Shown: piece after piece, positions 1 through 64,000 of the stretch
Position numbering within the stretch: the first letter of the stretch is position 1
Layout: each line of letters starts with the position of its first letter
Virus record (IMG/VR): IMGVR_UViG_3300038345_000076
Location: 41,851-105,850 of that record
Source: a virus
Lineage: Duplodnaviria; Caudoviricetes
Strand: one strand, 5' to 3'
Length of the DNA stretch: 64,000 nucleotides
Position numbers and translations under genes: made by a program
Notes under the pieces: generated by a model
What the model was told of the DNA's origin: nothing
Seen by the model: the letters and a program-made list of their open reading frames with translations, nothing else
Database searches by the model: none

Positions 1-660
1 CCATTCCGTTTTTGCAAACTCCAATGCTTCTTCATAAGAGGATGCTTCGATGTCGAATGTGCGAGAGTATGAGCCGGACACTCGAATGACAAACTTTTGA
101 TTTGTCTTGCTTTCAACGTAGGCAATTAGTTTGTCAAGGTCATCTGAAAGCAGACTTTCGCATTGGTCACTGTAAGAGCAGTGATGATGATGGTTTTCAA
201 TGCAGAAACAATCATCCTCATCAATATACAATGATTCTACGCCAACAGATAGCGTTTCTCCATTAATAGACAGTCTGGTGGCGAAAGTTCCGTCGAACTT
301 TATTCGTCCACCATTCCGCTTAACGATTTCTCGTAGGTGGGAAAGTTTCTTTTCTCGTACTTCTTTCTGCAAGTGGTCGAGAATGTCAAGGAATGATTCA
401 GGGTCATAGGCAAAAATAGTTTCCCCTTCAATTTTCTCTGTTTCCTGAGCAACGTTATTGACATGGAAGATAACCATTCCATCATTGTCAGTCTCAACGG
501 CTGTGCATTCTTCTGTTGTGGCTGTATCACCTTCAACATAATGAACAAAGAATGTTTTGGTAAAATCGTGTTTGCAACCATAACCAAGAATGTTCCTGAT
601 TTCATTCAGAATATCGTTCTTGACATTCATGATTCTCTCTGCATAATCTTTTCTTTCCAT
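1..660 (-). CDS. Hypothetical phage protein, runs off the window edge; DpnD/PcfM-like C-terminal segment
   Basis: Own translation from ATG at 660 (MERKDYAERIMNVKND...) stays open to base 1 and ends FVIRVSGSYSRTFDIEASSYEEALEFAK; preferred over the 300..605 track ORF. Confidence 0.7.
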   Translation of the reverse strand, partial: MERKDYAERIMNVKNDILNEIRNILGYGCKHDFTKTFFVHYVEGDTATTEECTAVETDNDGMVIFHVNNVAQETEKIEGETIFAYDPESFLDILDHLQKEVREKKLSHLREIVKRNGGRIKFDGTFATRLSINGETLSVGVESLYIDEDDCFCIENHHHHCSYSDQCESLLSDDLDKLIAYVESKTNQKFVIRVSGSYSRTFDIEASSYEEALEFAKTEW

Positions 661-724
661 AATAAACTGAATTTTAAAAGTTAGACAATAGTGAATCGCC
701 CAAGTATTAAGTTGGGCGAAACTC

Positions 725-1156
725 TTAGTCAATGAACATACCAAAATCAATCTTCTTTGCCTTTTGTCCGTTAAGAACTGGCTTGGTGGAAAAGACATAG
801 GTATGCACATTGTCTGTAATGCAGTGACTTCCAAAGATGTGATAGCCCGCTTTCTGAATAGCCTTAAACACGGCTTTCATTTCACATGTTCTGACCTTCA
901 TACTGAAAGGGTATCTCCTCTTGTCAATCTTCTGTGTTACTATACCAGTCATTTTAGTCATTGCAGAAGATTCATAGAATATATGTACTTCTGCACTTTT
1001 GTCTGAATAGTCCCAGATTCTCAGGGTGTAGAAACCTTTTTCCAGACCATTTTTCATCCAATAGATGATGTGGTTGCAGATGTCATGAACAACTTTTGCT
1101 CTCACTTCTTTTGGCTGAACGTAATCGTTAGCCGGAATATTTACCTGTACTTTCAT
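725..1156 (-). CDS. Hypothetical protein (143 aa)
   Basis: ORF with A-rich leader, followed by an intergenic hairpin. Confidence 0.7.
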   Translation of the reverse strand: MKVQVNIPANDYVQPKEVRAKVVHDICNHIIYWMKNGLEKGFYTLRIWDYSDKSAEVHIFYESSAMTKMTGIVTQKIDKRRYPFSMKVRTCEMKAVFKAIQKAGYHIFGSHCITDNVHTYVFSTKPVLNGQKAKKIDFGMFID

Positions 1157-1227
1157 GTGAATTGAATTTTATAAATTAGACAATAGGCAGTAAACACGAT
1201 GCTTGGTCGTGCTTACCGATAGCGAGT

Positions 1228-1482
1228 TTAGCCATAGACGGCATCCCAATCTACCTCAGAAACTTCTTTCTCGGCTGTAATACCCATATCGAGGTTGATG
1301 TGTGGGTCGGTGTCCTGGTCTTCAACATACTGCATACAGAAATCAATGAAGCAACAAGTTCTGGCTTCATTCTCATGGTCATTCTTTGGGAACTTAATAC
1401 CGCGAGCAACGATCTCTTTCTCAAACATTTCGCCAAGCACGGCAATCTCACCGTAAGATGGCTGATACTGATATGTACTCAT
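1228..1482 (-). CDS. Hypothetical protein (84 aa, acidic)
   Basis: ORF fits the leftward gene array. Confidence 0.7.
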   Translation of the reverse strand: MSTYQYQPSYGEIAVLGEMFEKEIVARGIKFPKNDHENEARTCCFIDFCMQYVEDQDTDPHINLDMGITAEKEVSEVDWDAVYG

Positions 1483-1550
1483 AATTTTAAAATTTAGAAT
1501 TTATCGTACTCTCTGCATTTGTCAGGACACAGAGAGAGGTAGATAATAGA

Positions 1551-1802
1551 TTAAATTCTTGACTCCATTGCTTTTTGAAGGATAGTTTTGTTTTCGCTTG
1601 AAAGTGAATCAATATCCAAATCACCTTCAAACTCAAAACATCCGACGTGAATGAAGATTTTATCCTCTTTGTCGGAATACCAAATGCTTTCAACATCTAC
1701 TTCGTTGTCGAAAATGCGGAGTCTTACTTTTAGGTCTATTGCATAGAAATTCTGTTCATTTCTGTGCATAAAGTCCATTGCTGTTTCTTGAATTGTACTC
1801 AT
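1551..1802 (-). CDS. Hypothetical protein (83 aa)
   Basis: Start moved to MSTIQET at 1802, just downstream of the 1823-1858 hairpin. Confidence 0.7.
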   Translation of the reverse strand: MSTIQETAMDFMHRNEQNFYAIDLKVRLRIFDNEVDVESIWYSDKEDKIFIHVGCFEFEGDLDIDSLSSENKTILQKAMESRI

Positions 1803-1867
1803 ATTATATTCTTTTAATGTTAATCGTACTCCAATCTGTTTTTGAGCAGATATGGAGTGAGAGAGTT

Positions 1868-2398
1868 TTAGAATGGCATCTTGTCGCAGGCTTTCTGCAA
1901 CTTTTCCAGATAGGCTTCGTAGTCTTCGTAGTGCTCTTTTATGTTGTCGAATGGTACTCCATTGCCAGGCTGTCCGTTTTGCCACCACGAAAGAACTGTC
2001 TCGTTGATGTCGAAATTGTCAATGTACTCTTGCAAATTCTTTTTCCGTACCTTGTCAAGCGAGATAATCATGTCTTCGCCTGCATCGGTATAGCACTCAA
2101 GTTCTCCGTCGCCATTCGATGTGATGTCGAAGTCTTCAAGATAGAGTTCGTTGATGTAGTCTCTCCACGGTTCTCCATCAATAGTGAGTTTACATAAATC
2201 TCCATCCCATTCTACATCACAGAAATGACTTCCGTTTAAGTCATAGACAGAAACAGTGAATCCGATTGTTCCATAGGAACAGAACAATGGCTGTGTCTCG
2301 ATTTCACGACCGTACCACGAATTTCTTCTTCTGTAATTCTCGTCGTTGAATCTGTCTTCGAGAATCGCCTTGCATAGTCTGATTAAATACTTTTCCAT
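1868..2398 (-). CDS. Hypothetical protein (176 aa, acidic)
   Basis: ORF with A-rich leader. Confidence 0.75.
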   Translation of the reverse strand: MEKYLIRLCKAILEDRFNDENYRRRNSWYGREIETQPLFCSYGTIGFTVSVYDLNGSHFCDVEWDGDLCKLTIDGEPWRDYINELYLEDFDITSNGDGELECYTDAGEDMIISLDKVRKKNLQEYIDNFDINETVLSWWQNGQPGNGVPFDNIKEHYEDYEAYLEKLQKACDKMPF

Positions 2399-2438
2399 AA
2401 TCTATTGAATTTTGTGGTTAGTGCGACTATTGCAGATA

Positions 2439-2642
2439 TTACCCTGCAAATAGTCTTTTGATGTTCGGACGTGAACGCAAACCATCTTTGATAACTCTTG
2501 CGTTTGCTCCATGGCCGTAGTTCCCATACTTACCATACCTCCAGAACCATCGGAAGTGTGGCTTGTCTGCATACTTCTCAACGAAATACTTTTCTCCGTT
2601 GATCTCGTAGTCTTTGGAGTTCTTTACGATAGTCATAATCAT
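2439..2642 (-). CDS. Small hypothetical protein
   Basis: ORF between two hairpins. Confidence 0.6.
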   Translation of the reverse strand: MIMTIVKNSKDYEINGEKYFVEKYADKPHFRWFWRYGKYGNYGHGANARVIKDGLRSRPNIKRLFAG

Positions 2643-2698
2643 TGAATTTTAGGGGTTAGTGTGCCATGCTCAACTGTTAATTCAAACATGACTGAGAG

Positions 2699-2920
2699 TT
2701 AGTAAGTTATCCATTCCGCTTTGTACTTCTTTCCGTTTATAGAAAAGATAACTTTGGTATAAGCACTTCTCACATAGATGTTGTACTCTCTGACAGTTCT
2801 GTCAAGCCAGTCAACCCATCCTCTAAAATGCTCAGTCATTTCTCTACGGTTGTTTCCGAAAAGTTTCTTTTCGTACAAACATTCCTTGTAGTTCGTTTGG
2901 AATTTGTAAAGTGGTAGCAT
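2699..2920 (-). CDS. Small hypothetical protein
   Basis: ORF between two hairpins. Confidence 0.65.
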   Translation of the reverse strand: MLPLYKFQTNYKECLYEKKLFGNNRREMTEHFRGWVDWLDRTVREYNIYVRSAYTKVIFSINGKKYKAEWITY

Positions 2921-2974
2921 AATCTTTGAATTTTTGGTGAATAGTAAAGACTTGGGTTGTTAAGCCAAAATCTT

Positions 2975-3448
2975 TCAAAAGTCTGTCATGTGCAATTCGT
3001 AAGGCATTATGTCACGTTTCACTCTTGCGCCATGGCCGAAGATTAAACTTTCAGACAAAGTGTTTCCGATTTCAATACCTCAGAATAGACGAATGTTTCT
3101 CAGTTGGTCTTTGTCTGCACACAATTCACGTACTTTCAAGCGAACCGCATACACGCAAACTTTGTCGTAAGGATATGCGATTTCACCGAACAGACGTGCA
3201 GAAGAAGGAAACACGCTAAGATAGACGTAACCGATTTTGCTCTGATAACTGTTTCTGCGCTTTCTGCTTGTTCTTAGCAGTCCTTCGCTTGCAATGTCGT
3301 GCCGTGAAGACGTGCCGTGATAAAGTATGATATATTCTTCTCTATATTGGCGCAGGATTTGAGCAAACTGCTTTATTTCTTTTGCCGTGGGAGTGTCGTT
3401 ATATACATACTTTTTTGTTTGCTCATAGTTTCGCAAATCAATCTCCAT
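2975..3448 (-). pseudogene. ADP-ribosyltransferase-fold-like protein interrupted by an in-frame TGA at 3080-3082
   Basis: LYHGTS...GL...VYLS motif; frame continues 34 aa past the TGA (GIEIGNTLSESLIFGHGARVKRD...) to a stop abutting the next hairpin. Confidence 0.55.
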
Positions 3449-3509
3449 AGATAATTTGAATTTATTTGGTTTATTGCAGAACGCGGAGAGGTAAACCTCC
3501 GCACTCCGA

Positions 3510-4052
3510 TTAGTAATTGAAACTCTTGTCTTTCGGAACTTCCGAATAGTGTAACTCTTCGCTCCAGATACGATACTCGAAAGTATCATAGTCGATGCGC
3601 ACAAAGATGGTTTGACTTCTCTTCGGATTCTTGCTCACGTCCCCCATAACGCTATCGCCAAAGACTTTAAGGAACACTTTCTTGTGGTCTTCTCTTGCTC
3701 TCCAAATTTGCAATGCAACATGGTTTCGCATGAGTTTGATTGCATCTTCCAACCTTGCAAAGTGGTGGTGGCCAGTGCTCCAGCCGTGGTCGTTCACTTC
3801 ACATCTGATAAAGTAAACTCTTTGCGGTCTTGCGTCGATGGCATCTTCCAGACCTTCAAGATACTCAATCATCTGTGCGGAAGTTCTGTGCGTGTTTACT
3901 TGACTAAAAGGATAAGGAGGAAATTCCGTTCCGTTGCTTGACGTGTAAAGATACCAAGTTCCGTTCTTTCTTCCGAGCCGCAAATCAGTCTTCGCTTTCT
4001 CGTTGATGCGCTTCACCTGATTGTTGATGATTTCTTTGTTTGTTATAGCCAT
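3510..4052 (-). CDS. Hypothetical protein (180 aa)
   Basis: ORF track, A-rich leader. Confidence 0.7.
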   Translation of the reverse strand: MAITNKEIINNQVKRINEKAKTDLRLGRKNGTWYLYTSSNGTEFPPYPFSQVNTHRTSAQMIEYLEGLEDAIDARPQRVYFIRCEVNDHGWSTGHHHFARLEDAIKLMRNHVALQIWRAREDHKKVFLKVFGDSVMGDVSKNPKRSQTIFVRIDYDTFEYRIWSEELHYSEVPKDKSFNY

Positions 4053-4113
4053 AATTGTAAGAATTAAAAGTTGTGCTCCAGACAGAAACTTTGCTTTCGG
4101 TCTGGAAAGAGAG

Positions 4114-4341
4114 CTATCTACGGAATCGTATAAGCAACTTTGCTTCTTCGTAAACTTCTGGAGTTACGTTGTAGATGTATTGTCCGCAGCGAACAAGTTG
4201 CGCACTTTTCCCGTAAAACTGCTTTTTCATACCTGCAACGCTTCCACTTGCATGAAAATTAGGGAAGTTGCCTAACCCTAACTTACTTGCAAACTCCTTC
4301 CGTACCCTCAATAACGGGTAAGTTTTGCCTGAATCTGTCAT
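4114..4341 (-). CDS. Small hypothetical protein
   Basis: ORF between hairpins. Confidence 0.65.
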   Translation of the reverse strand: MTDSGKTYPLLRVRKEFASKLGLGNFPNFHASGSVAGMKKQFYGKSAQLVRCGQYIYNVTPEVYEEAKLLIRFRR

Positions 4342-4395
4342 AACTGAAAAGTATTGGTTAATGTACTTCGCAGGGGTGTTGCGCCCTGCAAAGTT

Positions 4396-4839
4396 TTAGG
4401 CCGTGAACTTCTTCTCGTACTCAAGAATCTCTTCCCAAGAAATCCATTCGGGCTTCAGGTCGTCAGGAATCTTGTTCCAATGCTCTTTCATACTCTCAAT
4501 CATTTCTTTTGCAGTCTGCCAGTGCGCATTGTTGTAATGACTTGCAGATTCGTAATACTTGCAATCCATCTGCATACGTGAAAGCATCATGTAATCAAAC
4601 TTAAACGCTCTCTCACGCTCTTCACGTTCAGAACGTGGATTTGCGATTACGATTTTACACTCAATCATTTTGTCTGGCTCGCCCTCGGAATCTGTTGCGG
4701 GGGAAAGACGATAAACGACTGAAATTTCGTTGTTCTTTGGCTCATCATGGCAATCCACATAATAATATCCTTTGGAATCTTGATAAAGATTTCCGTCCAT
4801 TCTGTGTTCGCCAACTCTTGTAAGTTCTAAAGTCTTCAT
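4396..4839 (-). CDS. LPD11-like (large polyvalent protein-associated domain) protein
   Basis: C-terminal FDYMMLSRMQMDCKYY...MKEHWNKIPDDLKPEWISWEEILEYEK matches the LPD11 pattern as I recall it. Confidence 0.65.
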   Translation of the reverse strand: MKTLELTRVGEHRMDGNLYQDSKGYYYVDCHDEPKNNEISVVYRLSPATDSEGEPDKMIECKIVIANPRSEREERERAFKFDYMMLSRMQMDCKYYESASHYNNAHWQTAKEMIESMKEHWNKIPDDLKPEWISWEEILEYEKKFTA

Positions 4840-4900
4840 AATCGTAAATATTTTAATGAGTTTTATCGTACTTTTGGGCGGTTGTAGGTCGCCCGAAAGT

Positions 4901-5392
4901 TTAGAGATTTAGCATCTTGTCAAGCCAAGTCGATTCGTCGATGATGTCGGCCATAGCATAGTAGTATTTGCCACTGGCTTTGTCGTAGAGATATTGACCG
5001 TAGAAAGTCATTGTCGTACACTCTCCGATAAAGAACATTGAATAACGCTCGTTACGAATCCACCTCTTAGGCGGCAAAACATTCAGAGCATAGTCGTATT
5101 CTTCCTGAGTTATCTCCTTTGGCTCTTTGCTCAACCACTTATCACGCTGGAGTTTGCAATACTCTTCCCATGTAACGGCACGGAAGCCGGATTGGAGAAT
5201 CTTTGTAACTTTTTCAAGTTGAAACTGCCAGTGGTCTGACATGTTAGGATAGTTTACGAGGTGGCTTTCATACAAAGCCTTGTCTTTCTCATAAAACTCC
5301 TTTGCACGTTCGATGTTGGTACTAACTTCAGATTCCTTGCAAGTGGTGAAGCAATCAAAATACGCATTGTTGATAATCAATAAATCTTCCAT
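4901..5392 (-). CDS. DUF1419-like protein
   Basis: EITQEEYDYALNVLPP...F..GE motif; start moved to MEDLLII. Confidence 0.55.
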   Translation of the reverse strand: MEDLLIINNAYFDCFTTCKESEVSTNIERAKEFYEKDKALYESHLVNYPNMSDHWQFQLEKVTKILQSGFRAVTWEEYCKLQRDKWLSKEPKEITQEEYDYALNVLPPKRWIRNERYSMFFIGECTTMTFYGQYLYDKASGKYYYAMADIIDESTWLDKMLNL

Positions 5393-5451
5393 AATAGTTT
5401 GAATTTTAGTGATACATTGCAGTCGTGGGAGTTTTGAGGCTCCCATGACTT

Positions 5452-5928
5452 TTAGAGTTCGATCTTGATGTCATTCCACTCTTCCGGCAAAGTTCTAATC
5501 TGCTGCAGAATGTAGTCAACAATCTTGCGGTCGTAGATGTAGAAATGCCAAGCGTAAGAACACTCTCTCAGATTCCCGATAAAGACCCAGCAATTCGTTT
5601 CTTCAGCCCAATAAAGATTTACGCCGATATGACGGTCAGGCGTGTAGCCGTTCTTTCTAATGAAGTCGAATCGCTCTGCAATAGTGCAACCAGGCTGATA
5701 AGATGAAGGAATGTTGCAGTCAACGTACTTGTAGCCAGTCTTTCGGAAATACATCAATCTAACCGCCATTTCGTGACGCGAAAGTACTTCGTATTTCTTT
5801 GCGCATTTGTCGATGCGATGGAAATACGATTTCACTCCATTAACAACCACAAAGTAATCTGTGTAGTTTCTGTCTTCACAATTCCAACGTGAAAACTGCT
5901 TGTAATCGTTCTTGATAATCTGTACCAT
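5452..5928 (-). CDS. Hypothetical protein (158 aa)
   Basis: ORF track. Confidence 0.7.
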   Translation of the reverse strand: MVQIIKNDYKQFSRWNCEDRNYTDYFVVVNGVKSYFHRIDKCAKKYEVLSRHEMAVRLMYFRKTGYKYVDCNIPSSYQPGCTIAERFDFIRKNGYTPDRHIGVNLYWAEETNCWVFIGNLRECSYAWHFYIYDRKIVDYILQQIRTLPEEWNDIKIEL

Positions 5929-5991
5929 GATAATTGAATTTTTGTTAATTATAGTTTTGTCAGTCAGAGAGTTTTCAGGCTCTCTGAGAGT

Positions 5992-6228
5992 TTAGGCAAC
6001 CTTGCGAAATACTTCTTTCAAACCTTGTTTGGTGTACTTCAAGACCTTAACAACATTCAGCCCTAAATCTTTCCAAGTCGGAAACTCTTCGAGTGCTGCT
6101 GCAACCGCTTCTTTGTTGTTCTTGAAAATTGCAGGACTGCTAACAGATGGCGCATCGTCTTCCGTGCAATACTCTACACGATAGTTTGGATAATGCTTGC
6201 CGTCATAGTCAAAATTGAATTTGTTCAT
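5992..6228 (-). CDS. Small hypothetical protein
   Basis: Start moved to MNKFNF after the A-rich leader. Confidence 0.65.
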   Translation of the reverse strand: MNKFNFDYDGKHYPNYRVEYCTEDDAPSVSSPAIFKNNKEAVAAALEEFPTWKDLGLNVVKVLKYTKQGLKEVFRKVA

Positions 6229-6308
6229 AATCTTTTGAATTTTGGTAAAAATAGTAGGTGCTTCCATCAATCAAAATGGCCGCACCCGAACACACTAAAA
6301 TTAGCAAA

Positions 6309-6479
6309 CTATGAATGTTGTGCCGTTCCAAACCATTTGCGACTGAAATCGTCGGAATCTTTGCAGTTGAAAACTATTCCGATACACTTACGATTCTGTT
6401 TCGCAAACTCTTCACGTTTCTTTAGAAACTCTTGCTCGGTTATTGGCTCGTATGGAGCCATCACATAGTAGTTAACCAT
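6309..6479 (-). CDS. Small hypothetical protein (56 aa)
   Basis: Own translation MVNYYVMAPYEPITEQEF...; ATG follows the 6496-6531 hairpin unit. Confidence 0.55.
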   Translation of the reverse strand: MVNYYVMAPYEPITEQEFLKKREEFAKQNRKCIGIVFNCKDSDDFSRKWFGTAQHS

Positions 6480-6533
6480 AATCTTTTGATTTAATTTCGT
6501 ACTTTGGGGAGTTGCAACGCTCCCCGAAAGTGT

Positions 6534-7193
6534 TCAGGCACACATTCTTTCGATGTTCTCACGTTTCTTGGAAACTTTGAAGCGGTACACCCAACGATGG
6601 TCGGAAAACTCATTGTAGTATTCTATTCCGCGCTCATCCATCAAACTCTTTACGTCGGCAATATTCTCTTCTGCATGGAAGTTGTAGAAGACCCAAACAC
6701 CGATACCGTAAGTGGTGGGATAGACCAAGAACCGATTGTTATAGCCGCGTTCCTTGCAAAGTCTTTGCATAGCCATCGCAAACTTTCCGTATGTTCCGGC
6801 ATAGACCTTGCGATCCTTCTCAACAAGTTTCTGGACGTACTCGACCGTGATGACTTTCGACTTGACGTTTTCTTTCTTGACAAGCATCTGACCGCCATCG
6901 TGCTCAACGTATAAAGTATCGTACTCGTAAGGTGATGCGTGACGTTCCCACGTCTGGTCTGCAAACTTTCGGCACTTTTCTTCAAACTCTTCCATCGACT
7001 CATAAAGTACGTTTGTTCTGCCTTCTTCAGTGGCTTTACTTCCTCGCACATTGTCTTTGTTGTAGTTGTAGGAAAAGTCGTACATTTCCTGCCAGACTCT
7101 TTTCTTGAACTCTTCGTAAGTTTCCTCTGGAAACCAACGTACATTGATACCCTGAACCTTCAGTGCATCAATAGTTTCTTTACTGATTCTCAT
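6534..7193 (-). CDS. Hypothetical protein (219 aa)
   Basis: ORF track. Confidence 0.75.
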   Translation of the reverse strand: MRISKETIDALKVQGINVRWFPEETYEEFKKRVWQEMYDFSYNYNKDNVRGSKATEEGRTNVLYESMEEFEEKCRKFADQTWERHASPYEYDTLYVEHDGGQMLVKKENVKSKVITVEYVQKLVEKDRKVYAGTYGKFAMAMQRLCKERGYNNRFLVYPTTYGIGVWVFYNFHAEENIADVKSLMDERGIEYYNEFSDHRWVYRFKVSKKRENIERMCA

Positions 7194-7252
7194 AATTGCT
7201 GAATTTTAAATGATTAGTCGTACTTTCGTGGAGTGTCACCTCCACAAAAGTC

Positions 7253-7930
7253 TTAGGCTGCATCCTCGTAGATGCCGTTGAACTCTGTGCCATCCTCATA
7301 ATAGAGTTTGTCAGGCCAGTTTGCGGAAATCATATCTCCAATAGATTCGTCTGACATTCTGTAATCATCTTCATCTGACCAAAGTCTCAGATAGTGATGG
7401 AAACAATCATCAAATAAATCGTGTAGAGATATGTTCCAATCGGGACTTTTGTACCATTCAAAGATTTTGTCTAAGATGTCGCAATCGTAGCACATTCCAG
7501 TAAACGGACAATCCTGCTCAACCCACCAGATATGAGAATAACGCTTGACGTGTTCCAGTCCGACAGGATGCTCTGAATCTTTTGCGTGAGGAACAAGTTT
7601 GCCGTAATACTTGCGGCTGCGAATGTCGTAGTAATACTTGTTGAGGAATCTCCAGAGATACTTTCCGCAAAGTTCCTCAGAGTTTGCGTCAAGTTCTGAA
7701 TCCTCAAAGTGCCAGGTGATGAAACGATACTGATGGTCATAGTCAATTTCATAGCGTATGCCAAAGACTTCGCAAAACTTATCCAGAGTGGCGCGTCTTT
7801 CATCTGCGTCTGTTTCTTGACAAATGTACCAATAGCCGTAAGTTTCTTCACGGTCACGTTCACAAACTTCGTGTTTCGCATCTTTCGACAACTCGTCAAA
7901 ATGATACAACTTTACAGTTACTTCTTTCAT
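7253..7930 (-). CDS. Conserved phage hypothetical protein (Y.FDELS..AK N-terminus)
   Basis: N-terminal LYHFDELSKDAK and C-terminal DYRMSDESI...YEDG pattern common in phage early proteins. Confidence 0.7.
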   Translation of the reverse strand: MKEVTVKLYHFDELSKDAKHEVCERDREETYGYWYICQETDADERRATLDKFCEVFGIRYEIDYDHQYRFITWHFEDSELDANSEELCGKYLWRFLNKYYYDIRSRKYYGKLVPHAKDSEHPVGLEHVKRYSHIWWVEQDCPFTGMCYDCDILDKIFEWYKSPDWNISLHDLFDDCFHHYLRLWSDEDDYRMSDESIGDMISANWPDKLYYEDGTEFNGIYEDAA

Positions 7931-7998
7931 AGTCTCATAATTTTAATGTGAATAATATCGTACTCTCCACGATTGCAACATCATGGAAAGTATTTTGA

Positions 7999-8133
7999 TC
8001 AGCACTTGTAAAGTGAGGGCTTGACGAATCTTATTCCGTCTTTCCAAAGTTCTGTACCTTTGCACTTTGCGCAAATCTCAGCAAACTTGCCGACAAATGG
8101 AAATCCCATCGGCTTGACAATTCTTCTTCTCAT
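7999..8133 (-). CDS. Small ORF (44 aa)
   Basis: MRRRIVKPMGFPF... exactly fills the space between two hairpin units. Confidence 0.5.
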   Translation of the reverse strand: MRRRIVKPMGFPFVGKFAEICAKCKGTELWKDGIRFVKPSLYKC

Positions 8134-8199
8134 AATTGATATACTTTTTATTGGTTAGTCGTACTTCCGACCATTGCAACAAGATCGAAAGCAAAAGTT

Positions 8200-8340
8200 T
8201 CAGAAACATAATCCAAGATTTTTCTGACAGATGAAAAACTTCTCAGCAGTAGCAAGCATCTTTTTTGTACCATAACCTTTCAGGTACAAAGTGTAAATCC
8301 GCTCAATCTGTGCGGAAATATCGCAAAAAGACTTTTTCAT
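8200..8340 (-). CDS. Small ORF (46 aa)
   Basis: MKKSFCDISAQIERIY... between two hairpin units. Confidence 0.5.
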   Translation of the reverse strand: MKKSFCDISAQIERIYTLYLKGYGTKKMLATAEKFFICQKNLGLCF

Positions 8341-8405
8341 AAAAACTCCTTTCCTTAAAGATTTTATCGTACTGCCAACAAACGCAACTTTGTCGGCAGT
8401 AGGTT

Positions 8406-8501
8406 TTAGATCTCAAAGTTTTCATAAACAAACTTTGCAGCGGCATTGAAATCGTTGCCGAAATTCTTAATCTCTCCGTTTGGTAATTCTACGTAATACA
8501 T
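8406..8501 (-). CDS. Small ORF (31 aa)
   Basis: MYYVELPNGEIKNFGNDF... between two hairpin units. Confidence 0.5.
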   Translation of the reverse strand: MYYVELPNGEIKNFGNDFNAAAKFVYENFEI

Positions 8502-8662
8502 AATTGAAACTTTTTTTGGTAAAACATTATCGTACTTTCAACAGTTCTAACACTATTGAAAGTAATAGCCCTCACGGGTTTCATAAAACACAATAACTAA
8601 AAACCTAAAACTAATATCGTACTGCCAAGAACTTTCACGTACTCAGCAGCCTGGTCGTACTC

Positions 8663-8872
8663 TCAAATCTCGTACTTTGTCACCTGAATGTTTATCTTCC
8701 AGAACTCCAGCCAGAACTTTCTGATTCTCGTACTGAACTTTGGAGAGTTCCAGACTAACACGGCATAAGCAATCGCAAAAGTTACATAAAGCAGACTATT
8801 GCAGCATAATGCCATGACGATGGGCGCAAGTATCAAAGTACCTGCAACGTAGATAAAAATTTTCTTTGCCAT
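8663..8872 (-). CDS. Small membrane protein
   Basis: Two hydrophobic segments. Confidence 0.65.
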   Translation of the reverse strand: MAKKIFIYVAGTLILAPIVMALCCNSLLYVTFAIAYAVLVWNSPKFSTRIRKFWLEFWKINIQVTKYEI

Positions 8873-8912
8873 AACTTGATTGAATTTTAGAAATAGAATA
8901 CCAAACTATTAG

Positions 8913-9380
8913 TCAGATAGTTTGGTATGCGAAAGACTTTGCAGCTTTGAAGTCAAAACCGAAACTCAACAAAGTTTCCTTTGATATGCGCAAGTCCTTC
9001 ATCTTCTCTTTCAGGCGCATAAACCAGTTGTCGCGTCTTTCGAGAAAAGAAAGTTTCTGTGATTCATCTTTGAATCCGTGAGAGAGTTCATCTTTCAGAT
9101 CCTCAAAGTCGAAACGCGCAAACTTGCAAACTCTTTCGACCATTGGAATAGAAAGCAAAGTATCAAGCGCAACTTTGTTGCCATATTCAGTCAACTTGTT
9201 ACGCGCATCATTGGCAAAGATCGGCTGAGAAACTTTTCTCGTACTCTGACTTTGCCAGTAGTTTTGTTCCTTCATCTTCAGGAAATTCCAAAACTCTGTG
9301 TAGGGAATCTTCTGATCGATGGCTTCACGCTCCCAATCTTCTAAGATTGAGGAGGAAATAAAAGTCTTTTCTTGTTTCAT
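8913..9380 (-). CDS. Hypothetical protein (155 aa)
   Basis: Start moved to MKQEKTF. Confidence 0.65.
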   Translation of the reverse strand: MKQEKTFISSSILEDWEREAIDQKIPYTEFWNFLKMKEQNYWQSQSTRKVSQPIFANDARNKLTEYGNKVALDTLLSIPMVERVCKFARFDFEDLKDELSHGFKDESQKLSFLERRDNWFMRLKEKMKDLRISKETLLSFGFDFKAAKSFAYQTI

Positions 9381-9944
9381 CTTTTTCTGTAAAATTGTAG
9401 GCAGCACAAAGTCTTTCATTTGCACTGCCTGGATTATGGCCTGATAGTGACAAACTTTTGAGCCTGCAATGCCATACCTACTATATTGCCAAAGTAAACT
9501 TTGACCAGGGCTCGTCACCACTGCGTTTGGAGATTGCAGAAAGTTTTTCACCACCAGACCGAACTAATGATAAAATTCAATTATGGACTTTTTCTAATAT
9601 CGGCACATATAGTTTGCGGCTTCCATTTCACACGCAAAAACAACTTTATAAGACTGAATAATGCACTCAAACCTTTTGTTCCCAAACTTTGAAATGCAAT
9701 ACTTTCAGCCCGAAAGTTATTCCGATCTAAATAAGTCTGTCAAGTAAGAACCGCCACAAAGAAACTTTGCAGCATGGGAAATGATTCTCACAAGACAAAG
9801 AACAAATAAAAGATGCAACCAGATAGAAAGTATTTCATTTCGTTTCCGGCTGCAAAAATTAGTGGCTCTCAAGTTACTCAAAAACTTTTGTACGTCAAAT
9901 AATCGTATTAGCCAAACTTTTGCGACACCAAAAATAAAAGCATG

Positions 9945-9982
9945 AAAAAAGGGCTACAGACTTTTTGCGGTCTGTAGCCCTT
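9945..9982 (-). terminator. Intrinsic terminator
   Basis: AAGGGCTACAGAC/GTCTGTAGCCCTT stem followed by a U-tract on the minus strand, after the 9996..10781 gene. Confidence 0.75.
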
Positions 9983-9995
9983 CTAACTTTGAGAG

Positions 9996-10781
9996 TTAAG
10001 AGAAAACTCTTTCCAAAATTGCGCTTATTTGCTCTTTCGAAAAATTGTTTTCCTTTGCTTTAGCAATCGACGTTTCAACATTGACCAAGATACGGCGGTA
10101 ATCTGCAATTTGATTGCTCAACTTCTTTTGTGCTTCCTGCTTACTTGAATAGTAACGAATTGCCAATAAAATATTGGCTGTTGTTATATCTCTATATTCA
10201 ACAAACAGATTGACAGTGAAAGATACACCGTTTTCTTCAGCCCTCAAGGTGCAATCTGTATAACGGTTGTTGCCGTCTTTGTCTTGACATTGGTTGCCTC
10301 TGAAAATTGCAACCTTGCCGCCTTCGATATAGTTTGACTCTTTCAACTCTAAAACCTTGCAAGCGGTTAAGACCTTATTATATAAAGTCTTGTTTTCCTG
10401 CAACTTCTCCAGAACTTCAGCAAATGTAAGATTATTGGCAGCGTCGATCTCGTCGGTGTGTGCTTCAAGATACTTCTTCTTTGCGTCTGCAATCGTAACC
10501 GCTTTAGTCTCTTCTGTCATAATTCCAGATTCAACTAAAGGAGTTAACGCCTTCTGTAGTTCAGAGTCGTCAAACTTAATAGGACAAAAATAGTCTGCAA
10601 TCTCAATAGAAAAAAGTTGATTTTTGTCGATTTTCTCAATAGCCTCCTCCGCTTTTGCAGATTCAACTAAATTAAAATTGCCACTAACTTTGCCCTTTGT
10701 CTGTGTGGCGTCCTTTACTTCAACTTCTGGAAGGTTGTTACTATTATTCACAACGTTTTCCTTCTTTGTCTTTTTACTCAT
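9996..10781 (-). CDS. Hypothetical protein (261 aa), first gene of the leftward early arm
   Basis: Long ORF directly downstream of a consensus promoter. Confidence 0.8.
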   Translation of the reverse strand: MSKKTKKENVVNNSNNLPEVEVKDATQTKGKVSGNFNLVESAKAEEAIEKIDKNQLFSIEIADYFCPIKFDDSELQKALTPLVESGIMTEETKAVTIADAKKKYLEAHTDEIDAANNLTFAEVLEKLQENKTLYNKVLTACKVLELKESNYIEGGKVAIFRGNQCQDKDGNNRYTDCTLRAEENGVSFTVNLFVEYRDITTANILLAIRYYSSKQEAQKKLSNQIADYRRILVNVETSIAKAKENNFSKEQISAILERVFS

Positions 10782-10865
10782 AATTGCTAATATTTAAGGG
10801 TGTTACAAAATGTCAATTTTTACCGCTTTTTTTGCGGTGGTTACTCTCTCGTAACCTTTCACCTG

Positions 10866-10897
10866 CAAAGATACATTATAATACTTAATAATACAAA
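10866..10897 (-). promoter_or_regulatory. Bacteroidetes sigmaA-type promoter
   Basis: TTTG-N20-TATCTTTG on the minus strand. Confidence 0.75.
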
Positions 10898-11710
10898 AAA
10901 TAATACTTTAAATTACGTTTATAATGTGACTTTTTCCGAAATATTTACAAAATTAAAATTGAAGGTATTATTTTGCAATCTCTACTTTGCAAAATAAAGC
11001 TTTTTTGTCGGATCTGACTTCATGAAATGATATATATTATATAAAAAAATCTATTGTTTAGGCTGTTCTTCTCAATACCTATATATATATTAAGTATGAT
11101 TATTATTTGCGCTTAATTTGCGCTTTATGGTTGTTATAATATAATAAAGTGGTATTATTTACCTTTGCATCTATTTGCAACCAGATACGACATAATACGA
11201 CGTAATACATGATATTATATATATAGAGAGAGAAAAAAAAAGAAATGTATTTATATTGTTTGTTTGTTTGTTTGTGATTTATTTTATTTTGTGATGCAAT
11301 TTTGTTAAGAAAAAAAGACTTTAGTACGATATTTATAAGTATTTGATTTTCAAGCGGTTAGAGATGTTACATTATAGTTATAATGTGACTTTTTTTGTGT
11401 TGTTTTTTGTCGTTTTTTTAGACGGGTACCCCCCTTTTAACAACTTTGGGGAGCCCTACTGACCTCTCGCCGAGATTTTTTATTTTTATTTTTTAAAATT
11501 TTCGTTTTGATTTTCAAATTTTTGTGAATTTAGTGTAGGTTATTGGAAATCCTACACGGAAAAATGCAGAAATCGTTCATTGTCTGAAAGCCTTATAAAT
11601 AAAGGGTTTATTTTTGCACAATGTAGGTTGTGAACGATAAATAGCACTCCTATATAGGTTTTTTGTAATTTAATAAAAGGGTGATAATAATATATATATA
11701 ATCGTACATT

Positions 11711-13189
11711 ATGGCGAAAAAGGGTGAAAAATCGTGCATTAAGGACGTTTTACAGGCTGAGATTGGCAGATATTCGGGTCAATTACAGTCATGTATTGAC
11801 AAGGGATCGTTGCTGAGAGCCTATCAGACCCGTCGCAGGAGCGAACGCCTTTATGCCTATCACTCGATACTCCGTGATGCCTGTTGCAGTTGTTTCCGAG
11901 GTACATCTATGAGTAATGACGGCAAGAAGTGTGTTGTCTGGGGATTTAATGGTAAGTATTGGACTCCGTTATCCCCTGTTGTCTTCCGTGACAGCGTAGG
12001 TCAGGCATTGATAGCCGCTGCTGGAGCAGGTGATTTCGTTGTCAAGGGTGACTGGATAGAGAAGCAGAATACGTTATTGCAGAGTGCATACGCAGGTGTA
12101 TGCGTATCACCCTTGGAGAAGAACCCTGCTGTTGTCGGTTTCAGGAATGGTGTATGGGATTTCACTGATATTGAGAATCCCGTCTATCACTCGTTTACGG
12201 ACATGATGCCTGTTACCGATTTATTGGGTTATGATTATGATCCTACGGCATCATGTAAGATGTGGCAGTCGTTCCTAAGTATGATGCTAAACCAGAAAGA
12301 CATCTTGAAGTTGCAGAAGTACCTTGGTCTTGGCTGTGTCAATCGTCGTTTGATGTCAAATGTCGTTGAGGACACCTTGTGGCTCATTGGCAGTGGTGCG
12401 AATGGTAAGACCACCATTGAGGATGTAGTCAGAGCCGTTTATGGCTATGATAATGTCAGCGAGGCTTCGATGGGTGAACTGTTAGACAGGAATCAGATCA
12501 GCCGTATGCTGACGATGAGCAATATCGACGGCAAGATATTCAATATCTGTAGTGAGGTTGACATGAGTGATATCAGCAGGGGCAGTGATGCCTTCAAGCG
12601 TCTGTGCAGCGGTGAGCCTCAGAATGCGAGAGGTATTGGTGAGAATGTCCGCAGGATATATGACATACCGTTTCTGATATTCTCGATGAACCAGCGTCCC
12701 GTGAATAAGCGAATGGATGCCGCCTTCAGACGCAGGATAGTTGAGATTGTCTTCAATCAGTCTATAAGAGAGGAAGACATGGATGCTGGTTTGGGGGATA
12801 AGTTGAAGAAAGAATTGCCGGGTATCAGGAACTGGATGATAGAGGGTTACAAGATGCTTGTCAGAGACGGATTCCGCTTTGACCATTGTAATTCCGAGGA
12901 CTATATGGAGTACAATGACCAGTTCTTTGACATCTTCGCCCGTCACGACGGATTACGTGCGAGTGCGTGGGCGGGTCGTGGTGAGAAGGCTCAGTTGGTA
13001 AGTTTTGCCACTCTCTACGACAAATACGTTGATTTCTGCAAGCGCAAAGGCTATGGTCAGGAAACTCCGTCTGAGAAATCTTTGTCCCAGGATTTGAAGC
13101 GTCTGAACTTCCGCAAGGTGCGCAAGGCTGCAGGTGTATTCTACGAGGTATATTGTGAGAACGAACTTGAATATGCAGTGAAGTTATGA
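11711..13189 (+). CDS. D5-like / P4-family phage primase-associated SF3 helicase
   Basis: D5_N-like segment (GFRNGVWD...YDYDPTA...W..FL), Walker A GSGANGKTT, motif C FSMN, AFRRRI. Confidence 0.85.
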   Translation: MAKKGEKSCIKDVLQAEIGRYSGQLQSCIDKGSLLRAYQTRRRSERLYAYHSILRDACCSCFRGTSMSNDGKKCVVWGFNGKYWTPLSPVVFRDSVGQALIAAAGAGDFVVKGDWIEKQNTLLQSAYAGVCVSPLEKNPAVVGFRNGVWDFTDIENPVYHSFTDMMPVTDLLGYDYDPTASCKMWQSFLSMMLNQKDILKLQKYLGLGCVNRRLMSNVVEDTLWLIGSGANGKTTIEDVVRAVYGYDNVSEASMGELLDRNQISRMLTMSNIDGKIFNICSEVDMSDISRGSDAFKRLCSGEPQNARGIGENVRRIYDIPFLIFSMNQRPVNKRMDAAFRRRIVEIVFNQSIREEDMDAGLGDKLKKELPGIRNWMIEGYKMLVRDGFRFDHCNSEDYMEYNDQFFDIFARHDGLRASAWAGRGEKAQLVSFATLYDKYVDFCKRKGYGQETPSEKSLSQDLKRLNFRKVRKAAGVFYEVYCENELEYAVKL

Positions 13190-13572
13190 AAAAATTGAAG
13201 TTTAACATACCTATATACGACTTTGATATTACTCTTGTTCAGATTGAAGAGAAGAGTGACAAGGATAAGGTTCTTTCCGTGCTGAAAGAAATTAAGTGCA
13301 CACAAGAACACATGGATAGTGTCTCTGATTATATTGATAGAGGCTGTTATGGTGGTGGTGACACTTTCTACAACTTTGACATAAGAGCAATGGTTATTGT
13401 CTTTTACACATTTAGGAGTGAGGAAAGCAGATGGGAGGTGTATTCTCACGAAAAGAGGCATATTGAAGACAGGGTGCTTCAGCACTCTCACGTTGACGAT
13501 ATTGAATCGGCAGGACTTCTTGCAGGGTATCTTGGAAGGAAGTTTTATCATTTTATGCAATTAGTAAAGTAG
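13186..13572 (+). CDS. Hypothetical protein with HExxH motif
   Basis: SHEKRH followed by a downstream E, zincin-like. Confidence 0.6.
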   Translation: MKKLKFNIPIYDFDITLVQIEEKSDKDKVLSVLKEIKCTQEHMDSVSDYIDRGCYGGGDTFYNFDIRAMVIVFYTFRSEESRWEVYSHEKRHIEDRVLQHSHVDDIESAGLLAGYLGRKFYHFMQLVK

Positions 13573-13580
13573 AGATAGTT

Positions 13581-13934
13581 ATGGTAATAGATAGTGATAA
13601 GTATTTCATACACTCTAACGCATGGTGGTGGGGCGTTGACTGTCGGATTATCCGTAGGGATGGTGCAGGTGTTGTCAATATCAATTTTGATAATTCAATG
13701 CCAGAGACCTGCTACATCGAGGGATTGAGTGTTGTTGAGAATGAGAGGGGGAACGGCATTGGTCGAAGTCTTCTTGAACTCTGTGAGGTGGTTGCAAGGC
13801 AGGAGGGTAAGACTTTTCTTTCTCTTTCTGTCGAAAAGGATCATCCGTGGTTAGTGGAATGGTACAAAAGAATGGGTTTCTGCATCTACAGTATCGAAGA
13901 CCATACTTTTCTTATGATTAAATGCTTGAAGTAA
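13581..13934 (+). CDS. GNAT family acetyltransferase
   Basis: LSVVENERGNGIGRSLL motif A; WYKRMGF. Confidence 0.85.
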   Translation: MVIDSDKYFIHSNAWWWGVDCRIIRRDGAGVVNINFDNSMPETCYIEGLSVVENERGNGIGRSLLELCEVVARQEGKTFLSLSVEKDHPWLVEWYKRMGFCIYSIEDHTFLMIKCLK

Positions 13935-13949
13935 CAAATTTTTTGAATT

Positions 13950-14474
13950 ATGAAAGAATACAAGATTTTGTTTGCCGATTTGGATGGCACGTTGATCACT
14001 ACGGCGAGCGGCAAGACGTTTTCCGAGGATTGTACGGATTTCCGCGTTCGGAAAGAGGTTCTTGACAAGATTAAGACGATGAAAGGTCTGGAATACCTGT
14101 CAATCGTCACGAATCAAGGAGGCGTTCCTCAGTTTATATCTCAGCATGACGTTGAGGTGAAGATTAGGAGTATTGCGGAGTTTATTCGCTTATATTTTTC
14201 TCAAAAACCTTTCAATCCAGAAGATAATGAGGGTCTAAAAATCATTTGTGAATATTGCGCTTCGATGGAGAAAGACCACCCATGCCGTAAACCAAACACT
14301 GGTATGCTCGAAAACTTTTTGAAATATTCTGGTTGTAAGAAAGCTGACAAGTCTGTTATGCTGATGATTGGTGATGCCAGTGGAAAGCCAGGGCAATTCT
14401 CTGACAGTGACAAGAAGTGTGCCGAGAACTTTGGCATTGATTATCTGGACGTAGAAGATTTCTTAAATGCTTGA
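13950..14474 (+). CDS. HAD-IIIA DNA/polynucleotide 3'-phosphatase-like protein
   Basis: DLDGTLI, TNQGG, RKPNTGM, GDASG...SDSD motifs. Confidence 0.85.
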   Translation: MKEYKILFADLDGTLITTASGKTFSEDCTDFRVRKEVLDKIKTMKGLEYLSIVTNQGGVPQFISQHDVEVKIRSIAEFIRLYFSQKPFNPEDNEGLKIICEYCASMEKDHPCRKPNTGMLENFLKYSGCKKADKSVMLMIGDASGKPGQFSDSDKKCAENFGIDYLDVEDFLNA

Positions 14475-14477
14475 ATT

Positions 14478-14720
14478 ATGGAAAAAGCAAGGGATAAGTT
14501 CAGGATTGGTCAGTTGGTTCAGATAATAGTCCACAACTCGCATTATCATGAATTTGGAAGGATTGTGGCATTCGACGAACACAACGAGTACAATGTCAAA
14601 GTTCAGTTTGATGATAATTTCGCGCAGGGCTATATGGTAAGCGAATTGAGACCTGTTCCGAGACTTGGGGAAAAACTTCCATTAAATAAGAAACTTAGAT
14701 CAATATTTCGTAAGTTATGA
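14478..14720 (+). CDS. Small SH3/KOW-like hypothetical protein
   Basis: FRIGQLVQI...GRIV...VKVQF pattern. Confidence 0.55.
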   Translation: MEKARDKFRIGQLVQIIVHNSHYHEFGRIVAFDEHNEYNVKVQFDDNFAQGYMVSELRPVPRLGEKLPLNKKLRSIFRKL

Positions 14721-14974
14721 GGATATTAAAGAAAATAAAGAGATTGTGGTATCGGTGGCGCAATAGCGATCCCGTCCACAAATGTCCTGTTTACAAAAAC
14801 GAGGGCTGTGTGTTTGTCGATGGCATTTTTTGTCCGTTCCCAGATTGTGACATAGTTCACAAGTACCTTGGTCATAAGTTTGTCGGATGCGCATATTGCC
14901 AATACAATCAAGAATGCTGTAGCAGGAATTACGGGCTTGGTTGTTATGACGGTAAACCTGATAATTCTTGCTAA
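14717..14974 (+). CDS. Cys-rich hypothetical protein
   Basis: ORF overlaps the previous stop (ATGA). Confidence 0.6.
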   Translation: MRILKKIKRLWYRWRNSDPVHKCPVYKNEGCVFVDGIFCPFPDCDIVHKYLGHKFVGCAYCQYNQECCSRNYGLGCYDGKPDNSC

Positions 14975-15052
14975 TTCTTTCAAGAGTTGCAAGAAATGGA
15001 AAGAACTGAAAAGAACTGAAAAGAAACTTTATTCACAAAAACTTTAAGATAT

Positions 15053-15343
15053 ATGAAGTACAAAAAGAAACCAGTCATTATTGACGCAATTCAAGTGAGT
15101 GCAAGGAACTTTGACCGTATCTGTGATTTTATGGGATGCACGCCAGAGCAGTATCTTAACCCTATGTCAGACATTGACGAGTTTGGTGACAGCCGTGACT
15201 CTTATCTTGGTGTCTATGTTGAAACATTGGAAGGCAAGATGCTTGCCAACATCGGCGACATGATCATCAAGGGTGTCAACGGCGAGTTCTACCCTTGCAA
15301 GCCTGACATTTTCGCAAAAACTTACGAGAAAGTAGAAGAGTAA
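15053..15343 (+). CDS. Conserved phage protein (PGDYG-like)
   Basis: KKKPVIIDA...TLEG...GDMIIKGVNGEFYPCKPDIF. Confidence 0.75.
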   Translation: MKYKKKPVIIDAIQVSARNFDRICDFMGCTPEQYLNPMSDIDEFGDSRDSYLGVYVETLEGKMLANIGDMIIKGVNGEFYPCKPDIFAKTYEKVEE

Positions 15344-15371
15344 TTTGTTTCACTTTTAAAAATTTAGATTT

Positions 15372-15866
15372 ATGGATTTCGGAAAAGCAATTATCGCTCT
15401 GAAACAGGGCAAAGCCATTCAGAGAAGTGGCTGGAATGGTAAGGGATTGTTTGTCGTTAAGCAGATTCCTGCCAGTATTAACGCCGACATCATCCCGAAG
15501 ATGCAGTCGCTACCTCAGTCCGCGAAAGACATTCTTATGTCACGCGAGAATCCGCACATCGACTACACTAATCAGATGCTTATTGTGAATCCCGACGGTC
15601 GTGCCGACTCATGGGTTCCGTCTTCGTCAGACGTTTTCGCAGAAGACTGGCGTATCATCGGCGAGGAAGAGACTTTCCTTACCCGTCTGAAGGAAGAGGC
15701 AGCGGAACTTTATTACAGACATGAGAAACTTGGCGAGTTCCTTGGCTCTGATAAAGTTGATGTTGTGTCTGACAAACAGAAAGAGTTACTGAAGCGTCAG
15801 TACGATGCCATGACGGAGTACGGAAAGATACTCGACGAGCGTATTGTAGATATTGAGAACAGTTAA
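15372..15866 (+). CDS. tad2: DUF2829/Tad2-like anti-Thoeris sponge fused to a crAss001_48-like helical domain
   Basis: MDFGKAIIALKQGKAIQRSGWNGKG...WVPSSSDVFAEDW is the DUF2829 signature; C-terminal RLKEE..EL...KL..FL...LL..Q..AM..Y..IL.ERI. Confidence 0.7.
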   Translation: MDFGKAIIALKQGKAIQRSGWNGKGLFVVKQIPASINADIIPKMQSLPQSAKDILMSRENPHIDYTNQMLIVNPDGRADSWVPSSSDVFAEDWRIIGEEETFLTRLKEEAAELYYRHEKLGEFLGSDKVDVVSDKQKELLKRQYDAMTEYGKILDERIVDIENS

Positions 15867-15898
15867 TACTATTGTTTCACTTTTAATTTGTTTTTATT

Positions 15899-16420
15899 AT
15901 GGGAATTATTATTGTTGGACAGAAAAAGCAGAAGACCGTTAATATGGGCGGTGTAACTATTGTGCCTGACAGCGGTGTAAATGCAGCTAACAAAGGCGGC
16001 ATGACTGCCGAAGAGAAGAAGGCTCTGGTTGAGAAAATTATGGAAATGCCGAAAGACCAGATTGTTCCTGAGTTGCGCAAGCACGGCTTCACTGACATTG
16101 CCGACATTACCGAGGCTCAGATGAAGGAAGCTGAGAAAGATGCGCAGGAAGATGCCCGTGAGAAGCGTCTTGCCGAGATTATGGCTCTGCCTGTTGACGA
16201 GCGTCTGCCACTGTTGCTTGCCGAGGGTTACGAGGATGAAGCCAAGAAACTCTCTGAGGAACTTGCAGCCGAGCAGGGTGGAGAGTCTTCTGGAAATGCA
16301 GAAGACACTACGGCTGAAGACGGCGAGGGCGAGAAAACTGAGACCGATGATGGTGACGGCGATGGTGAAATTGAGCCTGAGAAGAGAAAGGTCGGTCGCC
16401 CTAAGAAGAGTGAAGAGTAA
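15899..16420 (+). CDS. Acidic protein with C-terminal AT-hook-like motif
   Basis: E/D-rich tail ending KRKVGRPKK. Confidence 0.7.
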   Translation: MGIIIVGQKKQKTVNMGGVTIVPDSGVNAANKGGMTAEEKKALVEKIMEMPKDQIVPELRKHGFTDIADITEAQMKEAEKDAQEDAREKRLAEIMALPVDERLPLLLAEGYEDEAKKLSEELAAEQGGESSGNAEDTTAEDGEGEKTETDDGDGDGEIEPEKRKVGRPKKSEE

Positions 16421-16437
16421 TTCAAGAGTTTTGTGCT

Positions 16438-17175
16438 ATGAGTAAGATTGATAGACTTAATAAACAATTCACTGCATTTGTAAACCAACTGACTCCTGAC
16501 CAAGTTCGGGAGCAGTTGGTTCTCGCATATCTCCAGATGGAGAAATGTCAGACGGTGTTGAGGGGCTACGACGTTGAGCCTGTTGAAATGATGGATAATG
16601 GCGAAAGTTCCGACTTGGAACTTTTCTACCGTTGCAAGAAAGCCGCCGAGGAACTGGCTTATCTGAACCAGATGGTTCACGATGGTAAGAAAGTCGGTGC
16701 TATTGAGTTGAAAGTGAAAGTTGACACCGATCCTGCCATACTTAGCCTAAAAGAACTTCGTGAAGAGTTCTGCAAGATGGCAGATTCAATGAAGCCAAAA
16801 GCCTTGCAAGTTGGGTCAGTGGTCTATTTCCTCAATAAAGGGCGCATCCACAAGTCCACGATAAAGGACGTATGTGGATTACATGCAGTAACTTTTGAGC
16901 CTTGCTTCCATGTCAATGGTTATGACAATGTTTTTCTTGCCAGTTCCATCTATGATTCCGCTGTTCGTTTGGCTTCTACTATTGGCAAACTTGTAAATAA
17001 CCATATTTCTGTTTCCTCAGACCATGAATCGGCATATTTTATAGACCAGACAAGTCGTGTATTCAAAGCCGCCAAATGGTATCTGGAAGAGCAGAAGATA
17101 GAACATTTTAAAAGTTTGAATGCTATGAGGGAGTATCTGCTAAAGAATATTGTTGATGACACTAAAATAGAGTAA
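16438..17175 (+). CDS. Hypothetical protein (245 aa)
   Basis: ORF track. Confidence 0.7.
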   Translation: MSKIDRLNKQFTAFVNQLTPDQVREQLVLAYLQMEKCQTVLRGYDVEPVEMMDNGESSDLELFYRCKKAAEELAYLNQMVHDGKKVGAIELKVKVDTDPAILSLKELREEFCKMADSMKPKALQVGSVVYFLNKGRIHKSTIKDVCGLHAVTFEPCFHVNGYDNVFLASSIYDSAVRLASTIGKLVNNHISVSSDHESAYFIDQTSRVFKAAKWYLEEQKIEHFKSLNAMREYLLKNIVDDTKIE

Positions 17176-17177
17176 TC

Positions 17178-17795
17178 ATGGAAGAGAAAAAAACGGAAAA
17201 TTTGAGCACGATACCTTACGGTAAGCCTGCGAGAATCGGTAATTTCAAGATTTGGAAGAGCAAGTTTGAACTTGTGAGCGACCCGACCGAAGATCATCGT
17301 AAAAAGGTTGCTGAAGAAAGCAAAGGGAAAAAGAAAGCGGTTCGGCAGAAAGTGACTATTGACTGCATCAACGTTTCAATTCTTGATGGCTCCTGGATGG
17401 TACGTATTCCACAGACTTTTGAGCAGTTTGCCATGCTCAGTCTTGCTTATGCGTGGTCTCTGAGTGATGACAAGGATGAACAGGTAAAAGGAAGTGACTA
17501 TCTGCGTACAGCCATATCGAATATGTACTACGTTTCCTGCATCTGCAACGGATTCTTCCATCATGGCGTTGAAATGGTTACGTCTGCATACGTTGATCCC
17601 GAATTGCTCAAAGAGAATGAGCGTCACGAGGCTTTCCTGAAAGATGCCAAACTGACTATTGAGCGATTCCTGGACTGGCGCAAGGGATATGACGAAATGG
17701 TAGCAGCAGGAGAGCCGAGTGACCGTGAACTTCATCAAGACGAGATTGCAGAGCAGGCAATGGAGATTCTTGCCGATGGAGATAAGAAAGAATAA
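17178..17795 (+). CDS. Hypothetical protein (205 aa)
   Basis: ORF track. Confidence 0.7.
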   Translation: MEEKKTENLSTIPYGKPARIGNFKIWKSKFELVSDPTEDHRKKVAEESKGKKKAVRQKVTIDCINVSILDGSWMVRIPQTFEQFAMLSLAYAWSLSDDKDEQVKGSDYLRTAISNMYYVSCICNGFFHHGVEMVTSAYVDPELLKENERHEAFLKDAKLTIERFLDWRKGYDEMVAAGEPSDRELHQDEIAEQAMEILADGDKKE

Positions 17796-17825
17796 AACCT
17801 ACCGATTTCGATAGGTTTAAGTGCA

Positions 17826-17855
17826 ATAAAGTGGTCGAATTTGACCACTTTTTTA
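17826..17855. terminator. Bidirectional terminator between convergent operons
   Basis: AAAGTGGTC-GAATTT-GACCACTTT with A/T flanks. Confidence 0.65.
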
Positions 17856-18443
17856 TTCTTCTGCATCAAGTGCAGCTTGAATTATCTTCTTTGAAAGTTT
17901 GATTACCCTGCCCATTTCAACGGGACGGATAATATTTCCTTTTTCATCCTTGCATTTCTTTGCTTCCTCATTATAGGCATAGAGTAGGGGACACTGGCTG
18001 CATTTTGAAGGGAAATAGAAATTAATTGCATCTGTATCGTCTTCCGTACCTTGCTCATTCTCTTTCTTGATGTCATTGTACTTTGCATAGAGGTCTGCAC
18101 GTTCTTTGGAGCCTACTGGCTGCTGTTTTGCAGAACAAAGTATCTCTTTCAATACTTCCTCAGTTCCAATCAATTCCACTTCATCAATAGAGACAGGCGT
18201 TGCAGAGCCGTCTTTTACTCTCTGCTTGCGTTTGTCGAGAAGTTTCTTGAACTTCGCGCTTTCTACAATGTTCTTGCGTATGCTGTCATTCTGTTGTGAA
18301 GCCAGTGCTTCGTTTTCAGGGAAAGCAATGGCGTAGGCATCCTGTTCGGAATACCCAACCGCTATAAGATCAGCCATGACTAAATACTGGACGGTGACGT
18401 TCAGTTTCTTTGCTTCTGTCTGTTTTTGCTTTGATAGTTCCAT
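17853..18443 (-). CDS. Possible terminase small subunit
   Basis: HTH-like N-terminus and helical core (EEVLKEI...ERADL); lies in the packaging operon. Confidence 0.4.
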   Translation of the reverse strand: MELSKQKQTEAKKLNVTVQYLVMADLIAVGYSEQDAYAIAFPENEALASQQNDSIRKNIVESAKFKKLLDKRKQRVKDGSATPVSIDEVELIGTEEVLKEILCSAKQQPVGSKERADLYAKYNDIKKENEQGTEDDTDAINFYFPSKCSQCPLLYAYNEEAKKCKDEKGNIIRPVEMGRVIKLSKKIIQAALDAEE

Positions 18444-18444
18444 C

Positions 18445-19323
18445 TTATTCTAAGTTTTCAATTTGTTCTTTCGTAAAAATAGGAATGGCATAACAACAGC
18501 ATGAAGGATGAACGGGCAAAACTCCATAAGCCTCTTGAATCGGGTGGAATCCGCAGTTGTCGTCGCATGGGGAACAGGGATAGCTGCTGCCACGTAAGAC
18601 GTATAAGCCTGCCGCACCTTGCTCTTTGTAGTCCATGACCTGTGAGCGCATCCATACCATTTGCAAGGTTGTCTTTGCCATGTTTGTCACATTGGTACTG
18701 CCGTTATTCGATAGTCCGACATTACCTTTTACGACACCACGACTGCGTATATATGTCGCATTGAATGATTCTGCCTGTTTGAAAGCCTGTTGTACCTCTG
18801 GTATGGTATATATGGTATGCAGATGTGTCTTAGCCTTAGTGATGGCTTGTGCGAGAGGTATGTTTGCGTATTTCAATGCTGCCACAGCCGCCTCTATGTC
18901 TTTCATGAACTTGTAGAGGTAGGTGTCGAGGGTCTGCTGCAAGTTACGGTTGTTTCGGCCAAGCAAAAGCATCCAAGCCAGCAGGGTTTTAGCACTGTCT
19001 TTGTCGGTTGTGACACGGGTTGAATATTCCTCTATCAGACTGAGAATTTCTTCTTCCGCTTCATCCATTGCCTCCGAGATTTCATTCATCATCTGTTCGT
19101 TAAATCCGTTACTGAGATAAAGCAGTTTCGGGTCAACGTCGTAACGATAGCAAATAGTGATGATACGCTCCATTGCATCCGCAAGAACTTCATCAATACG
19201 TGATTGCAGTAATTGTGCGTATTCCTCTCGCATGAGGACAAAACGCTTTGCAGCGTTTATATCCTCCTGCGTAGGAATAGCGTATTTGCTTGTATCGAGT
19301 GAAATCTTAATACTTTCAGCCAT
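18445..19323 (-). CDS. Minor head morphogenesis protein (Mu gpF/SPP1 gp7-like)
   Basis: C-terminal CxxC...PVHPSCCC motif, downstream of portal. Confidence 0.75.
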   Translation of the reverse strand: MAESIKISLDTSKYAIPTQEDINAAKRFVLMREEYAQLLQSRIDEVLADAMERIITICYRYDVDPKLLYLSNGFNEQMMNEISEAMDEAEEEILSLIEEYSTRVTTDKDSAKTLLAWMLLLGRNNRNLQQTLDTYLYKFMKDIEAAVAALKYANIPLAQAITKAKTHLHTIYTIPEVQQAFKQAESFNATYIRSRGVVKGNVGLSNNGSTNVTNMAKTTLQMVWMRSQVMDYKEQGAAGLYVLRGSSYPCSPCDDNCGFHPIQEAYGVLPVHPSCCCYAIPIFTKEQIENLE

Positions 19324-19343
19324 AACTTATCATCTTAACAGAT

Positions 19344-21107
19344 TTAATGGGTATCGTTCCAGTTTCCCCAGTTGTTGCGACCTTCCCAGTTACCATTGCT
19401 ATCATATTTGCGCCCACTCCGATTCGGTCTGCCAGAGCCACGTCCTGTTGCTACGGAGTATTTCCTTTTTGTGGTTGATCTACCTTTTTTTTCTTCCTTG
19501 GTATCAATCTGATTCTGAGCCTTTATAACTTCTATCTGCTGTTCTGTCTGTATGCCAGCGAGTTCTTCCTGCATTTCAACGTTTGCATCATTCTGTATCT
19601 CAAGTTTCTGCTCTTCAAGTAACAACTGCTGCATCTGCTCGTCATGTTTCTCCTGTAGAATCCTTTCCCACTCTTGCGGAGTCGAATAAGGTAATTTTTC
19701 TGAGGCGGTCTGTTTAGACAGGAAACCACCGAGTACCGCAGTGTTAAGATTCTGAGTAAGTTCACTGACATTTAAGTGAATGTAAGGCTCGATGTAGTGC
19801 CGGATATTGGTATTGAGGAAAGCCAGTCGCATTTCACACTCGATACCGTAGCCCCAAGAGAAGATGTCAATCATCTTATCTACGCATCCGTCATACTCCT
19901 GTGAGTCGGTCATTGCTTTTTCGTAGGCATCGGAGTACATGATTTTCAGAGAAACGCCTGGTGTGTCGCCTGACTTCAGTTCTGGTGTCTTGACTGCAAA
20001 CGACTGCTTGTAGATATTGTCTTCGAGTTTGTCAAGTTCTGCCTTGTAAGCGTTTGACGCATCCTGCCTGTTGAGGAAACCTATCTCTCCGTCAGACGGC
20101 AGAATCATAATCTTAGAGGCATACGACATGTCCTGTGTGGTTATTTCCTCACTGCCTTCGCCCTTCACATACATGATAGGCAACCCGAAATCGTGGTTGC
20201 TGTGAGCAAGGTTTGAGAAAGCAATCTCATAGTTTTCAATCGTCTCTTCCGAGTAAGTCCAGCAGGGGCCGTTATCGTCACGCATATAGGCGACAGGTAT
20301 GGAGTCGAATCCGTGCGCCTCCATCCATTCCAGACGGTAGCCATCCGTATTGAAAAGTTTGAAGATAAGATTTTTTGCTTTCTCAAAGATGTTTGTAGGA
20401 TCACCGTCGGCAACAAAGCGGTAGTAGTAGGTATCATCCCACACGTCGATGTATCGTTTTGTCACAGAGCCGTTTTCCGCATAGTTGCAATAGGTTCGTG
20501 CAAAAGTGCTGAGTTTACCCGTTTTTAAGTCGTAGTGCGGGAATAGCTTGTCACCGTTGAGGAACGACAGGACTTTCCATCCGAACTTTCCTTTGTCGAG
20601 GAAGCCGACGAAAGCACCGTCACCCGTTGCTTTGACAGACTTTGCCAGTTGATACCAGGCAACCTCCATATTCTTGTTCGCCCATCCGTTCTTGAACTCG
20701 TTGAAGACCTTGTTCGTCTCGTCGTCAACTTTCTTGTCAGAGAGTTCAAACTGTATGTCGTTTCCGCAAAGATGTGTCAGATGCTTAACGAGGATAATCT
20801 GCTGATAGGAGAAAGCATAACGAGGAATCTCCTGAATGTACCACTTTCCGTCCTCTTCATTTTCCTGCCAGATGTCAGGAAACAACTCTTTGTCGTTGAT
20901 AAGGTGTCCGGCAGGGTCGAGTTCACGCAGGAAATCCTCTTGCGTGACAATCTTTCGGTACAGCCTGTCATGTGTGACTGGCATTTCCGAAACTTCATTC
21001 CATACATACCCGTGGTCGTAGTGACCATCAGGAAGGATTCGAGTAAAAGGCTTCTTTGTAAGAAGGTCTCTTAACGTTGTGTTGGTCTTTTCTAAAACTG
21101 CATCCAT
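19344..21107 (-). CDS. Portal protein (SPP1-type)
   Basis: Position after TerL, size, HGFDSIPV and GVSLKIMY segments. Confidence 0.8.
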   Translation of the reverse strand: MDAVLEKTNTTLRDLLTKKPFTRILPDGHYDHGYVWNEVSEMPVTHDRLYRKIVTQEDFLRELDPAGHLINDKELFPDIWQENEEDGKWYIQEIPRYAFSYQQIILVKHLTHLCGNDIQFELSDKKVDDETNKVFNEFKNGWANKNMEVAWYQLAKSVKATGDGAFVGFLDKGKFGWKVLSFLNGDKLFPHYDLKTGKLSTFARTYCNYAENGSVTKRYIDVWDDTYYYRFVADGDPTNIFEKAKNLIFKLFNTDGYRLEWMEAHGFDSIPVAYMRDDNGPCWTYSEETIENYEIAFSNLAHSNHDFGLPIMYVKGEGSEEITTQDMSYASKIMILPSDGEIGFLNRQDASNAYKAELDKLEDNIYKQSFAVKTPELKSGDTPGVSLKIMYSDAYEKAMTDSQEYDGCVDKMIDIFSWGYGIECEMRLAFLNTNIRHYIEPYIHLNVSELTQNLNTAVLGGFLSKQTASEKLPYSTPQEWERILQEKHDEQMQQLLLEEQKLEIQNDANVEMQEELAGIQTEQQIEVIKAQNQIDTKEEKKGRSTTKRKYSVATGRGSGRPNRSGRKYDSNGNWEGRNNWGNWNDTH

Positions 21108-21124
21108 ATCGTTCTGTTTTTGTG

Positions 21125-23875
21125 TTAATCCCTATGCCTTGGTGTAAGTTTCCTTACAGTTCTGATACGGCTTCTTCCGTTATTTCCTTTTTTAAGCCAT
21201 TTTGGTATTACGGCTTGCGTATGTTTAATATCGAAAATCTCCCTCATAAACAAAGCCTCGAAGAAGTCAGGTGAGTGTCCGACAACCGCTTTGTTCTTCA
21301 TCTGTTCCTTATGAATGAGACACCAGCCCTTGTCTTCCTTAGACATATCCTGCTTGACGCATTTTCTTTCGAGTTGCAGAATGTCGTAGAGCGTTTTCGT
21401 TTCTTTGCCAATCTTGTATTTGCGTTTGAGAAGACTTGGCTCAATGCTCCAATCTCCTTGCTGTGTCCGTTCTGCAAACTTATATGCGCATTGAGATTTC
21501 TTATTGTCGTAAAGTCCTTTGTCTTTTTCTGCAACGGCTTCCTGGTTATTGAATGGTACGGCTCTTGGGAAAGCCCCCTTCAAAACTTGCCCCATGCCGT
21601 TCAAGTCATAGGCGAAGTTCTGTTCCAAAACTCCCCATTCCTGAAGTTTCGCCCTTAATAGTCCGACGGTTGTATATGGGTCACGTCGGCAGACATAGAC
21701 ATCGGCAACATGGTTTCCAATCCAGAGCCATGTCACGCAGTTGTCGCCACCTGTTCCGGCAACGTCGCAGGTTGCACGGCGAACACCGTCGCCAATCATC
21801 TGTGCGTTCTGGAAGATTTTGTCAAGATGATAGGCTTGAATTATATCATCTCCCATCTTTATGATGTCCCAGTTTCCGTCAAACTCTCTGGCTCTTACTT
21901 CTGGCGGCTGGTTAAGAAGATTGGCTATATATCCTGGGTCTTTCTTTATCAGTTCCTTGTTCTCGTTCAAAGCTGCTTTCTTGAACGTGACAGACTTGAC
22001 AAAGAAAGAAGTTTTTGTGTAACCATACTGTTCCCATTCGGGATCCCATGCGTCATCAATCAGTTCACGGCATTGCTCATAAACTTCTTCTGGCGTATCT
22101 CCCCAAATGATATTGTCAACAGAATCGTCCGGCATATAGCAATAGCGAACAACGCCGTCACGCTCTGGAATCGGGAAACCTTTTCTCTCAGGGTGCATCA
22201 GTCCGTCGGAGTAGATGGTATCTTCTTTCCCGATCCACCAGTCAACAAACTTTCTGAGCCATGACAGCGGATCTGGGTTACAAGTTCCGAACATACGCGA
22301 ATGAACACCGATAGTATTACGGCAGGAAGTCATGAGGAATTTGAACATTTCAAACGGAATCTGAGGTAACTCGTCAATGCCGATAGAGCAAAACTGCTGA
22401 CCACGATACTTTGTTTCAAAGTCTGAAAACGGCATATCATAGATAGTAAGTCCGAGTTTTGCACCCGTCTTGAAGTTCCATGTCATATCGTCCTTCGACT
22501 TGTTATAGCGTCCAAGTTTTGCAAACCATCTTTTCGACTCGTTGATGATGTTTTCAAAGTCATCTTTGTTTTTACGGAAAATGATACCGTTAAAGTGTTT
22601 ATTTTGGATGTCGTACAAAGGCTCCATCAACATTGTTGTTGTGTTGTGGTTGATGGTGTAGGCATCCGTCATGTAGAGGTGGTCACGCCCCGTCACTGTA
22701 ATGCAACGGCAGTTCTGTCGATGTTTTGACTTTGTGATGTACTGAAGAGTTTTTGTAAGCACATTCTTCTCGTTCGGTTTCTTCGGAGTATTCGCGTTGA
22801 CGTGTGCGCGAAGTTTGAAGTTTGTTCTTGCAAACAAGTCAGCATCGTTGGGAGCGACAAAAGCAACTTTCCAATATCCGATGCGCTCTGGATCATCCTC
22901 AATCTGTGAAACTCTCGCCCAAATTCCCAAAGAGCGTGCTACCTCTGCAACATCTTCTATCAGCTCTTTGTTTGGCAAAGCAAGATATGGATGCTTGTGC
23001 ATAGAACGTCCATTCTGAAACATGACACCTCTGAGATATTCCCATCGTGCCTGTACTGAGGCAGTCTTATATTCTGAAGGTATTCTTGCGGGTTGTTTTT
23101 GTCTGCTGCAAGTTATTTTCCTCCTGTTTTCGTCATCCAGGCCCTTGAGATAGTAGAATCCGTCATTCCTGTTTTTCTTTATCTTATAGCCTATAGCCGA
23201 GAACTTTCTTGCCAGATGTTGGTCTTTAGACAGTTTCACTCCAGTCATTGAGAAGTTCCAGAATCCAGAACCGCTGATATATCCAAGTACAAAAGGATGA
23301 ATAGGCAGGTCAACGGATGTGATTTTCTCGTTCAGATCAACTTCCCCGCATAGCGGAAACTCAACAAAATTCGTCTTTCCGCGGCGGAGTGAAAGCGGAT
23401 AAGGTCTGTCAAGTGCATATATTCCCATGATATCCCTGGCTGTCATTACGTGAAAGTCTTCTGTTGGAGAAGTCCTTGCCCAGAACCTGTGATTATCCAT
23501 GCACCTGACTTCCGTCCCGTCATCAAAATGGAACACATAGATGGTATTAACACCCTGCTCAAAAATGCCGCTTACTTTCTGCACACCATTGTATGGAGTG
23601 CAAATAAGGTCATCTATTTCAAGGTCGCCCATCAGTCTGAACCCAGATGGAGTAGCTACAGGTGTCGTGTACGGGTTTGCCTTAGCACCACCTCTGTTAC
23701 CACCAAATATCGTAATGTCTGCATCATTGCTGAGACCGATTTCCTGCGCCCCTTTCTGGGCGATAAAAAACTTTGACTTTTTCTTGCTGTTTTCTTTTTC
23801 TCTCAGTTCATCAACAAAAGCCTGGGAATATATAGGTTTCCCGTCTATCGTGTATAGTCCTGTAAAACCTTCCAT
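21125..23875 (-). CDS. terL: Terminase large subunit with intein
   Basis: Walker A GGNRGGAK|T split by the intein, Walker B IGIDE, TCNP, nuclease DVAGTGGD and HSPDFFEAL. Confidence 0.9.
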   Translation of the reverse strand: MEGFTGLYTIDGKPIYSQAFVDELREKENSKKKSKFFIAQKGAQEIGLSNDADITIFGGNRGGAKANPYTTPVATPSGFRLMGDLEIDDLICTPYNGVQKVSGIFEQGVNTIYVFHFDDGTEVRCMDNHRFWARTSPTEDFHVMTARDIMGIYALDRPYPLSLRRGKTNFVEFPLCGEVDLNEKITSVDLPIHPFVLGYISGSGFWNFSMTGVKLSKDQHLARKFSAIGYKIKKNRNDGFYYLKGLDDENRRKITCSRQKQPARIPSEYKTASVQARWEYLRGVMFQNGRSMHKHPYLALPNKELIEDVAEVARSLGIWARVSQIEDDPERIGYWKVAFVAPNDADLFARTNFKLRAHVNANTPKKPNEKNVLTKTLQYITKSKHRQNCRCITVTGRDHLYMTDAYTINHNTTTMLMEPLYDIQNKHFNGIIFRKNKDDFENIINESKRWFAKLGRYNKSKDDMTWNFKTGAKLGLTIYDMPFSDFETKYRGQQFCSIGIDELPQIPFEMFKFLMTSCRNTIGVHSRMFGTCNPDPLSWLRKFVDWWIGKEDTIYSDGLMHPERKGFPIPERDGVVRYCYMPDDSVDNIIWGDTPEEVYEQCRELIDDAWDPEWEQYGYTKTSFFVKSVTFKKAALNENKELIKKDPGYIANLLNQPPEVRAREFDGNWDIIKMGDDIIQAYHLDKIFQNAQMIGDGVRRATCDVAGTGGDNCVTWLWIGNHVADVYVCRRDPYTTVGLLRAKLQEWGVLEQNFAYDLNGMGQVLKGAFPRAVPFNNQEAVAEKDKGLYDNKKSQCAYKFAERTQQGDWSIEPSLLKRKYKIGKETKTLYDILQLERKCVKQDMSKEDKGWCLIHKEQMKNKAVVGHSPDFFEALFMREIFDIKHTQAVIPKWLKKGNNGRSRIRTVRKLTPRHRD
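22643..23680 (-). mobile_element. Intein (346 aa) with degenerate LAGLIDADG-like endonuclease region, in the TerL Walker A
   Basis: Starts ANPYTTPVATPSG (Ala1), block B CMDNH, block F RCITV, ends HN followed by T+1. Confidence 0.85.
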
Positions 23876-23894
23876 GATGTAAATTTTTTTGTGA

Positions 23895-23902
23895 CAAAAA
23901 TA
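23895..23902 (-). promoter_or_regulatory. -7 promoter element for the packaging operon
   Basis: TATTTTTG about 20 nt upstream of the terL ATG. Confidence 0.5.
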
Positions 23903-23962
23903 ATTGTAAAACGATGAATATCTGAGATTTTAATTAGAAATGTAAAGATTTCCAAAATATTT

Positions 23963-23995
23963 TTTGAATAAATATTTGTTTGGTAATTAATTTTG
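23963..23995 (+). promoter_or_regulatory. Bacteroidetes promoter for the head/tail operon
   Basis: TTTG-N21-TAATTTTG. Confidence 0.65.
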
Positions 23996-24061
23996 CGAAA
24001 AATATTTACAAAAAAAACGGACGAAAAACGTCCATTGACACAAACACAAAATTTTATAGTT

Positions 24062-24892
24062 ATGGAGAAAGACATTCTCATTCAGGGTCTTAGAACCCGC
24101 ATCGGAGAAGACGATGCAAAGATTATCAGTGACAAGACATTTGACGGTGTTGCCACAGAAGTTTTAGGTCTGTTTGCCGACGATACCAAAGTCACAGACG
24201 AGACATGGAAACTTCCTGTTGCTCTTCTGAAGCAGTTTGCCGGACAGAAGCGTTTCGATGAAAAGAACTTCACCGAGAAGTTCAAGACCGAGTACGCTAA
24301 CGAGTTCAAAACTCAGCATGAGAAAGATGTTGAGACTCGTATCAATGCTGCCGTTGCAAAGGCATTGGAAGACTATAAGAAGGAACACCCTGAGAATGGT
24401 GGTGGTGATGGTGGTAAAGGTGGTGCTTCTGAGGAATCACTGGATGAAAAGGTTGCGAAAGCCGTGAAGGAAGCAATGGCTGGACTGACTGGTGCTGACA
24501 GCGAGTTTGGTAAGATGACTGCTACCATGACCAACTTCATGAAGTCACAGATGGAACGGGAGAAAACCGCAACTCTCAACAGCGTTAAGGCAGAACTCAA
24601 GAAACACCTCATTGCTCTGAAGGCCAACAACGAGGCTTGTATTGACGATGCTCTGGATGATATCGAATATGGGGATAATCCCACATTTGAGGGTCTGAAG
24701 CAGACAGCAGTATCAGCCTATGAGAAACGCTACAAGCGTTACTATGCTGACGGAGGAAAACCCTTCGGTGGTGATGGCACAGGTGAGCATGAAGGTGAAA
24801 ACGGATTCGTGAAAAAGACGATAGAACGTTTGAAGAAAGAAGCTGAGGAAAACGCGAACTATGCCACCGAGCAAGAGAAGACCTTCGTGTAA
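24062..24892 (+). CDS. Capsid scaffolding protein (probable)
   Basis: Helical and charged, Gly-rich linkers, upstream of capsid genes; start moved to MEKDIL. Confidence 0.6.
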   Translation: MEKDILIQGLRTRIGEDDAKIISDKTFDGVATEVLGLFADDTKVTDETWKLPVALLKQFAGQKRFDEKNFTEKFKTEYANEFKTQHEKDVETRINAAVAKALEDYKKEHPENGGGDGGKGGASEESLDEKVAKAVKEAMAGLTGADSEFGKMTATMTNFMKSQMEREKTATLNSVKAELKKHLIALKANNEACIDDALDDIEYGDNPTFEGLKQTAVSAYEKRYKRYYADGGKPFGGDGTGEHEGENGFVKKTIERLKKEAEENANYATEQEKTFV

Positions 24893-24937
24893 GGCTCTCA
24901 ACCAACACAAAAAATTCTAATAAAAACATTAAGTAAC

Positions 24938-25606
24938 ATGAGACAAGGAACTATCAACAACTACATTAAGTTCAGTAAGAACTTTGGTGGTGTCCGCAAG
25001 TGCTACGAGGGCAAACCGACAATTGCCGTCGGTGGTTTCATGTGCGAACCCGCACTGATGCCTGCCTATCCTAATGTGATGGCAGCAGGAACTCTTGTCT
25101 TTGCCGACGAGACCGCAGGTGTTCGTTCCATCGTACCTATCTACACTTTTAAGGTGTTGGAGGTTGATACATCGAACAACAAGATTAAGGTTGAGAAGGT
25201 AGAGACTGGCACTATTGCAAAGGTTGGAATGGTCTTGGGCGTAGTCGGTTCAGACTTGACTCAGGCTGTGTCTAACGTTTCCACAGTATCTGCTATCGAC
25301 AGCACAAACGATGGCTATGACATCCTTACCGTCGATGCCGTCGCCTCTGCAGGTACTGCTTTCGTAGCAGAGGGTGATGTTCTTGCAGAGTTCAATGGAA
25401 CGACCAAGAAGATCAAGAATCTCCCCAATGGACTGACCTATTGTGACAACGTACTCGACCCCGATGCTTATGCCATCGACATCGACTACATCTGGAACTG
25501 CATGGAGAAGCCCGTTCTGGAGCGTCGCATGCCGCCTCTGACAGCAAGCCTGAAGAAGGCTCTTCGTGACAACGAGTGCTATTTCCGTTTCTCGAACCGC
25601 AAGTAA
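24938..25606 (+). CDS. Head decoration/cement protein (probable)
   Basis: Position before the MCP; VMAAGT and ERRMPP motifs. Confidence 0.55.
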   Translation: MRQGTINNYIKFSKNFGGVRKCYEGKPTIAVGGFMCEPALMPAYPNVMAAGTLVFADETAGVRSIVPIYTFKVLEVDTSNNKIKVEKVETGTIAKVGMVLGVVGSDLTQAVSNVSTVSAIDSTNDGYDILTVDAVASAGTAFVAEGDVLAEFNGTTKKIKNLPNGLTYCDNVLDPDAYAIDIDYIWNCMEKPVLERRMPPLTASLKKALRDNECYFRFSNRK

Positions 25607-25626
25607 ACTAAAAAGGAGATTAGATT

Positions 25627-26790
25627 ATGAGAGACTTAAATCTTTATGGTATCAGCGGTCTGCATCAGTATGTGGACGCTGAAAACTTCGGTCTGATCCT
25701 CGACAACGTGAATGCCAAGTACAACGGTGCTATGTGGCGTCAGTTTGCTTCGTGGGGAAAGCCGACAGATGACCGTGAGTGGAAACAGGGTATCAAGAAG
25801 ACCCCGATATTGGTACGTGCCAGCATCCTCGGTACTCATTCCGAGAAGCCTCAGCGCAGCACCATCGGCTGGGAGTTCTACGGTGGGACCCTGCCCCAGT
25901 TAGGTCATGGCTTCAACATCACACAGGATGACATGATTGAACTCCGTAAGAGCGCAAAACTTGCTGACATGACTTTTGGCGAGGCTCTGACGGACAGTTT
26001 CGTTCTGAACTCTGACGCTATGATCGGCGGTGTCCACAACGAACTCACTTACATGGTCATGCAGGCCATGTCAACTGGCGAGATTCACGATATTGCCGTT
26101 GACGGTGCTCGCTACGACTTCAAGTTCCAGATTCCTGACGAGAACTTCCTTGCACCCGACAATGGTAAGGAGTGGTATATTTGGGACACCTCTGGTGCAA
26201 CTCCCAAGTTGGTTGCCAATCCGAATGCAGATGTAATTGAGGACATTCTGACATTCCAGAAGTACCTCACTGACACGCTGAACCTCGGTGTTGACCACTG
26301 GAAGCTGTCAAAGGACTTGCTTGACAAGATTGTCCTTCATCCTTCCGTGATCAACGCTTTCAAGGGTAGCAAGAACTACTACCATCCAGAGAGCGTGAAG
26401 GTTGACCGTGCCGAACTTTTGGGTTGGCTGCATACTTCTATGAAGATATGGCCGTTCCAGGAGATTGACTTCAAGTCGCGTCATGAAGAGGACGGAAAGC
26501 CCGTTGCCGATGCTCCTGCATTCGACATTCACAACATGGTAGCCGCCAGCCGTGCTTATCGTCCGTTTGAGATCAAGGTGATGAACTCAATCTTGAAAGA
26601 CCGCAACAAGATGGGCGCACACAACGACAGTGTTCGCACCTACTTCGTCGAAGACCGTATCGCGGTTCAGAACGTATGGCAGGATCGTCCCATGATGAAC
26701 ATCATCGACTGCGAACTCTACGCAGGCCCCGTGTTCAACAACGTTCATGACTACGGTATCGCTACCGTATGGAAGGACTACGAGGGTTAA
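25627..26790 (+). CDS. Major capsid protein
   Basis: 387 aa, strong codon bias, lambda gpE-like layout (MQAMSTGEI...DFQIP). Confidence 0.8.
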   Translation: MRDLNLYGISGLHQYVDAENFGLILDNVNAKYNGAMWRQFASWGKPTDDREWKQGIKKTPILVRASILGTHSEKPQRSTIGWEFYGGTLPQLGHGFNITQDDMIELRKSAKLADMTFGEALTDSFVLNSDAMIGGVHNELTYMVMQAMSTGEIHDIAVDGARYDFKFQIPDENFLAPDNGKEWYIWDTSGATPKLVANPNADVIEDILTFQKYLTDTLNLGVDHWKLSKDLLDKIVLHPSVINAFKGSKNYYHPESVKVDRAELLGWLHTSMKIWPFQEIDFKSRHEEDGKPVADAPAFDIHNMVAASRAYRPFEIKVMNSILKDRNKMGAHNDSVRTYFVEDRIAVQNVWQDRPMMNIIDCELYAGPVFNNVHDYGIATVWKDYEG

Positions 26791-26809
26791 ACTCTAAGTG
26801 ACTTGAATC

Positions 26810-27226
26810 ATGGCCGATAACGAGCAGAATCAGATTGTCACGGTTGAAGAGTATATCAAAACTCTTTCACCCAATGCAAACATCAGTGAGAGTACCATTA
26901 AAGGCATTCTCATTGATGCAAGCATTAATGCTGGGACACCTGTGTCCGATTTGACGGAAAAGCAGAAAGACCTATCCCTTGCTTACCTTCTAATCCGTAT
27001 TGCCTTTAATCCTTTGATGTCGCAGAAAGTGACAGACAAGGATGGTGATTGGGAACATTCGGAGGGCAGTGAGCAGTGGTCTCGCTCTCAGTTGATGCAA
27101 TTTCTGATTCTCGCCCGTGACCTGCTGAAGAAGTGGGATATTACAGATGCCCGCGTAGAATCACTTGCTCCCAAATGGGGCATGAAGGGCAGTGGCTTTC
27201 ACAAAATCCGCAGATACCCGAAATAG
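26810..27226 (+). CDS. Head-tail connector/adaptor (probable)
   Basis: Synteny after the MCP; DLSLAYLL...DGDWEHSEG. Confidence 0.55.
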   Translation: MADNEQNQIVTVEEYIKTLSPNANISESTIKGILIDASINAGTPVSDLTEKQKDLSLAYLLIRIAFNPLMSQKVTDKDGDWEHSEGSEQWSRSQLMQFLILARDLLKKWDITDARVESLAPKWGMKGSGFHKIRRYPK

Positions 27227-27228
27227 TT

Positions 27229-27651
27229 ATGGCTCAGATAAATAACCCTCGTTTCCCTCATACTTGCAGGATCGTCAGGTTCGTTAATGATGACCCGATG
27301 GTTGACCAAAGCGACATTGAAGATGACCCTATGCAGGATGAAACAGAAGAAACCACTGTTAATGACCAAGACTCAGAAGAGACTAATCAAGCGCAGGGTG
27401 GAACTGTTATCTATGAGGGAGAATGTAGGAGTGACAACAAAGCCGTTACGTCGGACAATGGAGAGTTTAATGTTTCTTACCGAACGCTCGCATTGCCTTT
27501 GAAACAGGACGAATGGACTGAGGAAACCATACCTTTGGAGGGTGACAGAATCGAACTACAGCGATTCGGGTATAAAGAATACGGAATAGTGGTTGACAAA
27601 CGCCCAAGCAATTTAGGAACTCATATTTTGTGGAAATATGCCCGTAACTAA
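27229..27651 (+). CDS. Head closure protein (probable)
   Basis: Start MAQINNPRFPHTC; synteny. Confidence 0.5.
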   Translation: MAQINNPRFPHTCRIVRFVNDDPMVDQSDIEDDPMQDETEETTVNDQDSEETNQAQGGTVIYEGECRSDNKAVTSDNGEFNVSYRTLALPLKQDEWTEETIPLEGDRIELQRFGYKEYGIVVDKRPSNLGTHILWKYARN

Positions 27652-28186
27652 TCGTCAGATAGTACACGAAGCCATTGCAGGCTATAAGACAGCAATCTTC
27701 GATGAAGTCGAGAAGCGTTGTCGAAAGTTTTGTACTGACTTGTGTCAGGAGGCGATAAGAGCAAGAAAGAATGCTCCAGGTGCACACAACTTTACAGGTA
27801 ACTTGATTAACTCGATTGTTGTGTGTCTCTACAGGAACAGAGAACCTATCAATGCTTACTATGCAGCGCAATATGTTCCGAAAGCCATTCAGGTGAAGAT
27901 GCGGCAGAGAACGCGGAAACGTTATCGTTTCAATCCCGACTATGATGGTGACAAGAGCCATTATCTTCCAACAGTTCAGACTAACGGCGGTTGGGGTGAA
28001 GACGATGCCCGCCATTTCTTCCAAGACTACGTTCCGAAAGGCAAGAACCTGTTTGACATTGTGGTAGCCTATCCCGTTGAATACGGAAACTGGGTGGAAA
28101 CGCAGAGAAGCACCACTGGTATATTGCAATCCTACGCACACGCCGAAGCAGTTGGTGTTACATACTTGAAGTTAGTAAGGAAATAG
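27638..28186 (+). CDS. Neck protein, HK97 gp10-like
   Basis: NFTGNLINSI and VEYGNWVE motifs. Confidence 0.6.
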   Translation: MPVTNRQIVHEAIAGYKTAIFDEVEKRCRKFCTDLCQEAIRARKNAPGAHNFTGNLINSIVVCLYRNREPINAYYAAQYVPKAIQVKMRQRTRKRYRFNPDYDGDKSHYLPTVQTNGGWGEDDARHFFQDYVPKGKNLFDIVVAYPVEYGNWVETQRSTTGILQSYAHAEAVGVTYLKLVRK

Positions 28187-28191
28187 CAGTT

Positions 28192-28614
28192 ATGGCAGAA
28201 GGAAAGAAAACGCTTATCTACCTCATTTACAACGATCTGTCAAATGCGGTAAAGGGAATCGGGAAAAAGACTTTTTTCGGCAGACCAGAACCCGTCGGCT
28301 CAGACGTTGCGAACTTCATTGCGATTGAGATACCTACGGAAATCCGTAGCCGTATCGCAGGAAGTTTTGATATGAGCGTAGATTGTTATGCTACTTTTGA
28401 CGTTTACTGCAAGGCAAAAACTGACAGGACGTTGAATATCGGTACACAGACCGATTTGGTTCAGAAAGTCTTGGACGTTTTTCCGATTAACGGCAAATGT
28501 GTGACGGCGGCTAATCCGACCATTCTGATGCAGGGTTATGACGAGACAGGGTATCAAGTCACGAAAATCTCTTTTAAGTTAAGGACAAAATTCAATTCAA
28601 CACAAACACTTTAA
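28192..28614 (+). CDS. Tail terminator (probable)
   Basis: Synteny and size. Confidence 0.5.
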   Translation: MAEGKKTLIYLIYNDLSNAVKGIGKKTFFGRPEPVGSDVANFIAIEIPTEIRSRIAGSFDMSVDCYATFDVYCKAKTDRTLNIGTQTDLVQKVLDVFPINGKCVTAANPTILMQGYDETGYQVTKISFKLRTKFNSTQTL

Positions 28615-28626
28615 CATATTACGACT

Positions 28627-29229
28627 ATGGCACTTAGAAAGAAAATTGAAATGCAGGACGATGTGTTCTCTGGTATCAGTGCGGTATTTGCCGTTGCTGG
28701 TGGTCTTGGAAACGACCTTTCGTTTGCGAATGCCACTGAGTTCCCCGTTTCCGACGATTCGGGTTTCAACTTCGACACAGGTCAGCCGAGTGTTGAGCAC
28801 TTCAAGGTGAAGGGAATGAACACAGACTGGGTGAACACCTTTACGCCTGGTGACGGTGAAATGACACTGGAGATTCCTTGTCACGACACTGGCGTTATGG
28901 AGTTGTGCGGTTTTGACCCGACTGATGTCAGCATCACTCTTCCTGCTGGCATGGCACAGGGTGGTACTGCTGCAACAGGCAAGGGCTATGCGTTCACTCC
29001 GAAGGCTGTTTACCTGGGTATCGGTGTGCTGAACGACACAGAAGACAAACTTCTGTTTGTCAAGAAGGCGAAGTACATGGCTCAGTTGATTCTTGGCAGT
29101 GACAACAAGCCTCTGTGCGTTGTGCTCACTGGTAGTATTTCCGCTGGTGCTGATCCCAAGGCTTTCGGTATCTGTGATATCGCGCCCACTACTCAGACAG
29201 GTGATGAACAGACAGGTGACGGTAACTAA
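28627..29229 (+). CDS. Major tail tube protein
   Basis: 200 aa beta-rich, followed by a hairpin and chaperone genes. Confidence 0.65.
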   Translation: MALRKKIEMQDDVFSGISAVFAVAGGLGNDLSFANATEFPVSDDSGFNFDTGQPSVEHFKVKGMNTDWVNTFTPGDGEMTLEIPCHDTGVMELCGFDPTDVSITLPAGMAQGGTAATGKGYAFTPKAVYLGIGVLNDTEDKLLFVKKAKYMAQLILGSDNKPLCVVLTGSISAGADPKAFGICDIAPTTQTGDEQTGDGN

Positions 29230-29265
29230 TCTGAGGTTAGACCTATAGAAGAATACTCATAGCAT

Positions 29266-29301
29266 AGGGGCAGTGGTAGTTTTGATGCTGCCGCTGCCCC
29301 T
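29266..29301 (+). terminator. Stem-loop after the tail tube gene
   Basis: AGGGGCAGTGG...CCGCTGCCCCT. Confidence 0.55.
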
Positions 29302-29325
29302 TAAAACTTTAAATGAGAAAAGTTT

Positions 29326-29871
29326 ATGAAGAAGGATGAAGAGCAAATATTGGAACAACCATCATACGATGCGCAGCAGGTTTATCTTTCGTTGATAAAC
29401 AACGATGCGGAAGAAGTCGAAATACTCCGTACCAAGAAGAAATACAAGATTCGCTGGCTCAAGAACGGTCAGTTGGATAAACTTACCCGTCTGCTTCTTC
29501 ACAAGAAAAGTATTGACAAGCATACGACTACAGGAAATGATGTCTTTGACGAGATACACGAAGACACGAAATTGGCTTGCAAGGCTGCTGCTATCATTGT
29601 TCTCGACGGGTATTGGAAGTTGAAGTTCCGCTACTGGTATCTGTGGCGTTGGTTCTACTATGTGCGGCAGTACGACAATATCCAATTGCATAAAATCCTC
29701 GAAGTCGGCAAAAAAAAAGTTCCGCTGAATCAGTTCTACATGACTATCATGTCATTGACAGAGGCAAAGGATACGCTGATGAGGATGAGAGCGAAGGAAG
29801 TAGAAGCTATCCTTCACGCACAAAGTATGGCTCAGCCTTCTCAGACCGAAAACAAAGACAGTGGCTCGTAA
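29326..29871 (+). CDS. Tail assembly chaperone (G-like)
   Basis: Between tail tube and tape measure; A9 slippery run at 29710-29718. Confidence 0.65.
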   Translation: MKKDEEQILEQPSYDAQQVYLSLINNDAEEVEILRTKKKYKIRWLKNGQLDKLTRLLLHKKSIDKHTTTGNDVFDEIHEDTKLACKAAAIIVLDGYWKLKFRYWYLWRWFYYVRQYDNIQLHKILEVGKKKVPLNQFYMTIMSLTEAKDTLMRMRAKEVEAILHAQSMAQPSQTENKDSGS

Positions 29872-30179
29872 TGCCTCGATACTTTTTCTTCGGTTTGTTT
29901 AGGATTCCGATGTATGAATACTATTGGGGGCATACGGCGGCTCAGATTCAGTTGATAGACAATGATCAGCCTATTACGCTTTACAAGATGTCTGATCCGA
30001 ATGAAGGTCTGAAGCCTGGCGATAAAGGTTGGAAGCCGAATGCGAAGAAACTTGAAAAGACCGTTGAGAATTGGAAGAAGCGCAAGGCAGAGCGAGAGAA
30101 GAGGGGATTTAAACTTGACACGTTCTTACGGACTGGCGAGAAAGTTCCCGTAGATAACGACACAACACAAACTAAATAG
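29871..30179 (+). CDS. Tail assembly chaperone, T-like portion
   Basis: In the -1 frame relative to the upstream gene, and that frame is open back to the A9 run. Confidence 0.6.
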   Translation: MPRYFFFGLFRIPMYEYYWGHTAAQIQLIDNDQPITLYKMSDPNEGLKPGDKGWKPNAKKLEKTVENWKKRKAEREKRGFKLDTFLRTGEKVPVDNDTTQTK

Positions 30180-30189
30180 TAAAATAGTT

Positions 30190-33100
30190 ATGGCATTAGA
30201 CCCATTGAAGTTTCAGGTTGCCATCCAAGATGATGCGACGAGTCAGTTAAGTAGTATAGAGGCTGCTTTGAATAGCCTGAAAGACAAGACCATCAGCGTA
30301 AAAGTTGAAGGTCTTAGTGATTTACAGAATCTTTTGTCTGCCTTGCAGCATCAGCAGGTCAGTAACCTTGGCAAAGATGTAGGCAATGCCATTAACGAGG
30401 CATCGAGGAACTTGCAGAAAGAGGCGCAAGATGCTGTAAGGACTTCTCTTGGAAACTTGGCACAAGACCTTGCTTCCATTAAGACAGCGATTCAGAATGA
30501 CAACTTTACGGCATTCTCAAATCGCATCCAGACTTGTGCAGAGAAGGTGAACTTGCTGGATGAAGCGTTTAAGAAGTTTAAAGTTACCATCGGCGAGAAT
30601 GAGGAACTGAAGAACCTTCTTACGGGTTTGGGAGCCGCCATCAGGGAAGTTTCATCTGCAATGTCTGCGATGAACTCCGTGAGGAATAGTGGTGGCGCAA
30701 AGGCACAGAAAGAAGAACTGAAACAGCAGGAAGAAGGACTTATAAAGGTAACCAATGCTATAGGTCGTGTCCGTGACGCAGCATCGGGTGATGGTGGAGC
30801 ATCATCCGGCAGTGTTGCTTTTATGGAAAGCATCAACAAGGTCGGTGAGCGGAATATCCAGACGTTAATAAAAGAGCAGGGTCATATTGAACGTCTGATA
30901 GCCATTGCAAAGAAGAGTATCGACTTCGGCGAGGGTCATCCCGTCCTAGGTATGGGACGTTTGCGTGGCGACCAGATGCAGAATTTACAGAATCTGGAGC
31001 AGTTGAAGAACGTCATCAAAGAGATACTTTTTGCTGCCAACCAAGGCGACCAAACCGCTATTCGTTTCCTGAACACATTAGGTTCGTTGAAGACCATATC
31101 CTTTGGAAAGGACTTAATGGGTAATAACATAACGCTACTTGGTGGTCACTTCGATCAACTGACTCACAGCGTGACAGGTACGGCTTCGGCTATGCGTCAG
31201 TTGAACAAGGATATGCGTCTTGACTTCAACAAGGCTGCAAACAAGGAGAAACTTGCAGCAGAAGCAGAGGCGGTAAAGAAACTTGCCGCATCCTATAAGT
31301 CTATGCAGCAAGAGTCCAACGCTATGCGTTCGCAGTCGGAATCGGCTCTTGCATCCCGCATAAGGATGTTGCGGGAACAATCGTCAGACTTACAAAAACT
31401 TCTTTCCGTTGGCAAAATCGGATTGGGTGAAGGTCAGTATAATTCAGTAAGGGATGCACTACGTGAGATAAGAAAAGAGTTACAGCAGATAGAGACTATC
31501 ACGCAGCGAGGCGGCAACTCTACAGGTCTGTTGCGTTCATTGTCAGTCGGTCGTGATTACAGTGGTGTTATCGCGTCGGGTCGAGCCGTTGCTGATATGC
31601 GTAACAAGCAGGCACAAGAAACGAATCTTGCATCACGCGCTGTATCACAACTGACGATGGAAGAGCAGAGGTTGGCGCAGGCGTTAAACCAGGCTACCAA
31701 CAGCGCAAGAGGTCAGAGTCAGGTATTGAGCGACCTTAAATCTTTGGCTACTCAGTACCTTGGTGTTTGGGGTGGTCAACAGTTTTTGAACAACATCATT
31801 CAGATTGGTGGTCAGTTGGAAATGCAACGCTTATCAATCGGTGCGATCTTAGGTGACGCTGCACAGGCGAATGATTTGTTTGAGAAGATAAAAGGTCTGG
31901 CCATCCAGTCACCTTTCGGTGTTGTAGAACTTGACCAGATGACCAAACAACTTACCGCCTACGGATTTGAGTACAACGAACTGTTTGATATGACCAAACG
32001 CCTTGCGGATATTTCCGCTGCTACAGGCACAGGTGTTGACCGCCTTGCCTTAGCCTTGGGTCATGTAAGAAGTGAGGCAGCGTTATCCGGCTACACTTTG
32101 CGTCAGTTCAGTATGGCGAACATACCTCTTGCCCAGAAACTATCCGAAAGGCTCTCTGAGATAGAACACAGATTTGTTTCGATTGCTGATGTCAGAAAGC
32201 GTGTACGAAGCAAAGAAATCGGTTATGAAGATGTTGTTGCTGTTCTGAAGGAAATGACAGATGAAGGCGGTATGTTCTATCGCGCTCAAGAAACCATGTC
32301 ACAGAGTGTAAAAGCAAGGTTCAAGAACCTGAAAGACTCTATGGATATAATGTATGGCGAAATGGCAGAAAGTAAAGTCGGTGATGGACTGAAAGAGGTG
32401 GCCATTACCCTTACAAATCTGACAAGGAACTGGGAGGAACTTGCAGCCGCAATAGCCACTGTAACAGCATTGTATGGTGGTAAAAAAATGATAGCGTTCC
32501 TTAATGCAAATGCCATAAACGCATATTCAAGCAGTATTACACGGCTTGGCATGAATCTTGGTTCTCTTACTGCTACAGAGTTGAGGGAACTCGCATATTC
32601 TGGTCAGCTTTCTAAACAAAGACTATTAGAAGCTGTTGCGACAGGTCAGGTTAGTGTTGAGGATGCCAAACTTGCAGCAGCTAAATGGGGGTTGAATAAT
32701 GCCCAGCTTGCCCAGGTTGCATCTGGTCAGCGAACAATAGCATCATTGACCGCTAATTCGATAGCCACAAGCAAATATTCTGTGGCACAATTAAGAGCAA
32801 TAGCAACAACACGTCAGTTCGCATTAGGCTCAAAAGGTCTTGCCGTAGCCATGAATGTCGTTGCTACAAATGCTAAAAAAGCAAGATCAGCCCTTCTTGG
32901 TCTCCTGAAAGCCGCTTGGCCTGTAGCACTTATTACTGCTGGTGTAGAGGCATGGATGCACTATAGAAAACAGAGTGAGCAGGCAGCAGAGGCAGCAGAA
33001 AACGCTTTTACTCGCGGAACAGAAAGTGTCAGGAATCTTAGGGATGCGCTTCAAAGTCTTCCTAAATACGAAATTGTCAACGGTACGGCAAACCTTGACG

Positions 33101-36100
33101 ATGGTGCTTTGCGTAATGGGATCAAAAATGCCGTAAATGAACTGAAGAACTATCACGTATTGGCAAACGACCTTATTGCCAAAGTGAATATGACCGATAG
33201 CAACGGTAAACCGATCATGTCACTTGCAGAGCAATATAACTATCTGAGAAGTCAGGTTGAATTAGCAGAGCAGGCCATGGAAGAGTTTCAGAGGACATCT
33301 TCTGCGCAAGAATCTGCTTTAAACTCTACAGGTGGTATAGGTAATGACAATGCCCTTGAAGATATAAACGACTATTTTTCTTCAAGGAAGGCTTTTATCG
33401 AGAAAACAAACGAGTTTGTAGAAAAATACAAGAATCAGGCTAAAGTTGCCATTGATGCTGCAAGGGATGAGGATGAAGCCTTCAGAAAACAGACAGAGGG
33501 CATGGCTAATTACGCAGAAATGCTAAGAATCCTTGTTACAGAAACAGACTCACTTGGCAATAAGATGGATTTCTCGAAGGGCTTTAATGTATTCTGGGGT
33601 ATGCCTAATATGCAATCAACAGACTTTAGGAGCCTTTGGAGTGGTGTTGGTGGTCAGTTTAATGAGGCAAAAAAGGAACTTGACAACTGGGCGACAGGTT
33701 TCCGTGCTGCAATGGAAGGTAGTTTTGGCTATGACTTTTCCCATCTGACAGAAGTCCAGTTAGAGAATATCCGCAGACATATATGGGATTTTTCCAACTC
33801 TCCAGAATTGAGCAAACTTGACGAAGAGACGAGGAAATGGATTCGTGATTATCTTGGAAGAAAGTGGAATATAACTTTTTCAACTAATGCCGAAACCGTT
33901 CTTAAAGATTTTGACGAAATGCAGAATCATATAGAGAAACTTGTTGGTAAAAAATGGGTTATCAAACTGAAGTTGCAGTCTGTCGGTTCTTTTGAAGAGT
34001 TGTATGACACCCTTGACAAAGATGTTAAAGAAGCAAAAGAAACCATCAAAAAACTTGGTACGTCTTTTACAAATGAAAGAAAAAAACAGTTAGAGAGTAA
34101 CGTCATAGATGATACACAACTATCAGGAAAAGAAAAAGAGTATAGAGACGCTTACAAAAAACTTAGGAAAGCAAAGGCTGCATCAGACCAAGAAGGTTTC
34201 AAGTTGTCTTCATTAGAGGAAAAGGAATCTGGTAGAACTGGTAGAAGTGGCAGTAAGTCCGAAGACAAGGATGCGCGTCGCCTGCGTGAGATCGTGAAAC
34301 TTTACAAGGATGCCTACGACTGGTACGGGAAGTACGAGAAGCAGGTGGGAGAGGGTAGTGCTTTGGCAAAAGTCAAAGAGCAGTTTGAGCCTCTGTTCAA
34401 ACAATTTGAAGAGCAGTTCAAGCAGAAACTATCCCTTGACTCGATACCTCTCTATAAGGAGAATCTTGTATCGCTTCTTGACGAGGCACAGAAACTTTAC
34501 GAGTCGCCCAAGCATAAGAACTCGTACATGGTGGAAGCCATCAAGACAATCCGTGATGCCATCAATAACGTGGACTATGAAGAGGCGCAGCGCAAGATGG
34601 ACGAATATGCAAGCAAGGTACAGATAGAACTCGACGGTCTTACCCGTGCGTGGGACATGTTTAATAATGTACGTGAGGCTACTGGCAATATTGACCTTGC
34701 CGTACAGTTGAGCGGTGCGGACTACCAGGCAGGACAGACACGTAACCTTGCCGATTCTCTGAAGAAGAAGATTGAGCAAGATTTTGCCTCTGCCAATGCC
34801 GTAGCCATACCGTTTGACATCAATATGTCTGACAAAGATATTGAGAATAACATCAAGAATGCAATTCCGAAGGAAAGTGAGGAACGTATCAAGGGTATCG
34901 TTGAGGAATACAAGAAATGGCGTGACTTGCAGCGTGAGGTGTTTAACGATGCCATCAACAACTATGCAAAGATTCTCGGCTCACTGGTTGATCATAAGTC
35001 TCAGATAGAGAAGATTGAAGACGAGTACAAAAAGGAGGTTGAACTCCTAAAAATACTTTTGGATTCTGGTAAAATCACTCAGGAGCAGTATGACAAGGGA
35101 GTAGGTATTGCCAGAGGTAATGCCGACTCTAAGGAATGGCAGGCTTCCACATCATATATAAATCTGATGAATAATTCCCTGTCAATGACCCGCTCTGAGA
35201 TAGAGGCAGCCGCCAATATGCAGCGTGACTATCTGAACAGGGAGTTGGAACGCGGTGCTATTGATGCGCAGAAATACGTTGAGGAAATGTCAAAACTCCA
35301 GAATCTTGAAAGGGAGTGGAGCGACAAAGGTTTCCTTGGTCTTCGTGGTGGTGTCGGTGCTTTTCTCAGTGGTGGTAATGATGGGCTACTGAACTATTAT
35401 CAGACCCGTGCTAAGAAAGCGAGAACTGATTATGCAAATGCCGATAATAAGAACAGCAAGGATGCAAAAGAGAAACTAAAAGAAGCAAAGCATTATGAGG
35501 GGTTGTATAGTTCTCTTGTGAAATTAACTGATGGTGCTAAAAAGGTATTTACGGCTTTTCAGACTTTGCAGGCTGGGATAGACCTTGTAGCAAACTTGTT
35601 TGACTCTCTTGGAATGAAAGGGGCGGCAACATTCATGAGTGATGTTAGTGGCGTTCTTGGAAGTGGCTTACAGGGGGCATCAGCATTGTCAGCCCTTGGT
35701 CCTTGGGGAATGGCTGCAGGTGCTGGACTTGGACTGCTTGGAGGTTTGTTTGGTTTACACGACAAAGTCTTGCAGCGTGAGATTGAAAGGCTCCGTGAGG
35801 ACGTGCAGAAGATTGAGAACAATACAGACTTGATAGTTCAAGCCCGTGAGCGTACCCTTGGCTATGACACAGGAGATTTGCGTCGCAGTTATGCGCAGCA
35901 GTACGCTCCCAATGAAGCAAGACGTCAGAAAATTCTTGCATCAGACGATTGGTTTAATAAATTTTTAGCAAACACCGCTTGGGGGCAGGGTTTTAACTCC
36001 GTTGCTCAGAATGCCATGTACGAATACTATCAAAGGAATAGTGCTGGCACAGGTTATCAGCAGCAGTTGGCGAATCTGAAAGCAGAGCGTGAAGACTATA

Positions 36101-36909
36101 TGAGAATGTACGATGCAGAGAACGACAAGAAAGACAGTTCTGGTGAGGCATTGGAGGAATACCGAAAGAAGATTGCTGAGATTGATGATCAGATACTCTA
36201 TTTCACGGAGGATTTGGCAAAAGAGCTATGGGGTATTGACCTAAAAGGATGGGCAAATCAGATTAGCGATTCTTTATGGACTGCTTTTGAGAACGGCGAG
36301 GATGCAATCAAGGCTTTCCACGAAACCGCTAAGGATATTATATCTGACGTTGCGAAACGCATGATGAATATACACCTAATTGAGCCTGTCATGACAAAGT
36401 TGGAAGAGGCATTGTTTGGCAAGGTTGGTGCAAATGGAGAACGAATTGGTGGCGGTGCATATAATATGCAGACAGGTAAGTTTAATGAGAGAGAGACTTT
36501 GGAAATTCTTGGTCAATTCTTCGGAGAGGGTGGAGAGTTTGCAAAAGTGATAGGTTCCGCTGAGAGTTTCTACGAAATGGCGAAGAAGGTTACAGGCATA
36601 GATTTTGGTTCAGATAGTGGCGGTTCTACAAGCAGTACAATCAAGGGTGTTACAGAGCAAACCGCCGACCTATTGGCAAGTTATGTCAATGCCATCCGTG
36701 CAGACGTTTCTGTTATCCAAGCCATGATAGCGCAATACTTCCCGCTGTACTATCAAGCATTGACTTCCGGCAACGAAAGGTTGAGGGGGATAGAAAATAA
36801 TACCGCGGCTATCATGCGGAGTAACGAAGCGATAGAAAAGAGCAATCAGGCTATCCTCGACAGAATTGACGGACTTAGGAACAATACATGGAGAGTTCCA
36901 ATGGCGTAA
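30190..36909 (+). CDS. Tape measure protein (2239 aa)
   Basis: Very long helical ORF; core SPFGVVELDQMTKQLTAYG...LADISAATG. Confidence 0.9.
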   Translation: MALDPLKFQVAIQDDATSQLSSIEAALNSLKDKTISVKVEGLSDLQNLLSALQHQQVSNLGKDVGNAINEASRNLQKEAQDAVRTSLGNLAQDLASIKTAIQNDNFTAFSNRIQTCAEKVNLLDEAFKKFKVTIGENEELKNLLTGLGAAIREVSSAMSAMNSVRNSGGAKAQKEELKQQEEGLIKVTNAIGRVRDAASGDGGASSGSVAFMESINKVGERNIQTLIKEQGHIERLIAIAKKSIDFGEGHPVLGMGRLRGDQMQNLQNLEQLKNVIKEILFAANQGDQTAIRFLNTLGSLKTISFGKDLMGNNITLLGGHFDQLTHSVTGTASAMRQLNKDMRLDFNKAANKEKLAAEAEAVKKLAASYKSMQQESNAMRSQSESALASRIRMLREQSSDLQKLLSVGKIGLGEGQYNSVRDALREIRKELQQIETITQRGGNSTGLLRSLSVGRDYSGVIASGRAVADMRNKQAQETNLASRAVSQLTMEEQRLAQALNQATNSARGQSQVLSDLKSLATQYLGVWGGQQFLNNIIQIGGQLEMQRLSIGAILGDAAQANDLFEKIKGLAIQSPFGVVELDQMTKQLTAYGFEYNELFDMTKRLADISAATGTGVDRLALALGHVRSEAALSGYTLRQFSMANIPLAQKLSERLSEIEHRFVSIADVRKRVRSKEIGYEDVVAVLKEMTDEGGMFYRAQETMSQSVKARFKNLKDSMDIMYGEMAESKVGDGLKEVAITLTNLTRNWEELAAAIATVTALYGGKKMIAFLNANAINAYSSSITRLGMNLGSLTATELRELAYSGQLSKQRLLEAVATGQVSVEDAKLAAAKWGLNNAQLAQVASGQRTIASLTANSIATSKYSVAQLRAIATTRQFALGSKGLAVAMNVVATNAKKARSALLGLLKAAWPVALITAGVEAWMHYRKQSEQAAEAAENAFTRGTESVRNLRDALQSLPKYEIVNGTANLDDGALRNGIKNAVNELKNYHVLANDLIAKVNMTDSNGKPIMSLAEQYNYLRSQVELAEQAMEEFQRTSSAQESALNSTGGIGNDNALEDINDYFSSRKAFIEKTNEFVEKYKNQAKVAIDAARDEDEAFRKQTEGMANYAEMLRILVTETDSLGNKMDFSKGFNVFWGMPNMQSTDFRSLWSGVGGQFNEAKKELDNWATGFRAAMEGSFGYDFSHLTEVQLENIRRHIWDFSNSPELSKLDEETRKWIRDYLGRKWNITFSTNAETVLKDFDEMQNHIEKLVGKKWVIKLKLQSVGSFEELYDTLDKDVKEAKETIKKLGTSFTNERKKQLESNVIDDTQLSGKEKEYRDAYKKLRKAKAASDQEGFKLSSLEEKESGRTGRSGSKSEDKDARRLREIVKLYKDAYDWYGKYEKQVGEGSALAKVKEQFEPLFKQFEEQFKQKLSLDSIPLYKENLVSLLDEAQKLYESPKHKNSYMVEAIKTIRDAINNVDYEEAQRKMDEYASKVQIELDGLTRAWDMFNNVREATGNIDLAVQLSGADYQAGQTRNLADSLKKKIEQDFASANAVAIPFDINMSDKDIENNIKNAIPKESEERIKGIVEEYKKWRDLQREVFNDAINNYAKILGSLVDHKSQIEKIEDEYKKEVELLKILLDSGKITQEQYDKGVGIARGNADSKEWQASTSYINLMNNSLSMTRSEIEAAANMQRDYLNRELERGAIDAQKYVEEMSKLQNLEREWSDKGFLGLRGGVGAFLSGGNDGLLNYYQTRAKKARTDYANADNKNSKDAKEKLKEAKHYEGLYSSLVKLTDGAKKVFTAFQTLQAGIDLVANLFDSLGMKGAATFMSDVSGVLGSGLQGASALSALGPWGMAAGAGLGLLGGLFGLHDKVLQREIERLREDVQKIENNTDLIVQARERTLGYDTGDLRRSYAQQYAPNEARRQKILASDDWFNKFLANTAWGQGFNSVAQNAMYEYYQRNSAGTGYQQQLANLKAEREDYMRMYDAENDKKDSSGEALEEYRKKIAEIDDQILYFTEDLAKELWGIDLKGWANQISDSLWTAFENGEDAIKAFHETAKDIISDVAKRMMNIHLIEPVMTKLEEALFGKVGANGERIGGGAYNMQTGKFNERETLEILGQFFGEGGEFAKVIGSAESFYEMAKKVTGIDFGSDSGGSTSSTIKGVTEQTADLLASYVNAIRADVSVIQAMIAQYFPLYYQALTSGNERLRGIENNTAAIMRSNEAIEKSNQAILDRIDGLRNNTWRVPMA

Positions 36910-36914
36910 GAAAG

Positions 36915-36943
36915 TAAAGGAGTGGTTTAATTCCACTCCTTTA
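36915..36943. terminator. Bidirectional terminator
   Basis: TAAAGGAGTGG-TTTAATT-CCACTCCTTTA. Confidence 0.7.
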
Positions 36944-37288
36944 TTCTTTGAAATTCAGATGTTCCAATGCTTGCTCGTCAGATGTGACAGTCTTCCTCAT
37001 AATTATGTGCAAGTCATTACTTGAAGATTTCTCGTCTCCATAACTATCAACAAAGACCCATCCGGTTTTGCTTAGATAAGTAATAATCTCCGTGATGTTT
37101 TTAAACTTAATAGACTTTCCATCTTCATTAGCCAAGATGTGATTTTTCCCCAAGAGAAAAACTTTGAAACTTGTACCGTCGGCATGAATATTACAGAAAT
37201 AGTCATACGCTTCTCCTGGTTTGTCAACTCTCTGTGCGCTTGCGCTAATGCAGCAGCAAAGTACGATAAAAAACAGAATCTTTCTCAT
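36941..37288 (-). CDS. Secreted/periplasmic moron-like protein
   Basis: Signal peptide MRKILFFIVLCCCISASAQ; own -7 element TATCTTTG at 37311-37318. Confidence 0.7.
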   Translation of the reverse strand: MRKILFFIVLCCCISASAQRVDKPGEAYDYFCNIHADGTSFKVFLLGKNHILANEDGKSIKFKNITEIITYLSKTGWVFVDSYGDEKSSSNDLHIIMRKTVTSDEQALEHLNFKE

Positions 37289-37470
37289 AATTTTAAAGTT
37301 TTAAGTTATGCAAAGATAGTTATTATTATTTATAAAGTTGTATTTACATAATAATTTTAAGAGACTTTATGAAAAAACGGCGGCTATGCTCACGCACGAC
37401 CGCCGACTTACCAATAACTAAAAAACTAAAACTATAAATATTACTACTAACCTAAAACAATTAAAATCCT

Positions 37471-37980
37471 CTATTTCAAATAGTCATATTCTTCTTTTAC
37501 CTTGATGTTTTTGTCTGCAATGATGGTTACATCTGGTGAGTGCTTGATGATGACTATTGTCGCCTTATCCGTTTGTTCTGCCTCAATATACGCTTTTTCG
37601 TACAAATGGATTATAACGAAACTCTTGTTTCGGGCATATATTTTTACCGAAGAGTTATCACGTATGTGTATAGAGCCATTATACCAAGCGTTGTATCTGA
37701 AAGTGATCTCAGAACTTCCGAGAACCAGACTTTGCTTCGGATTGCACACGCTGTATTTGTCGTTGACAAAGACATTGCTCTGCCTGAGAAAATCCACGTT
37801 GAAATGTCTGATGATAAAGTCATTTGACGGCCAGTGATGTTTGAGGCAGAAATCCAAGCCTTTATACATCTGTTCGATCATTTTTTCCATCGACCAATCT
37901 TTCTTCCAAGATTCCTGCCAAGGCTGGCAAAGTCCGAGGGCAATAGCCTGATTCTTCAATTCCTTGTTCAGTTCATTCAT
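37471..37980 (-). CDS. Conserved Bacteroidales phage hypothetical protein
   Basis: ORF with upstream TATTTTTG (37998-38005). Confidence 0.7.
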   Translation of the reverse strand: MNELNKELKNQAIALGLCQPWQESWKKDWSMEKMIEQMYKGLDFCLKHHWPSNDFIIRHFNVDFLRQSNVFVNDKYSVCNPKQSLVLGSSEITFRYNAWYNGSIHIRDNSSVKIYARNKSFVIIHLYEKAYIEAEQTDKATIVIIKHSPDVTIIADKNIKVKEEYDYLK

Positions 37981-38124
37981 TGTTAATAATTTTTCGGCAA
38001 AAATATTAAAGAAAATACAAAAACAAAATTCTATTAAAAATAATGTTAAGTTGATTTGCTCAGATTTCCAATTTGTAAATAATATTCATAAATTCTTATG
38101 AATAAATTTGCAAAAAAATCAAAA

Positions 38125-38667
38125 ATGTCAGAAATCAACACATACATACAACAGATAAAGTTTGACGGAAATACTTACTCAAAAGGAAGTGTTGTGGATA
38201 TCAAGGAAACATTCAATATTGTTTGCCAGGATTTCCCTTTTATGAAAAACCCAAAGAGCAAAGAACTCCCGAAGCGGGATTGGTCAGATGAAGATGGTCT
38301 TGACGTATATGTTCCAGATACTTTACCGATGAAGCATTATGACATTGATGTTGTATTCCTTTATGTAGGCACTGAAAATAATATTAGGAATGATATTTCC
38401 AATTTTATAGATTTTATCTATGGCCGAATAAAGGGCAATAACGGTGATTCTGTCAAGAGTGCCCTCCTCGCAGTCTATAACGAATATGTTGGAATGGGAC
38501 GTAAGGATATCGTCGTTTCGGAAGTGGAAAACGAGATTTTCTATATTTCAGACAACGACCCAGATGCAGTAGGTATTTTTAAGGTTAGGTTTACGGTTTA
38601 TGACCCGACAACCATTGTTTCTCCTGTTAAAGATTCATCAGGTAAAGTGACAGAACTAAGTTTTTAA
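38125..38667 (+). CDS. Distal tail/baseplate protein (probable)
   Basis: Synteny; DWSDEDGLD and FKVRFTVYDP; TAAATTTG at 38103-38110 supports the MSEINT start. Confidence 0.6.
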   Translation: MSEINTYIQQIKFDGNTYSKGSVVDIKETFNIVCQDFPFMKNPKSKELPKRDWSDEDGLDVYVPDTLPMKHYDIDVVFLYVGTENNIRNDISNFIDFIYGRIKGNNGDSVKSALLAVYNEYVGMGRKDIVVSEVENEIFYISDNDPDAVGIFKVRFTVYDPTTIVSPVKDSSGKVTELSF

Positions 38668-38672
38668 TAGAA

Positions 38673-41600
38673 ATGAGCGGTTGGACGATATACAGCAAAC
38701 AGGGAACACCCAAATACAAGGTTGAAAATCTGGAGTTCCGTGACATATGGATGGGCGAGGAGTTCGTGACGGTAAGTATCGTCTCCCCCACCCCGATAGA
38801 GCTTCAAATAGGCGACTATCTGACGTACAGGGGAGCGACATATACCATCTATTCGCTTCCTGCCGCTTTGAAACAGGCAAGGAGCAGCAGTTACGGCGAG
38901 GCTTTCAAGTACGATAACGTGAAGCTGTCTGCGCGTAGCACGGAGCTTACGGACATCCGATTCCTTGATATTGTTCTCGGAGACAACAACCTTCATTACA
39001 CGTCGCTTCCCACGTTCTCCGTCTATTGCGAGACCGTTGACGACTTGGTTGACCGCTTGCAGGCCAACACTGACAGGAACGCTATACAGTGGTTTTTCAT
39101 CACACCAAACCATTCGAGGACGATGCAGCGATACACTGGTGCTGCTGCTGTCACGGCGGATGCGCTATGGCATCAGTATTACGATGATGCGGACGATTTG
39201 TTTGAGGGCAACACGGAAATAAACGTCTCCGTTGACAAGAAAAGCCTCTGGGAAGGTCTTGCCTTCATCAAGAACAACTTCGGACTAAACTTCATAACCC
39301 GTGACAGGTCATGTATCATCGGTGCTCCTGGTGTTATCGCAAACCATATCTTCCAGTACGGGAAGGGAAACGGTCTGTATCAGATAGAGCGTGTTGCAGA
39401 TCAAGACCAGCAGATCGTTACGAAGCTCTTTGCCTATGGCAGTGACAAGAACCTTCCATTACGCTACTATGCCACCATCGGAGACGACATGCCGAACAAC
39501 ATGGCTGTCAATGTCCTCATGCTGCCAGGGTTTCCTCAGTATGCACTGAACCAGTTGTGCCGTACCACATACTATACCGACGGTACGGGCAAAAGGCATA
39601 CGAAGGTGCAGATACGCAAGACACCTTCCGCAGGCTATTCCGACATTATGGATATACTCGGCGAGTACACTATCGGCTTTTCTGATAACAAGCTGCGTCC
39701 GTATATCACGTCAGGCAATGTAGGTACTCTCGGAGTGAAAGAGGGAGACATCCACTTCACGGAAGAGAACGACGACAATGGCTTGAAGGAGGTGTACCCA
39801 TCCATCGAGGGCATGACGGCAGGAGACGCAGGTGTAAGCGGTCTTCCTGCCGACGAGCGTCTTGACGAAATAAAGGCTTGTGATGTCATCGACGACAACG
39901 GTGTCTTTGAAGAGGGTGCAGAGATACCTAACTTCAACATATACCTGAAGCCTCTCGGCTTTGACTTGAAGCAGGCTTACGATGCCAACGGAGGTACGAT
40001 GGTGATACACCTCAACGACGGCTACTGCGGAGGACGCGACTTCTCCGTAAAGAGTGTCGAATGGGAGGAGGCGAACAGCAGGTGGAAACTAAACGTAGAG
40101 CGTCATCACGACGAATCCCTTGACTTGTACTTTCCCTACTCCTGGGGCAAGTCCACTGGCGGCTCGTCCTCTGCCAACGAAGCGTATCAGATACGCACTG
40201 GAGACCATTTCGTCTTGACAGAGATAGAGATAAGCGATACGTCGTATATATGGGCTGCGAGCGTCAAGGCGTTGCGCAAGGCTATCACATGGCTTCTTAA
40301 CAACGACTACACGCGCTTCACTTATCTCCCGAAGGTTGACGAGATATTCATGGCACGTCAGCACGACTCATCTACGCCAGGGACTTCCCTGCATGACACA
40401 TTGAAGGCTGGAGACGTTATGAACTTCGAGGACAGTGACCTGGATATCGCAGGTAATGTGTTTATTGATACCCTTACGATCAAGGAAAACGGCAACAACG
40501 GCATACCCACATACGACGTAGTGTTACGCAACGACAAGCAGGTAGGCACGATGCAGCGAATACAGAACCAGTTGAACTCGCTTTCCTCGTTTGTCTCAGG
40601 AGGCGGTGGAGGTCTGAGCATAGCGCAGATACGTCAGTTGATCCAGACATACGGTGCCGACTTGTTTCTCTCCAAACTAAACGACGATACGGCACAGGGG
40701 ACACTGACTCTGATGAAAAGACTTGTAGTTGGGTTACAAGCAACGTTTAACAAAGGGTTTGAATCCAAAGACTATTCAAAACTTGCAGAAGGTGCCGACT
40801 TCGGAGATTTTGTTCAAGGGCTTGTAGGAGGTGACGGTGCAAGGATTGACAAGAATGGTAACATGGAGGCGACAAGCCTCTTTCTTCGTTCTGAACTCAT
40901 AGCACCGAAGCTGACATACAACCATGTAGATGTCCGTGTAGGTGATGAATGGCAGACAAACGGAGGAGGTGAGATAGCCTATGTTGACGGGTTCTTTACA
41001 GACCCAGAGGATAATATAGAAGGCGGTTATATCCATCTGCGTTTACAAGAAGATGACGAAGGAAATATAGTAGAGTTCGGAACGCTTAAACTGAACGATT
41101 TCTGTAAGGGAATCTTTCATAACATGGATGGCGGTTATAACGACACGCAGACCACAGATGACGGTAAGGGAGGCAGGACATTCTCAGGCTTCTTTACTTC
41201 GTTCTTCAATATCATAGAGGTTAGCGGAGACCATTACGAGACTCTGAAATACAAGTTACGTCCTACCATCACTTCTGGAGGGTTTGACTATTGGATGCGT
41301 GACGATGGTACGGCAAGTGGTATGCGTGGAGGTTTCCATCCGTGCGCACATATGACCTTTGCACAGTACTCAAACCCACAAGACACGACACGTCAGAATT
41401 GTCAGTACCGCACTACGACATATATGCGTATGCTGGCTAACATGACTGGCTGGGATGAAGGACTTGCCAACGTAGCATTCCAGGTAGGCAACACACCTTT
41501 GATAGCAAGTGCCTTTGGAAGTACAGACCCAAGCGGAAGGGCTGCTAATGCTGGTCGCTACTCCATGTGGATTAACGGCGACATCTTCTTTTCTGGCACA

Positions 41601-44600
41601 CTGAACCGTGTGGACGCATGGGGCAGGGATATAACAGACTACCCAGACCAAGGGGATTATGCTCCAACTACTACATACCGTCTCAATGACCTTGTGCACT
41701 ATAATGGTATCGTTTGGCGGTGCATAAAGGCTTCTGTTACAGGAGAAGCACCAGGAAGCAATACGCAAGACCCGTCATGGATTAAATGGATTTATGCCGA
41801 AAGCGTAGAACCGATGGGGCATTGGAACAGCACAAGAAGACATTATCCTGCCAAAGCTATCGTAAACCTGTTCAATGGTGTGTATATGGCTAAGACGGAG
41901 ACAAACAATGCTCCTCTTGGACTTCTAATGACAAAAGACGGGGAATATATTACTACCGATGACGGGGGATATATCATTGTCGATGATACGATTGACTCAG
42001 ATTGGGAGTTGCTTCTTGATACTGGAGATATAACCAATGGAGAGGATGGAGAGAATGCTGTTGTCATCAACCTCACAAACGATACTGATAGCGTTTTGAC
42101 TGACGAGAAAGGAAACATCCCGTCTAGAACATCCTTTCCTACGACAACGGCAGAACTGTATGACGGACTGAATAAGGTAGTGCAAGGAGTAGTGTGGTCT
42201 ATACAATCCACTACTGGCTGTACGGCATCCATTGATGCTACCACTGGAGAATGTCAGGTACTTACGATGACTGCCGATAATGCCGAGGTCGTCATCATTG
42301 CTACTTACAAGCAGAAAACATACGGAAAGAAATTCACTTTCAAGAAACTCTTAGGCAAAGATAAACTGTGGCTTGATATGCCAGAGGTGGTGTATTACGA
42401 CAACCCGACAGCAAAGAACATCTCACCAGTCAAATTAGTCATCAGGGCTTATATTACATCCGCAACAAAAGGGACGGCACAGGCTATCTATGGAAGCATG
42501 AACTGTGGATATGTGAGGGTTGGCGGTTCCAACACAAACTACTATCATGGTGACGAGGTAGGAATAACATACGATTCTTTCACTAACGGACATCTTATCG
42601 TCAACCTCTACGATTCAAGCGGCAATATTCAGGACACAGAGGATATAAGGCTGTTACAAGAACCAACACAACTCGTTTCAGGAGGGAGGTGGACTTCTAC
42701 TACTGAGGTAAAGATTAATCACTTCTACCGCTTCGGAGATTCCATATACCTTGCAAAGAAAGAGAGTGTAGGCATATCACCTGTAATGTCATTGCTTAAA
42801 GATTGTGATGGGAACTTCATTACTACCAGCGATGGCGGGTATATCATATTAGACGACAGAACAAACACAGAATACTACGACAAGTGGGTTACTGACGGCG
42901 ATGCCGTTAATGCCGTGCGCATTGATCTCGACAACGAGAACGATACTATGCTGTATGACAATAACGGCAATCTGCTGTCAACTCCTTGCGTATCTAACGC
43001 TACACTCTATGAAGGAAACCAGAAGATAAGCAACGCTGTTTTCTCCATCATTTCTACAGAAGGCTGTACGGCAGCTATCAACGGAAACAAGATAACCGTG
43101 TCTGCAATGTCACAGGAGACTGGCAGTGTCATGGTTGGATGCGTTTACAAAGGCACACAGTATATCGTCGTGATGAGTCTTACAAGAATCATCAATCAGG
43201 ATAAGTTTGATATTGTATGCTCTCCGAACAGCGTGGCGTATAATTCCACCTCAGAGGAGGTACAGACAGGAGGTACTATCGTTGTAGAGGTATGGCGCAC
43301 ACCTGCCAGTGGCGGTGCTCGTGAGAAGGTGCAGAGCCTTGCTACGTATGGTCTTACGCTTTCCTGTTCTCCTTCTGGAATCATGGGTACTTATTCTGGT
43401 GGCAGTGCGACTATAACGGTAAACGCTTCCACTGCTGGAGGTAACGATAACATCATCATCATTCTGACAAAAGACGGAAAGACTGTTGATGCCGAGGGCA
43501 TTCCTATTGTAAAGGCGGAGGATGCCGTTACATACGAAATCGTTGTCTTTCCAGACGGCTTCAACCGTAACAATGACGGAACGTATAAAGACAGCACCCA
43601 CACCATTACTTGCCGTGTGTTCAAGATTGCTGGGGAAACAAGAACGGAACTCAACAACACAACGTTTGCATCAGAAGGTCTTTCCTTTGCACCGTTAGTC
43701 AATGACACACTTATATCCAACCCGTTCCAATGGAGTGGAACAGCTTTCTACTGGCAGCTTCCTGTTGTCTATCCATCTGGCAGCAGCACGCTTGTTAAGA
43801 AGATAAGCGTACAGGTCAAGAAAAGCAATGCTGTCATCCTCTCTAAAGACATTACATTCTCTTTTGACGGAAAGGAGGGTTTGCAGGGATGTGCCACAAG
43901 AGTATCTGAATGGAACGGCGAGTCAGGCTATTACCGCAACGATGAAGGCAAAAACCTTCAATCTGGCGAGGTTGGCTATATTGACATCGTTGCAAGAGAA
44001 TCAACGGAAACTCCAGACGGGTATTATTTCTACCTACTAATAGCAGGTTCTTATTCTGGTGACACGTATCACAGCACAACACCGCCTGAAAACGACACAT
44101 CACACTGGCTTCAACTGTCTAATGTCGGTCCGCTATACACTTCCCTGCTTATCGCCAAGAACGCTTTCATCAAGTTCGGTAGTGGCAATCAGTTCATTAT
44201 CATTAATTCCTCAAACAACATCGAGGCAGGAATGAAGGGCGATGGAGACATCCGTATATGGGCTGGAGGAAGCAATATCGGAACGGCAAACGACACAAAT
44301 CTTGCCAACGCTCCTTATCGAGTAAAGAAAGATGGTTCATTTGTATCTTCAAAAGCCGATATTCAAGGGACAATAAGAGCGCAAACTTACTTCTATGACG
44401 TACAGACATTAGCACTTCCAAATTCAGACGGACAGTACGTCGGTACTATCCAAACAGGAAAACAGATAGTGTTTGTAAAGTCTCCTCGAAATCCAAACGG
44501 GCAAAACAATATCGTTTACCTGCCATACGCAAACACAAACAACGGTGCGGTAATAGATATATATTGCTATCCGAATCTGGGTGTATCGTCAAGCAATCAG

Positions 44601-44765
44601 GGTATTCTCATAGAACCACAGCCTGTTTCTGGGCAAACGATTACTGACCCATATACAGGAGAAAGTCTTGATTATGTTGCACTGGAAATATCTCACAAGG
44701 CACGATTCTATTGCAATGGCAATACTTGGATATGGTTAGAGCGTAATATAAACACATCACAATAA
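38673..44765 (+). CDS. Large tail tip/host-specificity protein (2030 aa)
   Basis: Tal-like N-terminus (YGKGNGLY...TKLFAYGSDKNLP), a CBM5/12-like module and internal repeats. Confidence 0.8.
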   Translation: MSGWTIYSKQGTPKYKVENLEFRDIWMGEEFVTVSIVSPTPIELQIGDYLTYRGATYTIYSLPAALKQARSSSYGEAFKYDNVKLSARSTELTDIRFLDIVLGDNNLHYTSLPTFSVYCETVDDLVDRLQANTDRNAIQWFFITPNHSRTMQRYTGAAAVTADALWHQYYDDADDLFEGNTEINVSVDKKSLWEGLAFIKNNFGLNFITRDRSCIIGAPGVIANHIFQYGKGNGLYQIERVADQDQQIVTKLFAYGSDKNLPLRYYATIGDDMPNNMAVNVLMLPGFPQYALNQLCRTTYYTDGTGKRHTKVQIRKTPSAGYSDIMDILGEYTIGFSDNKLRPYITSGNVGTLGVKEGDIHFTEENDDNGLKEVYPSIEGMTAGDAGVSGLPADERLDEIKACDVIDDNGVFEEGAEIPNFNIYLKPLGFDLKQAYDANGGTMVIHLNDGYCGGRDFSVKSVEWEEANSRWKLNVERHHDESLDLYFPYSWGKSTGGSSSANEAYQIRTGDHFVLTEIEISDTSYIWAASVKALRKAITWLLNNDYTRFTYLPKVDEIFMARQHDSSTPGTSLHDTLKAGDVMNFEDSDLDIAGNVFIDTLTIKENGNNGIPTYDVVLRNDKQVGTMQRIQNQLNSLSSFVSGGGGGLSIAQIRQLIQTYGADLFLSKLNDDTAQGTLTLMKRLVVGLQATFNKGFESKDYSKLAEGADFGDFVQGLVGGDGARIDKNGNMEATSLFLRSELIAPKLTYNHVDVRVGDEWQTNGGGEIAYVDGFFTDPEDNIEGGYIHLRLQEDDEGNIVEFGTLKLNDFCKGIFHNMDGGYNDTQTTDDGKGGRTFSGFFTSFFNIIEVSGDHYETLKYKLRPTITSGGFDYWMRDDGTASGMRGGFHPCAHMTFAQYSNPQDTTRQNCQYRTTTYMRMLANMTGWDEGLANVAFQVGNTPLIASAFGSTDPSGRAANAGRYSMWINGDIFFSGTLNRVDAWGRDITDYPDQGDYAPTTTYRLNDLVHYNGIVWRCIKASVTGEAPGSNTQDPSWIKWIYAESVEPMGHWNSTRRHYPAKAIVNLFNGVYMAKTETNNAPLGLLMTKDGEYITTDDGGYIIVDDTIDSDWELLLDTGDITNGEDGENAVVINLTNDTDSVLTDEKGNIPSRTSFPTTTAELYDGLNKVVQGVVWSIQSTTGCTASIDATTGECQVLTMTADNAEVVIIATYKQKTYGKKFTFKKLLGKDKLWLDMPEVVYYDNPTAKNISPVKLVIRAYITSATKGTAQAIYGSMNCGYVRVGGSNTNYYHGDEVGITYDSFTNGHLIVNLYDSSGNIQDTEDIRLLQEPTQLVSGGRWTSTTEVKINHFYRFGDSIYLAKKESVGISPVMSLLKDCDGNFITTSDGGYIILDDRTNTEYYDKWVTDGDAVNAVRIDLDNENDTMLYDNNGNLLSTPCVSNATLYEGNQKISNAVFSIISTEGCTAAINGNKITVSAMSQETGSVMVGCVYKGTQYIVVMSLTRIINQDKFDIVCSPNSVAYNSTSEEVQTGGTIVVEVWRTPASGGAREKVQSLATYGLTLSCSPSGIMGTYSGGSATITVNASTAGGNDNIIIILTKDGKTVDAEGIPIVKAEDAVTYEIVVFPDGFNRNNDGTYKDSTHTITCRVFKIAGETRTELNNTTFASEGLSFAPLVNDTLISNPFQWSGTAFYWQLPVVYPSGSSTLVKKISVQVKKSNAVILSKDITFSFDGKEGLQGCATRVSEWNGESGYYRNDEGKNLQSGEVGYIDIVARESTETPDGYYFYLLIAGSYSGDTYHSTTPPENDTSHWLQLSNVGPLYTSLLIAKNAFIKFGSGNQFIIINSSNNIEAGMKGDGDIRIWAGGSNIGTANDTNLANAPYRVKKDGSFVSSKADIQGTIRAQTYFYDVQTLALPNSDGQYVGTIQTGKQIVFVKSPRNPNGQNNIVYLPYANTNNGAVIDIYCYPNLGVSSSNQGILIEPQPVSGQTITDPYTGESLDYVALEISHKARFYCNGNTWIWLERNINTSQ

Positions 44766-44791
44766 ATATTAATATTTAAAACATATAGATT

Positions 44792-45307
44792 ATGGATAAA
44801 TTAGGAAAATTTTTACAGAGAGGTTTGGTGAATGCCTCACCGAGCAGATTCCTTATGGCAGACGTTAAGGAGAACGAAATGGCAAGTTCCTTGCCACAGA
44901 ATGTAACGGCGGACTATGTTCGTGCCATAGGTAGTGATGGAAAGAGTTATAGAATACCAAGAGCAGATTTCGCAAGCATCATCCGTAGCGAGTTAGGAAC
45001 AATCTTAAATGGACTGACAAACCAGACCACCGTAACGAAGGTTCCAACGCTTAACGGATCCACTCTTGGAGCATCAGCTGTTGCAACTTTGGCATCAGTT
45101 CTGGGCGTAGAAATGCAAGTGTATGTCAACGATGGTTTCTCTCATGGTATGCCTGGATATACGGGAATATTCGTTGGCTTCAACATGACCAATGAACGTG
45201 GTGGAGCAATATTCTTTGAAGCAGAAGGGGTGGGTGGAGGTTTCTTCACCAGTGCTACCGTTAATGGGCAGATTATACAATGGCATCATTTGGCATTTCA
45301 ATCTTAA
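44792..45307 (+). CDS. Tail fibre/receptor-binding protein: constant N-terminus plus currently expressed variable C-terminus (cassette 1 from 45101)
   Basis: ...LASV-LG(CTGGGC)-VEMQ; the CTGGGCG site is shared by nine silent cassettes. Confidence 0.8.
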   Translation: MDKLGKFLQRGLVNASPSRFLMADVKENEMASSLPQNVTADYVRAIGSDGKSYRIPRADFASIIRSELGTILNGLTNQTTVTKVPTLNGSTLGASAVATLASVLGVEMQVYVNDGFSHGMPGYTGIFVGFNMTNERGGAIFFEAEGVGGGFFTSATVNGQIIQWHHLAFQS

Positions 45308-45334
45308 CAAAAAGGAGGTATAAGCCTCCCTTTT

Positions 45335-45595
45335 CTGGGCGTAAGAGGCAGAATTATATTTGAAGATAAGCAAATACAACAGAATGGTAGTTACACTACA
45401 GGTTCTCTTGCAGGAGGACTGTATGTGTTAGAATCAACAGTTGGAGGACATAATATCGTATTTACGCTATATGCTTCAGGATTGCATGTTATTCAAGCAG
45501 ATGCTGCACAGATTACAGTAACAGGCAGTATGAGTGCAGGTGTAACAGTTACGAATAATGCTTCTGCAAGAAACTTTACGTTAAGGAAATTATAA
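45335..45595 (+). other. Silent C-terminal cassette 2 (86 aa)
   Basis: LGVRGRIIFEDKQ...NFTLRKL*. Confidence 0.85.
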
Positions 45596-45616
45596 AAGGA
45601 GGGTATTGCCATCCTT

Positions 45617-45865
45617 TTATATTGCTGTAAATGTACACTCTCTCCACCGTTGCCAAGTATTATTTGCATAAACATTATAAAAGAGTTTTCCGGAAGCTGT
45701 ACCACTTGCATATTCAAGAGCAATGCGAATAGAATAAATCATAATACAATATCCAAAAGAACATGGTGTGTTATTATGAGTGGTAGAATTGAACCATTCA
45801 CATTTTACTATATTTGTGGTTCCAAGCAAGTCTGTTACGATAGTATTGTTATTGAATGCGCCCAG
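45617..45865 (-). other. Silent cassette 3 (82 aa)
   Basis: LGAFNNNTIVTDLLG...TWQRWRECTFTAI*. Confidence 0.85.
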
Positions 45866-45921
45866 CTCTTATTGTTATTGGTGGTTAACAAACAAGGGGT
45901 AGCTCTGCTACCCCCATTATG

Positions 45922-46167
45922 TTACCAGGGTACACTGTTGCCGAACAAGTATTCCCATCCTGTTGTTATTACGGGTTTTTGGTCATAGGAATATCTAAAG
46001 GCTAACGTCCTATTAGAAGTGAACCTCTGAACAATCTGGCCACCTGAAGTTCTAATAACTTCTAAAATGTAGAATCCATGAGTATTATCCCATCCAACAT
46101 AGTAACCTTCTTCTATTGTATGGTCTGGGTCACTTACAGAATAATGTTTTTTGAAAGTTACGCCCAG
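45922..46167 (-). other. Silent cassette 4 (81 aa)
   Basis: LGVTFKKHYS...TGWEYLFGNSVPW*. Confidence 0.85.
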
Positions 46168-46178
46168 AAAGAATAATT

Positions 46179-46430
46179 CTGGGCGTATGGCGTTTGGCTT
46201 CAAGAAGCTCTCAAGAAGGCGATATATCATCATGTGACGAGTGTGTTAATGGATATATATACTTTATGACAGTTCAACATCCGTTAAGTAATGCACCTGA
46301 GCTTCCTTGTAATGTAATCACATTTAGAACGGATTCAATAGGCTTTCAATTTGGATATGGCTATTGGACTGGAAAAATGTATACGCGTGGACTGAACGGT
46401 GGTACTTGGTCAAATTGGAAAGAGTTGTGA
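46179..46430 (+). other. Silent cassette 5 (83 aa)
   Basis: LGVWRLASRS...GTWSNWKEL*. Confidence 0.85.
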
Positions 46431-46461
46431 AATAATGGGACGGTTTAATGCCGTCCAATTT

Positions 46462-46818
46462 TCACCACTCCATAACCAGTACTCTAAAATATACAGAAAG
46501 ACCTTCTCTTTTGGTTACAGTCAAACTTCCATCATTATTGAAGGAGAGGTCAGATTGTTTTATGGCATTTCCTTCATAAATTGTTCCTGCAACTGTTTTT
46601 CTACCAAGAACAAAGACGCTGGGTGTCGCTGTATTTTGAGATATAAACAAAATGCTACACCTGTCACCATCACTTCCTCCAAAGTAGGTATTTGGTATAG
46701 TAACACTTGTACCTGATGCTTGTTGTATTGAGAAGCATGAACGAGGATATGAAAATACTTTTTCAGACATAATAGTACGAATACCATTAATCCCCTCATT
46801 ATTTTCAATTTCGCCCAG
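46462..46818 (-). other. Silent cassette 6 (118 aa)
   Basis: LGEIENNEGINGIRTIMSEK...FRVLVMEW*. Confidence 0.85.
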
Positions 46819-46830
46819 ATGTAATTAATG

Positions 46831-47097
46831 CTGGGCGTGGTACGTTATATTGGAGACATTAATTCATCTTCAAATATAGATGATTTGGTAAGTGGATGGT
46901 ATAGAATAAGCACAACTACACCTCCTAATTGGTGGTTTAATAACTCAAGCACAGATGGACTTGTTGAGGTTATCAAAACACACGCTAACTACAAAATGTT
47001 AAGATATACAAGTTTTACTAATGGAGACGTCTATGGACGCTGTTATTTATGGACTTCATGGGGCGACTGGAAAAAGTTCACGGCTGGAACATTATAA
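46831..47097 (+). other. Silent cassette 7 (88 aa)
   Basis: LGVVRYIGDIN...SWGDWKKFTAGTL*. Confidence 0.85.
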
Positions 47098-47125
47098 ATA
47101 GTGGGAGGTTTTTTCCTCCCACTTA

Positions 47126-47407
47126 TTATGTTGCATACTCAACCACTGTTCCTGTGACTTTCCTCCACATGCCAAATCCATTATCCCAGCCTCTGAACCA
47201 AAAATCCGATGAACCCTTTGCACAATCAAATACGATTTGCTCTTTGTTTTGTAAAACATACAAGCAAAACGAATTAGTGAGACCTGTGGGACGATGAGAA
47301 TGGTTTCGTGTTTGCACCCCAGCTAAAGTGTAATAGCAATGACCAATTTCGGTATAGTCATCAAAGTCTCCTCCATCACTCTGATAATGGCGCTGTATGC
47401 CGCCCAG
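47126..47407 (-). other. Silent cassette 8 (93 aa)
   Basis: LGGIQRHYQS...GFGMWRKVTGTVVEYAT*. Confidence 0.85.
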
Positions 47408-47419
47408 CATTAATCATTC

Positions 47420-47761
47420 CTGGGCGTAGATAGGATTGTGTATACGAATGGTTCAAACAATCAATCTTTTTATATTGCTTCGTTTGGTAACTACTCGTCT
47501 GTCAGAATATTAGGATCGCATTCTAATGTAAACAGTGGTGCTATTGACTTCACTATATATGGCAATATGGGGGATTTTGTGGCAAAGGGTAATGCTGGAC
47601 AGAATGGTTATGACATTAAAGTTTACAAAAAGGATTCAAAAATATATCTCTTTTTTCCTACCGGTATTTCTGTTAATGTTATACTCGTCGGCGGTCTTGG
47701 TAAACTAATACAGGAGGCTATACCAGAAGGCGCCACCCAGTTGACTGTTTCCCCTTATTAA
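47420..47761 (+). other. Silent cassette 9 (113 aa)
   Basis: LGVDRIVYTNGS...IPEGATQLTVSPY*. Confidence 0.85.
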
Positions 47762-47790
47762 CAATAAAGGATGGCTTGTAACCATCCTTT

Positions 47791-48006
47791 TTATATTTCC
47801 TTCCACGATGTATAAGAAGCACCTCCATAAACACTAATACGAGTATATAAGCCACCAATTACATCAGAAATCTTGGAAATAAAAAAATGACCCCAATAAT
47901 AACTACCTTGCGCTTCAATCAGTAAACCAAAGTCAGCAGGCATCCCTTTAGAAATTCCATCTCCAGCATAAGATTGAGCTTTGAATTTCCCTCCTAAAAC
48001 GCCCAG
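47791..48006 (-). other. Silent cassette 10 (71 aa)
   Basis: LGVLGGKFKAQ...YTSWKEI*. Confidence 0.85.
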
Positions 48007-48018
48007 CACTCTAAGACG

Positions 48019-48408
48019 TTAGGCTCCTTCGCTTGGTGTGGTATGGAGGCTGAATTTGCTTTTGACTACCCATGGTTCCCATTTTTCGTAGCGTGACTCG
48101 CGGCTACGGCAATAGCGAATGATTATGGCTTTTTCGTAGTTAAGGATTAATAGTTCTTGCTTATTGTCTGTAGGGAAAAACATGACCAATCCTTTTCCTA
48201 TTATAGTTGGTTCTCGATAATTACCTATTGTGGTAAGACAGGGTGCGTCCTTTACTAACTTTTCTAGTTCTTCCTCAGGAATAACCGAATTTCCTTCAGG
48301 GCACAATGTATTGATGTCTGTGCCATATGGTATATTTTTCTGTGACAACATCGCCGCTTGCGCATGGAGTGCCTCTTTAAATTGCTTGTCTCTTTCTTCC
48401 TGTGTCAT
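48019..48408 (-). CDS. Hypothetical protein with a cassette-like WxxW C-terminus
   Basis: ...IRYCRSRESRYEKWEPW; own -7 element TAACTTTG at 48429-48436. Confidence 0.65.
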   Translation of the reverse strand: MTQEERDKQFKEALHAQAAMLSQKNIPYGTDINTLCPEGNSVIPEEELEKLVKDAPCLTTIGNYREPTIIGKGLVMFFPTDNKQELLILNYEKAIIIRYCRSRESRYEKWEPWVVKSKFSLHTTPSEGA

Positions 48409-48482
48409 AATCGTTTTTTAGTTTGCCGCAAAGTTAAGAAAAATCCTTGAAACACCTTTGTTTTATTCTGATTATTTATATT

Positions 48483-49712
48483 TTACCCCGGTTTTTCGGG
48501 CAATTTTTCATCCGATATTTCGTCTCCAGTATCACATGTTGCTACTTTAAAAGCCTTCTTGACATCGTTGGCAATCATAGTTTTGGCAATATGTGCATAC
48601 CTTTGCGTCTGCTCTATCTTGGTATGGCCAGCCAATTTTGATACGGTCGTTATCGGCACTCCTTTTGCTATGAGTAGGGTGCAGAAGGTATGGCGCAGCG
48701 TATGGAAGGTGATATGTCTGGAGTCGGCTACCCCAATACGCTTGATCAGATCCTTCAGAGTCCTGTTGGCAGAGGCGTTATTACCTATATGCGTCAGTCT
48801 TTCTATGCTGCCGCGCCGCTCGATCAACGCGAGTGCCTTTCCACCGAATAGAGAATATAGCGGTAACCTTACAACCACTCCAGATGACTTGCTTGTTTTC
48901 TTCGGCTGTATGATAAGCCAGGTCTTTCCATGCTCCTTCAGCAGCATGTCAGAGGTGAGGGTTGTCAGATCATGATATCGCAGTCCGGTATAGATGGCCA
49001 TCAACGCACAGTCTCGGATTCTTGCCTCGCGTTTCTTTAATTTAAGATGCTCCAGCTTTCGCACCTCATCGAATGTCAACGACTCTTCTCTGCTCTTTAT
49101 CTTAGGAATAGGGAAATGCAGGAACGGGTCATCGTCGACGCATATGAGCTTTCTGGCGATAGCCTCGTTGATGATACACCTTATGCCTTTTAGTCTGCCT
49201 GATATAGTGCTTTGTGACATCTTCTGGGATTTCTGCCAATCCACGAACCTGTTGAGCCAGTCTATATCTATCTCTTCTAATGTAAGGTCTTTGTGAAACC
49301 TGTCCACTATCTTGATAAGTGTGTTATAGGAATCCTTTGTGTGCTTTCCTCTTGAAGATGAATGTTCATTGATAGAAGTCACGAAATCACGGAATGTAGC
49401 AGAAGATGAAATATTATGTCTGACAGCGTTCTTAAGCATGGCAAGCGTGGGATTCTTTCCCCTCTGTATAAATCCGAACTCGATGCGTTGTATCTTGATT
49501 AACTCATCAAATATATACTGGTTGAGTTGCTTTGCAAGAGGATGATTGACAATATAATGACCGTCCCACTGATACGGATATAGGTAAACTTTTGTTGAAA
49601 AGTATATTCTCTTTCCGTTAAGCAGGCACTCCACTTGCACAAGGCTTCTTCCGTCTAAGTTTAACTTCCCTTTTCTGTTGAATACAAGCCTGTATCTTAC
49701 TTTATCAAACAT
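48483..49712 (-). CDS. Tyrosine recombinase (Bacteroidetes Arm-bind/SAM/catalytic type), probable shufflon invertase
   Basis: TGLRYHDL (R), KTS (K), HTLRH (HxxR), AGH, TQRY (Y). Confidence 0.9.
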   Translation of the reverse strand: MFDKVRYRLVFNRKGKLNLDGRSLVQVECLLNGKRIYFSTKVYLYPYQWDGHYIVNHPLAKQLNQYIFDELIKIQRIEFGFIQRGKNPTLAMLKNAVRHNISSSATFRDFVTSINEHSSSRGKHTKDSYNTLIKIVDRFHKDLTLEEIDIDWLNRFVDWQKSQKMSQSTISGRLKGIRCIINEAIARKLICVDDDPFLHFPIPKIKSREESLTFDEVRKLEHLKLKKREARIRDCALMAIYTGLRYHDLTTLTSDMLLKEHGKTWLIIQPKKTSKSSGVVVRLPLYSLFGGKALALIERRGSIERLTHIGNNASANRTLKDLIKRIGVADSRHITFHTLRHTFCTLLIAKGVPITTVSKLAGHTKIEQTQRYAHIAKTMIANDVKKAFKVATCDTGDEISDEKLPEKPG

Positions 49713-49871
49713 GTCTTTTTCTTACAAATATACGAATAGTTTGCAAAATGTAAAACATTTCCATTGAAAAGTGATATTGTTATAGATAATTTTGTTTTTT
49801 TTGTAAAAAAAGTAGTAAATATCATTAGATATTTAACTCGTAACACACAACACAAACACAATTAACATGTT

Positions 49872-50156
49872 ATGAAGAGGATTTTAGATTGGTTCGCAGG
49901 AATAGAGAAGGACAAGATATTGCACGACGACATGGTGTTTAATATTTCCTTGCTTGCCGCTTGTGCATGCAGGCTGTTAGTCAGCAAGGAGTGGTATAAT
50001 ATAACCGCATGTGCTTTCTTCGCTGGCTTCATCGCAGGTGTGGCGAAGGAAATCTATGACGAGTGGAAGTACAAGGGTGCTGACGAGCGTGACTGGAAAG
50101 CCGACATCTGCGGTCTTGTGCGTGGCACTATATTCTCATTATTATTAACAATATAA
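49872..50156 (+). CDS. Small membrane protein
   Basis: DKILH...AKEIYD...DWKADICG with hydrophobic segments. Confidence 0.7.
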   Translation: MKRILDWFAGIEKDKILHDDMVFNISLLAACACRLLVSKEWYNITACAFFAGFIAGVAKEIYDEWKYKGADERDWKADICGLVRGTIFSLLLTI

Positions 50157-50170
50157 ACACAAAAACAATT

Positions 50171-50350
50171 ATGGAAAAGTACAAAGGATTCATTTATTTT
50201 GCTCTGATTTGCCTATATATCTTAGGCTCTATCGGAGGCATTGGTTATGCTTGCTACAATCACGCATACCTCATTGCAATCGGTGTGGCAGCCGTCGCTC
50301 TGATGGCTTTACCACAAGTTGTCAAATACTTTAAGGCTCTGACAGAATGA
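50171..50350 (+). CDS. Small two-TM membrane protein (59 aa)
   Basis: Own translation MEKYKGFIYFALICLYILG...; stop overlaps the holin ATG. Confidence 0.65.
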   Translation: MEKYKGFIYFALICLYILGSIGGIGYACYNHAYLIAIGVAAVALMALPQVVKYFKALTE

Positions 50351-50844
50351 TTGAACAGATTAAGAACATGGCGGTGGGGATAGTATTGGCTATCCTCGCC
50401 TACTTGGAGCCAATAGATGGAGAACTGCTAAGTCTTTTCGTGGTATTCTTTCTCAATTTCCTATTTGGCTACCTCTCTGGGATGGTTAAGGGTGAAGAGT
50501 TCTCGCTGAAGAAGGCTCTTGTGTGTGTCGGTCATGCTGCTGTATTCTTTATCCTCTGCGCTGCCGTCTATATCATCGGGCGATTGAAGGGGCAAATGGA
50601 AGGATCAGTGCAATGCGTGTCGTTCATCACCTACCTTGTTATATACTTCTATGCGCTTAATATCTTGCGCAACTGCAAGAAGATATTCAAGGACGAAACG
50701 GCACCTTGGCATGTAGTGAATACGATCTACTTCATCCTCCGCTTCAAGTTCATCGAGAAAATACCTTATCTGAATGAGTATCTCGATACACAGAAGCAAG
50801 AGGCAGTAGAGCAGAAAATTATTCTTGATAAAGACGATAATTGA
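50347..50844 (+). CDS. Holin (probable)
   Basis: Several TM segments, directly upstream of the endolysin. Confidence 0.7.
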   Translation: MIEQIKNMAVGIVLAILAYLEPIDGELLSLFVVFFLNFLFGYLSGMVKGEEFSLKKALVCVGHAAVFFILCAAVYIIGRLKGQMEGSVQCVSFITYLVIYFYALNILRNCKKIFKDETAPWHVVNTIYFILRFKFIEKIPYLNEYLDTQKQEAVEQKIILDKDDN

Positions 50845-50846
50845 TT

Positions 50847-51497
50847 ATGGAGATAACGCAATCACAATTACTAAGAGCCGTTCCTAACCTTAACAAATCC
50901 AAGGTGGACGAGTTTGTGGCATCATTCAATATGTATGCCATACATTTCGGTCTGACGACGAAGGCAAGGGTATGTCACTATCTTGCGCAGGTATTCAACG
51001 AGACTGGTGCTTTGAAGGCTACGTCGGAGAATATGAACTACTCTGCGGAGAGGCTTATGCAGGTATGGCCTTCACGCTTCAAGACGTTGGAGAAGGCGAA
51101 GGAGTATGCGCATAACCCTGAGAAACTGGCGAACAATGTCTATGCGAATCGGATGGGTAACGGCAACGAGGCATCGGGTGACGGATGGAAGTACAGGGGA
51201 CGGGGATATATCGGACTTACGGGCAAGAGTAACTATTCCGACTTCAACAGATATGATTTATGTACGGAAGATGTCTTGAAGAATCCAGACAAGGTAGCGG
51301 TCTATCCTCTCAACCAACTCTGTGCGATGTGGTTCTGGGAAAGGTATAGCCTCAATTCGATAGCGGACAGGGACACTGGAGGTACTGGCAGCGAGAAGAT
51401 CGTGGAGGAGATAACCAGGAAGGTCAACGGCGGTCTTATTGGAATATCGGAGAGGAAGTATTATTATAGACGTTTTGCAAGAACATTTGGCTTATGA
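50847..51497 (+). CDS. Endolysin, glycoside hydrolase family 19
   Basis: LAQVFNETG, ENMNYS, YRGRGYIGLTGKSNY, ITRKVNGG. Confidence 0.9.
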   Translation: MEITQSQLLRAVPNLNKSKVDEFVASFNMYAIHFGLTTKARVCHYLAQVFNETGALKATSENMNYSAERLMQVWPSRFKTLEKAKEYAHNPEKLANNVYANRMGNGNEASGDGWKYRGRGYIGLTGKSNYSDFNRYDLCTEDVLKNPDKVAVYPLNQLCAMWFWERYSLNSIADRDTGGTGSEKIVEEITRKVNGGLIGISERKYYYRRFARTFGL

Positions 51498-52015
51498 AGA
51501 AGTTACCAAACATACTGATATTATTGCTCATTGCTTCCATAGCGGTCAATGTGTTTGTCCTTACACGCAAGCCGAAGATGGATATTAAGCATGACACGAC
51601 GGAGGTAGTCAGATGGGACACCAACCATGACTCGCTGCCTCCAGAGAAGGGCGAGAAGATAGTGAAGTACATCCGCATCCCTTGTTCAAACTCTCCGCAG
51701 GATTCTTTAATAGGGGATAGTCTTATTCAAGATTCCGCATCCAATTCTTCAATAACGCTCCCTGTCGTCCAGAAAACCTTCTCCGACGACAGCACCTATA
51801 CAGCCTGGGTCAGTGGTCCGAAGGTGGATGCCTACCCGAAGCTGGACAGCATCAATGTGCGGCAGAAGATCATTGAACGGAACATCACCGTCACGCTGAC
51901 CGAGAAAGAGAAAGAGAGGCACTGGCGTTTCGGTCTTGGTGTCAATGCGGGCATCAGCGTCATCACAGGAAAGCCCGACATCACGGCAGGCTTTCAGGCA
52001 GGCTATACATGGTAG
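51494..52015 (+). CDS. Spanin-like lysis accessory protein
   Basis: N-terminal TM, C-terminal beta hairpin ending in an aromatic residue, after the endolysin. Confidence 0.55.
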   Translation: MKKLPNILILLLIASIAVNVFVLTRKPKMDIKHDTTEVVRWDTNHDSLPPEKGEKIVKYIRIPCSNSPQDSLIGDSLIQDSASNSSITLPVVQKTFSDDSTYTAWVSGPKVDAYPKLDSINVRQKIIERNITVTLTEKEKERHWRFGLGVNAGISVITGKPDITAGFQAGYTW

Positions 52016-52227
52016 AGAAAAAAGTTGTCTTCATATAATTAATAGTTTAGTATTTTCTGATTTTTAGACGTAACTGAAGTGGGCAAGCGTGCCTGCGCTC
52101 GTTTTTTTTAGTTTCATCATGGTATCAAATTTTTCATATCTTGAAGATTTTTAGTTATTTAACATTAGCACCCCATCCGTGAGGACATGGTGCTATTCTG
52201 GGGAATATATTTATAAATAATAATCAT

Positions 52228-52356
52228 AAAGAAATCCCCCGTCATAAATAAGTATCTCACCACATTATCTACGGACTTCCCACAGAGAGAAGCGGGGGAT
52301 TATGCCCTTTTTTCTCCCTGTGGGATAAATGTCTATTGTCCGCAATGTGGTGAGAT
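52228..52356 (-). ncRNA. Candidate structured ncRNA (long stem plus possible pseudoknot)
   Basis: Nested pairings 52254-66/52344-56, 52271-76/52338-43, 52278-90/52313-25; loop 52293-300 is complementary to 52234-41. Confidence 0.6.
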
Positions 52357-52361
52357 GGGTG

Positions 52362-52393
52362 CAAAGGTACTAATAAAAGTTGAACAAACCAAA
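52362..52393 (-). promoter_or_regulatory. Bacteroidetes promoter driving the ncRNA candidate
   Basis: TTTG-N20-TACCTTTG. Confidence 0.65.
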
Positions 52394-52402
52394 ATTTGCA
52401 CA

Positions 52403-52630
52403 ATGAAAGTAGTTGAGTTATTAAAAATAGGTGCTGAAACGTTAAAAATGATGTCACAGAATGGCATCTTTATTGACGATTGGAAATATGTGGAAGCCTA
52501 TGAACATTTTCTGAGGATGCGCGAATTGGGCGTAAAGTATAATGTTGCCATCAAGGAAGCGGCTAATGATCTTCACGTCACCAAGCGTACACTGCAACGA
52601 GCGTTCAAGCGTCTTTCAAAGGAGTGTTAA
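52403..52630 (+). CDS. Small HTH DNA-binding protein
   Basis: AIKEAANDLHVTKRTLQRAFKRL helix-turn-helix. Confidence 0.7.
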   Translation: MKVVELLKIGAETLKMMSQNGIFIDDWKYVEAYEHFLRMRELGVKYNVAIKEAANDLHVTKRTLQRAFKRLSKEC

Positions 52631-52693
52631 ATGGTGTCACGGATTGGCACTTGAAAGGCGTGTTTATCTATTGTTATCTGTTTTATAACTGGT

Positions 52694-52701
52694 TATCTTT
52701 G
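52694..52701 (+). promoter_or_regulatory. -7 promoter element for the 52766-56101 operon
   Basis: TATCTTTG with ATTG 20 nt upstream. Confidence 0.55.
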
Positions 52702-52765
52702 CATTGGTTTTTCGCGATAACCAGAAGAAACAATAGTATTAACAACTCAAACACAAGATTTCATT

Positions 52766-53380
52766 ATGGCAAATTTAGACATGAATGACTTGATGGCTAT
52801 CCGTGGTCTCGATCGCGAGTACGATCATGGCTATGGTTACGGCTATAACCGTGGTTACGGTATGTCGCCTTACGAGCAGATGAAGGTTAGCCACATGGCA
52901 TCCAAGCGTCCGAGCGGTGTAGCCGTAGCAGGTCTTACCGTTGGTGTGGTCGGTGCTGTGGCAGGTATCGGGGCGTGGATTTTTGGCGGTATGCAGGCCA
53001 ATGCCAAGGCAAAGGAAGCCGCTCAGATCGGCATCGCAGCAAAAGAACTTGCTGCTTCGCAGTATCAGTCATCCCTAAAACTGCTTGACGCAGAGCATGA
53101 CAACACGCAGAAGACCATCGACCGTATTCTTCGTGGTTTCGACACGGAGCGTCAGGAGCGTATCAATGGTGACATCACCCTGAACGCCACCATCAACGAT
53201 ACCGTCAGTGGTTCACAGCAGGGTACGCTCACTGCTTCACAGATTGCTCAGCAGGAGGCTACTCAGTCAGTAATGGCAGGTCTGATGACTGGTCGTTACA
53301 GCGAGAATCCTCTGAAGGTGGTACGTGTGAGCGGTCAGCGCGAGTGCCCTTGTGACAGCGGTTGCGGTTACAACGGCTAA
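52766..53380 (+). CDS. Gly-zipper membrane/coiled-coil protein with Cys-rich tail
   Basis: YG repeats, GVAVAGLTVGVVGAVAGIGAWIFGG, ends CPCDSGCGYNG. Confidence 0.75.
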   Translation: MANLDMNDLMAIRGLDREYDHGYGYGYNRGYGMSPYEQMKVSHMASKRPSGVAVAGLTVGVVGAVAGIGAWIFGGMQANAKAKEAAQIGIAAKELAASQYQSSLKLLDAEHDNTQKTIDRILRGFDTERQERINGDITLNATINDTVSGSQQGTLTASQIAQQEATQSVMAGLMTGRYSENPLKVVRVSGQRECPCDSGCGYNG

Positions 53381-53448
53381 AGAAACGTAGGGTCTGATTG
53401 GGTACGGAAATCGGACTTTTTCAGACCCTACATTAAAGACACGGCAAA

Positions 53449-53808
53449 ATGTTATGGTTCAACAAAGAAAAGAAAAAGAAGATGGAGTTTATTCAGAATT
53501 ACGTACCGACGAGCAAGGCACAGCTATTACAGGTGGCTATGTTCTTTAACAAAGGTGACTTGCAGAAAGCGCAGGAAATGTTTGACTTCTACGCAAAGAA
53601 TCTTCAGTTACCAGACTTTGACCCTGTTGCACCTACATTCATGCAGCAGGTGAAGAGTAACGCAACAGACTTCTTTTCATGGATTAAGGAGAATCGGGAA
53701 GATATCGTAAACGGGTATGAGTTTGTTCGCTCCATCATCGCAAACAAAGGAGCAATTCCTCCTGTAGCGCAAGAGGTGTCAGATCCTCTACCACCGATCA
53801 ACGAATAA
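53449..53808 (+). CDS. Hypothetical protein
   Basis: ORF in operon. Confidence 0.7.
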   Translation: MLWFNKEKKKKMEFIQNYVPTSKAQLLQVAMFFNKGDLQKAQEMFDFYAKNLQLPDFDPVAPTFMQQVKSNATDFFSWIKENREDIVNGYEFVRSIIANKGAIPPVAQEVSDPLPPINE

Positions 53809-53851
53809 ATATTCAGGTATTTTTAGGTACAAAACTTAACACGGCAAAAGT

Positions 53852-54070
53852 ATGGATGAAAAGAAAAAACTCAAAGGTTTTCCGCTTACTTTCAATATCT
53901 ATGCGGAAAATGAAACAGAGGTTGAAGAGTGCCGGATGGCTATTATTGCTTTTATCGGTTTACATGCTTCACAATGCAGGGCTGTCACTGCAAAAAAAGT
54001 GGCACATGCGATAGGTAACTGGGATAAGAACCCAATAGTAAAGAATCAGATAATCAATTATTTCAAGTAA
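53852..54070 (+). CDS. Hypothetical protein
   Basis: ORF in operon. Confidence 0.65.
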   Translation: MDEKKKLKGFPLTFNIYAENETEVEECRMAIIAFIGLHASQCRAVTAKKVAHAIGNWDKNPIVKNQIINYFK

Positions 54071-54071
54071 T

Positions 54072-54389
54072 ATGGAACAGACGAATCAAAATCAAGAACA
54101 GCAGTTTCGCTGTACTGGTGACTGCATCAAGTGTAATCGCGCACAGAGGGAATATTGCGGCGCACAGAAAGGCTACGACAACTGGCTTTTGCTTCTGGAA
54201 ATGCAAAAGACACTTTCCGCTATGTCTGGAACGGTAGAAGATCTGAAGCATAAGGTTGCCGCCATTCAGGACAACGAGGCAATGGTATTTGACCCGAACA
54301 ATGATTCTCCTGCTGTCATACAACAGCATACGGTACTGATGGAAGGAAAAACAAGTGAAACAGCACAAGAAGGGGACGGTGTAGAATAA
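54072..54389 (+). CDS. Cys-motif coiled-coil protein
   Basis: CTGDCIKC...YC followed by a heptad helix. Confidence 0.7.
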   Translation: MEQTNQNQEQQFRCTGDCIKCNRAQREYCGAQKGYDNWLLLLEMQKTLSAMSGTVEDLKHKVAAIQDNEAMVFDPNNDSPAVIQQHTVLMEGKTSETAQEGDGVE

Positions 54390-54430
54390 TAGAATCCCCA
54401 AAATAATTCACAACACAAAAACTAAACTTT

Positions 54431-54886
54431 ATGGCTTGTAACAACAATGGAAAGACATTTGTGGTCTCATTGACTACGGTGCCAGGCGGTACAGCCGCCA
54501 ACGCCAACTATCTGTTGGCTCTTGACCACTACACTTGTGGTAATCGAAAACTATGCTCTCAGGGTGAGGTGTTTCCCGTAACAGCGGACTTGAAGGCTAC
54601 TGCTATCGGTGCTCCTGTCGATGTCGGCAACGGGACATTCTGCCAGGAAGTGCTTATCAGCGGCACATGCACCTACATGCCTTTCAAGTGCGGGTGCCAG
54701 TGTCAGTGCGGTGTATGTCCTGTGACGGACAATATCTATTGTACCATTTGTGTGCCTTGTTCTTCGGCAGCTACACCAACTCTTACCATCGGCAATTCCG
54801 TGGCTTCTCCCACGAACGTACAGCCGTGTAACAATGTAACGAACTGCGTTGCCATTACGACTACGCTCAACGTGACAACTGCGTAA
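54431..54886 (+). CDS. Very Cys/Thr-rich beta protein
   Basis: About 14 Cys in 151 aa (KCGCQCQCGVCP). Confidence 0.75.
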   Translation: MACNNNGKTFVVSLTTVPGGTAANANYLLALDHYTCGNRKLCSQGEVFPVTADLKATAIGAPVDVGNGTFCQEVLISGTCTYMPFKCGCQCQCGVCPVTDNIYCTICVPCSSAATPTLTIGNSVASPTNVQPCNNVTNCVAITTTLNVTTA

Positions 54887-54889
54887 GGT

Positions 54890-55252
54890 ATGGAATGGAT
54901 TGATATTGCCTGCATCGTAATTGCTTGTACTGCCGCTAATCACCTTGGACTGATATCGGCCATGGAAGATGTGATAGGCAAAAGAATCCCTATAGTGAAT
55001 TGCTGCAAATGTGCTTCGTTCTGGTCAGTGCTGATTTACGGATGCTATCATATATCAGCATACGGGACTTGCAGTATAGTAACGGTGCTTGCAATATCAT
55101 CCCTCTGTGCATACTCTGCAATATGGCTTGAACTTATAATGGGAATAGTGGACTATTATTACAATAAGGTATATGGGAAGATTTATACAACCTCAGACAA
55201 CGCGGCTACCTCAGATACAGACGCGAGTGATTCCGCAGGCACCGTGTCCTAA
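54890..55252 (+). CDS. Membrane protein with CxxCxSFW motif
   Basis: NCCKCASFWSVLI; several TM segments. Confidence 0.7.
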   Translation: MEWIDIACIVIACTAANHLGLISAMEDVIGKRIPIVNCCKCASFWSVLIYGCYHISAYGTCSIVTVLAISSLCAYSAIWLELIMGIVDYYYNKVYGKIYTTSDNAATSDTDASDSAGTVS

Positions 55253-55298
55253 TTGTAGGAAAACTACAAGGAACGGGGTTAGACGAAAGGTAAAATAA
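55173..55298 (+). CDS. Small basic peptide with CPNC (41 aa)
   Basis: Own translation MGRFIQPQTT...APCPNCRKTTRNGVRRKVK; overlaps the previous gene. Confidence 0.4.
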   Translation: MGRFIQPQTTRLPQIQTRVIPQAPCPNCRKTTRNGVRRKVK

Positions 55299-55337
55299 GA
55301 TTTCGCTTATTATAGTTTTAATCAAAAAAGTAAAATT

Positions 55338-55820
55338 ATGACACCAGAAGAAATGAAAAAAGAGTGGATCGCCCTCTACAATATGATGGCGAACTCACAT
55401 GATGTTTCCTTTATGCGCATTTTTGGAAATGTTCATAAGGAAATGATGGAGTGGATGATTGCCAATAAGCCTGAACTGGCACAGGAATGGCTTGACAAGT
55501 TGGAATCTATCAAGTGGAACAACTATCTTACCTCTAAGGAGGCAGAGAAGATCTTGGCAAACATGATGCCAAAGGCACCTTGGGCTAAAGATGTGTGGAA
55601 GCAGGCAATGAATGAACATGGGTTTGAACTCTCTCATGAGCCATGCTATAACTCTTGCGCACTCTGGGTTGCTATGAACATGATCATGTCCGACTCTTCA
55701 GAGACTTTGAAGAAGTATGTGGCAGAAGAAGATATGTTCAAGGCCGTTCATGATCTTGCGGTTGACAAGCTGAAGGATAAAGACGGTGTGTTCAACATTC
55801 GTTCATACTTTGGTGTGTAG
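55338..55820 (+). CDS. Helical hypothetical protein
   Basis: YNSCALWVAMNMIMSD...LAVDKLKDKD. Confidence 0.75.
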   Translation: MTPEEMKKEWIALYNMMANSHDVSFMRIFGNVHKEMMEWMIANKPELAQEWLDKLESIKWNNYLTSKEAEKILANMMPKAPWAKDVWKQAMNEHGFELSHEPCYNSCALWVAMNMIMSDSSETLKKYVAEEDMFKAVHDLAVDKLKDKDGVFNIRSYFGV

Positions 55821-55825
55821 AGTCT

Positions 55826-56101
55826 ATGCCATATCGTGAGTTGATGCGTAGGAAACTCCTGGAGCAGATATATGATAAGATGTCTGACGAAGAGAAGCGT
55901 ACCTTCGTTCAACTCACGTTGCAGGACAGAGACCATCGTGAGATTATGGATGCTTTGCAAAAACAGCAGATTCAGATCAGTAGGGTAGTGGAAAAGGTTG
56001 AAAAGCAAAGTTTCGCATTGGACTTTGGAAGTGATATCCTTGCCAACTTTACTACGGACGGTCTGATATGGCTGGCATCCAAACTTTTCAGAAGACGATA
56101 A
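55826..56101 (+). CDS. Hypothetical protein
   Basis: Last ORF before the terminator. Confidence 0.7.
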   Translation: MPYRELMRRKLLEQIYDKMSDEEKRTFVQLTLQDRDHREIMDALQKQQIQISRVVEKVEKQSFALDFGSDILANFTTDGLIWLASKLFRRR

Positions 56102-56123
56102 CCATCACTTGCCGTGTTGGTTT

Positions 56124-56153
56124 GGAGCGGGCTTTCACCCGCTCCTGTTTTTT
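56124..56153 (+). terminator. Intrinsic terminator
   Basis: GGAGCGGG-CTTTCA-CCCGCTCC followed by a T-tract. Confidence 0.75.
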
Positions 56154-56253
56154 CTCACACATCCCTCATAAGGTGATACATAACATTCATTATCTTTTTT
56201 CTGATACCAAAAACGTTTAGTTGGTTTAAGACATTTATCTTCTATTTCCACTT

Positions 56254-56553
56254 TCATGCCTCTTCTCCTTTCTGTACTACTTTAAGACCAAATTCGTAGA
56301 AATGTTTAGCAATATCTATAATATCTGCCCTTGACAATGAGTAAAAACCTTGATATTTATCTTCTACTAAATCTATTTCCTTCTCCAACTCCATGTCTTT
56401 CACTTCGAGGGTGTTGATGAAATCATCCTTTAAATCTTCAAGTGCAAATATAAGTCCATCGTGATAAGAATCATCTATCTTATATGACTTATAATCTTCA
56501 ATTCTCTGGTTTATCTCCGCTACTAAAGCGGATTTTGATATATACTGTTCCAT
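56254..56553 (-). CDS. Hypothetical protein
   Basis: YISKSALVAEI N-terminus, paralogous to 58390..58572. Confidence 0.7.
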   Translation of the reverse strand: MEQYISKSALVAEINQRIEDYKSYKIDDSYHDGLIFALEDLKDDFINTLEVKDMELEKEIDLVEDKYQGFYSLSRADIIDIAKHFYEFGLKVVQKGEEA

Positions 56554-56555
56554 AA

Positions 56556-56846
56556 CTATTTATCTTTTACGTTACTGATTTCTATTTGTTTTGTGTTTTT
56601 CTCAAACCGCATATTTCCGTTACAAGCAGCAAATAGAAGCATACATACAAAGAAGAAATAGATAATATTTCTCATAAAATAACCCATCTCTTCATTCCTA
56701 ACATATTTATAAGGGTCTTCCATTACTTTTTTAACATATAAGTCTGTTGTATCTTGGTGGAATATTACCATAAAATGACAGAATATGTGCCATAAGATGC
56801 CTAACAATAAAACTATCAATACAATATAAATAATCGTCATTTCCAT
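56556..56846 (-). CDS. Membrane protein
   Basis: Two TM segments. Confidence 0.6.
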   Translation of the reverse strand: MEMTIIYIVLIVLLLGILWHIFCHFMVIFHQDTTDLYVKKVMEDPYKYVRNEEMGYFMRNIIYFFFVCMLLFAACNGNMRFEKNTKQIEISNVKDK

Positions 56847-56860
56847 ACCATTACTCTCCT

Positions 56861-57793
56861 TTAATGTTCTTCTTCTGAATCTTGTTCCAACTCCTTTTTT
56901 GCCTCATCCATAATCTCTGGAGTAAGGCTGTCTACCACTTCCTTGACGGCAGGAGAAGGTTTACCTGTTATGATACCTCTAAGGTTATACTTGGTCTCAC
57001 CATTCCCAAGTTTTTTCTTGTCTTTATCAGAGGCGAAGGATTGTCTTTCGTCAGGAATAGGGACATCTAACCAGTATTTGACATTAGGCAGGTTCCAGCC
57101 GCCTTCGTAAGTCTTTGGCGTATAGTGTTCCACCTTGCCTGTTGATATGCTCCTACCATCCCATCCATTGGGATTAGGACGATGAGCTATAACAACTTTT
57201 AGAAGACTTTCAACGTCTATTTCTTCTGGAAATATCTCTTGGAGTGCTATAACCTCCCTGTCTATCTCTGGCAGGTCATCACCATCGGCAGGTTTCCAAA
57301 GATTGTTCTTCTGCCACTTAGCACCAGCCTTGAAAGAGTTTAATACTTCAATAGCGTCATTATCCCAATCTTCTTCATTAGTTACACATAATGTATCAGA
57401 AGCATAAACTTTTGCCGCCTCTTCTAAATCTTCACTTATTGGTGTTGTAAAATTATTGGTAAAGTGGCGAAGCATTTTAAGCATATCACTTTTATCCATT
57501 GTGTACATGTAGTCCTTCTCTTCAATGCCAAACCTATCAAGTTGTTCTCTGTCAATAGTAAAATAGTCTTTGATATACTTGTTAAGTTCTGTTTTCAACT
57601 CCTCGCTTACAGGCTCTTCTTGCATAGAGTCAATAGGACAAACCTCATCGCAGTACAGTCTTTTTCCGTCTTTCATTAAAACGGTAAGAATGTCTGGGTC
57701 AGTTGGCTTGCAGTAAAAGATACTCTCGACATCTGCCACATCTACGGTATATACAACCTCGTGGCAGCTTTTCAATTCTAATTTATCTGTCAT
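56861..57793 (-). CDS. Modular hypothetical protein (310 aa)
   Basis: SEDLEEAA...FKAGAKWQ modules. Confidence 0.7.
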   Translation of the reverse strand: MTDKLELKSCHEVVYTVDVADVESIFYCKPTDPDILTVLMKDGKRLYCDEVCPIDSMQEEPVSEELKTELNKYIKDYFTIDREQLDRFGIEEKDYMYTMDKSDMLKMLRHFTNNFTTPISEDLEEAAKVYASDTLCVTNEEDWDNDAIEVLNSFKAGAKWQKNNLWKPADGDDLPEIDREVIALQEIFPEEIDVESLLKVVIAHRPNPNGWDGRSISTGKVEHYTPKTYEGGWNLPNVKYWLDVPIPDERQSFASDKDKKKLGNGETKYNLRGIITGKPSPAVKEVVDSLTPEIMDEAKKELEQDSEEEH

Positions 57794-57817
57794 ACGCTTT
57801 CTCCTTTCTGTGCTTTA

Positions 57818-58377
57818 TTACTTGTCAACAAACTCCCATTTATAGCCGCCAGCAGATTTGATATAATATCCCTTTTCTTTGTTTATTATCTGTTTGGCAG
57901 CACAATTCCTTATATTCTCGTGTCTTATGCTGGTTTCCCGACTTGCTTCTCTTATTGTTTTATACTCCTTTATAAATTTTCCATCAAGAGAAAATTGGGC
58001 AACAGGTCTTAATCTTGGGTTTCTGCTAACCCACGTTCCATATTGCATATTATAATCTCTATCACACCACTCAAGATTATCTACACGATTATTGTCTTTA
58101 TTTTCATCCTTGTGGTTTATTTCTGGCAAATTATTTGGATTTGGAATAAAAGCCTTTGCCACAAGACGATGTACTTTAGTTGTTTTTCCTCTATCATTTC
58201 TTCGCAGTCTAACATTGCAATATCCACATGCATCGTGAATATTATTATGTGAGAACAATCGTCAAGGATTTCAACATCTTTTCTGACACCAACGTGTAAA
58301 AACGATTTGATTCTTCCGAGGTTTGATACTTGGTATCTCCCCTCATACCCTTCAATATCTTTCCAAACTTCTTCCAT
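57818..58377 (-). pseudogene. NUMOD4-HNH-NUMOD1 homing endonuclease split by a frameshift near 58260
   Basis: EVWKDIEGYEGRYQVSNLGRIKS in one frame; VHRLVAKAF...INHKDENKDNN..NLEWC in another. Confidence 0.75.
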
Positions 58378-58389
58378 AATATTAAAATT

Positions 58390-58572
58390 TTAGTCCACCT
58401 CTTTCACTTCAAGGGAGTCGAGAAGAGAAAGAATACTCTTGAAAAGAGTTATCTTCATGTCGGCATCACGTTTCTTTATTATTCCTGCCTTTTGCGATAC
58501 TTCTATATCACTAATGCGTGACATTATCTCCGCTACTAAAGCGTCTTTGTTTATTAAATGTGCCATAATCAA
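58390..58572 (-). CDS. Small hypothetical protein
   Basis: LINKDALVAEI...LEVKE. Confidence 0.6.
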   Translation of the reverse strand: MIMAHLINKDALVAEIMSRISDIEVSQKAGIIKKRDADMKITLFKSILSLLDSLEVKEVD

Positions 58573-59030
58573 TCTTCCATTACCAATTCAAATGCAACCA
58601 TACCTTGACCATCGCAGCATATACTACGAAAGTCAACAAGCCATTCCATATCCTTAAAACCATTTTCATCGGTGTTTGTTACTATACCGATGCGGTTAAC
58701 GTCTGCCCAAGAGGGTGTTTCCTCTATGATGGCATCTATCTTATCTCTTAACTCTTTCAGTGTCATCCTCACTCTTCCTTTCATATATTTTCTAAATTCA
58801 TCAACATTGATAGTATATTCGCCACAACCAAGAGTTGCCCTTGCTCCGTGTTTTAAGACTTGCTTTTGATTGTAATCATACAAGAACTGTGCAGCCTTCT
58901 CTATAAAGGCATCAGTGCGGATGTACTCAATGTCATTCTCGTCACTTCTTTTAGACAGCCATCTATAATCAGGTGTCTCAGTAATAGGATTTTCAAAGAG
59001 ATATATCTTCTCAGGTACGTTTGCTTTCAT
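58569..59030 (-). CDS. Hypothetical protein (possibly two fused small genes)
   Basis: PEKIYL...IEYIRTDAFIEKA, then a second MTLKELR-like start. Confidence 0.6.
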   Translation of the reverse strand: MKANVPEKIYLFENPITETPDYRWLSKRSDENDIEYIRTDAFIEKAAQFLYDYNQKQVLKHGARATLGCGEYTINVDEFRKYMKGRVRMTLKELRDKIDAIIEETPSWADVNRIGIVTNTDENGFKDMEWLVDFRSICCDGQGMVAFELVMED

Positions 59031-59034
59031 AACT

Positions 59035-60210
59035 TTATGATTTTAGTTTATTTAATTGTTCACTAATATCTCCAAGTCTATCTCCAAGTTCACCATATCC
59101 AAAAACTTTTAACACCGCCATAGCCTGAGCAATAACACCCAGTTGCTCTTCACTCGGCTTCCAAGTGTATCTATCTTTGAGGAATTTAAGAAATTTAAAA
59201 ATGCAGGGGTTTCCAAGAGGATATTGTATTCCTACACAACGTTTAATTTCTTCAAAAAGTTCCTCATCCTCTTCACTCCACTCAGCAGGCTTCTGCTCAA
59301 TCTTCTTCAACTCTTTCTTTTCAGCATCCCATTCATATCCTGCTTCTTTCATCTTCTGGAATAATAGGTCACGCTGTTCTTTGGTTGCTGGATAACTACC
59401 TACAATTCCATGAGAACCTCCCATATCAATAAAGCACTTGTGATTTCCATAACAATATGAATGATACATAAGTTTTGTTGAAGGCTCTTGATAGATACAA
59501 ACATTACCTAAACTATCTACAAGCACATCGCCATCCTTTGCATCTTGGATAGTCCAAAGTCTCCAGTCTGATTCTTGCTCAAAAAGAATAAAACTGTCGT
59601 TATCTACCAAATAGTGTGTATCACAAATTTTGGTTATACAGAAAGGCTTACTTGTATAACGATTTGATACTACCCAATCACCTTCGTGAAACTTTGGTTC
59701 AACTTTATCATCAGGGGTTTGCTCTACTTCTCTAAGTTCTCCATTCTCACAATAAATACAGCCCTTACGATTAACACATCCATCACAAGGATTAGGATTC
59801 TGCTTACCTTGCTTTTTAAGCCAATAAGCATCATGCAATCTATTGTGTAAACTTTCGAGTTGCTCATACAAATCCTTATCTTTTTGCACTTTCTTTGCGG
59901 CTTCCATTGCACATTGTAATGCAAGTACATCGTCAAATTTAAACTTAGGTAGGCTTATATTTTCGCCTTGCTTTTCAAGCCAAGCAATCCACCATTGATA
60001 TTTCTTTTTCCATATAGTAGTGGAAGAGGTACTAAGACATGATTTTAAATGTTCAAGTAATTCCATCTTCTCGTCCTCTGACTCAAAAAGTTCTGGGAAG
60101 AAGTCTTGAACATCAGCCCTTGTTATAAGTGGGTCAACACCTTGTGTCATAAATTGTTTAAGTTTACCTACAACTTTGTCATAGCGTTTTGCTTTTTCCT
60201 CTTGTGTCAT
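59035..60210 (-). CDS. Modular hypothetical protein (391 aa)
   Basis: GDWVV...LWTIQDAKDGDVL...PATKEQRDLLF modules. Confidence 0.75.
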   Translation of the reverse strand: MTQEEKAKRYDKVVGKLKQFMTQGVDPLITRADVQDFFPELFESEDEKMELLEHLKSCLSTSSTTIWKKKYQWWIAWLEKQGENISLPKFKFDDVLALQCAMEAAKKVQKDKDLYEQLESLHNRLHDAYWLKKQGKQNPNPCDGCVNRKGCIYCENGELREVEQTPDDKVEPKFHEGDWVVSNRYTSKPFCITKICDTHYLVDNDSFILFEQESDWRLWTIQDAKDGDVLVDSLGNVCIYQEPSTKLMYHSYCYGNHKCFIDMGGSHGIVGSYPATKEQRDLLFQKMKEAGYEWDAEKKELKKIEQKPAEWSEEDEELFEEIKRCVGIQYPLGNPCIFKFLKFLKDRYTWKPSEEQLGVIAQAMAVLKVFGYGELGDRLGDISEQLNKLKS

Positions 60211-60313
60211 AATTTTTTTGTAATTTATTTTTTAACCAATTATAAATTATATTCGCATCCCATTTATCAGTAACTTGATATTTAGCAAGAGCATTTTTAC
60301 AAATTGGATCTGT

Positions 60314-60784
60314 TCATCTTTGTTCCTTGCCATTGCTCATATTTTTATATTCAAACTCAAGTTCACCGCCTGTCAGAAAGCGCATTATATTCTGCAAGGA
60401 GTGGATATATAGGCATTCAATCCTAATCCATTGCTTTTGTGTAAAATCTGGCTTGAACTTGAAAGTGCTATAACGCTTTTTAGCGTCATATTTCCAGTAT
60501 AGTCTCATGTCGCCAAAATAGTACATCAATTTCCATGATCTCTTGTCAGATTCGATAAACCCCAACTTTCTTAGTACGTGATCCATGACTATAAGACCGT
60601 TGATTCTCCCTATAGGATATTTATGCTCACATCCAATTATTTCTTCTTCCCCGATAGAAGAATGGAGGATTTTTACATTGATGATGTTGTCCTTAATGCC
60701 GCAGACCTCGCAGACGAGTTCGCTTGCATCCGGCTTGCTTACCCACACAATGCTACCGATGCTTAATTCTCTGATATTCCTCAT
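60314..60784 (-). CDS. Hypothetical protein
   Basis: ELSIGS...LRKLGF...YIHSLQNI pattern. Confidence 0.7.
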   Translation of the reverse strand: MRNIRELSIGSIVWVSKPDASELVCEVCGIKDNIINVKILHSSIGEEEIIGCEHKYPIGRINGLIVMDHVLRKLGFIESDKRSWKLMYYFGDMRLYWKYDAKKRYSTFKFKPDFTQKQWIRIECLYIHSLQNIMRFLTGGELEFEYKNMSNGKEQR

Positions 60785-61596
60785 ACGACCGTTGATGTTG
60801 AAGAGTCTTCTTTTTCAAATATCATACCAGTGTGACGACCAACAAGAGCATCACAGAGTGCTTCCTTGAACTTATCGCAGAACTTATCAAGAGAGCATTT
60901 CCCACAGTCTTCAAGAGAGCATTTCCCACAGTCTTCAATTTTGGGGCTGACCAGATTGTGTCGAACACCGTCAATAATAATAGCATATTCCTTTGGTACT
61001 CTTTTTTTGATATACCGATTCTTTTTGCTATCATATTCAAAACCATTCTCACGAATCTTATTGAACAGTAGTTCTTTTTGTTCTTTGGTCGCAGGATAGA
61101 ACGGGTCTATGACACCTTTCCACCATAATGCACCAAGTCCACCTGCAACTATTTCATCATCTTCTACACAATAACCTATATTACTGCATAGCGTTCTGCC
61201 AGTACCTTCTACTTTTTTCCAATCATCTACAATGAAAATGCCCTCCACACCGCATCCTTTGGGAGTATATAGAACATCACCAGGCTTGGCATCTTCAATA
61301 GTCCATAGACGCATACAATCTTCTCTGTTTTTTGGAATGAAACCTTGTTCGCTATTAACGTAGCCTAATACATCTACTCTGACAATCTGTGTCACCCAAC
61401 CATCATAGACCACCCAATCTCCAGCTTTGAACAATTCTTCTTTTGACTCTTTTATGCTTGTAATTTCTATACCGTTAAATACAAGTCCTTGTTTTTTAAG
61501 TGCTTCCTGCAATAGATACTTGTTCTCTTTCGAGATAGGTGTCATATTAAACAGAGAGACCAACAATTTGTCAATGTCAACCTTTGTATTATTCAT
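60781..61596 (-). CDS. Modular hypothetical protein (271 aa)
   Basis: Shares LWTIEDAKPGDVL and PATKEQ modules with 59035..60210. Confidence 0.75.
   Translation of the reverse strand: MNNTKVDIDKLLVSLFNMTPISKENKYLLQEALKKQGLVFNGIEITSIKESKEELFKAGDWVVYDGWVTQIVRVDVLGYVNSEQGFIPKNREDCMRLWTIEDAKPGDVLYTPKGCGVEGIFIVDDWKKVEGTGRTLCSNIGYCVEDDEIVAGGLGALWWKGVIDPFYPATKEQKELLFNKIRENGFEYDSKKNRYIKKRVPKEYAIIIDGVRHNLVSPKIEDCGKCSLEDCGKCSLDKFCDKFKEALCDALVGRHTGMIFEKEDSSTSTVV
60887..60938. repeat. 24-bp tandem duplication
   Basis: TCAAGAGAGCATTTCCCACAGTCT x2, in frame (EDCGKCSL x2). Confidence 0.9.
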
Positions 61597-61608
61597 ACTA
61601 TTTATCTT

Positions 61609-61914
61609 TTAACGACACAATGCGCATAACGCATCGTTCTGTAACTTTTCATAAAATGCACGTTTTGCAAGTCCGCAATTCTCAGAATCTTTTTGTTCTG
61701 TGTGTTTGCACAGGACGTAGGAATCATCCAATCGAAACCCAAATCTGATATAAGTCGAAAAAGGGTGGATCGAATCAGCGTAATGTTGGCACTTTAGGCA
61801 TCTGTCATTACCTGCGTATGCAGGCAAACCACTCAATCTGCATTTCTCGCCATATCTGACAAAGTGATAGTCATGCTCAACCTTTCCAGTCTGATAGTCG
61901 TAAGTTGCTGCCAT
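61609..61914 (-). CDS. Cys-containing hypothetical protein
   Basis: ORF track. Confidence 0.65.
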   Translation of the reverse strand: MAATYDYQTGKVEHDYHFVRYGEKCRLSGLPAYAGNDRCLKCQHYADSIHPFSTYIRFGFRLDDSYVLCKHTEQKDSENCGLAKRAFYEKLQNDALCALCR

Positions 61915-61930
61915 ACATTATTGTATATAG

Positions 61931-62674
61931 TTACCATTGATCGCCAGGCATCATCTTGTATTCAATGCCATCGAGCAAAGAACCGTTTTTGTACTTGCTT
62001 CGCTTCACTCCATCCGCGCCCCATGCGCCCCACTGCTTGAAGAAGAATGGAATATTTTGCTCTTTGCAGGCTTCACGCAGGTCTCTGAACCACTGAATAG
62101 GTGTCTGTCTGGCTCTTACACCACTCTCTCCACCAGTTATCACCCAATCAATGTTAGTCAGATCAATGTCTGCCATATCGCCAAGAAGAGGTTCGCAAGA
62201 AAGAAATCTGACGGTAGCATCTTTGACACCTCGCAGATGGCAAACACGGTCGTAGTATTTCCCATTCTCACAGGTAACACCAAGCCAGACATTATTTGTT
62301 ATTCGTCTAAGACGATTGAAATAATTAGCCATTCTTTTAGCCCTCTTTGTGAGTATCTGGAAGGTGTGTTGAGGATTGCCTCCAATGACATCCATTACTT
62401 TGTCGATAAACTCTATTGGAACGTCTTCGTGAAATAGGTCGCCCATTGACACGACAAAGCACATCGTTGGCTTCTTCCACGAATAAGGCTCTTCGAGGCA
62501 TTCAGGGTGGATTGTAGGATTGAAACCATTTTTGTACTTTTCCTTACTACCAGGCATCTTCTGAAGCCGACGTGCCATAGTCTTTGCGTAGCAGTTCTGG
62601 CAAGCCTCACTTACCTCGGTGCAGCCCGTAACTGGCGACCAAGTGACTTCTGTCCATGAAATTTTCGTAGCCAT
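61931..62674 (-). CDS. DUF5131 (phage Gp37/Gp68) family protein
   Basis: TWSPVTGCTEVSEACQNCYA, SMGDLFH, FQILTKR, SCEPLL, WVITGGESG, FFFKQWG. Confidence 0.9.
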   Translation of the reverse strand: MATKISWTEVTWSPVTGCTEVSEACQNCYAKTMARRLQKMPGSKEKYKNGFNPTIHPECLEEPYSWKKPTMCFVVSMGDLFHEDVPIEFIDKVMDVIGGNPQHTFQILTKRAKRMANYFNRLRRITNNVWLGVTCENGKYYDRVCHLRGVKDATVRFLSCEPLLGDMADIDLTNIDWVITGGESGVRARQTPIQWFRDLREACKEQNIPFFFKQWGAWGADGVKRSKYKNGSLLDGIEYKMMPGDQW

Positions 62675-62678
62675 AACT

Positions 62679-62954
62679 CTATTTGTTTAACTGTTTCATC
62701 ATTGCGTCTGCAATTTCAAATGCGCGTTTTGCCAATCTTTCGCTGAAAATGCCACCACGCAGTAAGAGAGATTGCATTGCTGCTTTCGCAAATTCAATGC
62801 GGGCGTTATTGTCACCATCCGGGATGATCTCAACCTCGTTGATATTGTATTCAATATCATCATGCTCAGAAGTGCCAGGACGATGCACCGCAACTAAGGA
62901 GTTGGGTGCAAAGTCCATGACCTCATTCGTCTCAATGATTCTTACCTTTGCCAT
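62679..62954 (-). CDS. Hypothetical protein
   Basis: FAKAAMQSLL...AFEIADAMM motif common in phage proteins. Confidence 0.7.
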   Translation of the reverse strand: MAKVRIIETNEVMDFAPNSLVAVHRPGTSEHDDIEYNINEVEIIPDGDNNARIEFAKAAMQSLLLRGGIFSERLAKRAFEIADAMMKQLNK

Positions 62955-62956
62955 AG

Positions 62957-63235
62957 TTACAGAACTTCAATCTTGTCTTCTGGATAGACGAGGATAGATC
63001 GCATCGACTCTTTACCGTCGTTGGTCTCTTGTTTGAGGATTGGCACAACGTCTGTATTGAAAGAAGATACAGTGTTTCCTTTGACGATTCCGATGCGCGA
63101 CTTGCCGTTAGAGCCAGTAACCTTCACTCTCGTACCCACGGGATAGGGGTCGTTGGTGTTGATGTACTCTTCTTCCAACTCTTTCATCTGATTGGCGAGT
63201 TGGTTATGCTTTTCGATATACTCTTGCTTATCCAT
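62957..63235 (-). CDS. Hypothetical protein
   Basis: ORF track. Confidence 0.7.
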   Translation of the reverse strand: MDKQEYIEKHNQLANQMKELEEEYINTNDPYPVGTRVKVTGSNGKSRIGIVKGNTVSSFNTDVVPILKQETNDGKESMRSILVYPEDKIEVL

Positions 63236-63242
63236 GGCCGTA

Positions 63243-63485
63243 TTACTTTAGATGATTCTCTACGAGTGTAACACAATCACTGAGGTTGGAAACTTTCTCG
63301 GCTTCATCGTCAGGAATTGTGATCCCAAATTCCTTTTCGATTTCCATAAAAAGTTCTACATTGTCAAGAGAGTCCATTCCAAGGTCATCCCTGAAATCTG
63401 CATTGTCAGTTACCTGTTCGGCTGGAACACCGTTTTTGTCAACGATGATTTCTTTGATTTTGCCTTTGATTTCTTCTTTGTTCAT
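63243..63485 (-). CDS. acpP: Acyl carrier protein
   Basis: DLGMDSLDNVELFMEIEKEFGITIPDDEAEK with the phosphopantetheine Ser. Confidence 0.9.
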   Translation of the reverse strand: MNKEEIKGKIKEIIVDKNGVPAEQVTDNADFRDDLGMDSLDNVELFMEIEKEFGITIPDDEAEKVSNLSDCVTLVENHLK

Positions 63486-63490
63486 AATTC

Positions 63491-64000
63491 TTAAATGTTT
63501 GATCTTAATAGTTTAAATTGTTTATCACTAAGTTCTGGGCTGTATGAGCCGTAAGTCTTGTCAAAGTACACTGCCTGGAAAGACAAGAATCTTTCAATAT
63601 TTACTCGCGTGAAGTCACTTTTTCTGTCGATGAATGGAATATGATCCGTAATCGGGCAATCAAGGTGGGTTATCACACCATAAAGTTTGAACTGATGTTG
63701 CAGTTTCAGGTTATCAATATGGTGTCTGTCTATGACCCTTCGTAGTAGATTCTCGTCAAATACTCCATACTTGAAAACTCCTTGGAAGCCATCGTTTAGG
63801 TTTGTCGGTTCATCAAGTTTGAAGTGTTCCCTAACAATATCCCCACGAAAAGGTTCGTAACCATTTCCGTGCCGCGTCAGATACGAGCGCATCACCATGA
63901 ATACTTCAGCATCTTGTAGATAACGCTCTGGAACACCATTCAGACCTACACGCGACGGTGTGCAGTGCGGCATAAATCCGCAATCCATATCAAGCAAAAG
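63491..64000 (-). CDS. Divergent adenylosuccinate synthetase-like protein, C-terminal part (5' end outside the window)
   Basis: LLDMDCGFMPHCTPS, RSYLTRHGNG, TN...FQG.F..G.FD and THLD mirror PurA motifs. Confidence 0.65.
   Translation of the reverse strand, partial: LLLDMDCGFMPHCTPSRVGLNGVPERYLQDAEVFMVMRSYLTRHGNGYEPFRGDIVREHFKLDEPTNLNDGFQGVFKYGVFDENLLRRVIDRHHIDNLKLQHQFKLYGVITHLDCPITDHIPFIDRKSDFTRVNIERFLSFQAVYFDKTYGSYSPELSDKQFKLLRSNI

Follow-up and report, generated by a model that had tools for sequence, protein, structure and literature searches.

The small accessory genes of a temperate siphophage of rumen and gut Prevotella-type bacteria (Prevotella/Bacteroidales; genome of about 100 kb, 106 kb) are separated by hairpins, and in 11–12 of the ~27 junction hairpins the 3′ side of a covarying stem runs into the word AGUACGA; over half lack the word. 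We propose, with a probability of roughly 40%, that hairpin and word together form an intercistronic punctuation acting at the RNA level, in which a 3′ hairpin is combined with a word read by a phage factor and the junction doubles as a recombination linker. Positions refer to the window, that is, the whole stretch of 64,000 nt that was analysed (Table 1).

Table 1. Features of the array and its surroundings, in window coordinates; R1 is the covariance model of the element
Feature	Position	Strand	Description	kcal/mol	z	R1 (bits)
Element 1	8617–8650	-	GCU...AGU foot then ACGA, looser	-13.4	-3.2	40.1
Element 2	8530–8563	-	12 bp, loop GUUAGA, AGUACGA	-14.5	-5.5	48.2
Element 3	8367–8400	-	12 bp, loop GUUGCG, AGUACGA	-17.8	-6.0	47.3
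Element 4	8159–8192	-	Foot AGUACGA	-12.1	-3.0	39.4
Element 5	7958–7991	-	12 bp, two G.U, loop GUUGCA, AGUACGA; upstream of 225-aa gene; best R1 match	-16.6	-5.6	50
Element 6	7218–7251	-	12 bp, loop GUGACA, AGUACGA	-18.2	-5.5	
Element 7	6497–6531	-	5+6 bp, bulged C, AGUACGA	-14.6	-3.5	26
Element 8	4866–4900	-	One C.A mismatch, AGUACGA	-12.6	-4.1	25.2
Element 9	4362–4394	-	11 bp, degenerate foot AGUACAU	-17.5	-4.7	20.2
Element 10	1824–1858	-	Foot AGUACGA, downstream of 176-aa gene	-12.7	-5.1	
Element 11	1504–1536	-	10 bp, CUC...GAG foot then UACGA, looser	-12.2	-2.8	32.3
Footless junction hairpins (approximate)	5964–5987, 5421–5450, 4076–4107, 3477–3508, 2946–2975, 2663–2692, 2425–2455, 1188–1218, 696–719	-	More left of the window			
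Bare AGUACGA words	8655–8734	-	Three, no hairpin; plus-strand TCGTACT at 8728–8734, 8670–8676, 8655–8661			
Second array gene	8663–8872	-	69-aa hydrophobic ORF, probably a membrane protein			
Head gene (P1 family)	8913–9380	-	154/155-aa all-helical protein; alternative start 9419 gives 168 aa			
Non-coding region upstream of head gene	9420–9995	-	576 nt; 8 copies of AAAGUU(U)			
Canonical intrinsic terminator	9947–9984	-	15-bp stem then UUUUUU, after 261-aa gene			
Host-type promoter	10842–10873	-	TTTG-N-TAnnTTTG; drives 261-aa gene 9996–10781			

Structure and conservation of the junction element

On the mRNA strand a junction reads stop codon, spacer, hairpin, AGUACGA, leader and AUG, the conserved part being ~65 nt long. 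The hairpin has a 12-bp stem (10–12 bp across the 11 sites) and a 6-nt loop of the form xYNRxx; the first three bases of the word, AGU, make up the last three stem pairs, and ACGA is left as a single-stranded tail. The word continues, as AGTACGA followed by WWAWT, into an A/U-rich leader that is nearly free of G for ~15 nt, and 4 to 10 nt separate the word from the next conserved box. The predicted placement after a stop codon and before a start codon was borne out: the stop lies mostly 0–13 nt 5′ of the stem, and the AUG follows ACGA by 21–39 nt in about 80 of 94 copies.

All 11 sites of the original prediction exist, with coordinates that had been given one base too low. The pattern TCGTACT-N22-27-AGY has nine plus-strand matches between 1824 and 8650 and ten in the whole window, as against 0.83 expected, and none of 100 shuffles reached ten. 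The covariance model recovers the looser site at 1504 and the AGUACAU variant at 4362 as well; elements 7, 8 and 11 had been left out of its training set. Every site folds on the minus strand as a single hairpin (−12.1 to −18.2 kcal/mol), with z-scores of −2.8 to −6.0 relative to dinucleotide shuffles.

The hairpins had been described as covarying and of fixed size, and the pairing statistics agree. In 16 ungapped copies, 95.3% of the stem cells are paired, compared with 67% after shuffling and 35–44% when the partner is slid, and 9 of the 12 pairs are altered on both sides. Over 94 copies from 14 phages, in an alignment that was itself fitted to the covariance model, pairing is seen at 95.5% of stem positions and compensatory changes in 11 of the 12 pairs. 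Likewise, C.A mismatches on the plus strand do correspond to G.U wobbles on the mRNA strand: the left block holds 21 A.C on the plus strand (G.U on the minus) versus 4 G.T, and the 94 copies, read on the mRNA strand, contain 135 G.U versus 24 A.C. Folding of the same-sense DNA strand would account for this asymmetry just as well; that strand is the lagging-strand template, provided that replication and transcription proceed in the same direction. The description of the loops as GUUGCA-like was only loosely right, since the actual rule is that the loop has 6 nt (74 of 94 copies), of which the second is a pyrimidine (66/74) and the fourth a purine (73/74); the UUCRA pattern was not found in the element loops. 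As anticipated, the junction hairpins are not canonical intrinsic terminators, because no U-tract lies 3′ of them, whereas canonical hairpin-plus-U-tract terminators (e.g. 9947–9984) occur elsewhere in the phage, at operon ends. The elements also proved to have no match in Rfam, and ARAGORN gave no match.

Hairpin and word are separable, each occurring also without the other. The nine footless hairpins of Table 1 fold at −7.5 to −17.1 kcal/mol (the weakest at 2946–2975), energies in the gaps left of the window reaching −19.3, and 3′ of each come a (C)ACUAACC or UUCACC box and a AAAAUUCAA leader. A genome-wide scan returned 44 long hairpins, as compared with 11–17 in shuffles, about half of them inside this 15% of the genome. 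Conversely, the three bare words stand in tandem as a cluster at the head of the array, where they overlap the small membrane ORF at its 3′ end, and clusters of two to seven words with a period of ~15–20 nt occupy the same place in 9 of 14 relatives' loci. Within coding sequence of the array AGTACGA is ~3.7-fold enriched (68 observed versus 18.5 ± 4 expected), in all frames and with a strong strand bias; this enrichment is limited to the 17-kb array and is not genome-wide. Some of the frame-0 and frame-2 'coding' words are due to mis-called ORFs over junctions.

The array, its head gene and its relatives

The array is a leftward (minus-strand) run of many small accessory genes, 17 kb in all, extending from ~9419 to ~6.3 kb left of the window start, with a hairpin in almost every gap. 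When both strands of the entire genome were scanned with a regex, only one consensus host-type promoter facing left was found, that at 10842–10873, which a strong terminator separates from the array, and none within the array. The absence of any host-type promoter there argues for one long transcript, so that the array appears to be a single leftward operon. Its control or promoter region is probably the non-coding stretch 9420–9995, where several of the AAAGUU(U) copies sit within the palindrome CAAAnTTTG; the regex scan found no exact Bacteroidota consensus promoter in it.

The covariance model matches 94 element copies in this phage and 13 relatives. The elements are kept across the phage lineage, and AGUACGA is near-invariant although the terminases of the carrier phages are only 55–92% identical; the junction is specific to this lineage. 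In four host genomes all copies of the element lie inside the prophage and the word occurs at chance frequency in the chromosome, which suggests that the reader is encoded by the phage. The head gene is present in 14 of 14 related records that have elements, each time 300–800 nt 5′ of the first one, and is absent from both (near-)complete relatives without elements. Its product is accordingly our best candidate for a factor reading or controlling the AGUACGA elements, although the linkage could reflect common ancestry inside one clade. None of its 228 homologues is named or carries a Pfam domain, and comparison of its AlphaFold2 model (mean pLDDT 87.5) yielded no convincing match and no recognisable RNA-binding or nuclease fold. 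The 69-aa ORF next to it has tblastn relatives in three records (L001, L092 and L096).

The accessory arrays are mosaic among relatives. Genes are gained and lost at junctions, as had been suspected, and junctions have spread by recombination. At orthologous junctions, hairpins are inherited together with the upstream gene, the stems covarying and the loops being kept. This is the case for element 9, whose orthologues in L001 and L086 share its loop on covarying stems, and for element 10, which has covarying hairpins behind the same 176-aa gene in four relatives, in three of which the foot has decayed (AGUUCGA, AGUACCA, GGUACAA). Element 6 has a near-identical copy in L086, with only 32% identity between the upstream proteins. 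The more specific idea of a structure-recognised cassette boundary is weakened by the one indel compared base by base: its breakpoint falls not inside the hairpin but somewhere on the way from its 3′ end to the AUG, and the conserved leader there offers ordinary homology. The notion that these are early anti-defence genes has only hints behind it, namely LPD11 and DUF1419 domains in this phage and an ArdA homologue in the array of one relative.

Possible functions of hairpin and word

In the reading that we favour, the hairpin would be the 3′ structure of the upstream gene, blocking 3′ exonucleases and perhaps pausing or attenuating the polymerase. A factor specific to the phage would read the word where double-stranded RNA gives way to single-stranded RNA, and may cut or otherwise mark the transcript there; the first gene of every array, with its conserved 154-aa product, is the most likely source of this factor. 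Each small gene would thereby become a unit with its own stability and its own translation, in a host whose translation does without Shine–Dalgarno pairing. As a side effect, the ~65-nt conserved junction would supply homology for gene swapping among relatives. The lack of the word in over half of the junction hairpins, and its occurrence without hairpins and inside coding sequence, count against this reading; since a cutter would destroy the messages that contain in-gene words, binding or marking fits better than cleavage.

Alternatively, the short invariant word 20–40 nt ahead of start codons also resembles a phage-specific promoter. The hairpin would then end the upstream transcript, and AGTACGA plus WWAWT would be a one-block promoter, a true analogue of the T4 PeSL cassettes, at which host RNA polymerase is redirected by a phage factor, e.g. 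the head protein in a role like that of T4 gp55 or MotA, and every gene would be transcribed as a unit of its own. This is a possible reading, if a rather doubtful one. It would explain a strictly oriented, phage-restricted word of 7–12 invariant nt at 21–39 nt before AUGs, found with or without a hairpin, and a head gene that stands ahead of all copies and whose own upstream region alone needs a host promoter; the tandem cluster could be a strong entry point. ECF sigma factors are indeed among the weak Foldseek matches of the head protein, but at a probability of ≤0.13, which is noise level, and the phage has no recognisable gene for sigma region 2, NusG or RNA polymerase. Moreover, no promoter needs a stem that always takes up the AGU of the word, the spacing to the next box is variable (4 to 10 nt), promoters repeated at 16 nt would be unusual, and enrichment inside genes is not expected of promoters.

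In Bacteroides, pause elements made of a hairpin and a word that recruit factors beside start codons are established (PMC11685472). On this precedent, each gene boundary might hold an opsX-like, hairpin-stabilised pause or loading site for a processivity factor, serving ribosome re-coupling or a termination-resistant polymerase along the 17-kb operon. Such a role would be consistent with a word that follows the hairpin immediately on its 3′ side, with copies distributed over the operon and a cluster of them at its head, and with a strong terminator that cuts the array off from the only host-type promoter. We nevertheless consider it unlikely: a NusG-like gene was not found in the phage, the word is unlike opsX or ops sequences, known systems have one site per operon as opposed to ~25 here, and the usual Y-1/G+1 pause signature is missing from the G-free leader.

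A role as a DNA-level recombination site is distinctly improbable. The single-stranded same-sense strand would fold and be cut beside the foot by a recombinase or HUH-type nuclease, as at integron attC sites, relaxase nic sites or IS200/IS605 ends, so that genes move as cassettes. Co-oriented, promoterless small genes, behind each of which lies an imperfect inverted repeat whose foot is conserved and whose stem varies, do recall such a system, as do hairpins that move with the upstream gene, direct word repeats at the array head resembling attI accessory repeats, mosaic arrays, and a Xer-like tyrosine recombinase with an FtsK-like ATPase closing the array at its far end. Against this, the hairpins are near-perfect, 30 nt long and devoid of extrahelical bases and a central bulge, AAC/GTT boxes are absent, no IntI-type integrase lies beside the array head, many junction hairpins lack the word, and the closely compared indel breaks where plain homology exists; a role in gene expression is suggested by how closely the hairpins keep to stop and start codons and by the lack of G in the leader.

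It is very improbable that the element mimics a tRNA minihelix, with host RNase Z or RNase P cutting the polycistronic RNA at every gene boundary. A fixed 12-bp stem is equivalent to the tRNA acceptor plus T stem, loop positions 2 to 4 (Y-N-R) are U-turn-like and the ACGA tail is one base from ACCA, so that the top half of a tRNA would be imitated; but the loops have 6 nt, not 7, without UUCRA, ARAGORN found nothing, Rfam returned no tRNA-like family even at E ≤ 10, shape-reading host enzymes need no invariant GUACGA, and the hairpin-free words are left unexplained. Even less plausible is a polar double-stranded DNA word (an analogue of KOPS, SRS or clt/TRS) orienting or loading a phage FtsK/SpoIIIE-type motor, the hairpins being unrelated RNA structures. 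The word is strand-biased, over-represented and found in genes in all frames, the tandem cluster lies at one array end with the FtsK-like and Xer-like genes at the other, and in four phages an element stands before the FtsK-like gene; yet enrichment is confined to the array, no FtsK gamma domain was detected, some of the frame-0 and frame-2 words stem from mis-called ORFs, and fusion of the word to a hairpin foot is unaccounted for. Ordinary intrinsic terminators or generic mRNA-stabilising hairpins, with the word a family resemblance from junction duplication, would suit a hairpin after nearly every gene, with or without the word, and the spread of junctions by recombination, but are hardly credible given the missing U-tract, a word that stays invariant beside fully turned-over stems down to 55% terminase identity, and its selection at sites without hairpins.

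Comparison with known systems

Two analogies drawn in the original prediction are weakened. Integron attC hallmarks such as the AAC/GTT boxes are not present in the junction hairpins, and the comparison with RNase III sites is a poor fit, since a 12-bp stem is on the short side for that enzyme. The 'tRNA punctuation' model of mitochondria is the counterpart of the minihelix reading, in which cutting would take place at gene boundaries, and the Bacteroides opsX elements that of the pause reading, as they combine a nascent pause hairpin with a word in the transcribed DNA or RNA. With the PeSL cassettes of T4, the junction would share its second role as a recombination linker.

Hairpins and a conserved word at the array junctions

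The original prediction, which described covarying hairpins between the early genes of this phage, holds in its essentials. The window contains 10 matches to the hairpin pattern where 0.83 are expected, nine of them being plus-strand matches between 1824 and 8650, and each of the 11 proposed sites forms one hairpin of 10–12 bp on the minus strand (z from −2.8 to −6.0). In an ungapped set of 16 copies, taken from this phage and a single relative, pairing holds in 95.3% of stem cells, as compared with 67% in shuffles and 35–44% with slid partners, and 9 of the 12 pairs have changed on both sides. A covariance model built on these copies recovered five window copies on which it had not been trained, along with a degenerate copy at 4356–4398. 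Applied to 18 long related virus records, it also detected elements in 14, in each of which the matches cluster within 10–20 kb and lie nearly all on one strand, the exception being a single weak opposite-strand match in the related record G005. When 94 copies were pooled, pairing reached 95.5%, a value somewhat inflated because the alignment was fitted to the model, the unfitted set of 16 showing the same pattern; compensatory change affected 11 of the 12 consensus pairs, a count that, like the earlier one, runs over paralogous and related copies and not over independent events.

Wobble pairs fall on the predicted strand, G·U outnumbering A·C by 135 to 24 in the 94 copies and by 21 to 4 in an independent scan of this phage that was neutral as to strand. 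It follows that selection for folding acts on the sense strand. A hairpin promoter of the phage N4 type is disfavoured, since its template strand would here carry the A·C mismatches and the stems are 12 bp long, the promoter hairpins of N4 being of 5–7 bp.

Read along the mRNA, a junction consists of the stop codon, a spacer of mostly 0–13 nt and the 12-bp stem, with conserved outer pairs (A(C/U)U with AGU), a pyrimidine-rich 5′ arm and a purine-rich 3′ arm. The loop is of 6 nt in 74 of the 94 copies; in these, position 2 is a pyrimidine in 66 and position 4 a purine in 73, and position 3 is rarely C. The word AGUACGA is near-invariant and its first three bases close the stem. It is followed by W-rich sequence and by a leader nearly devoid of G for about 15 nt, then by a UUCAC/UAACC-type box and a AAAAUUCAA-like sequence, the AUG lying 21–39 nt past ACGA. 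Hairpin and word are separable: a comparable hairpin occupies nearly every gap of the array (−7.5 to −19.3 kcal/mol, mostly −11 or stronger), and the word is present in only 11–12 of about 27 gaps.

The word also occurs bare. A tandem cluster of two to seven copies, with a period of about 15–20 nt and the unit AGTACGA(W)AATT, follows the head gene and a small hydrophobic ORF and directly precedes the first hairpin element, both in this phage (8655–8734, minus strand), where it overlaps the 3′ end of a 69-aa membrane ORF, and in 9 of 14 related loci; in the related locus L001 (5248–5336) it is non-coding. Inside the array coding sequences of the window and of the related loci L001 and L085–L097, the sense-strand word was found 68 times, against 18.5 ± 4.0 expected from synonymous-codon shuffling (about 3.7-fold). 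This enrichment is confined to the sense strand and raised in all three frames; some of the frame-0 and frame-2 cases are mis-called ORFs over junctions, the frame-1 signal being solid. Two adjacent genes of the related locus L090, for example, hold 11 copies. The non-array genes of the phage show no enrichment (7 versus 6.6 expected), and an apparent enrichment antisense to opposite-strand genes was an artefact of shadow ORFs lying over junctions.

The arrays are mosaic, most genes being common to only 0–4 of 14 relatives, and blocks of DNA homology comprise one gene with parts of the flanking junctions. Behind orthologous genes the hairpin is itself orthologous, with loops and outer pairs kept and inner pairs covarying, while the upstream junction changes with the neighbouring gene. 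The hairpin therefore belongs to the gene upstream of it. In places the word decays while the hairpin persists. Single- and two-gene indels between relatives break at junctions, the breakpoints lying past the 3′ end of the hairpin and ahead of the AUG, a stretch in which leaders are near-identical. Thus, a 67-aa gene (2439–2642) is missing from the related locus L091 with its breakpoint in that interval, two genes are missing from L086 in the same manner, and there is a two-gene insertion at 4901–5928 relative to L001. Breakpoints so placed are what plain homologous exchange would give.

As anticipated, the hairpins match no described RNA family. A search of the whole window with 4227 Rfam families at gathering score, including tRNA-like skipping-rope, DUF2693-FD and salivarius-1, returned no match, and within positions 1–11000 nothing matched at the hairpins even at E ≤ 10; the word AGTACGA was not found in the searchable literature. 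The element was likewise not found in the whole genome of LoVEphage, in two complete but distant relatives or at the distant loci L002 and L003, and a search for related loci by way of a 225-aa protein yielded none. In four host genomes (2.5–4.5 Mb) all covariance-model matches lie inside prophage, and in three host genomes the extended word AGTACGAWWA occurs outside prophage at control frequency. The element therefore does not belong with host motifs such as Chi, KOPS, DNA uptake sequences (DUS) or REP elements, the word not being over-represented across the host chromosome. Judged from this distribution, its reader is probably encoded by the phage; failing that, it would be a host factor that has hardly any targets in the host.

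The array, its head gene and the surrounding phage genome

The parent record, a 105,850-bp IMG/VR virus rated complete, of which the window forms bases 41851–105850, represents a temperate siphovirus-type phage, since the genes in the window include those for the large terminase, portal protein and major head protein, for a tape-measure protein of 2239 aa and for a tyrosine integrase. Its relatives occur as proviruses and in the genomes of rumen, gut and mouth bacteria (Prevotella species and uncultured Bacteroidaceae/Bacteroidales); prophages of this clade were found in the cultured Prevotella sp. P2-180 and Prevotella sp. oral taxon 376 F0043. The closest named phage, Bacteroides phage LoVEphage, is distant (terminase 48% identical across half of the protein), and megablast of positions 1–10000 gave no DNA match among GenBank phages. 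The 916-aa ‘terminase’ (21125–23875, minus strand) carries some 400 additional N-terminal residues with weak similarity to DnaC-like/AAA loaders (PHROG 50); GenBank relatives, LoVEphage among them, align with residues 412–890 only.

By simple ORF calls, the array comprises about 35 small co-oriented minus-strand genes over 17 kb, with its right end at window position 9419 and its left end about 6.3 kb outside the window. A promoter at about 10873, a 261-aa gene, a U-tract terminator (9947–9984) and the non-coding region precede it, in that order. Only two sites on the array strand match the Bacteroidota consensus TTTG...TAnnTTTG, one at about 10873 and the other some 7.5 kb to the left of the window, inside a 181-aa ORF past the far end of the array; no such host-type promoter was found within the array or at any junction. 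The non-coding region contains eight spaced copies of AAAGUU(U), several of them inside a 9-bp palindrome CAAAnTTTG, and these look like operator sites or weak −7-like promoter boxes controlling the array. A lone AGTACGAUAUUUAU word on the plus strand of the divergent control region (11320–11391) is the only good copy outside the array and lies about 40 nt ahead of a dif-like inverted repeat (11366–11389) and a 32-aa ORF.

Searches with PHROG and Pfam assigned few array genes: LPD11, DUF1419, zf-FLZ, a weak lipocalin match, FtsK/SpoIIIE and phage integrase. The last two lie at the far end, left of the window, and in four phages the ATPase gene is preceded by a hairpin-AGUACGA element. The ArdA homologue in the array of a relative supports the view that arrays carry anti-defence genes.

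Genes and regions of the array and of a related array
Feature	Position	Strand	Remark
Head gene (all-helical protein P0001, ~154 aa)	window 8916–9380	−	starts every array
Non-coding region before head gene, 576 nt	window 9420–9995	minus sense	between strong terminator and head gene
FtsK/SpoIIIE-type ATPase, array far end	L004 (array part left of window) 6591–7787 = genome 36590–37786	−	alpha and motor domains
Xer-like tyrosine recombinase, 279 aa, after ATPase	L004 5593–6429 = genome 35592–36428	−	
ArdA anti-restriction homologue in relative's array	L090 6341–7270	−	Pfam E = 9e-13

The head gene is found in 14 of 14 related records with elements, always preceding the first element by 300–800 nt; another record ends right after the gene, and both of the complete or near-complete relatives devoid of elements are also devoid of the gene. 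Over the 18 related records co-occurrence is perfect. These records are kin, so that the association is only suggestive of the head protein as the best candidate partner of the elements. Its 228 homologues are all unnamed, and a search of 1.84 billion representatives yielded only 47 clusters, a narrow family in which no fused domain was seen. The protein had no match among Pfam, PHROG or PDB sequences, and no recombinase domain was found in it. Its AlphaFold2 model, though confident (pLDDT 87.5), had no convincing structural neighbour, Foldseek returning no match at E ≤ 0.001; the highest VIA-align Z (8.1), to generic helical bundles, is within the stated noise range for helical models, and an ESM Atlas score of 0.77 was uninformative. 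By eye, the C-terminal 25 residues resemble a helix-turn-helix.

Proposed punctuation of a long transcript and competing explanations

We favour, with a probability of roughly 0.4, the reading of the junction as an RNA-level punctuation mark within one long transcript. This reading draws on the wobble bias of the sense strand, on the fixed register with respect to stop and start codons, on a leader free of G and on the absence of both U-tracts and internal host promoters. The hairpin would serve as the 3′ hairpin of each gene and the word beside it would be read by a phage factor, so that the units would become separately stable and separately translated. The bare and intragenic words would imply that this reader binds or marks the RNA and does not simply cut it. 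A more far-reaching proposal, which we consider rather doubtful, is that hairpin and AGUACGA together are the signal of a new phage-encoded RNA or transcription system with sequence and structure specificity, in which the orphan 154-aa head protein would be the reader and the system would load at the word cluster and act at the gene boundaries and intragenic words of a 17-kb accessory or anti-defence operon. If so, this would be a new polycistronic organisation in bacteria that do without Shine-Dalgarno-led initiation.

The main rival, an unlikely one in our estimation, holds that each junction is a terminator coupled to a promoter, similar to the promoter-early stem-loop (PeSL) cassettes of T4-type phages, with AGTACGA as a one-block promoter for a redirected polymerase. 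It would account for the position of the word and for the head gene. However, it leaves unexplained the fusion of stem and word, the variable spacing from word to next box and the copies of the word inside genes. Nor is any sigma or NusG-like gene detectable in the phage, sigma region 2 and the NusG NGN domain both being absent; a weak region-4-like helix-turn-helix lies in a 79-aa ORF far from the array. Less probable still, yet to be taken seriously, is a hairpin-stabilised pause or loading site comparable to Bacteroides opsX (PMC11685472), with which the junctions share a hairpin followed directly by a specific word near a start codon, and from which they differ in copy number and in the word itself.

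Four further explanations rank lower. A single-stranded DNA recombination site would fit the co-oriented genes with trailing inverted repeats, and tyrosine recombinases are encoded at 48483–49712 of the window and at the far end of the array; against it, the hairpins lack the hallmarks of attC sites and the indel breakpoints lie where plain homology exists. Mimicry of a tRNA minihelix finds its 12-bp coaxial stem in the 12 pairs of the 94-copy consensus, and the 7-nt T-loop (UUCRA..) and NCCA tail are replaced by the 6-nt loop and the tail ACGA; ARAGORN reported no tRNA. For a word that orients FtsK, an ATPase of that type is at hand in the array, and no gamma domain was detected in it. An ordinary intrinsic (Rho-independent) terminator, a G+C-rich hairpin with a U-tract, is a poor fit, in line with the original prediction: the stems are followed by ACGA and mixed A/U/C, and true terminators with U6–7 are present elsewhere in the phage.

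Gut and rumen abound in phages of Prevotella and Bacteroides, whose hosts have unusual promoters and do not rely on Shine-Dalgarno pairing to start translation; to our knowledge, almost nothing has been established about gene expression in these phages. As a signal the element is compact, highly conserved and easy to mutate, with about 100 copies across the clade, one invariant 7-nt word and one orphan partner gene, and it marks the edges of rapidly evolving accessory genes, among which are anti-restriction genes such as ArdA. Were its reader found, Bacteroidota would gain a new RNA-processing, termination or promoter system as well as an insulator part for engineering, and the covariance model together with the head gene would become a search key for accessory-gene islands in metagenomic phages.

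Comparison with known systems

Two of the analogies offered by the original prediction fit poorly. The early RNase III sites of phage T7 have a coaxial helix of about 20 bp or more with an internal loop, are cut by a host enzyme and carry no sequence word. The junctions resemble them as hairpins between the early genes of one long transcript, and cutting of the T7 sites leaves a protective 3′ hairpin on each message; yet the junction stems, at 10–12 bp, fall short of about two turns of double-stranded RNA, and the element has an invariant word and is restricted to phage. The attC site of integrons, of 57–141 bp, is marked by R and L boxes (AAC/GTT), by extrahelical bases and by a central bulge; it is the bottom strand that folds, and IntI, encoded next to attI, is required. 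The likeness lies in co-oriented, promoterless small genes, each with a trailing imperfect inverted repeat of conserved feet and variable stem that belongs to the upstream gene. The hallmarks are absent: the hairpins are near-perfect and of 30–31 nt, their feet are ACU/AGU and not AAC/GTT, and no IntI-type integrase or attI was found at the head of the array, where the helical head protein is encoded instead. A lambda-type nut site (boxA with a 5-bp boxB and GNRA-like pentaloop, in one or two copies per genome ahead of terminators) does not match either, given the 12-bp stems, the 6-nt xYNRxx loops, the word lying 3′ of the hairpin and the presence of at least 12 sites.

Within the same phylum, a nascent RNA hairpin at Bacteroides opsX loads a dedicated factor, UpxY, near the start codon (PMC11685472). 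The opsX hairpin, with YGCGNAGCR on the non-template strand, occurs once per operon and is read by a NusG paralogue (PMC11685472), whereas the arrays hold about 12–25 copies per operon with a different word, in a phage lacking a NusG-like gene or NGN domain.

By analogy, the element would work most like the PeSL cassettes of the T4-type phages RB49 and phi1 (PMC2839356; extended in PMC4122927). Both are conserved composite intergenic modules reaching from stop codon to start codon and include a stem-loop with G·U pairs, which at the junctions covaries and has no U-tract after it. Both cluster in a hyperplastic region, where they separate small orphan genes, and in both cases comparison of related phages shows genes inserted, deleted or replaced at the modules, which in this respect resemble recombination linkers. 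PeSL cassettes, however, contain a strong host sigma-70 promoter and a Shine-Dalgarno site (PMC2839356), whereas the junctions have neither a Bacteroidota promoter consensus nor a Shine-Dalgarno site. The PeSL stem-loop varies in position relative to its promoter; here it stands in fixed register to an invariant 7-nt word, which also recurs in a tandem cluster and inside genes, and a loop rule and a dedicated head gene before each array are further additions. Because the defining host-type promoter is lacking, and in view of the fixed-register word, the loop rule, the word cluster and the head gene, we would not count the element as a PeSL member. Even so, the idea of regulatory cassettes doubling as recombination linkers, developed for T4-type phages, would extend to an unrelated group of phages.

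What the first reader, a model, noticed from the sequence alone, without database searches (positions are those of the whole stretch)
44792..49712. Ten-cassette tail-fibre shufflon using a 7-bp CTGGGCG crossover site and a tyrosine recombinase
Seen: the fibre gene reads ...LASV-LG-... across CTGGGCG at 45101. The same 7-mer recurs nine more times within 2.9 kb, five sites per strand in total. Every copy opens an in-frame Leu-Gly ORF of 68-118 aa. Three pairs of sites sit back to back only 11-12 nt apart (46161/46179, 46812/46831, 47401/47420). A complete tyrosine recombinase lies next door. Established: inversion-based receptor switching is known from Mu Gin and P1 Cin (serine invertases, two states) and the R64 pilV shufflon (tyrosine recombinase Rci). 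Inference: this phage can display any of ten receptor-binding tips. The shared site is very short and I see no conserved flanking arms, so the mode of site recognition is an open question.
Basis: partly seen in the sequence, partly recalled or inferred. Interest (0 to 1): 0.9.

Follow-up and report, generated by a model that had tools for sequence, protein, structure and literature searches.

The report
Ten-cassette phage tail-fibre shufflon
A 106-kb phage from the cattle gut stores ten interchangeable tips for one small tail-fibre protein and very probably swaps them by flipping DNA at a 7-base site with its own recombinase; it is a large example of a host-range switch already described in a few other phages.

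Summary
CTGGGCG occurs 10 times in 45101-48006, five per strand, against 12 in the whole 105,850-bp record. Each copy opens an in-frame Leu-Gly ORF of 68-118 aa.

The shufflon reading is supported by comparison, not by reads from this phage's own population.
- A relative (L029) has the window's silent cassette C6 fused to the constant fibre part exactly at the 7-mer.
- Two contigs of a more distant relative (L048, L050; 99-100% identical) differ only by a precise inversion between two inverted 7-mers.
- Thirty fibre homologues all break at ...LASV|LG and carry 28 different C-termini.
- In ten related arrays a tyrosine recombinase (31-78% identical) sits directly beside the array.
- The record also holds a separate integrase-like gene and no serine recombinase.
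- Cassette C6 folds as a tail-fibre knob (R-pyocin fibre-like).

One correction: the sites are not armless. Silent sites keep a degenerate copy (A-7, T-6, A-4, T-2) of the fibre's ATCAGTT.

Tyrosine-recombinase tail-fibre shufflons are already published (Rin, BV01-like phages). This scan has also noted many on other DNA, though not this family. I class it as a new variant of a known kind, of moderate interest.

The parts
44792..45100 (+). Constant 5' part of the small tail-fibre gene (103 codons, ending ...TLASV). It starts 27 nt after the 2030-aa tail protein gene.
   Evidence: The ORF is 44792-45307. Thirty homologues share this part and all break at LASV|LG. The homotrimer model scored 0.55 against a best control of 0.00.
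45101..45307 (+). Site a (45101-45107) and cassette C0, the tip expressed in this assembly (68 aa plus stop).
45335..45595 (+). Site b (45335-45341) and silent cassette C1 (86 aa). It needs two inversions to be expressed.
45617..45865 (-). Silent cassette C2 (82 aa), read from site c (45859-45865). It needs one inversion.
   Evidence: It is 100% identical in a contig of run X7, where it has a different neighbour beyond the site.
45922..46167 (-). Silent cassette C3 (81 aa), read from site d (46161-46167).
   Evidence: The segment is 97.6% identical in L010 but has other cassettes on both sides.
46179..46430 (+). Site e (46179-46185) and silent cassette C4 (83 aa). It sits back to back with site d across an 11-nt spacer.
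   Evidence: Weak PHROG match to tail fiber protein phrog_2915, E 2e-4.
46462..46818 (-). Silent cassette C5 (118 aa), read from site f (46812-46818).
46831..47097 (+). Site g (46831-46837) and silent cassette C6 (88 aa), a knob-like fibre domain.
   Evidence: It is found fused to the constant part in relative L029/P0003 (92% aa, 96% nt). The AF2 model has pLDDT 85 and matches R-pyocin fibre knobs (TMq 0.65-0.69). PHROG match phrog_257, minor tail protein, E 4e-5.
47126..47407 (-). Silent cassette C7 (93 aa), read from site h (47401-47407).
   Evidence: 33% identical to an L013 cassette.
47420..47761 (+). Site i (47420-47426) and silent cassette C8 (113 aa).
47791..48006 (-). Silent cassette C9 (71 aa), read from the outermost site j (48000-48006). 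It is 30% identical to C0.
   Evidence: In run X2 it is joined to the C3 segment at the site.
45314..45329 (+). Terminator-like hairpin after C0. Similar hairpins close the other cassettes or convergent cassette pairs at 45594-45618, 45896-45914, 46438-46456, 47100-47123 and 47766-47790.
   Evidence: One search found 14 terminator-like sites against 3.7 expected. The imperfect hairpin at 45594-45618 was seen only as repeat D7.
48019..48408 (-). ORF of 129 aa between the array and the recombinase, function unknown. It is absent from this position in relatives, so it is probably not a core part.
   Evidence: No Pfam, PHROG or NCBIfam family. No similarity to the cassettes. The Atlas returns only hypothetical viral clusters. 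In L001 and L013 the last site lies 34-52 nt after the recombinase stop.
48483..49712 (-). Tyrosine recombinase (409 aa), the presumed shufflon invertase. Its 3' end faces the array.
   Evidence: Domains. Catalytic residues. Adjacent to CTGGGCG arrays in all relatives.

Best explanation
This is a multiple-inversion system (shufflon) at the 3' end of a small, probably trimeric, tail-fibre gene of a 106-kb cattle-gut phage, probably of a Bacteroidota host.

The promoter-linked constant part (103 codons) ends in the linker ...LASV-LG. The Leu-Gly codons CTGGGCG are the crossover core.

Nine silent, start-less cassettes follow, five pointing towards the fibre gene and four pointing the same way as it. 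Each begins at the same core in the same frame. Each ends in its own stop codon and a hairpin.

The dedicated tyrosine recombinase next door pairs two oppositely oriented sites and exchanges strands within the 7-bp core, which inverts the DNA between them. One inversion puts C2, C3, C5, C7 or C9 behind the constant part. Two inversions put C1, C4, C6 or C8 there. The phage population can therefore display ten different knob-like tips and so hedge against variable host surfaces.

Shown here: the anatomy; exact cassette exchange and exact inversion at the core in relatives; conserved linkage of recombinase and array; and the fibre-knob fold of one cassette.

Inferred: that this recombinase is the catalyst; that switching goes on in this phage; that only inversions and not deletions occur; and that the tips bind receptors.
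For: 1. Site statistics and frames: 10 sites in 2.9 kb, with only 2 elsewhere in 105.8 kb, and all ten frames open.
2. L029 is colinear with window 38729-45108, then jumps to 46831-47124 (C6, 96%). The two alignments overlap by CTGGGCGT. Its product P0003 is the constant part plus C6.
3. L050 against L048: positions 1-691 are colinear (99.1%), 685-1206 are the reverse complement of 1728-1207 (99.8%), and 1200-1240 are colinear again (100%). This is a precise inversion between inverted cores. A recombinase 39% identical to the window's lies beside that array.
4. Runs X2 and X7, from other bovine studies, hold homologous segments in another order with joints at the sites (47999|45859, 8 shared letters). 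Both adjacencies can be reached from the window's order by two legal inversions.
5. Of 30 fibre homologues, all break at LASV|LG and they carry 28 distinct C-termini. Of 210 pairs with N-termini at least 85% identical, only 3 share a tip.
6. In ten related arrays (2-11 sites; recombinase 31-78% identical) the recombinase is adjacent. In all seven complete arrays the first site is + and the last is - as seen from the fibre gene. The three arrays cut by a contig end also finish with - on the recombinase side. An inversion-only system must keep this invariant.
7. The record has a second integrase-type gene beside antirepressor and replication genes, and a Xer-like gene beside an FtsK-like gene. 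The array-linked enzyme is therefore not needed as the integrase. There is no serine recombinase.
8. The catalytic R-K-H-R-H-Y residues are intact.
9. The C6 model (pLDDT 85) matches R1/R2 pyocin fibre knobs and staphylococcal phage receptor-binding proteins. The fibre homotrimer model scored 0.55 against a best control of 0.00. That mark was reached by 20 of 30 solved pairs and 1 of 23 single chains. The runs share at least 62% of contacts, and pLDDT is at least 52.
10. Hairpins follow the cassettes.
11. Contigs L010, L032 and L033 end 0-2 nt after a core. That is where an assembly graph would branch if the population were mixed.
Against: - No alternative junction was seen in the source sample. 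Only assembled contigs at depth about 9 were available, and they show one arrangement. Contigs drop rare variants, so this is weak evidence.
- The L029 junction could also arise by deletion between the direct sites a and g.
- The recombinase has an integrase-like three-domain build and no specific invertase signature.
- The information outside the 7-bp core is small, about 2-3 bits. Two further cores exist in the genome, one inside the tape-measure gene (33687). How specificity and inversion bias are achieved is unexplained.
- Only one of the ten cassettes was folded. The model of the whole fibre was poor (pLDDT 52.7).
Confidence: 0.85

Rival explanations
1. Frozen array. The locus was built by a shufflon mechanism and relatives still switch, but in this phage it no longer rearranges, for example because the recombinase is not expressed or has lost activity. 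The nine silent cassettes would then be dead stock.
For: Only one arrangement appears in the source sample's contigs. The inserted ORF129 separates the recombinase from the array, unlike in relatives.
Against: All ten cores are perfect, all ten frames are open, the hairpins are intact and the recombinase is full length with all catalytic residues. Silent DNA without selection would decay. Contigs cannot show minority forms.
Confidence: 0.07
2. The system works mainly as a cassette-exchange or excision-integration platform, like an integron. The recombinase would chiefly delete, capture or swap cassettes between direct sites and between co-infecting genomes, and inversion would be a minor activity.
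For: - The L029 junction is what a deletion between direct sites a and g would give.
- Close relatives share very few cassettes.
- The C3 segment is 97.6% identical between the window and L010, while their recombinase genes are 68.6% identical. This implies lateral movement of a cassette.
- In X7 the cassette pieces are 98-100% identical against 88% for the recombinase piece.
Against: - L048 and L050 differ by a clean inversion.
- Both orientations are always present, and the outermost site is always inverted relative to the fibre site.
- Arrays with 5-6 consecutive direct sites persist (L013). This argues that deletion between direct sites is suppressed.
- Exchange between phages could also happen by ordinary homologous recombination in the flanks.
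Confidence: 0.06
3. The recombinase is simply the prophage integrase. The CTGGGCG copies are conserved only because they encode a structural Leu-Gly linker of a multigene family of small fibre genes. Cassettes would then be exchanged by chance or by homologous recombination.
For: The enzyme has an integrase-like domain build. The DLAS(V/L)LG linker also precedes knob domains inside longer, non-shufflon proteins (P0006, P0036, P0039). L009 has the motif without an array.
Against: - Silent cassettes have no start codon or constant part of their own. Leu-Gly could be encoded in 24 ways, yet 34 of 34 sites use CTGGGCG.
- 7 bp is too short for homologous recombination.
- The inversion endpoints are exact.
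- Another integrase-type gene sits in the lysogeny and replication region.
- The recombinase stays glued to the array across 31-78% divergence.
Confidence: 0.02

Closest known systems
Rin shufflon of Bifidobacterium breve/longum prophages (Mavrich et al. 2018, PMC6109161)
   Same: It is phage-encoded. A constant N-terminal part of the receptor-binding protein is joined to alternative C-terminal cassettes. Each cassette is preceded by a short asymmetric repeat. A tyrosine recombinase flanks the array. Inversions occur exactly at the repeats.
   Different: The site is unrelated (11-bp TTCCCTAACCC against the 7-bp core CTGGGCG). Rin has five cassettes, against ten here and eleven in L013. The host phylum, recombinase lineage and fibre family differ. 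Here the site is built on a conserved inter-domain linker, LASV-LG.
Tail-fibre shufflon of BV01-like Phocaeicola vulgatus phages (preprint 2026, PMC13596623)
   Same: It belongs to a gut Bacteroidota phage. The shufflon overlaps the distal end of a tail-fibre gene and is flanked by a recombinase. Reads there show all configurations.
   Different: BV01-like phages have three cassettes and six isoforms in 1.7 kb, and a 10-bp motif TGGGAGAACT with 14-18-bp extensions. The window has no DNA similarity to any deposited phage. Its recombinase's best deposited match is the Bacteroides phage BS-TP2 integrase at 36%.
R64 plasmid pilV shufflon with Rci and sfx sites (Komano 1999; the sfx details are from my own knowledge)
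   Same: It is a tyrosine-recombinase multiple-inversion system that swaps C-terminal segments of a surface adhesin. It has a 7-bp core and strongly asymmetric sites. Only inversions occur, despite direct repeats.
   Different: It is a plasmid pilus adhesin, not a phage fibre. sfx has a well-conserved 12-bp arm, whereas here only four weakly conserved arm positions remain. Rci has no Bacteroidota-type arm-binding N-domain (not tested here).
Min (p15B), Gin (Mu and FR-phi) and Cin (P1) tail-fibre inversion systems
   Same: They use DNA inversion to exchange tail-fibre C-termini and host range. Min is a multi-site shufflon. In FR-phi one isoform was tied to a receptor (PMC13418256).
   Different: Those systems use serine invertases. 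This record has no Resolvase-family gene, and its array-linked enzyme is a tyrosine recombinase.

Membership tests
Shufflon (multiple-inversion system, sensu Komano) | Several recombination sites in both orientations bound the invertible segments. | tested here: met
   There are ten identical cores, five per strand, within 2.9 kb.
Shufflon (multiple-inversion system, sensu Komano) | One constant 5' gene part can be fused in frame to each alternative 3' segment. | tested here: met
   All ten cassettes are open in the Leu-Gly frame. The constant part is found on 28 different tips in homologues. C6 is found fused in L029.
Shufflon (multiple-inversion system, sensu Komano) | A dedicated site-specific recombinase is encoded beside the array. 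| tested here: met
   An intact tyrosine recombinase lies adjacent here and in ten related arrays. That it is the catalyst is not testable with these tools.
Shufflon (multiple-inversion system, sensu Komano) | Inversions between sites actually occur. | tested here: inconclusive
   This is met in a relative: L048 and L050 differ by an exact inversion. In this lineage, rearranged junctions at the sites are seen in L029, L010, X2 and X7. No rearrangement was seen within this phage's own sample, where only contigs were available.
Rin shufflon family | An 11-bp rix site, TTCCCTAACCC, lies upstream of each cassette. | tested here: not met
   The sites here are CTGGGCG with a degenerate ATnAnTn arm. 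The rix sequence is taken from PMC6109161.
BV01-like phage shufflon | A 10-bp motif TGGGAGAACT with 14-18-bp extensions, on a BV01-like backbone. | tested here: not met
   The core is different. There is no blastn match of 44000-50000 to any deposited phage.
R64 Rci/sfx system | A 7-bp core plus a well-conserved 12-bp arm on one side. | tested here: not met
   A 7-bp invariant core is present, but the arm is only weakly conserved at four positions. The sfx anatomy is recalled from memory, not checked here.
Serine-invertase fibre switches (Gin/Cin/Min) | A Resolvase-family serine recombinase. | tested here: not met
   PF00239 has no match in the 105,850-bp record.
Tyrosine recombinase superfamily (the enzyme) | The catalytic domain with the R-K-H-R-H-Y residues. 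| tested here: met
   PF00589 scores 70.4 bits against a cut-off of 27.1. R245, K272, H337, R340, H363 and Y372 are invariant among four relatives.
Tail-fibre knob domain (the cassettes) | The fold of the knob domains of R-type pyocin and phage fibres. | tested here: met
   This was tested for C6 only. The model has pLDDT 85 and pTM 0.73. Matches are 6cl5, 6cl6 and 6ct8 (TMq 0.65-0.69, E 3e-4 to 1.5e-3) and many viral tail-fibre models. The other nine cassettes were not folded.

The most novel reading that the evidence does not exclude
The 7-bp core may serve as more than an inversion site. It could be a common docking point that lets diverged phages of the rumen trade tip cassettes. Recombinase-mediated exchange between co-infecting genomes would turn the arrays into an open, community-wide library of receptor-binding knobs. 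The hints are these. The C3 segment is 97.6% identical between the window and L010, although their recombinase genes are only 68.6% identical. Cassettes in X7 are 98-100% identical against 88% for the recombinase piece. The same core is kept by recombinases only 31-39% identical.
Probability: 0.3. Interest if true: 0.7.

Novelty: new variant of a known kind. Interest (0 to 1): 0.55.

Why it matters
Host range is the main limit on what a phage can infect. Gut Bacteroidota constantly vary their surfaces. A phage that carries ten ready-made tips, eleven in one relative, and can change tip by one or two DNA flips shows how far pre-stored variation can go as a counter-strategy.

The family is common in ruminant-gut metagenomes. 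It offers an unusually small, well-defined site: a 7-bp core on a Leu-Gly linker plus a four-position arm. That makes it a convenient system for asking two questions. How does a tyrosine recombinase find such short sites? And why does it invert rather than delete?

The cassettes are also a natural catalogue of compact knob domains on one constant scaffold, which is useful for studying receptor recognition. The principle itself is already known, so the value lies in scale, site economy and the comparative material, not in a new mechanism.

Tried and rejected
- Whole-fibre fold: AlphaFold2 on the 171-aa fibre with 26 homologues gave pLDDT 52.7 and pTM 0.21. This was too poor for a fold search, so it was not used.
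- Fibre families: Pfam, PHROG and NCBIfam found no family for the fibre or for ORF129. A profile of the fibre against PDB sequences gave only chance hits.
- ORF129 as a cassette look-alike: blastp against all cassettes and tips found nothing (best E 0.24). Atlas feature hits to fibre families were 0.84-0.86, which is a lead only.
- Deposited phages: no DNA match for 44000-50000.
- Bacterial genomes: the fibre profile found no relative. The recombinase profile found only two 2.6-kb contigs, one binned in a Prevotella MAG and one in a Clostridia MAG. The conflicting bins mean the host cannot be named from them.
- Run X6 gave nothing when laid.
- The 17-mer GGCATCAGTTCTGGGCG scan of viral contigs returned 8 loci. 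About half (L002, L005, L007, L008) are GC-rich chance matches.
- Same-sample pairs of different tips: the lookups each came from a different sample, so there is no within-sample evidence.
- Arm-type sites or a conserved motif between recombinase and array: none was seen on inspecting the flanks.
- Long repeat-protein hits to C6 (P0037, P0038, P0043) look like low-complexity or repeat matches and were set aside.
- W against L029 as evidence for cassette transfer: the backbone itself is mosaic (97% / 91.9% / 96.2%), so this pair is not used for that claim.

Full report
**1. What is there**

The window is the right-hand 64 kb of a 105,850-bp IMG/VR virus record. The only run that holds the whole stretch, and its likely source, is a bovine-gut metagenome. 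The other listed runs are mostly ruminant or unspecified gut metagenomes that hold only small parts, and only three of them were laid.

The gene order is as follows:
- a tape-measure gene (30190-36909, 2239 aa);
- a 2030-aa tail protein with a CBM_5_12 module (38673-44765);
- 27 nt later, a 171-aa ORF (44792-45307);
- after the array, a 129-aa ORF (minus strand);
- a 409-aa tyrosine recombinase (48483-49712, minus strand);
- a holin-like gene.

The heptamer CTGGGCG occurs 12 times in the window and in the whole record. Ten of these lie within 45101-48006, five on each strand. Shuffles give 2.8. Read from CTG, every copy opens a frame of 68-118 codons. The copy at 45101 lies inside the 171-aa ORF, at ...LASV|LGVEM.

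Three pairs of sites stand back to back, 11-12 nt apart. Cassettes or convergent cassette pairs are closed by hairpins: 14 terminator-like sites were found against 3.7 expected. No further cassette hides behind a one-mismatch core. The cassettes are mutually unrelated in sequence, except C0 and C9 at 30%.

**2. Is it a recombination system?**

The evidence comes from relatives.

(a) A search with the fibre protein found 30 homologues. All have the junction LASV|LG at the same place, and they carry 28 different C-termini. Among 210 pairs whose N-termini are at least 85% identical, only 3 share a tip.

(b) One homologue, P0003, is the constant part (94% identical) fused to the homologue of the window's silent cassette C6 (92% aa). 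Its contig L029 is colinear with window 38729-45108, then continues at 46831-47124. The two alignments overlap by CTGGGCGT.

(c) L010 carries the C3 segment (97.6% nt). To the left of the core, 25 of 25 bases match the window. To the right follows an unrelated cassette.

(d) Contigs from two other bovine studies (X2, X7) join homologous segments in a different order. Their joints lie at the cores. One example is 47999|45859, with 8 shared letters.

(e) The cleanest case is in a more distant clade, where the fibre N-terminus is about 50% identical and the recombinase 39% identical. Contigs L048 and L050 come from two samples and are 99-100% identical. They differ only by the inversion of the 522 bp between an inverted pair of cores. 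The silent tip of one contig is the expressed tip (P0021) of the other.

(f) L030 and L031 are 96.9% identical up to 3 nt past the core and unrelated beyond it.

**3. The enzyme**

The 409-aa protein has the Bacteroidota integrase build (Arm-DNA-bind_5, SAM_5, catalytic domain). All catalytic residues are present.

In ten related arrays with 2 to 11 sites, a homologue (31-78% identical) lies directly beside the array with its 3' end facing it.

The record holds two more tyrosine recombinases outside the window. One is integrase-type, beside antirepressor and replication genes. The other is a short Xer-like gene beside an FtsK-like gene. There is no serine recombinase.

The array-linked enzyme is thus a third, dedicated recombinase. 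That it catalyses the inversions is an inference from linkage.

**4. The site**

Thirty-four sites from the window's clade share the invariant 7-mer. They also share a weak left arm: A-7, T-6, A-4 and T/A-2. This arm is a degenerate copy of the fibre gene's own ATCAGTT.

Relatives with only two or three cassettes keep the longer form, ATCAGTTCTGGGCG, on their silent sites. On the cassette side only T+7, A+8 and R+9 are weakly favoured.

Breakpoints in L010, L029, L048/L050 and X2 all fall within the 7-mer. It therefore behaves as the overlap region where partners must be identical. The arms are asymmetric and nearly free.

The linker DLAS(V/L)LG also precedes knob domains inside longer proteins without a shufflon (P0006, P0036, P0039). 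The site seems to have been built on a pre-existing inter-domain linker.

**5. How it would work**

I wrote the array as signed segments and allowed only inversions between oppositely oriented sites.
- The five minus-strand cassettes reach the expression site in one step, and the four silent plus-strand cassettes in two.
- The adjacencies seen in X2 and X7 are two steps from the window's order.
- In all seven complete arrays the fibre-side site is + and the recombinase-side site is -. The three arrays cut by a contig end also finish with - on the recombinase side. An inversion-only system must keep this invariant.
- L013 keeps runs of five and six direct sites, which suggests that deletion is suppressed, as with Rci. 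This is inference.
- Three contigs (L010, L032, L033) end 0-2 nt after a core. That is where an assembly graph branches if the population is mixed. This is a hint only.

**6. What the cassettes are**

C6, folded with six relatives, gives a confident model (pLDDT 85). It matches the knob domains of R1 and R2 pyocin fibres and the receptor-binding proteins of staphylococcal phages. It also matches many predicted viral tail fibres. A relative of C6 is followed by collagen-like repeats. C4 and C6 give weak PHROG tail hits.

A three-copy model of the fibre scored 0.55 against a best control of 0.00. That mark was reached by 20 of 30 solved pairs and 1 of 23 single chains. The runs share at least 62% of contacts, and pLDDT is at least 52. 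This supports self-association but does not show it.

**7. What is not shown**
- No alternative arrangement was seen in the phage's own sample. Only contigs were on hand, and they give one form.
- The host is unknown. The two small genome-bin contigs disagree.
- The role of ORF129 is unknown.
- It is not explained how about 18 bits of site information suffice, given two more cores elsewhere in the genome.

**8. Comparison with what is known, and novelty**

Tyrosine-recombinase shufflons on phage receptor-binding proteins are published. Rin in Bifidobacterium prophages has an 11-bp site and five cassettes (PMC6109161). A BV01-like Phocaeicola phage shufflon has a 10-bp motif and three cassettes, with read support (PMC13596623). 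Serine-invertase versions are classical (Gin, Cin, Min, FR-phi).

The present system shares none of their sites. No DNA matches any deposited phage, and the best protein match of its recombinase there is 36%.

This scan has already noted many such shufflons on other DNA, some with more cassettes, but not this family. I found no paper on rumen phage shufflons in the held library.

I class it as a new variant of a known kind. It has a large array, a minimal 7-bp core on a Leu-Gly linker with a vestigial arm, and a family that spans simple two-cassette switches to eleven-cassette arrays.

**9. The most novel reading not excluded**

The shared core may also let diverged phages exchange cassettes. 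The C3 segment is 97.6% identical where the recombinase genes are 68.6% identical. This could equally come from homologous recombination in the flanks, so I give it about 0.3.

Noticed in passing
G000:C1:7873-9045(-) and C1:35589-37786(-) (outside the window; loci L027 and L028): The record has two further tyrosine recombinases. One is a 390-aa integrase-type gene near antirepressor and DnaB-like genes. The other is a 279-aa Xer-like gene directly beside an FtsK/SpoIIIE-like gene, a possible dimer-resolution or partition pair in a phage.
   Followed up: partly
window 48019-48408 (-): A 129-aa ORF with no known family is inserted between the array and the recombinase in this phage only. Language-model neighbours are hypothetical viral proteins. 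The nearest named clusters (gp37_C, pyocin knob) score only 0.84-0.86.
   Followed up: partly
L029:7043-7049 (-): A relative has a second cassette (101 aa, LGVLNTDY...) behind a one-base variant core, CTTGGCG, which still encodes Leu-Gly. If core identity is needed for strand exchange, this cassette would be locked. At coverage 5 it could also be an assembly error.
   Followed up: no
proteins P0006 and P0019 (fibre homologues, 293 and 282 aa): Some homologues carry two tip domains in tandem, each preceded by the DLAS(V/L)LG linker. These could be products of a fusion at the site or natural two-knob fibres.
   Followed up: no
window 23756 and 33687 (+): These are the only two CTGGGCG copies outside the array. 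The one at 33687 lies in the tape-measure gene and matches three of the four weak arm positions. Recombination with it would be destructive, so something must prevent it.
   Followed up: no
L010 end, L032 end, L033 end: Three independent metagenome contigs stop 0-2 nt after a CTGGGCG core next to the recombinase gene, as expected if their assemblies met mixed arrangements.
   Followed up: partly
L031:1045-1824: A close relative of the fibre (N-terminus 91% identical) carries a 156-aa tip. Plus-strand genes follow it, with no further core in the remaining 1.8 kb. This may be a lineage without an array.
   Followed up: no
window 49872-50156 (+): A 94-aa ORF divergent from the recombinase is conserved beside it in relatives (85% in L001, 51% in L006). 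Its function is unknown, and it lies just before the holin-like gene.
   Followed up: no

Follow-up and report, generated by a model that had tools for sequence, protein, structure and literature searches.

A putative family of structured small RNAs encoded by phages beside a divergent helix-turn-helix gene

Introduction

The locus examined here raises a simple question: what is made from a stretch of nested inverted repeats that lies between the lysis genes of a phage and a small helix-turn-helix (HTH) gene? We analysed the right-hand 64 kb of a complete IMG/VR phage record of 105.85 kb, hereafter the window, for which a first-pass annotation had proposed a promoter-driven, pseudoknotted non-coding RNA of about 130 nt at this place. 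The comparison of homologues supports this proposal, the stems covarying very strongly and the pseudoknot significantly, and it indicates that the hairpin with its pseudoknot belongs to a strongly covarying, previously undescribed family of predicted ncRNAs of ~135 nt. That a real structured RNA is encoded on the minus strand appears very probable to us; its role is less certain, and we weigh the possible answers along with the evidence.

Results

The locus and the predicted RNA

The RNA element is single-copy in the whole record. On its left, the plus strand carries a holin-like gene, an endolysin gene and a DUF6808 gene, and its right neighbour, 44 nt from the RNA start, is a 75-aa HTH gene heading a series of small genes without assigned function. 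The unit sits where the end of a late or structural operon meets the start of a variable cargo operon. No open reading frame overlapping the element exceeds 62 aa and none is kept in homologues, in agreement with the first-pass view that no credible ORF lies there. ARAGORN found no tRNA or tmRNA gene in the window, and blastn of the window locus against GenBank phages gave no match.

The predicted minus-strand unit is a single copy with its own Bacteroidetes sigma-A promoter. The promoter proposed by the first-pass annotation is indeed found as a pattern match, TTTG-N20-TACCTTTG (Table 1), which conforms to the consensus of a -7 box TAnnTTTG with a -33 TTTG ~19-21 nt upstream, in a window where the pattern is not rare (6 matches, 3.0 expected). 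The hairpin begins at most 5 bases past the -7 box.

Table 1. Features of the RNA element and its surroundings, in window coordinates
Feature	Position	Strand	Description
Core non-coding RNA	52228-52356	minus	~130 nt, predicted to begin at the first P1 base and to finish with the U-rich tract
P1	52344-52356 with 52254-52266	minus	13 bp, 100% complementary
P2	52338-52343 with 52271-52276	minus	6 bp, one G.U
P3	52312-52325 with 52278-52291	minus	14 bp, one G.U; central and most variable stem
Apical loop	52292-52311	minus	20 nt; purine run and conserved GGGCAUA, then X1
X1	52293-52301	minus	AAUCCCCCG; in the apical loop, partner of X2
X2	52233-52241	minus	CGGGGGAUU; 12 nt past P1, 9 bp with X1, 100% complementary, then UUCUUU
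U-rich tract	52228-52234	minus	after X2
X3	52200-52205	minus	second C-run, UUCCCC; could pair with X2 if transcription passes the U-tract
Downstream hairpin	52166-52195	minus	from sequence and fold; possible second or bidirectional terminator, membership in the RNA uncertain
Promoter of the RNA	52362-52393	minus	Bacteroidetes-type, pattern match TTTG-N20-TACCTTTG
-33 box	52390-52393	minus	TTTG
-7 box	52362-52369	minus	TACCTTTG
HTH gene	52403-52630	plus	divergent, 75 aa, phrog_17790

The fold also corresponds closely to the one first proposed. The three-segment stem lies where it had been placed, with helices of 13, 6 and 14 bp rather than 13, 6 and 13; its two mismatches are both G.U on the minus strand, one in P2 and one in P3; the loop does pair with the tail, over 9 bp without mismatch, and UUCUUU follows the tail partner. 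The covariance model described below matches the window at 52222-52358 with 142.8 bits. CGGGGG occurs four times on both strands of the window, two of these being the X1/X2 partners. The downstream hairpin, ~30 nt past X3, has G.U pairs on the minus strand; two homologous loci (L002 and L004) have analogous downstream hairpins followed by a T-run, and this hairpin may be a terminator shared by the lysis operon and a longer form of the RNA.

A family of homologues with covarying stems

We gathered 72 distinct homologues from IMG/VR, from Prevotella and Bacteroidaceae genomes and from Hankyphage p00. The first came from loci of IMG/VR and of the species genomes that encode relatives of the 75-aa protein: at 22 of those loci the 200 nt upstream of the HTH gene fold singly into the P1-P2-P3 architecture, with stem sequences largely unrelated from one locus to the other. 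A covariance model seeded on the window alone recovered these homologues, and the rebuilt model separated true matches (E <= 1e-7) from reverse-strand echoes (E >= 1e-4). IMG/VR was also scanned independently of the protein, by means of a DNA pattern built solely on the loop and the tail, and at least 49 true members are found among the 80 loci listed, mostly from human-gut samples.

The stems covary throughout. With the caveat that the stem alignments were fitted to the model and hold phylogenetically related sequences, so that numbers and shuffle significance overstate independence, 91.6% of the cells are paired in the alignment of 22 sequences and 92.0% in that of 56, double changes occur at all 33 pairs in both (700 double-change cells in the larger one), and the covariation score of the 56 sequences is 0.920, against 0.212 after shuffling (0 of 500 shuffles reach it) and 0.07-0.13 with slid partners. 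Yet the independent single-sequence folds agree with the stem structure, the same P1-P2-P3 hairpin being obtained in 56 homologues. The absence of covariation among homologues, which the first-pass annotation had named as evidence against an RNA, is therefore not what we observe. Among the individual helices of the same 56 sequences, P1 is paired at 97.5% in its outer 10 pairs and 91.7% in its inner 3, with double changes at every pair, and P3 at 93.1%, with double changes at 14 of 14 pairs; P2 is the weakest helix (75.8%), partly from poor alignment there. The asymmetric internal loops are conserved among homologues, as are, family-wide, the GGG(Y)AU and the C-run of the apical loop.

The -7 box is conserved along with the hairpin. 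An exact TAnnTTTG box lies directly 5' of the element in 70 of the 72 distinct homologues; its TA and TTTG never change, whereas the middle two bases do, and a -33-like element was found in 47 of these 70. A coding reading of the tail, prompted by an AUG-AAA-GUC start in many rumen members, was rejected: L041, L004, L025 and every member of the human-gut subgroup lack this start, and the reading frames that follow it bear no relation to one another.

P3 and P2 are in some members swapped as a block (L086 compared with L070, L096, L097 and L105; L094 compared with L078 and L076): both arms differ completely (57-64% identity), P1 is identical, and the tail and the 250 nt upstream are 95-100% and 93-98% identical, respectively. 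The P3 allele of L086 recurs on a different backbone, in L063. Separately, a subgroup (L065, L085, L089, L058, L055, L109, L093, L082, L123 and L107) carries an extra small GC-rich hairpin (GCGC ... GCGC) in the 5' internal loop between P1/P2 and P3.

The pseudoknot, the U-tract and a second partner for X2

RNAalifold applied to a plain MAFFT alignment recovered the loop-to-tail helix only. For the pseudoknot we also give the results of an unfitted alignment, for which each sequence was cut from X1 to X2 and aligned by MAFFT without structure. Double changes are found at 7 of the 12 pseudoknot pairs (next to the C-run, for example, U:A becomes G:C, and further out A:U becomes G:C or G:C becomes A:U), and the covariation score is 0.229, against 0.135 after shuffling (reached in 0 of 500) and at most 0.085 with slid partners. 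Cognate loop-tail duplexes are also more stable than non-cognate ones (means of -20.3 and -16.4 kcal/mol, permutation p = 5e-5). A loop that pairs with a 3' segment and shows compensatory changes is what is expected of an H-type pseudoknot. One homologue, L016, is devoid of X2.

The G/C-rich X1:X2 helix, of 8-10 bp across members, directly precedes the U-tract, which follows X2 immediately (at least 5 U in 10 nt) in 70 of the 72 homologues. The signals of an intrinsic terminator are thus present, a G/C-rich long-range helix directly before a U-tract, and termination at this point is predicted. As in ordinary intrinsic terminators, the G/C-rich helix adjoins a U-run, here of 5-8 U, but the 5' arm of the helix sits in the apical loop of an upstream 33-bp hairpin, which makes the helix a long-range pseudoknot. 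We know of no citable precedent for a pseudoknot acting as an intrinsic terminator, and this may be a rare case of it.

X2 has a second possible partner, since an X3-like stretch lies downstream: in 67 of 68 distinct homologues the sequence after the U-tract can pair with X2 at -9 kcal/mol or better, mostly through a C-run 8-20 nt downstream. The flanks of X2:X3 do not covary significantly (p = 0.26). Members of the Hankyphage-type subgroup present X3 as part of the loop of a small hairpin that itself covaries and after which a further U-rich run is often seen.

Which strand, and RNA or DNA

How is the strand assigned? The minus strand of the window folds at -56.1 kcal/mol (z = -6.4; none of 200 shuffles folds as well) and the plus strand at -53.4 kcal/mol (z = -5.6), that is, almost as well, so fold energy alone cannot choose between them. 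The G.U pairs of the stem, to which the first-pass annotation had pointed, proved a weak and not robust argument: a strand-neutral count over the stems of 56 sequences gives 118 G.U against 56 A.C, with 15 other mismatches, and in the rumen subgroup the count is 40 against 33. The excess of A.C over the other mismatches hints at a need for folding in the complementary strand too. We assign the RNA to the minus strand because of the -7 box, which is conserved, the U-tract and the abundance of G.U in the pseudoknot, for which the unfitted alignment gives 50 G.U against 8 A.C on the minus strand, 29 of the G.U coming from one column.

The alternative is that the plus-strand RNA is the functional one, as an intercistronic or leader structure of the HTH mRNA acting in processing, stability or attenuation through X3':X2' and X2':X1', the minus promoter being secondary. 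The plus strand does fold better in 16 of the 22 rumen members, whose stems have no G.U bias; and in the Hankyphage-type members rightward transcripts must cross the element, as there is no room for a separate HTH promoter, and the placing of X3' within a small hairpin loop, together with the A-run that precedes X2', gives the geometry of a classical H-type pseudoknot. But the -7 box and the U-tract, each seen in 70 of 72 homologues, can be understood on the minus strand only, and the plus strand has no U-tract of its own; the pseudoknot count favours the minus strand, as does the overall 2:1 ratio of G.U to A.C in the stems, and in 37 of 56 homologues the minus strand is the better folder. 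We consider this alternative improbable.

Nor do the nested inverted repeats seem to act as DNA, be it as a cruciform, a single-stranded DNA hairpin, a set of protein sites such as operators for the HTH protein, or a recombination or replication signal. It is true that the stems are nearly pure Watson-Crick (1762 of 1951 in the 56 sequences) and tolerate A.C, that a DNA-binding protein is encoded alongside, and that the P3 arms change together in blocks, as template switching or recombination would produce. However, complementarity is maintained at 33 positions plus a 10-bp long-range pairing, far above the needs of half-sites, the asymmetric internal loops are conserved, and the pseudoknot is enriched in G.U, all of which leave a DNA-level function very improbable. 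The window has no tRNA, and an attP, ori or pac site was rejected: Hankyphage replicates by transposition and packages starting at its left end (PMC12135933), and the p00 element lies 2.1 kb from the right end.

Carriers of the RNA

Few Bacteroides prophages are as widespread in humans as Hankyphage. As the window locus itself has no match among GenBank phages, the link to Hankyphage was made only through a human-gut homologue, which by blastn matches 23 phage records of GenBank; 19 of these are from Bacteroides phages, Hankyphage p00 and its jmh relatives among them. In p00 the covariance model places the element at BK010646.1 40543-40686, minus strand (68.2 bits); it fills the gap between a DUF4376 gene that ends at 40529 and a Mor-like gene that starts at 40709, the counterpart of which is annotated 'Mor transcription activator domain' in sister phages. 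Among 151 sampled species genomes of the Bacteroidaceae, the family of the Prevotella hosts, 11 (~7%) carry one or two copies. The RNA is thus common to Hankyphage, its relatives and unrelated rumen phages, yet it is unannotated, and we found no mention of it in the Hankyphage papers examined.

The gene on the 3' side of the RNA varies: it belongs to a lysis cassette in the window, is glycosyltransferase-like or of unknown function elsewhere, and in Hankyphage is the end of the cassette of the diversity-generating retroelement (DGR). The lysis genes, towards which the first-pass annotation had the RNA converge, are an incidental neighbour and do not belong to the unit, and we dropped the lysis link, the gene on the DUF6808 side differing between homologues; a search by the DUF6808 neighbour returned one distant locus only.

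The divergent HTH gene

On the other side the partner is nearly constant. As the first-pass annotation had it, the RNA diverges from an HTH gene, a homologue of which is nearly always present beside it: in 36 of the 39 distinct elements found without using the protein the HTH homologue is divergent and its ATG lies at a distance of 21-47 nt from where the RNA starts, and it is present at all 13 bacterial-genome loci, where start offsets reach ~100 nt if the first listed ATG is taken. In most Hankyphage-type members the distance is just 21-26 nt. At two loci (L115 and L066) the RNA and its promoter are kept and the HTH gene is replaced by others. The conserved genetic partner of the predicted RNA is, then, a divergent Mor-like HTH gene of 75-80 aa, missing at few loci.

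The Mor label is weak. GenBank relatives of the protein are annotated 'Mor transcription activator domain', and Pfam PF08765 (Mor/C) scores 15.8-17.6 bits (E 0.004-0.014), below its cut-off of 24.9 and over the C-terminal HTH part only. The AF2 model (pLDDT 84.6) has four helices and finds no Foldseek match in the PDB at E <= 0.001; the best match below significance is the I-beta HTH of Mu transposase (probability 0.93), and Mor itself (1rr7) ranks 11th (0.10). A sequence search of the PDB with an HTH profile gave nothing below E = 0.09. With Mor/C of phage Mu the protein shares its small size, a C-terminal HTH and the Mor-like annotation in Bacteroides phages, and differs by its sub-threshold Pfam score and its lack of a significant fold match to 1rr7. 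We know of no RNA partner for Mu Mor. Hankyphage is itself a Mu-like transposable phage (PMC12135933).

In the rumen subgroup, to which the window belongs, a separate TTTGCAC box precedes the ATG of the HTH gene by 4-6 nt and is kept in most rumen homologues, which suggests that the HTH mRNA is leaderless there; the RNA and HTH promoters are then mirror-image neighbours (GTGCAAA ... TTTGCAC). In the window, a -7-like box AAAATTTG followed by CAC (52391-52405) ends 4 nt before the HTH ATG. Two 21-nt direct repeats, 86% identical, one inside the HTH gene (52446-52466) and one just past its stop (52629-52649), are candidate sites for the HTH protein.

For part of the human-gut subgroup, for example L067, L096, L102, L074 and relatives, the 5' arm of P1, within the first 24 nt of the RNA, and HTH codons 1-7 can form an imperfect duplex of 11-16 bp (-14 to -16 kcal/mol); in other words, the 3' arm of P1 resembles the HTH start. 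The permutation p value of this pairing is 0.0002, but as the signal comes from human-gut members that are related to each other, and rumen members show it weakly or not at all, we regard it as a lead at most. In L021 (1390-1470) there is a truncated copy of the element in opposite orientation, with a P3-like hairpin with a C-rich loop, a U-run and then CGGGGAUUUU; it lies directly upstream of the HTH gene in the same sense, and resembles an ordinary terminator of the upstream operon.

Discussion

What could the RNA do? The most likely role, which we put forward tentatively, is that of a promoter-proximal antisense gate acting in cis on the Mor-like HTH operon. Transcription would start at the first base of the P1-P2-P3 hairpin, and the X1:X2 helix with the U-tract would act as intrinsic terminator. 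The product would then measure ~130-135 nt, and a longer one would extend past X3 or past the next hairpin. The RNA and its promoter would together gate the HTH operon. The promoter would stand back-to-back with the HTH start, and in Hankyphage-type members the RNA -33 region lies inside the HTH coding sequence, so that the two transcription units would compete. The RNA would be fully complementary to the sole stretch by which rightward late transcription enters the HTH gene, and could thus pair with read-through transcripts and stop or destabilise them. Indeed, rightward transcripts of Hankyphage-type members must cross the element as its perfect complement. Finally, the tolerance of both A.C and G.U in the stems would fit a need for the sense transcript to fold, as in pairs of the CopA/CopT type.

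Cis-antisense control RNAs are well known from plasmids and phages, among them CopA/CopT of R1, RNAI/RNAII of ColE1 and sar of P22. Like these, the present RNA would be a short, highly structured, constitutively promoted RNA opposite a regulator leader, both strands being able to form mirror stem-loops. It differs from them in that it does not overlap the start codon, that its sense transcript is predicted from the layout, and that its apical loop is engaged in an intramolecular pseudoknot and so not free for kissing. Furthermore, the genome layout requires sense/RNA overlap in the Hankyphage-type members only; a leaderless HTH mRNA in rumen members would not overlap the RNA, so antisense pairing is not universal there.

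Against the antisense gate stand the loci L115 and L066, where the apparent RNA and promoter are found without the HTH gene. The block exchange of P3 would not be needed in a purely cis element either, and hints at a specificity function. These observations, with the promoter and terminator signals of an independent transcription unit, the conserved loop GGG(Y)AU that the helices do not account for, the exchange of P3 between backbones 93-98% identical elsewhere, and a probable leaderless HTH mRNA beyond the reach of the RNA in rumen members, lead one to consider an RNA acting in trans. It could bind, titrate or scaffold a protein (the HTH protein is the obvious candidate, a host RNA polymerase or host defence protein being others) or be an sRNA that base-pairs through its C-rich loop, with P3 as the specificity element. 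We nevertheless hold a trans-acting RNA to be rather unlikely. No target was found in the window, where CGGGGG occurs nowhere else of note; the match between the P1 5' arm and the complement of HTH codons 2-6 is seen in part of the human-gut subgroup only, where relatedness confounds it; the fold of the HTH protein is that of DNA-binding HTHs in general; and the C-rich loop is taken up by the pseudoknot.

One may go further and suppose that the RNA and the HTH protein form a portable two-part module, in which P3 sets the specificity and an RNA-based immunity or recognition picks the phage whose cargo or late operon is switched on, with a terminator of a new kind made by a long-range pseudoknot. 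We regard this extension as doubtful. If true, the module would be common to the 43-kb transposable Hankyphage, to rumen phages of 60-75 kb and to this 106-kb phage.

A riboswitch, leader or antitermination RNA was rejected as there is no co-oriented gene downstream. The antitoxin role suggested in the first-pass annotation has no support, as no conserved toxin candidate adjoins the RNA.

Resemblance to the templates of reverse transcriptases (RTs) deserves separate mention. The ncRNA units of UG27 systems are ~135-167 nt long, are found in Bacteroidota phages, and have a pseudoknot and a main hairpin with an asymmetric internal loop and a sequence-diverse central stem (10.64898/2026.09.22.753630). 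The present element is like them in size, carriers, pseudoknot and long hairpin with asymmetric internal loop and diverse central stem, and a DGR RT gene lies ~500 nt away in Hankyphage-type phages. A UG27-like or retron msr-msd-like template, of which the variable central hairpin would be converted to cDNA by an RT acting in cis or in trans, might be imagined on this account. But no RT (PF00078) was detected in the 105.85-kb record, with positive controls; the phage also lacks the sORF and bORF, and instead of a tandem array there is a single copy with its own promoter and U-tract beside an HTH gene. The motif AUC-N7-UANAG was found on neither strand in any of the 72 homologues. Retron msr-msd RNAs have an adjacent co-oriented RT, whereas the only RT at hand, that of the p00 DGR, is on the opposite strand, with the RNA pointing away from it. 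Of all the readings weighed here this one is the least probable.

Known RNA families gave no better answer. No Rfam 15 family matches the window at its gathering threshold, and none appears on the strand of the element up to E = 10; a weak BTnc231 match (22.6 bits, gathering threshold 80.4) on the plus strand downstream (52022-52196) reflects the terminator-like hairpin at 52166-52195. The likeness to the BTnc sRNAs of Bacteroides lies in the Bacteroidetes-type promoter and the small size. Literature searches returned no description of this RNA, a comparison made without the supplement of the 10,000-csRNA catalogue (PMC10690425). We thus rate the element as a new predicted family of phage-encoded structured small RNA, with a seemingly unusual terminator and a fixed protein partner of the Mor-like regulator type. 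It offers a well-defined structure with very clean covariation, and its function is directly testable, since a Hankyphage lysogen is available for which there are both genetic tools and strand-specific RNA-seq.

Two further genes of the window may be recorded. A tyrosine recombinase with an arm-binding domain (48483-49712) scores as a phage integrase, and an HNH endonuclease gene (phrog_59, E = 3e-31; 57818-58258, minus strand) lies amid minus-strand genes of unknown function downstream of the HTH operon.
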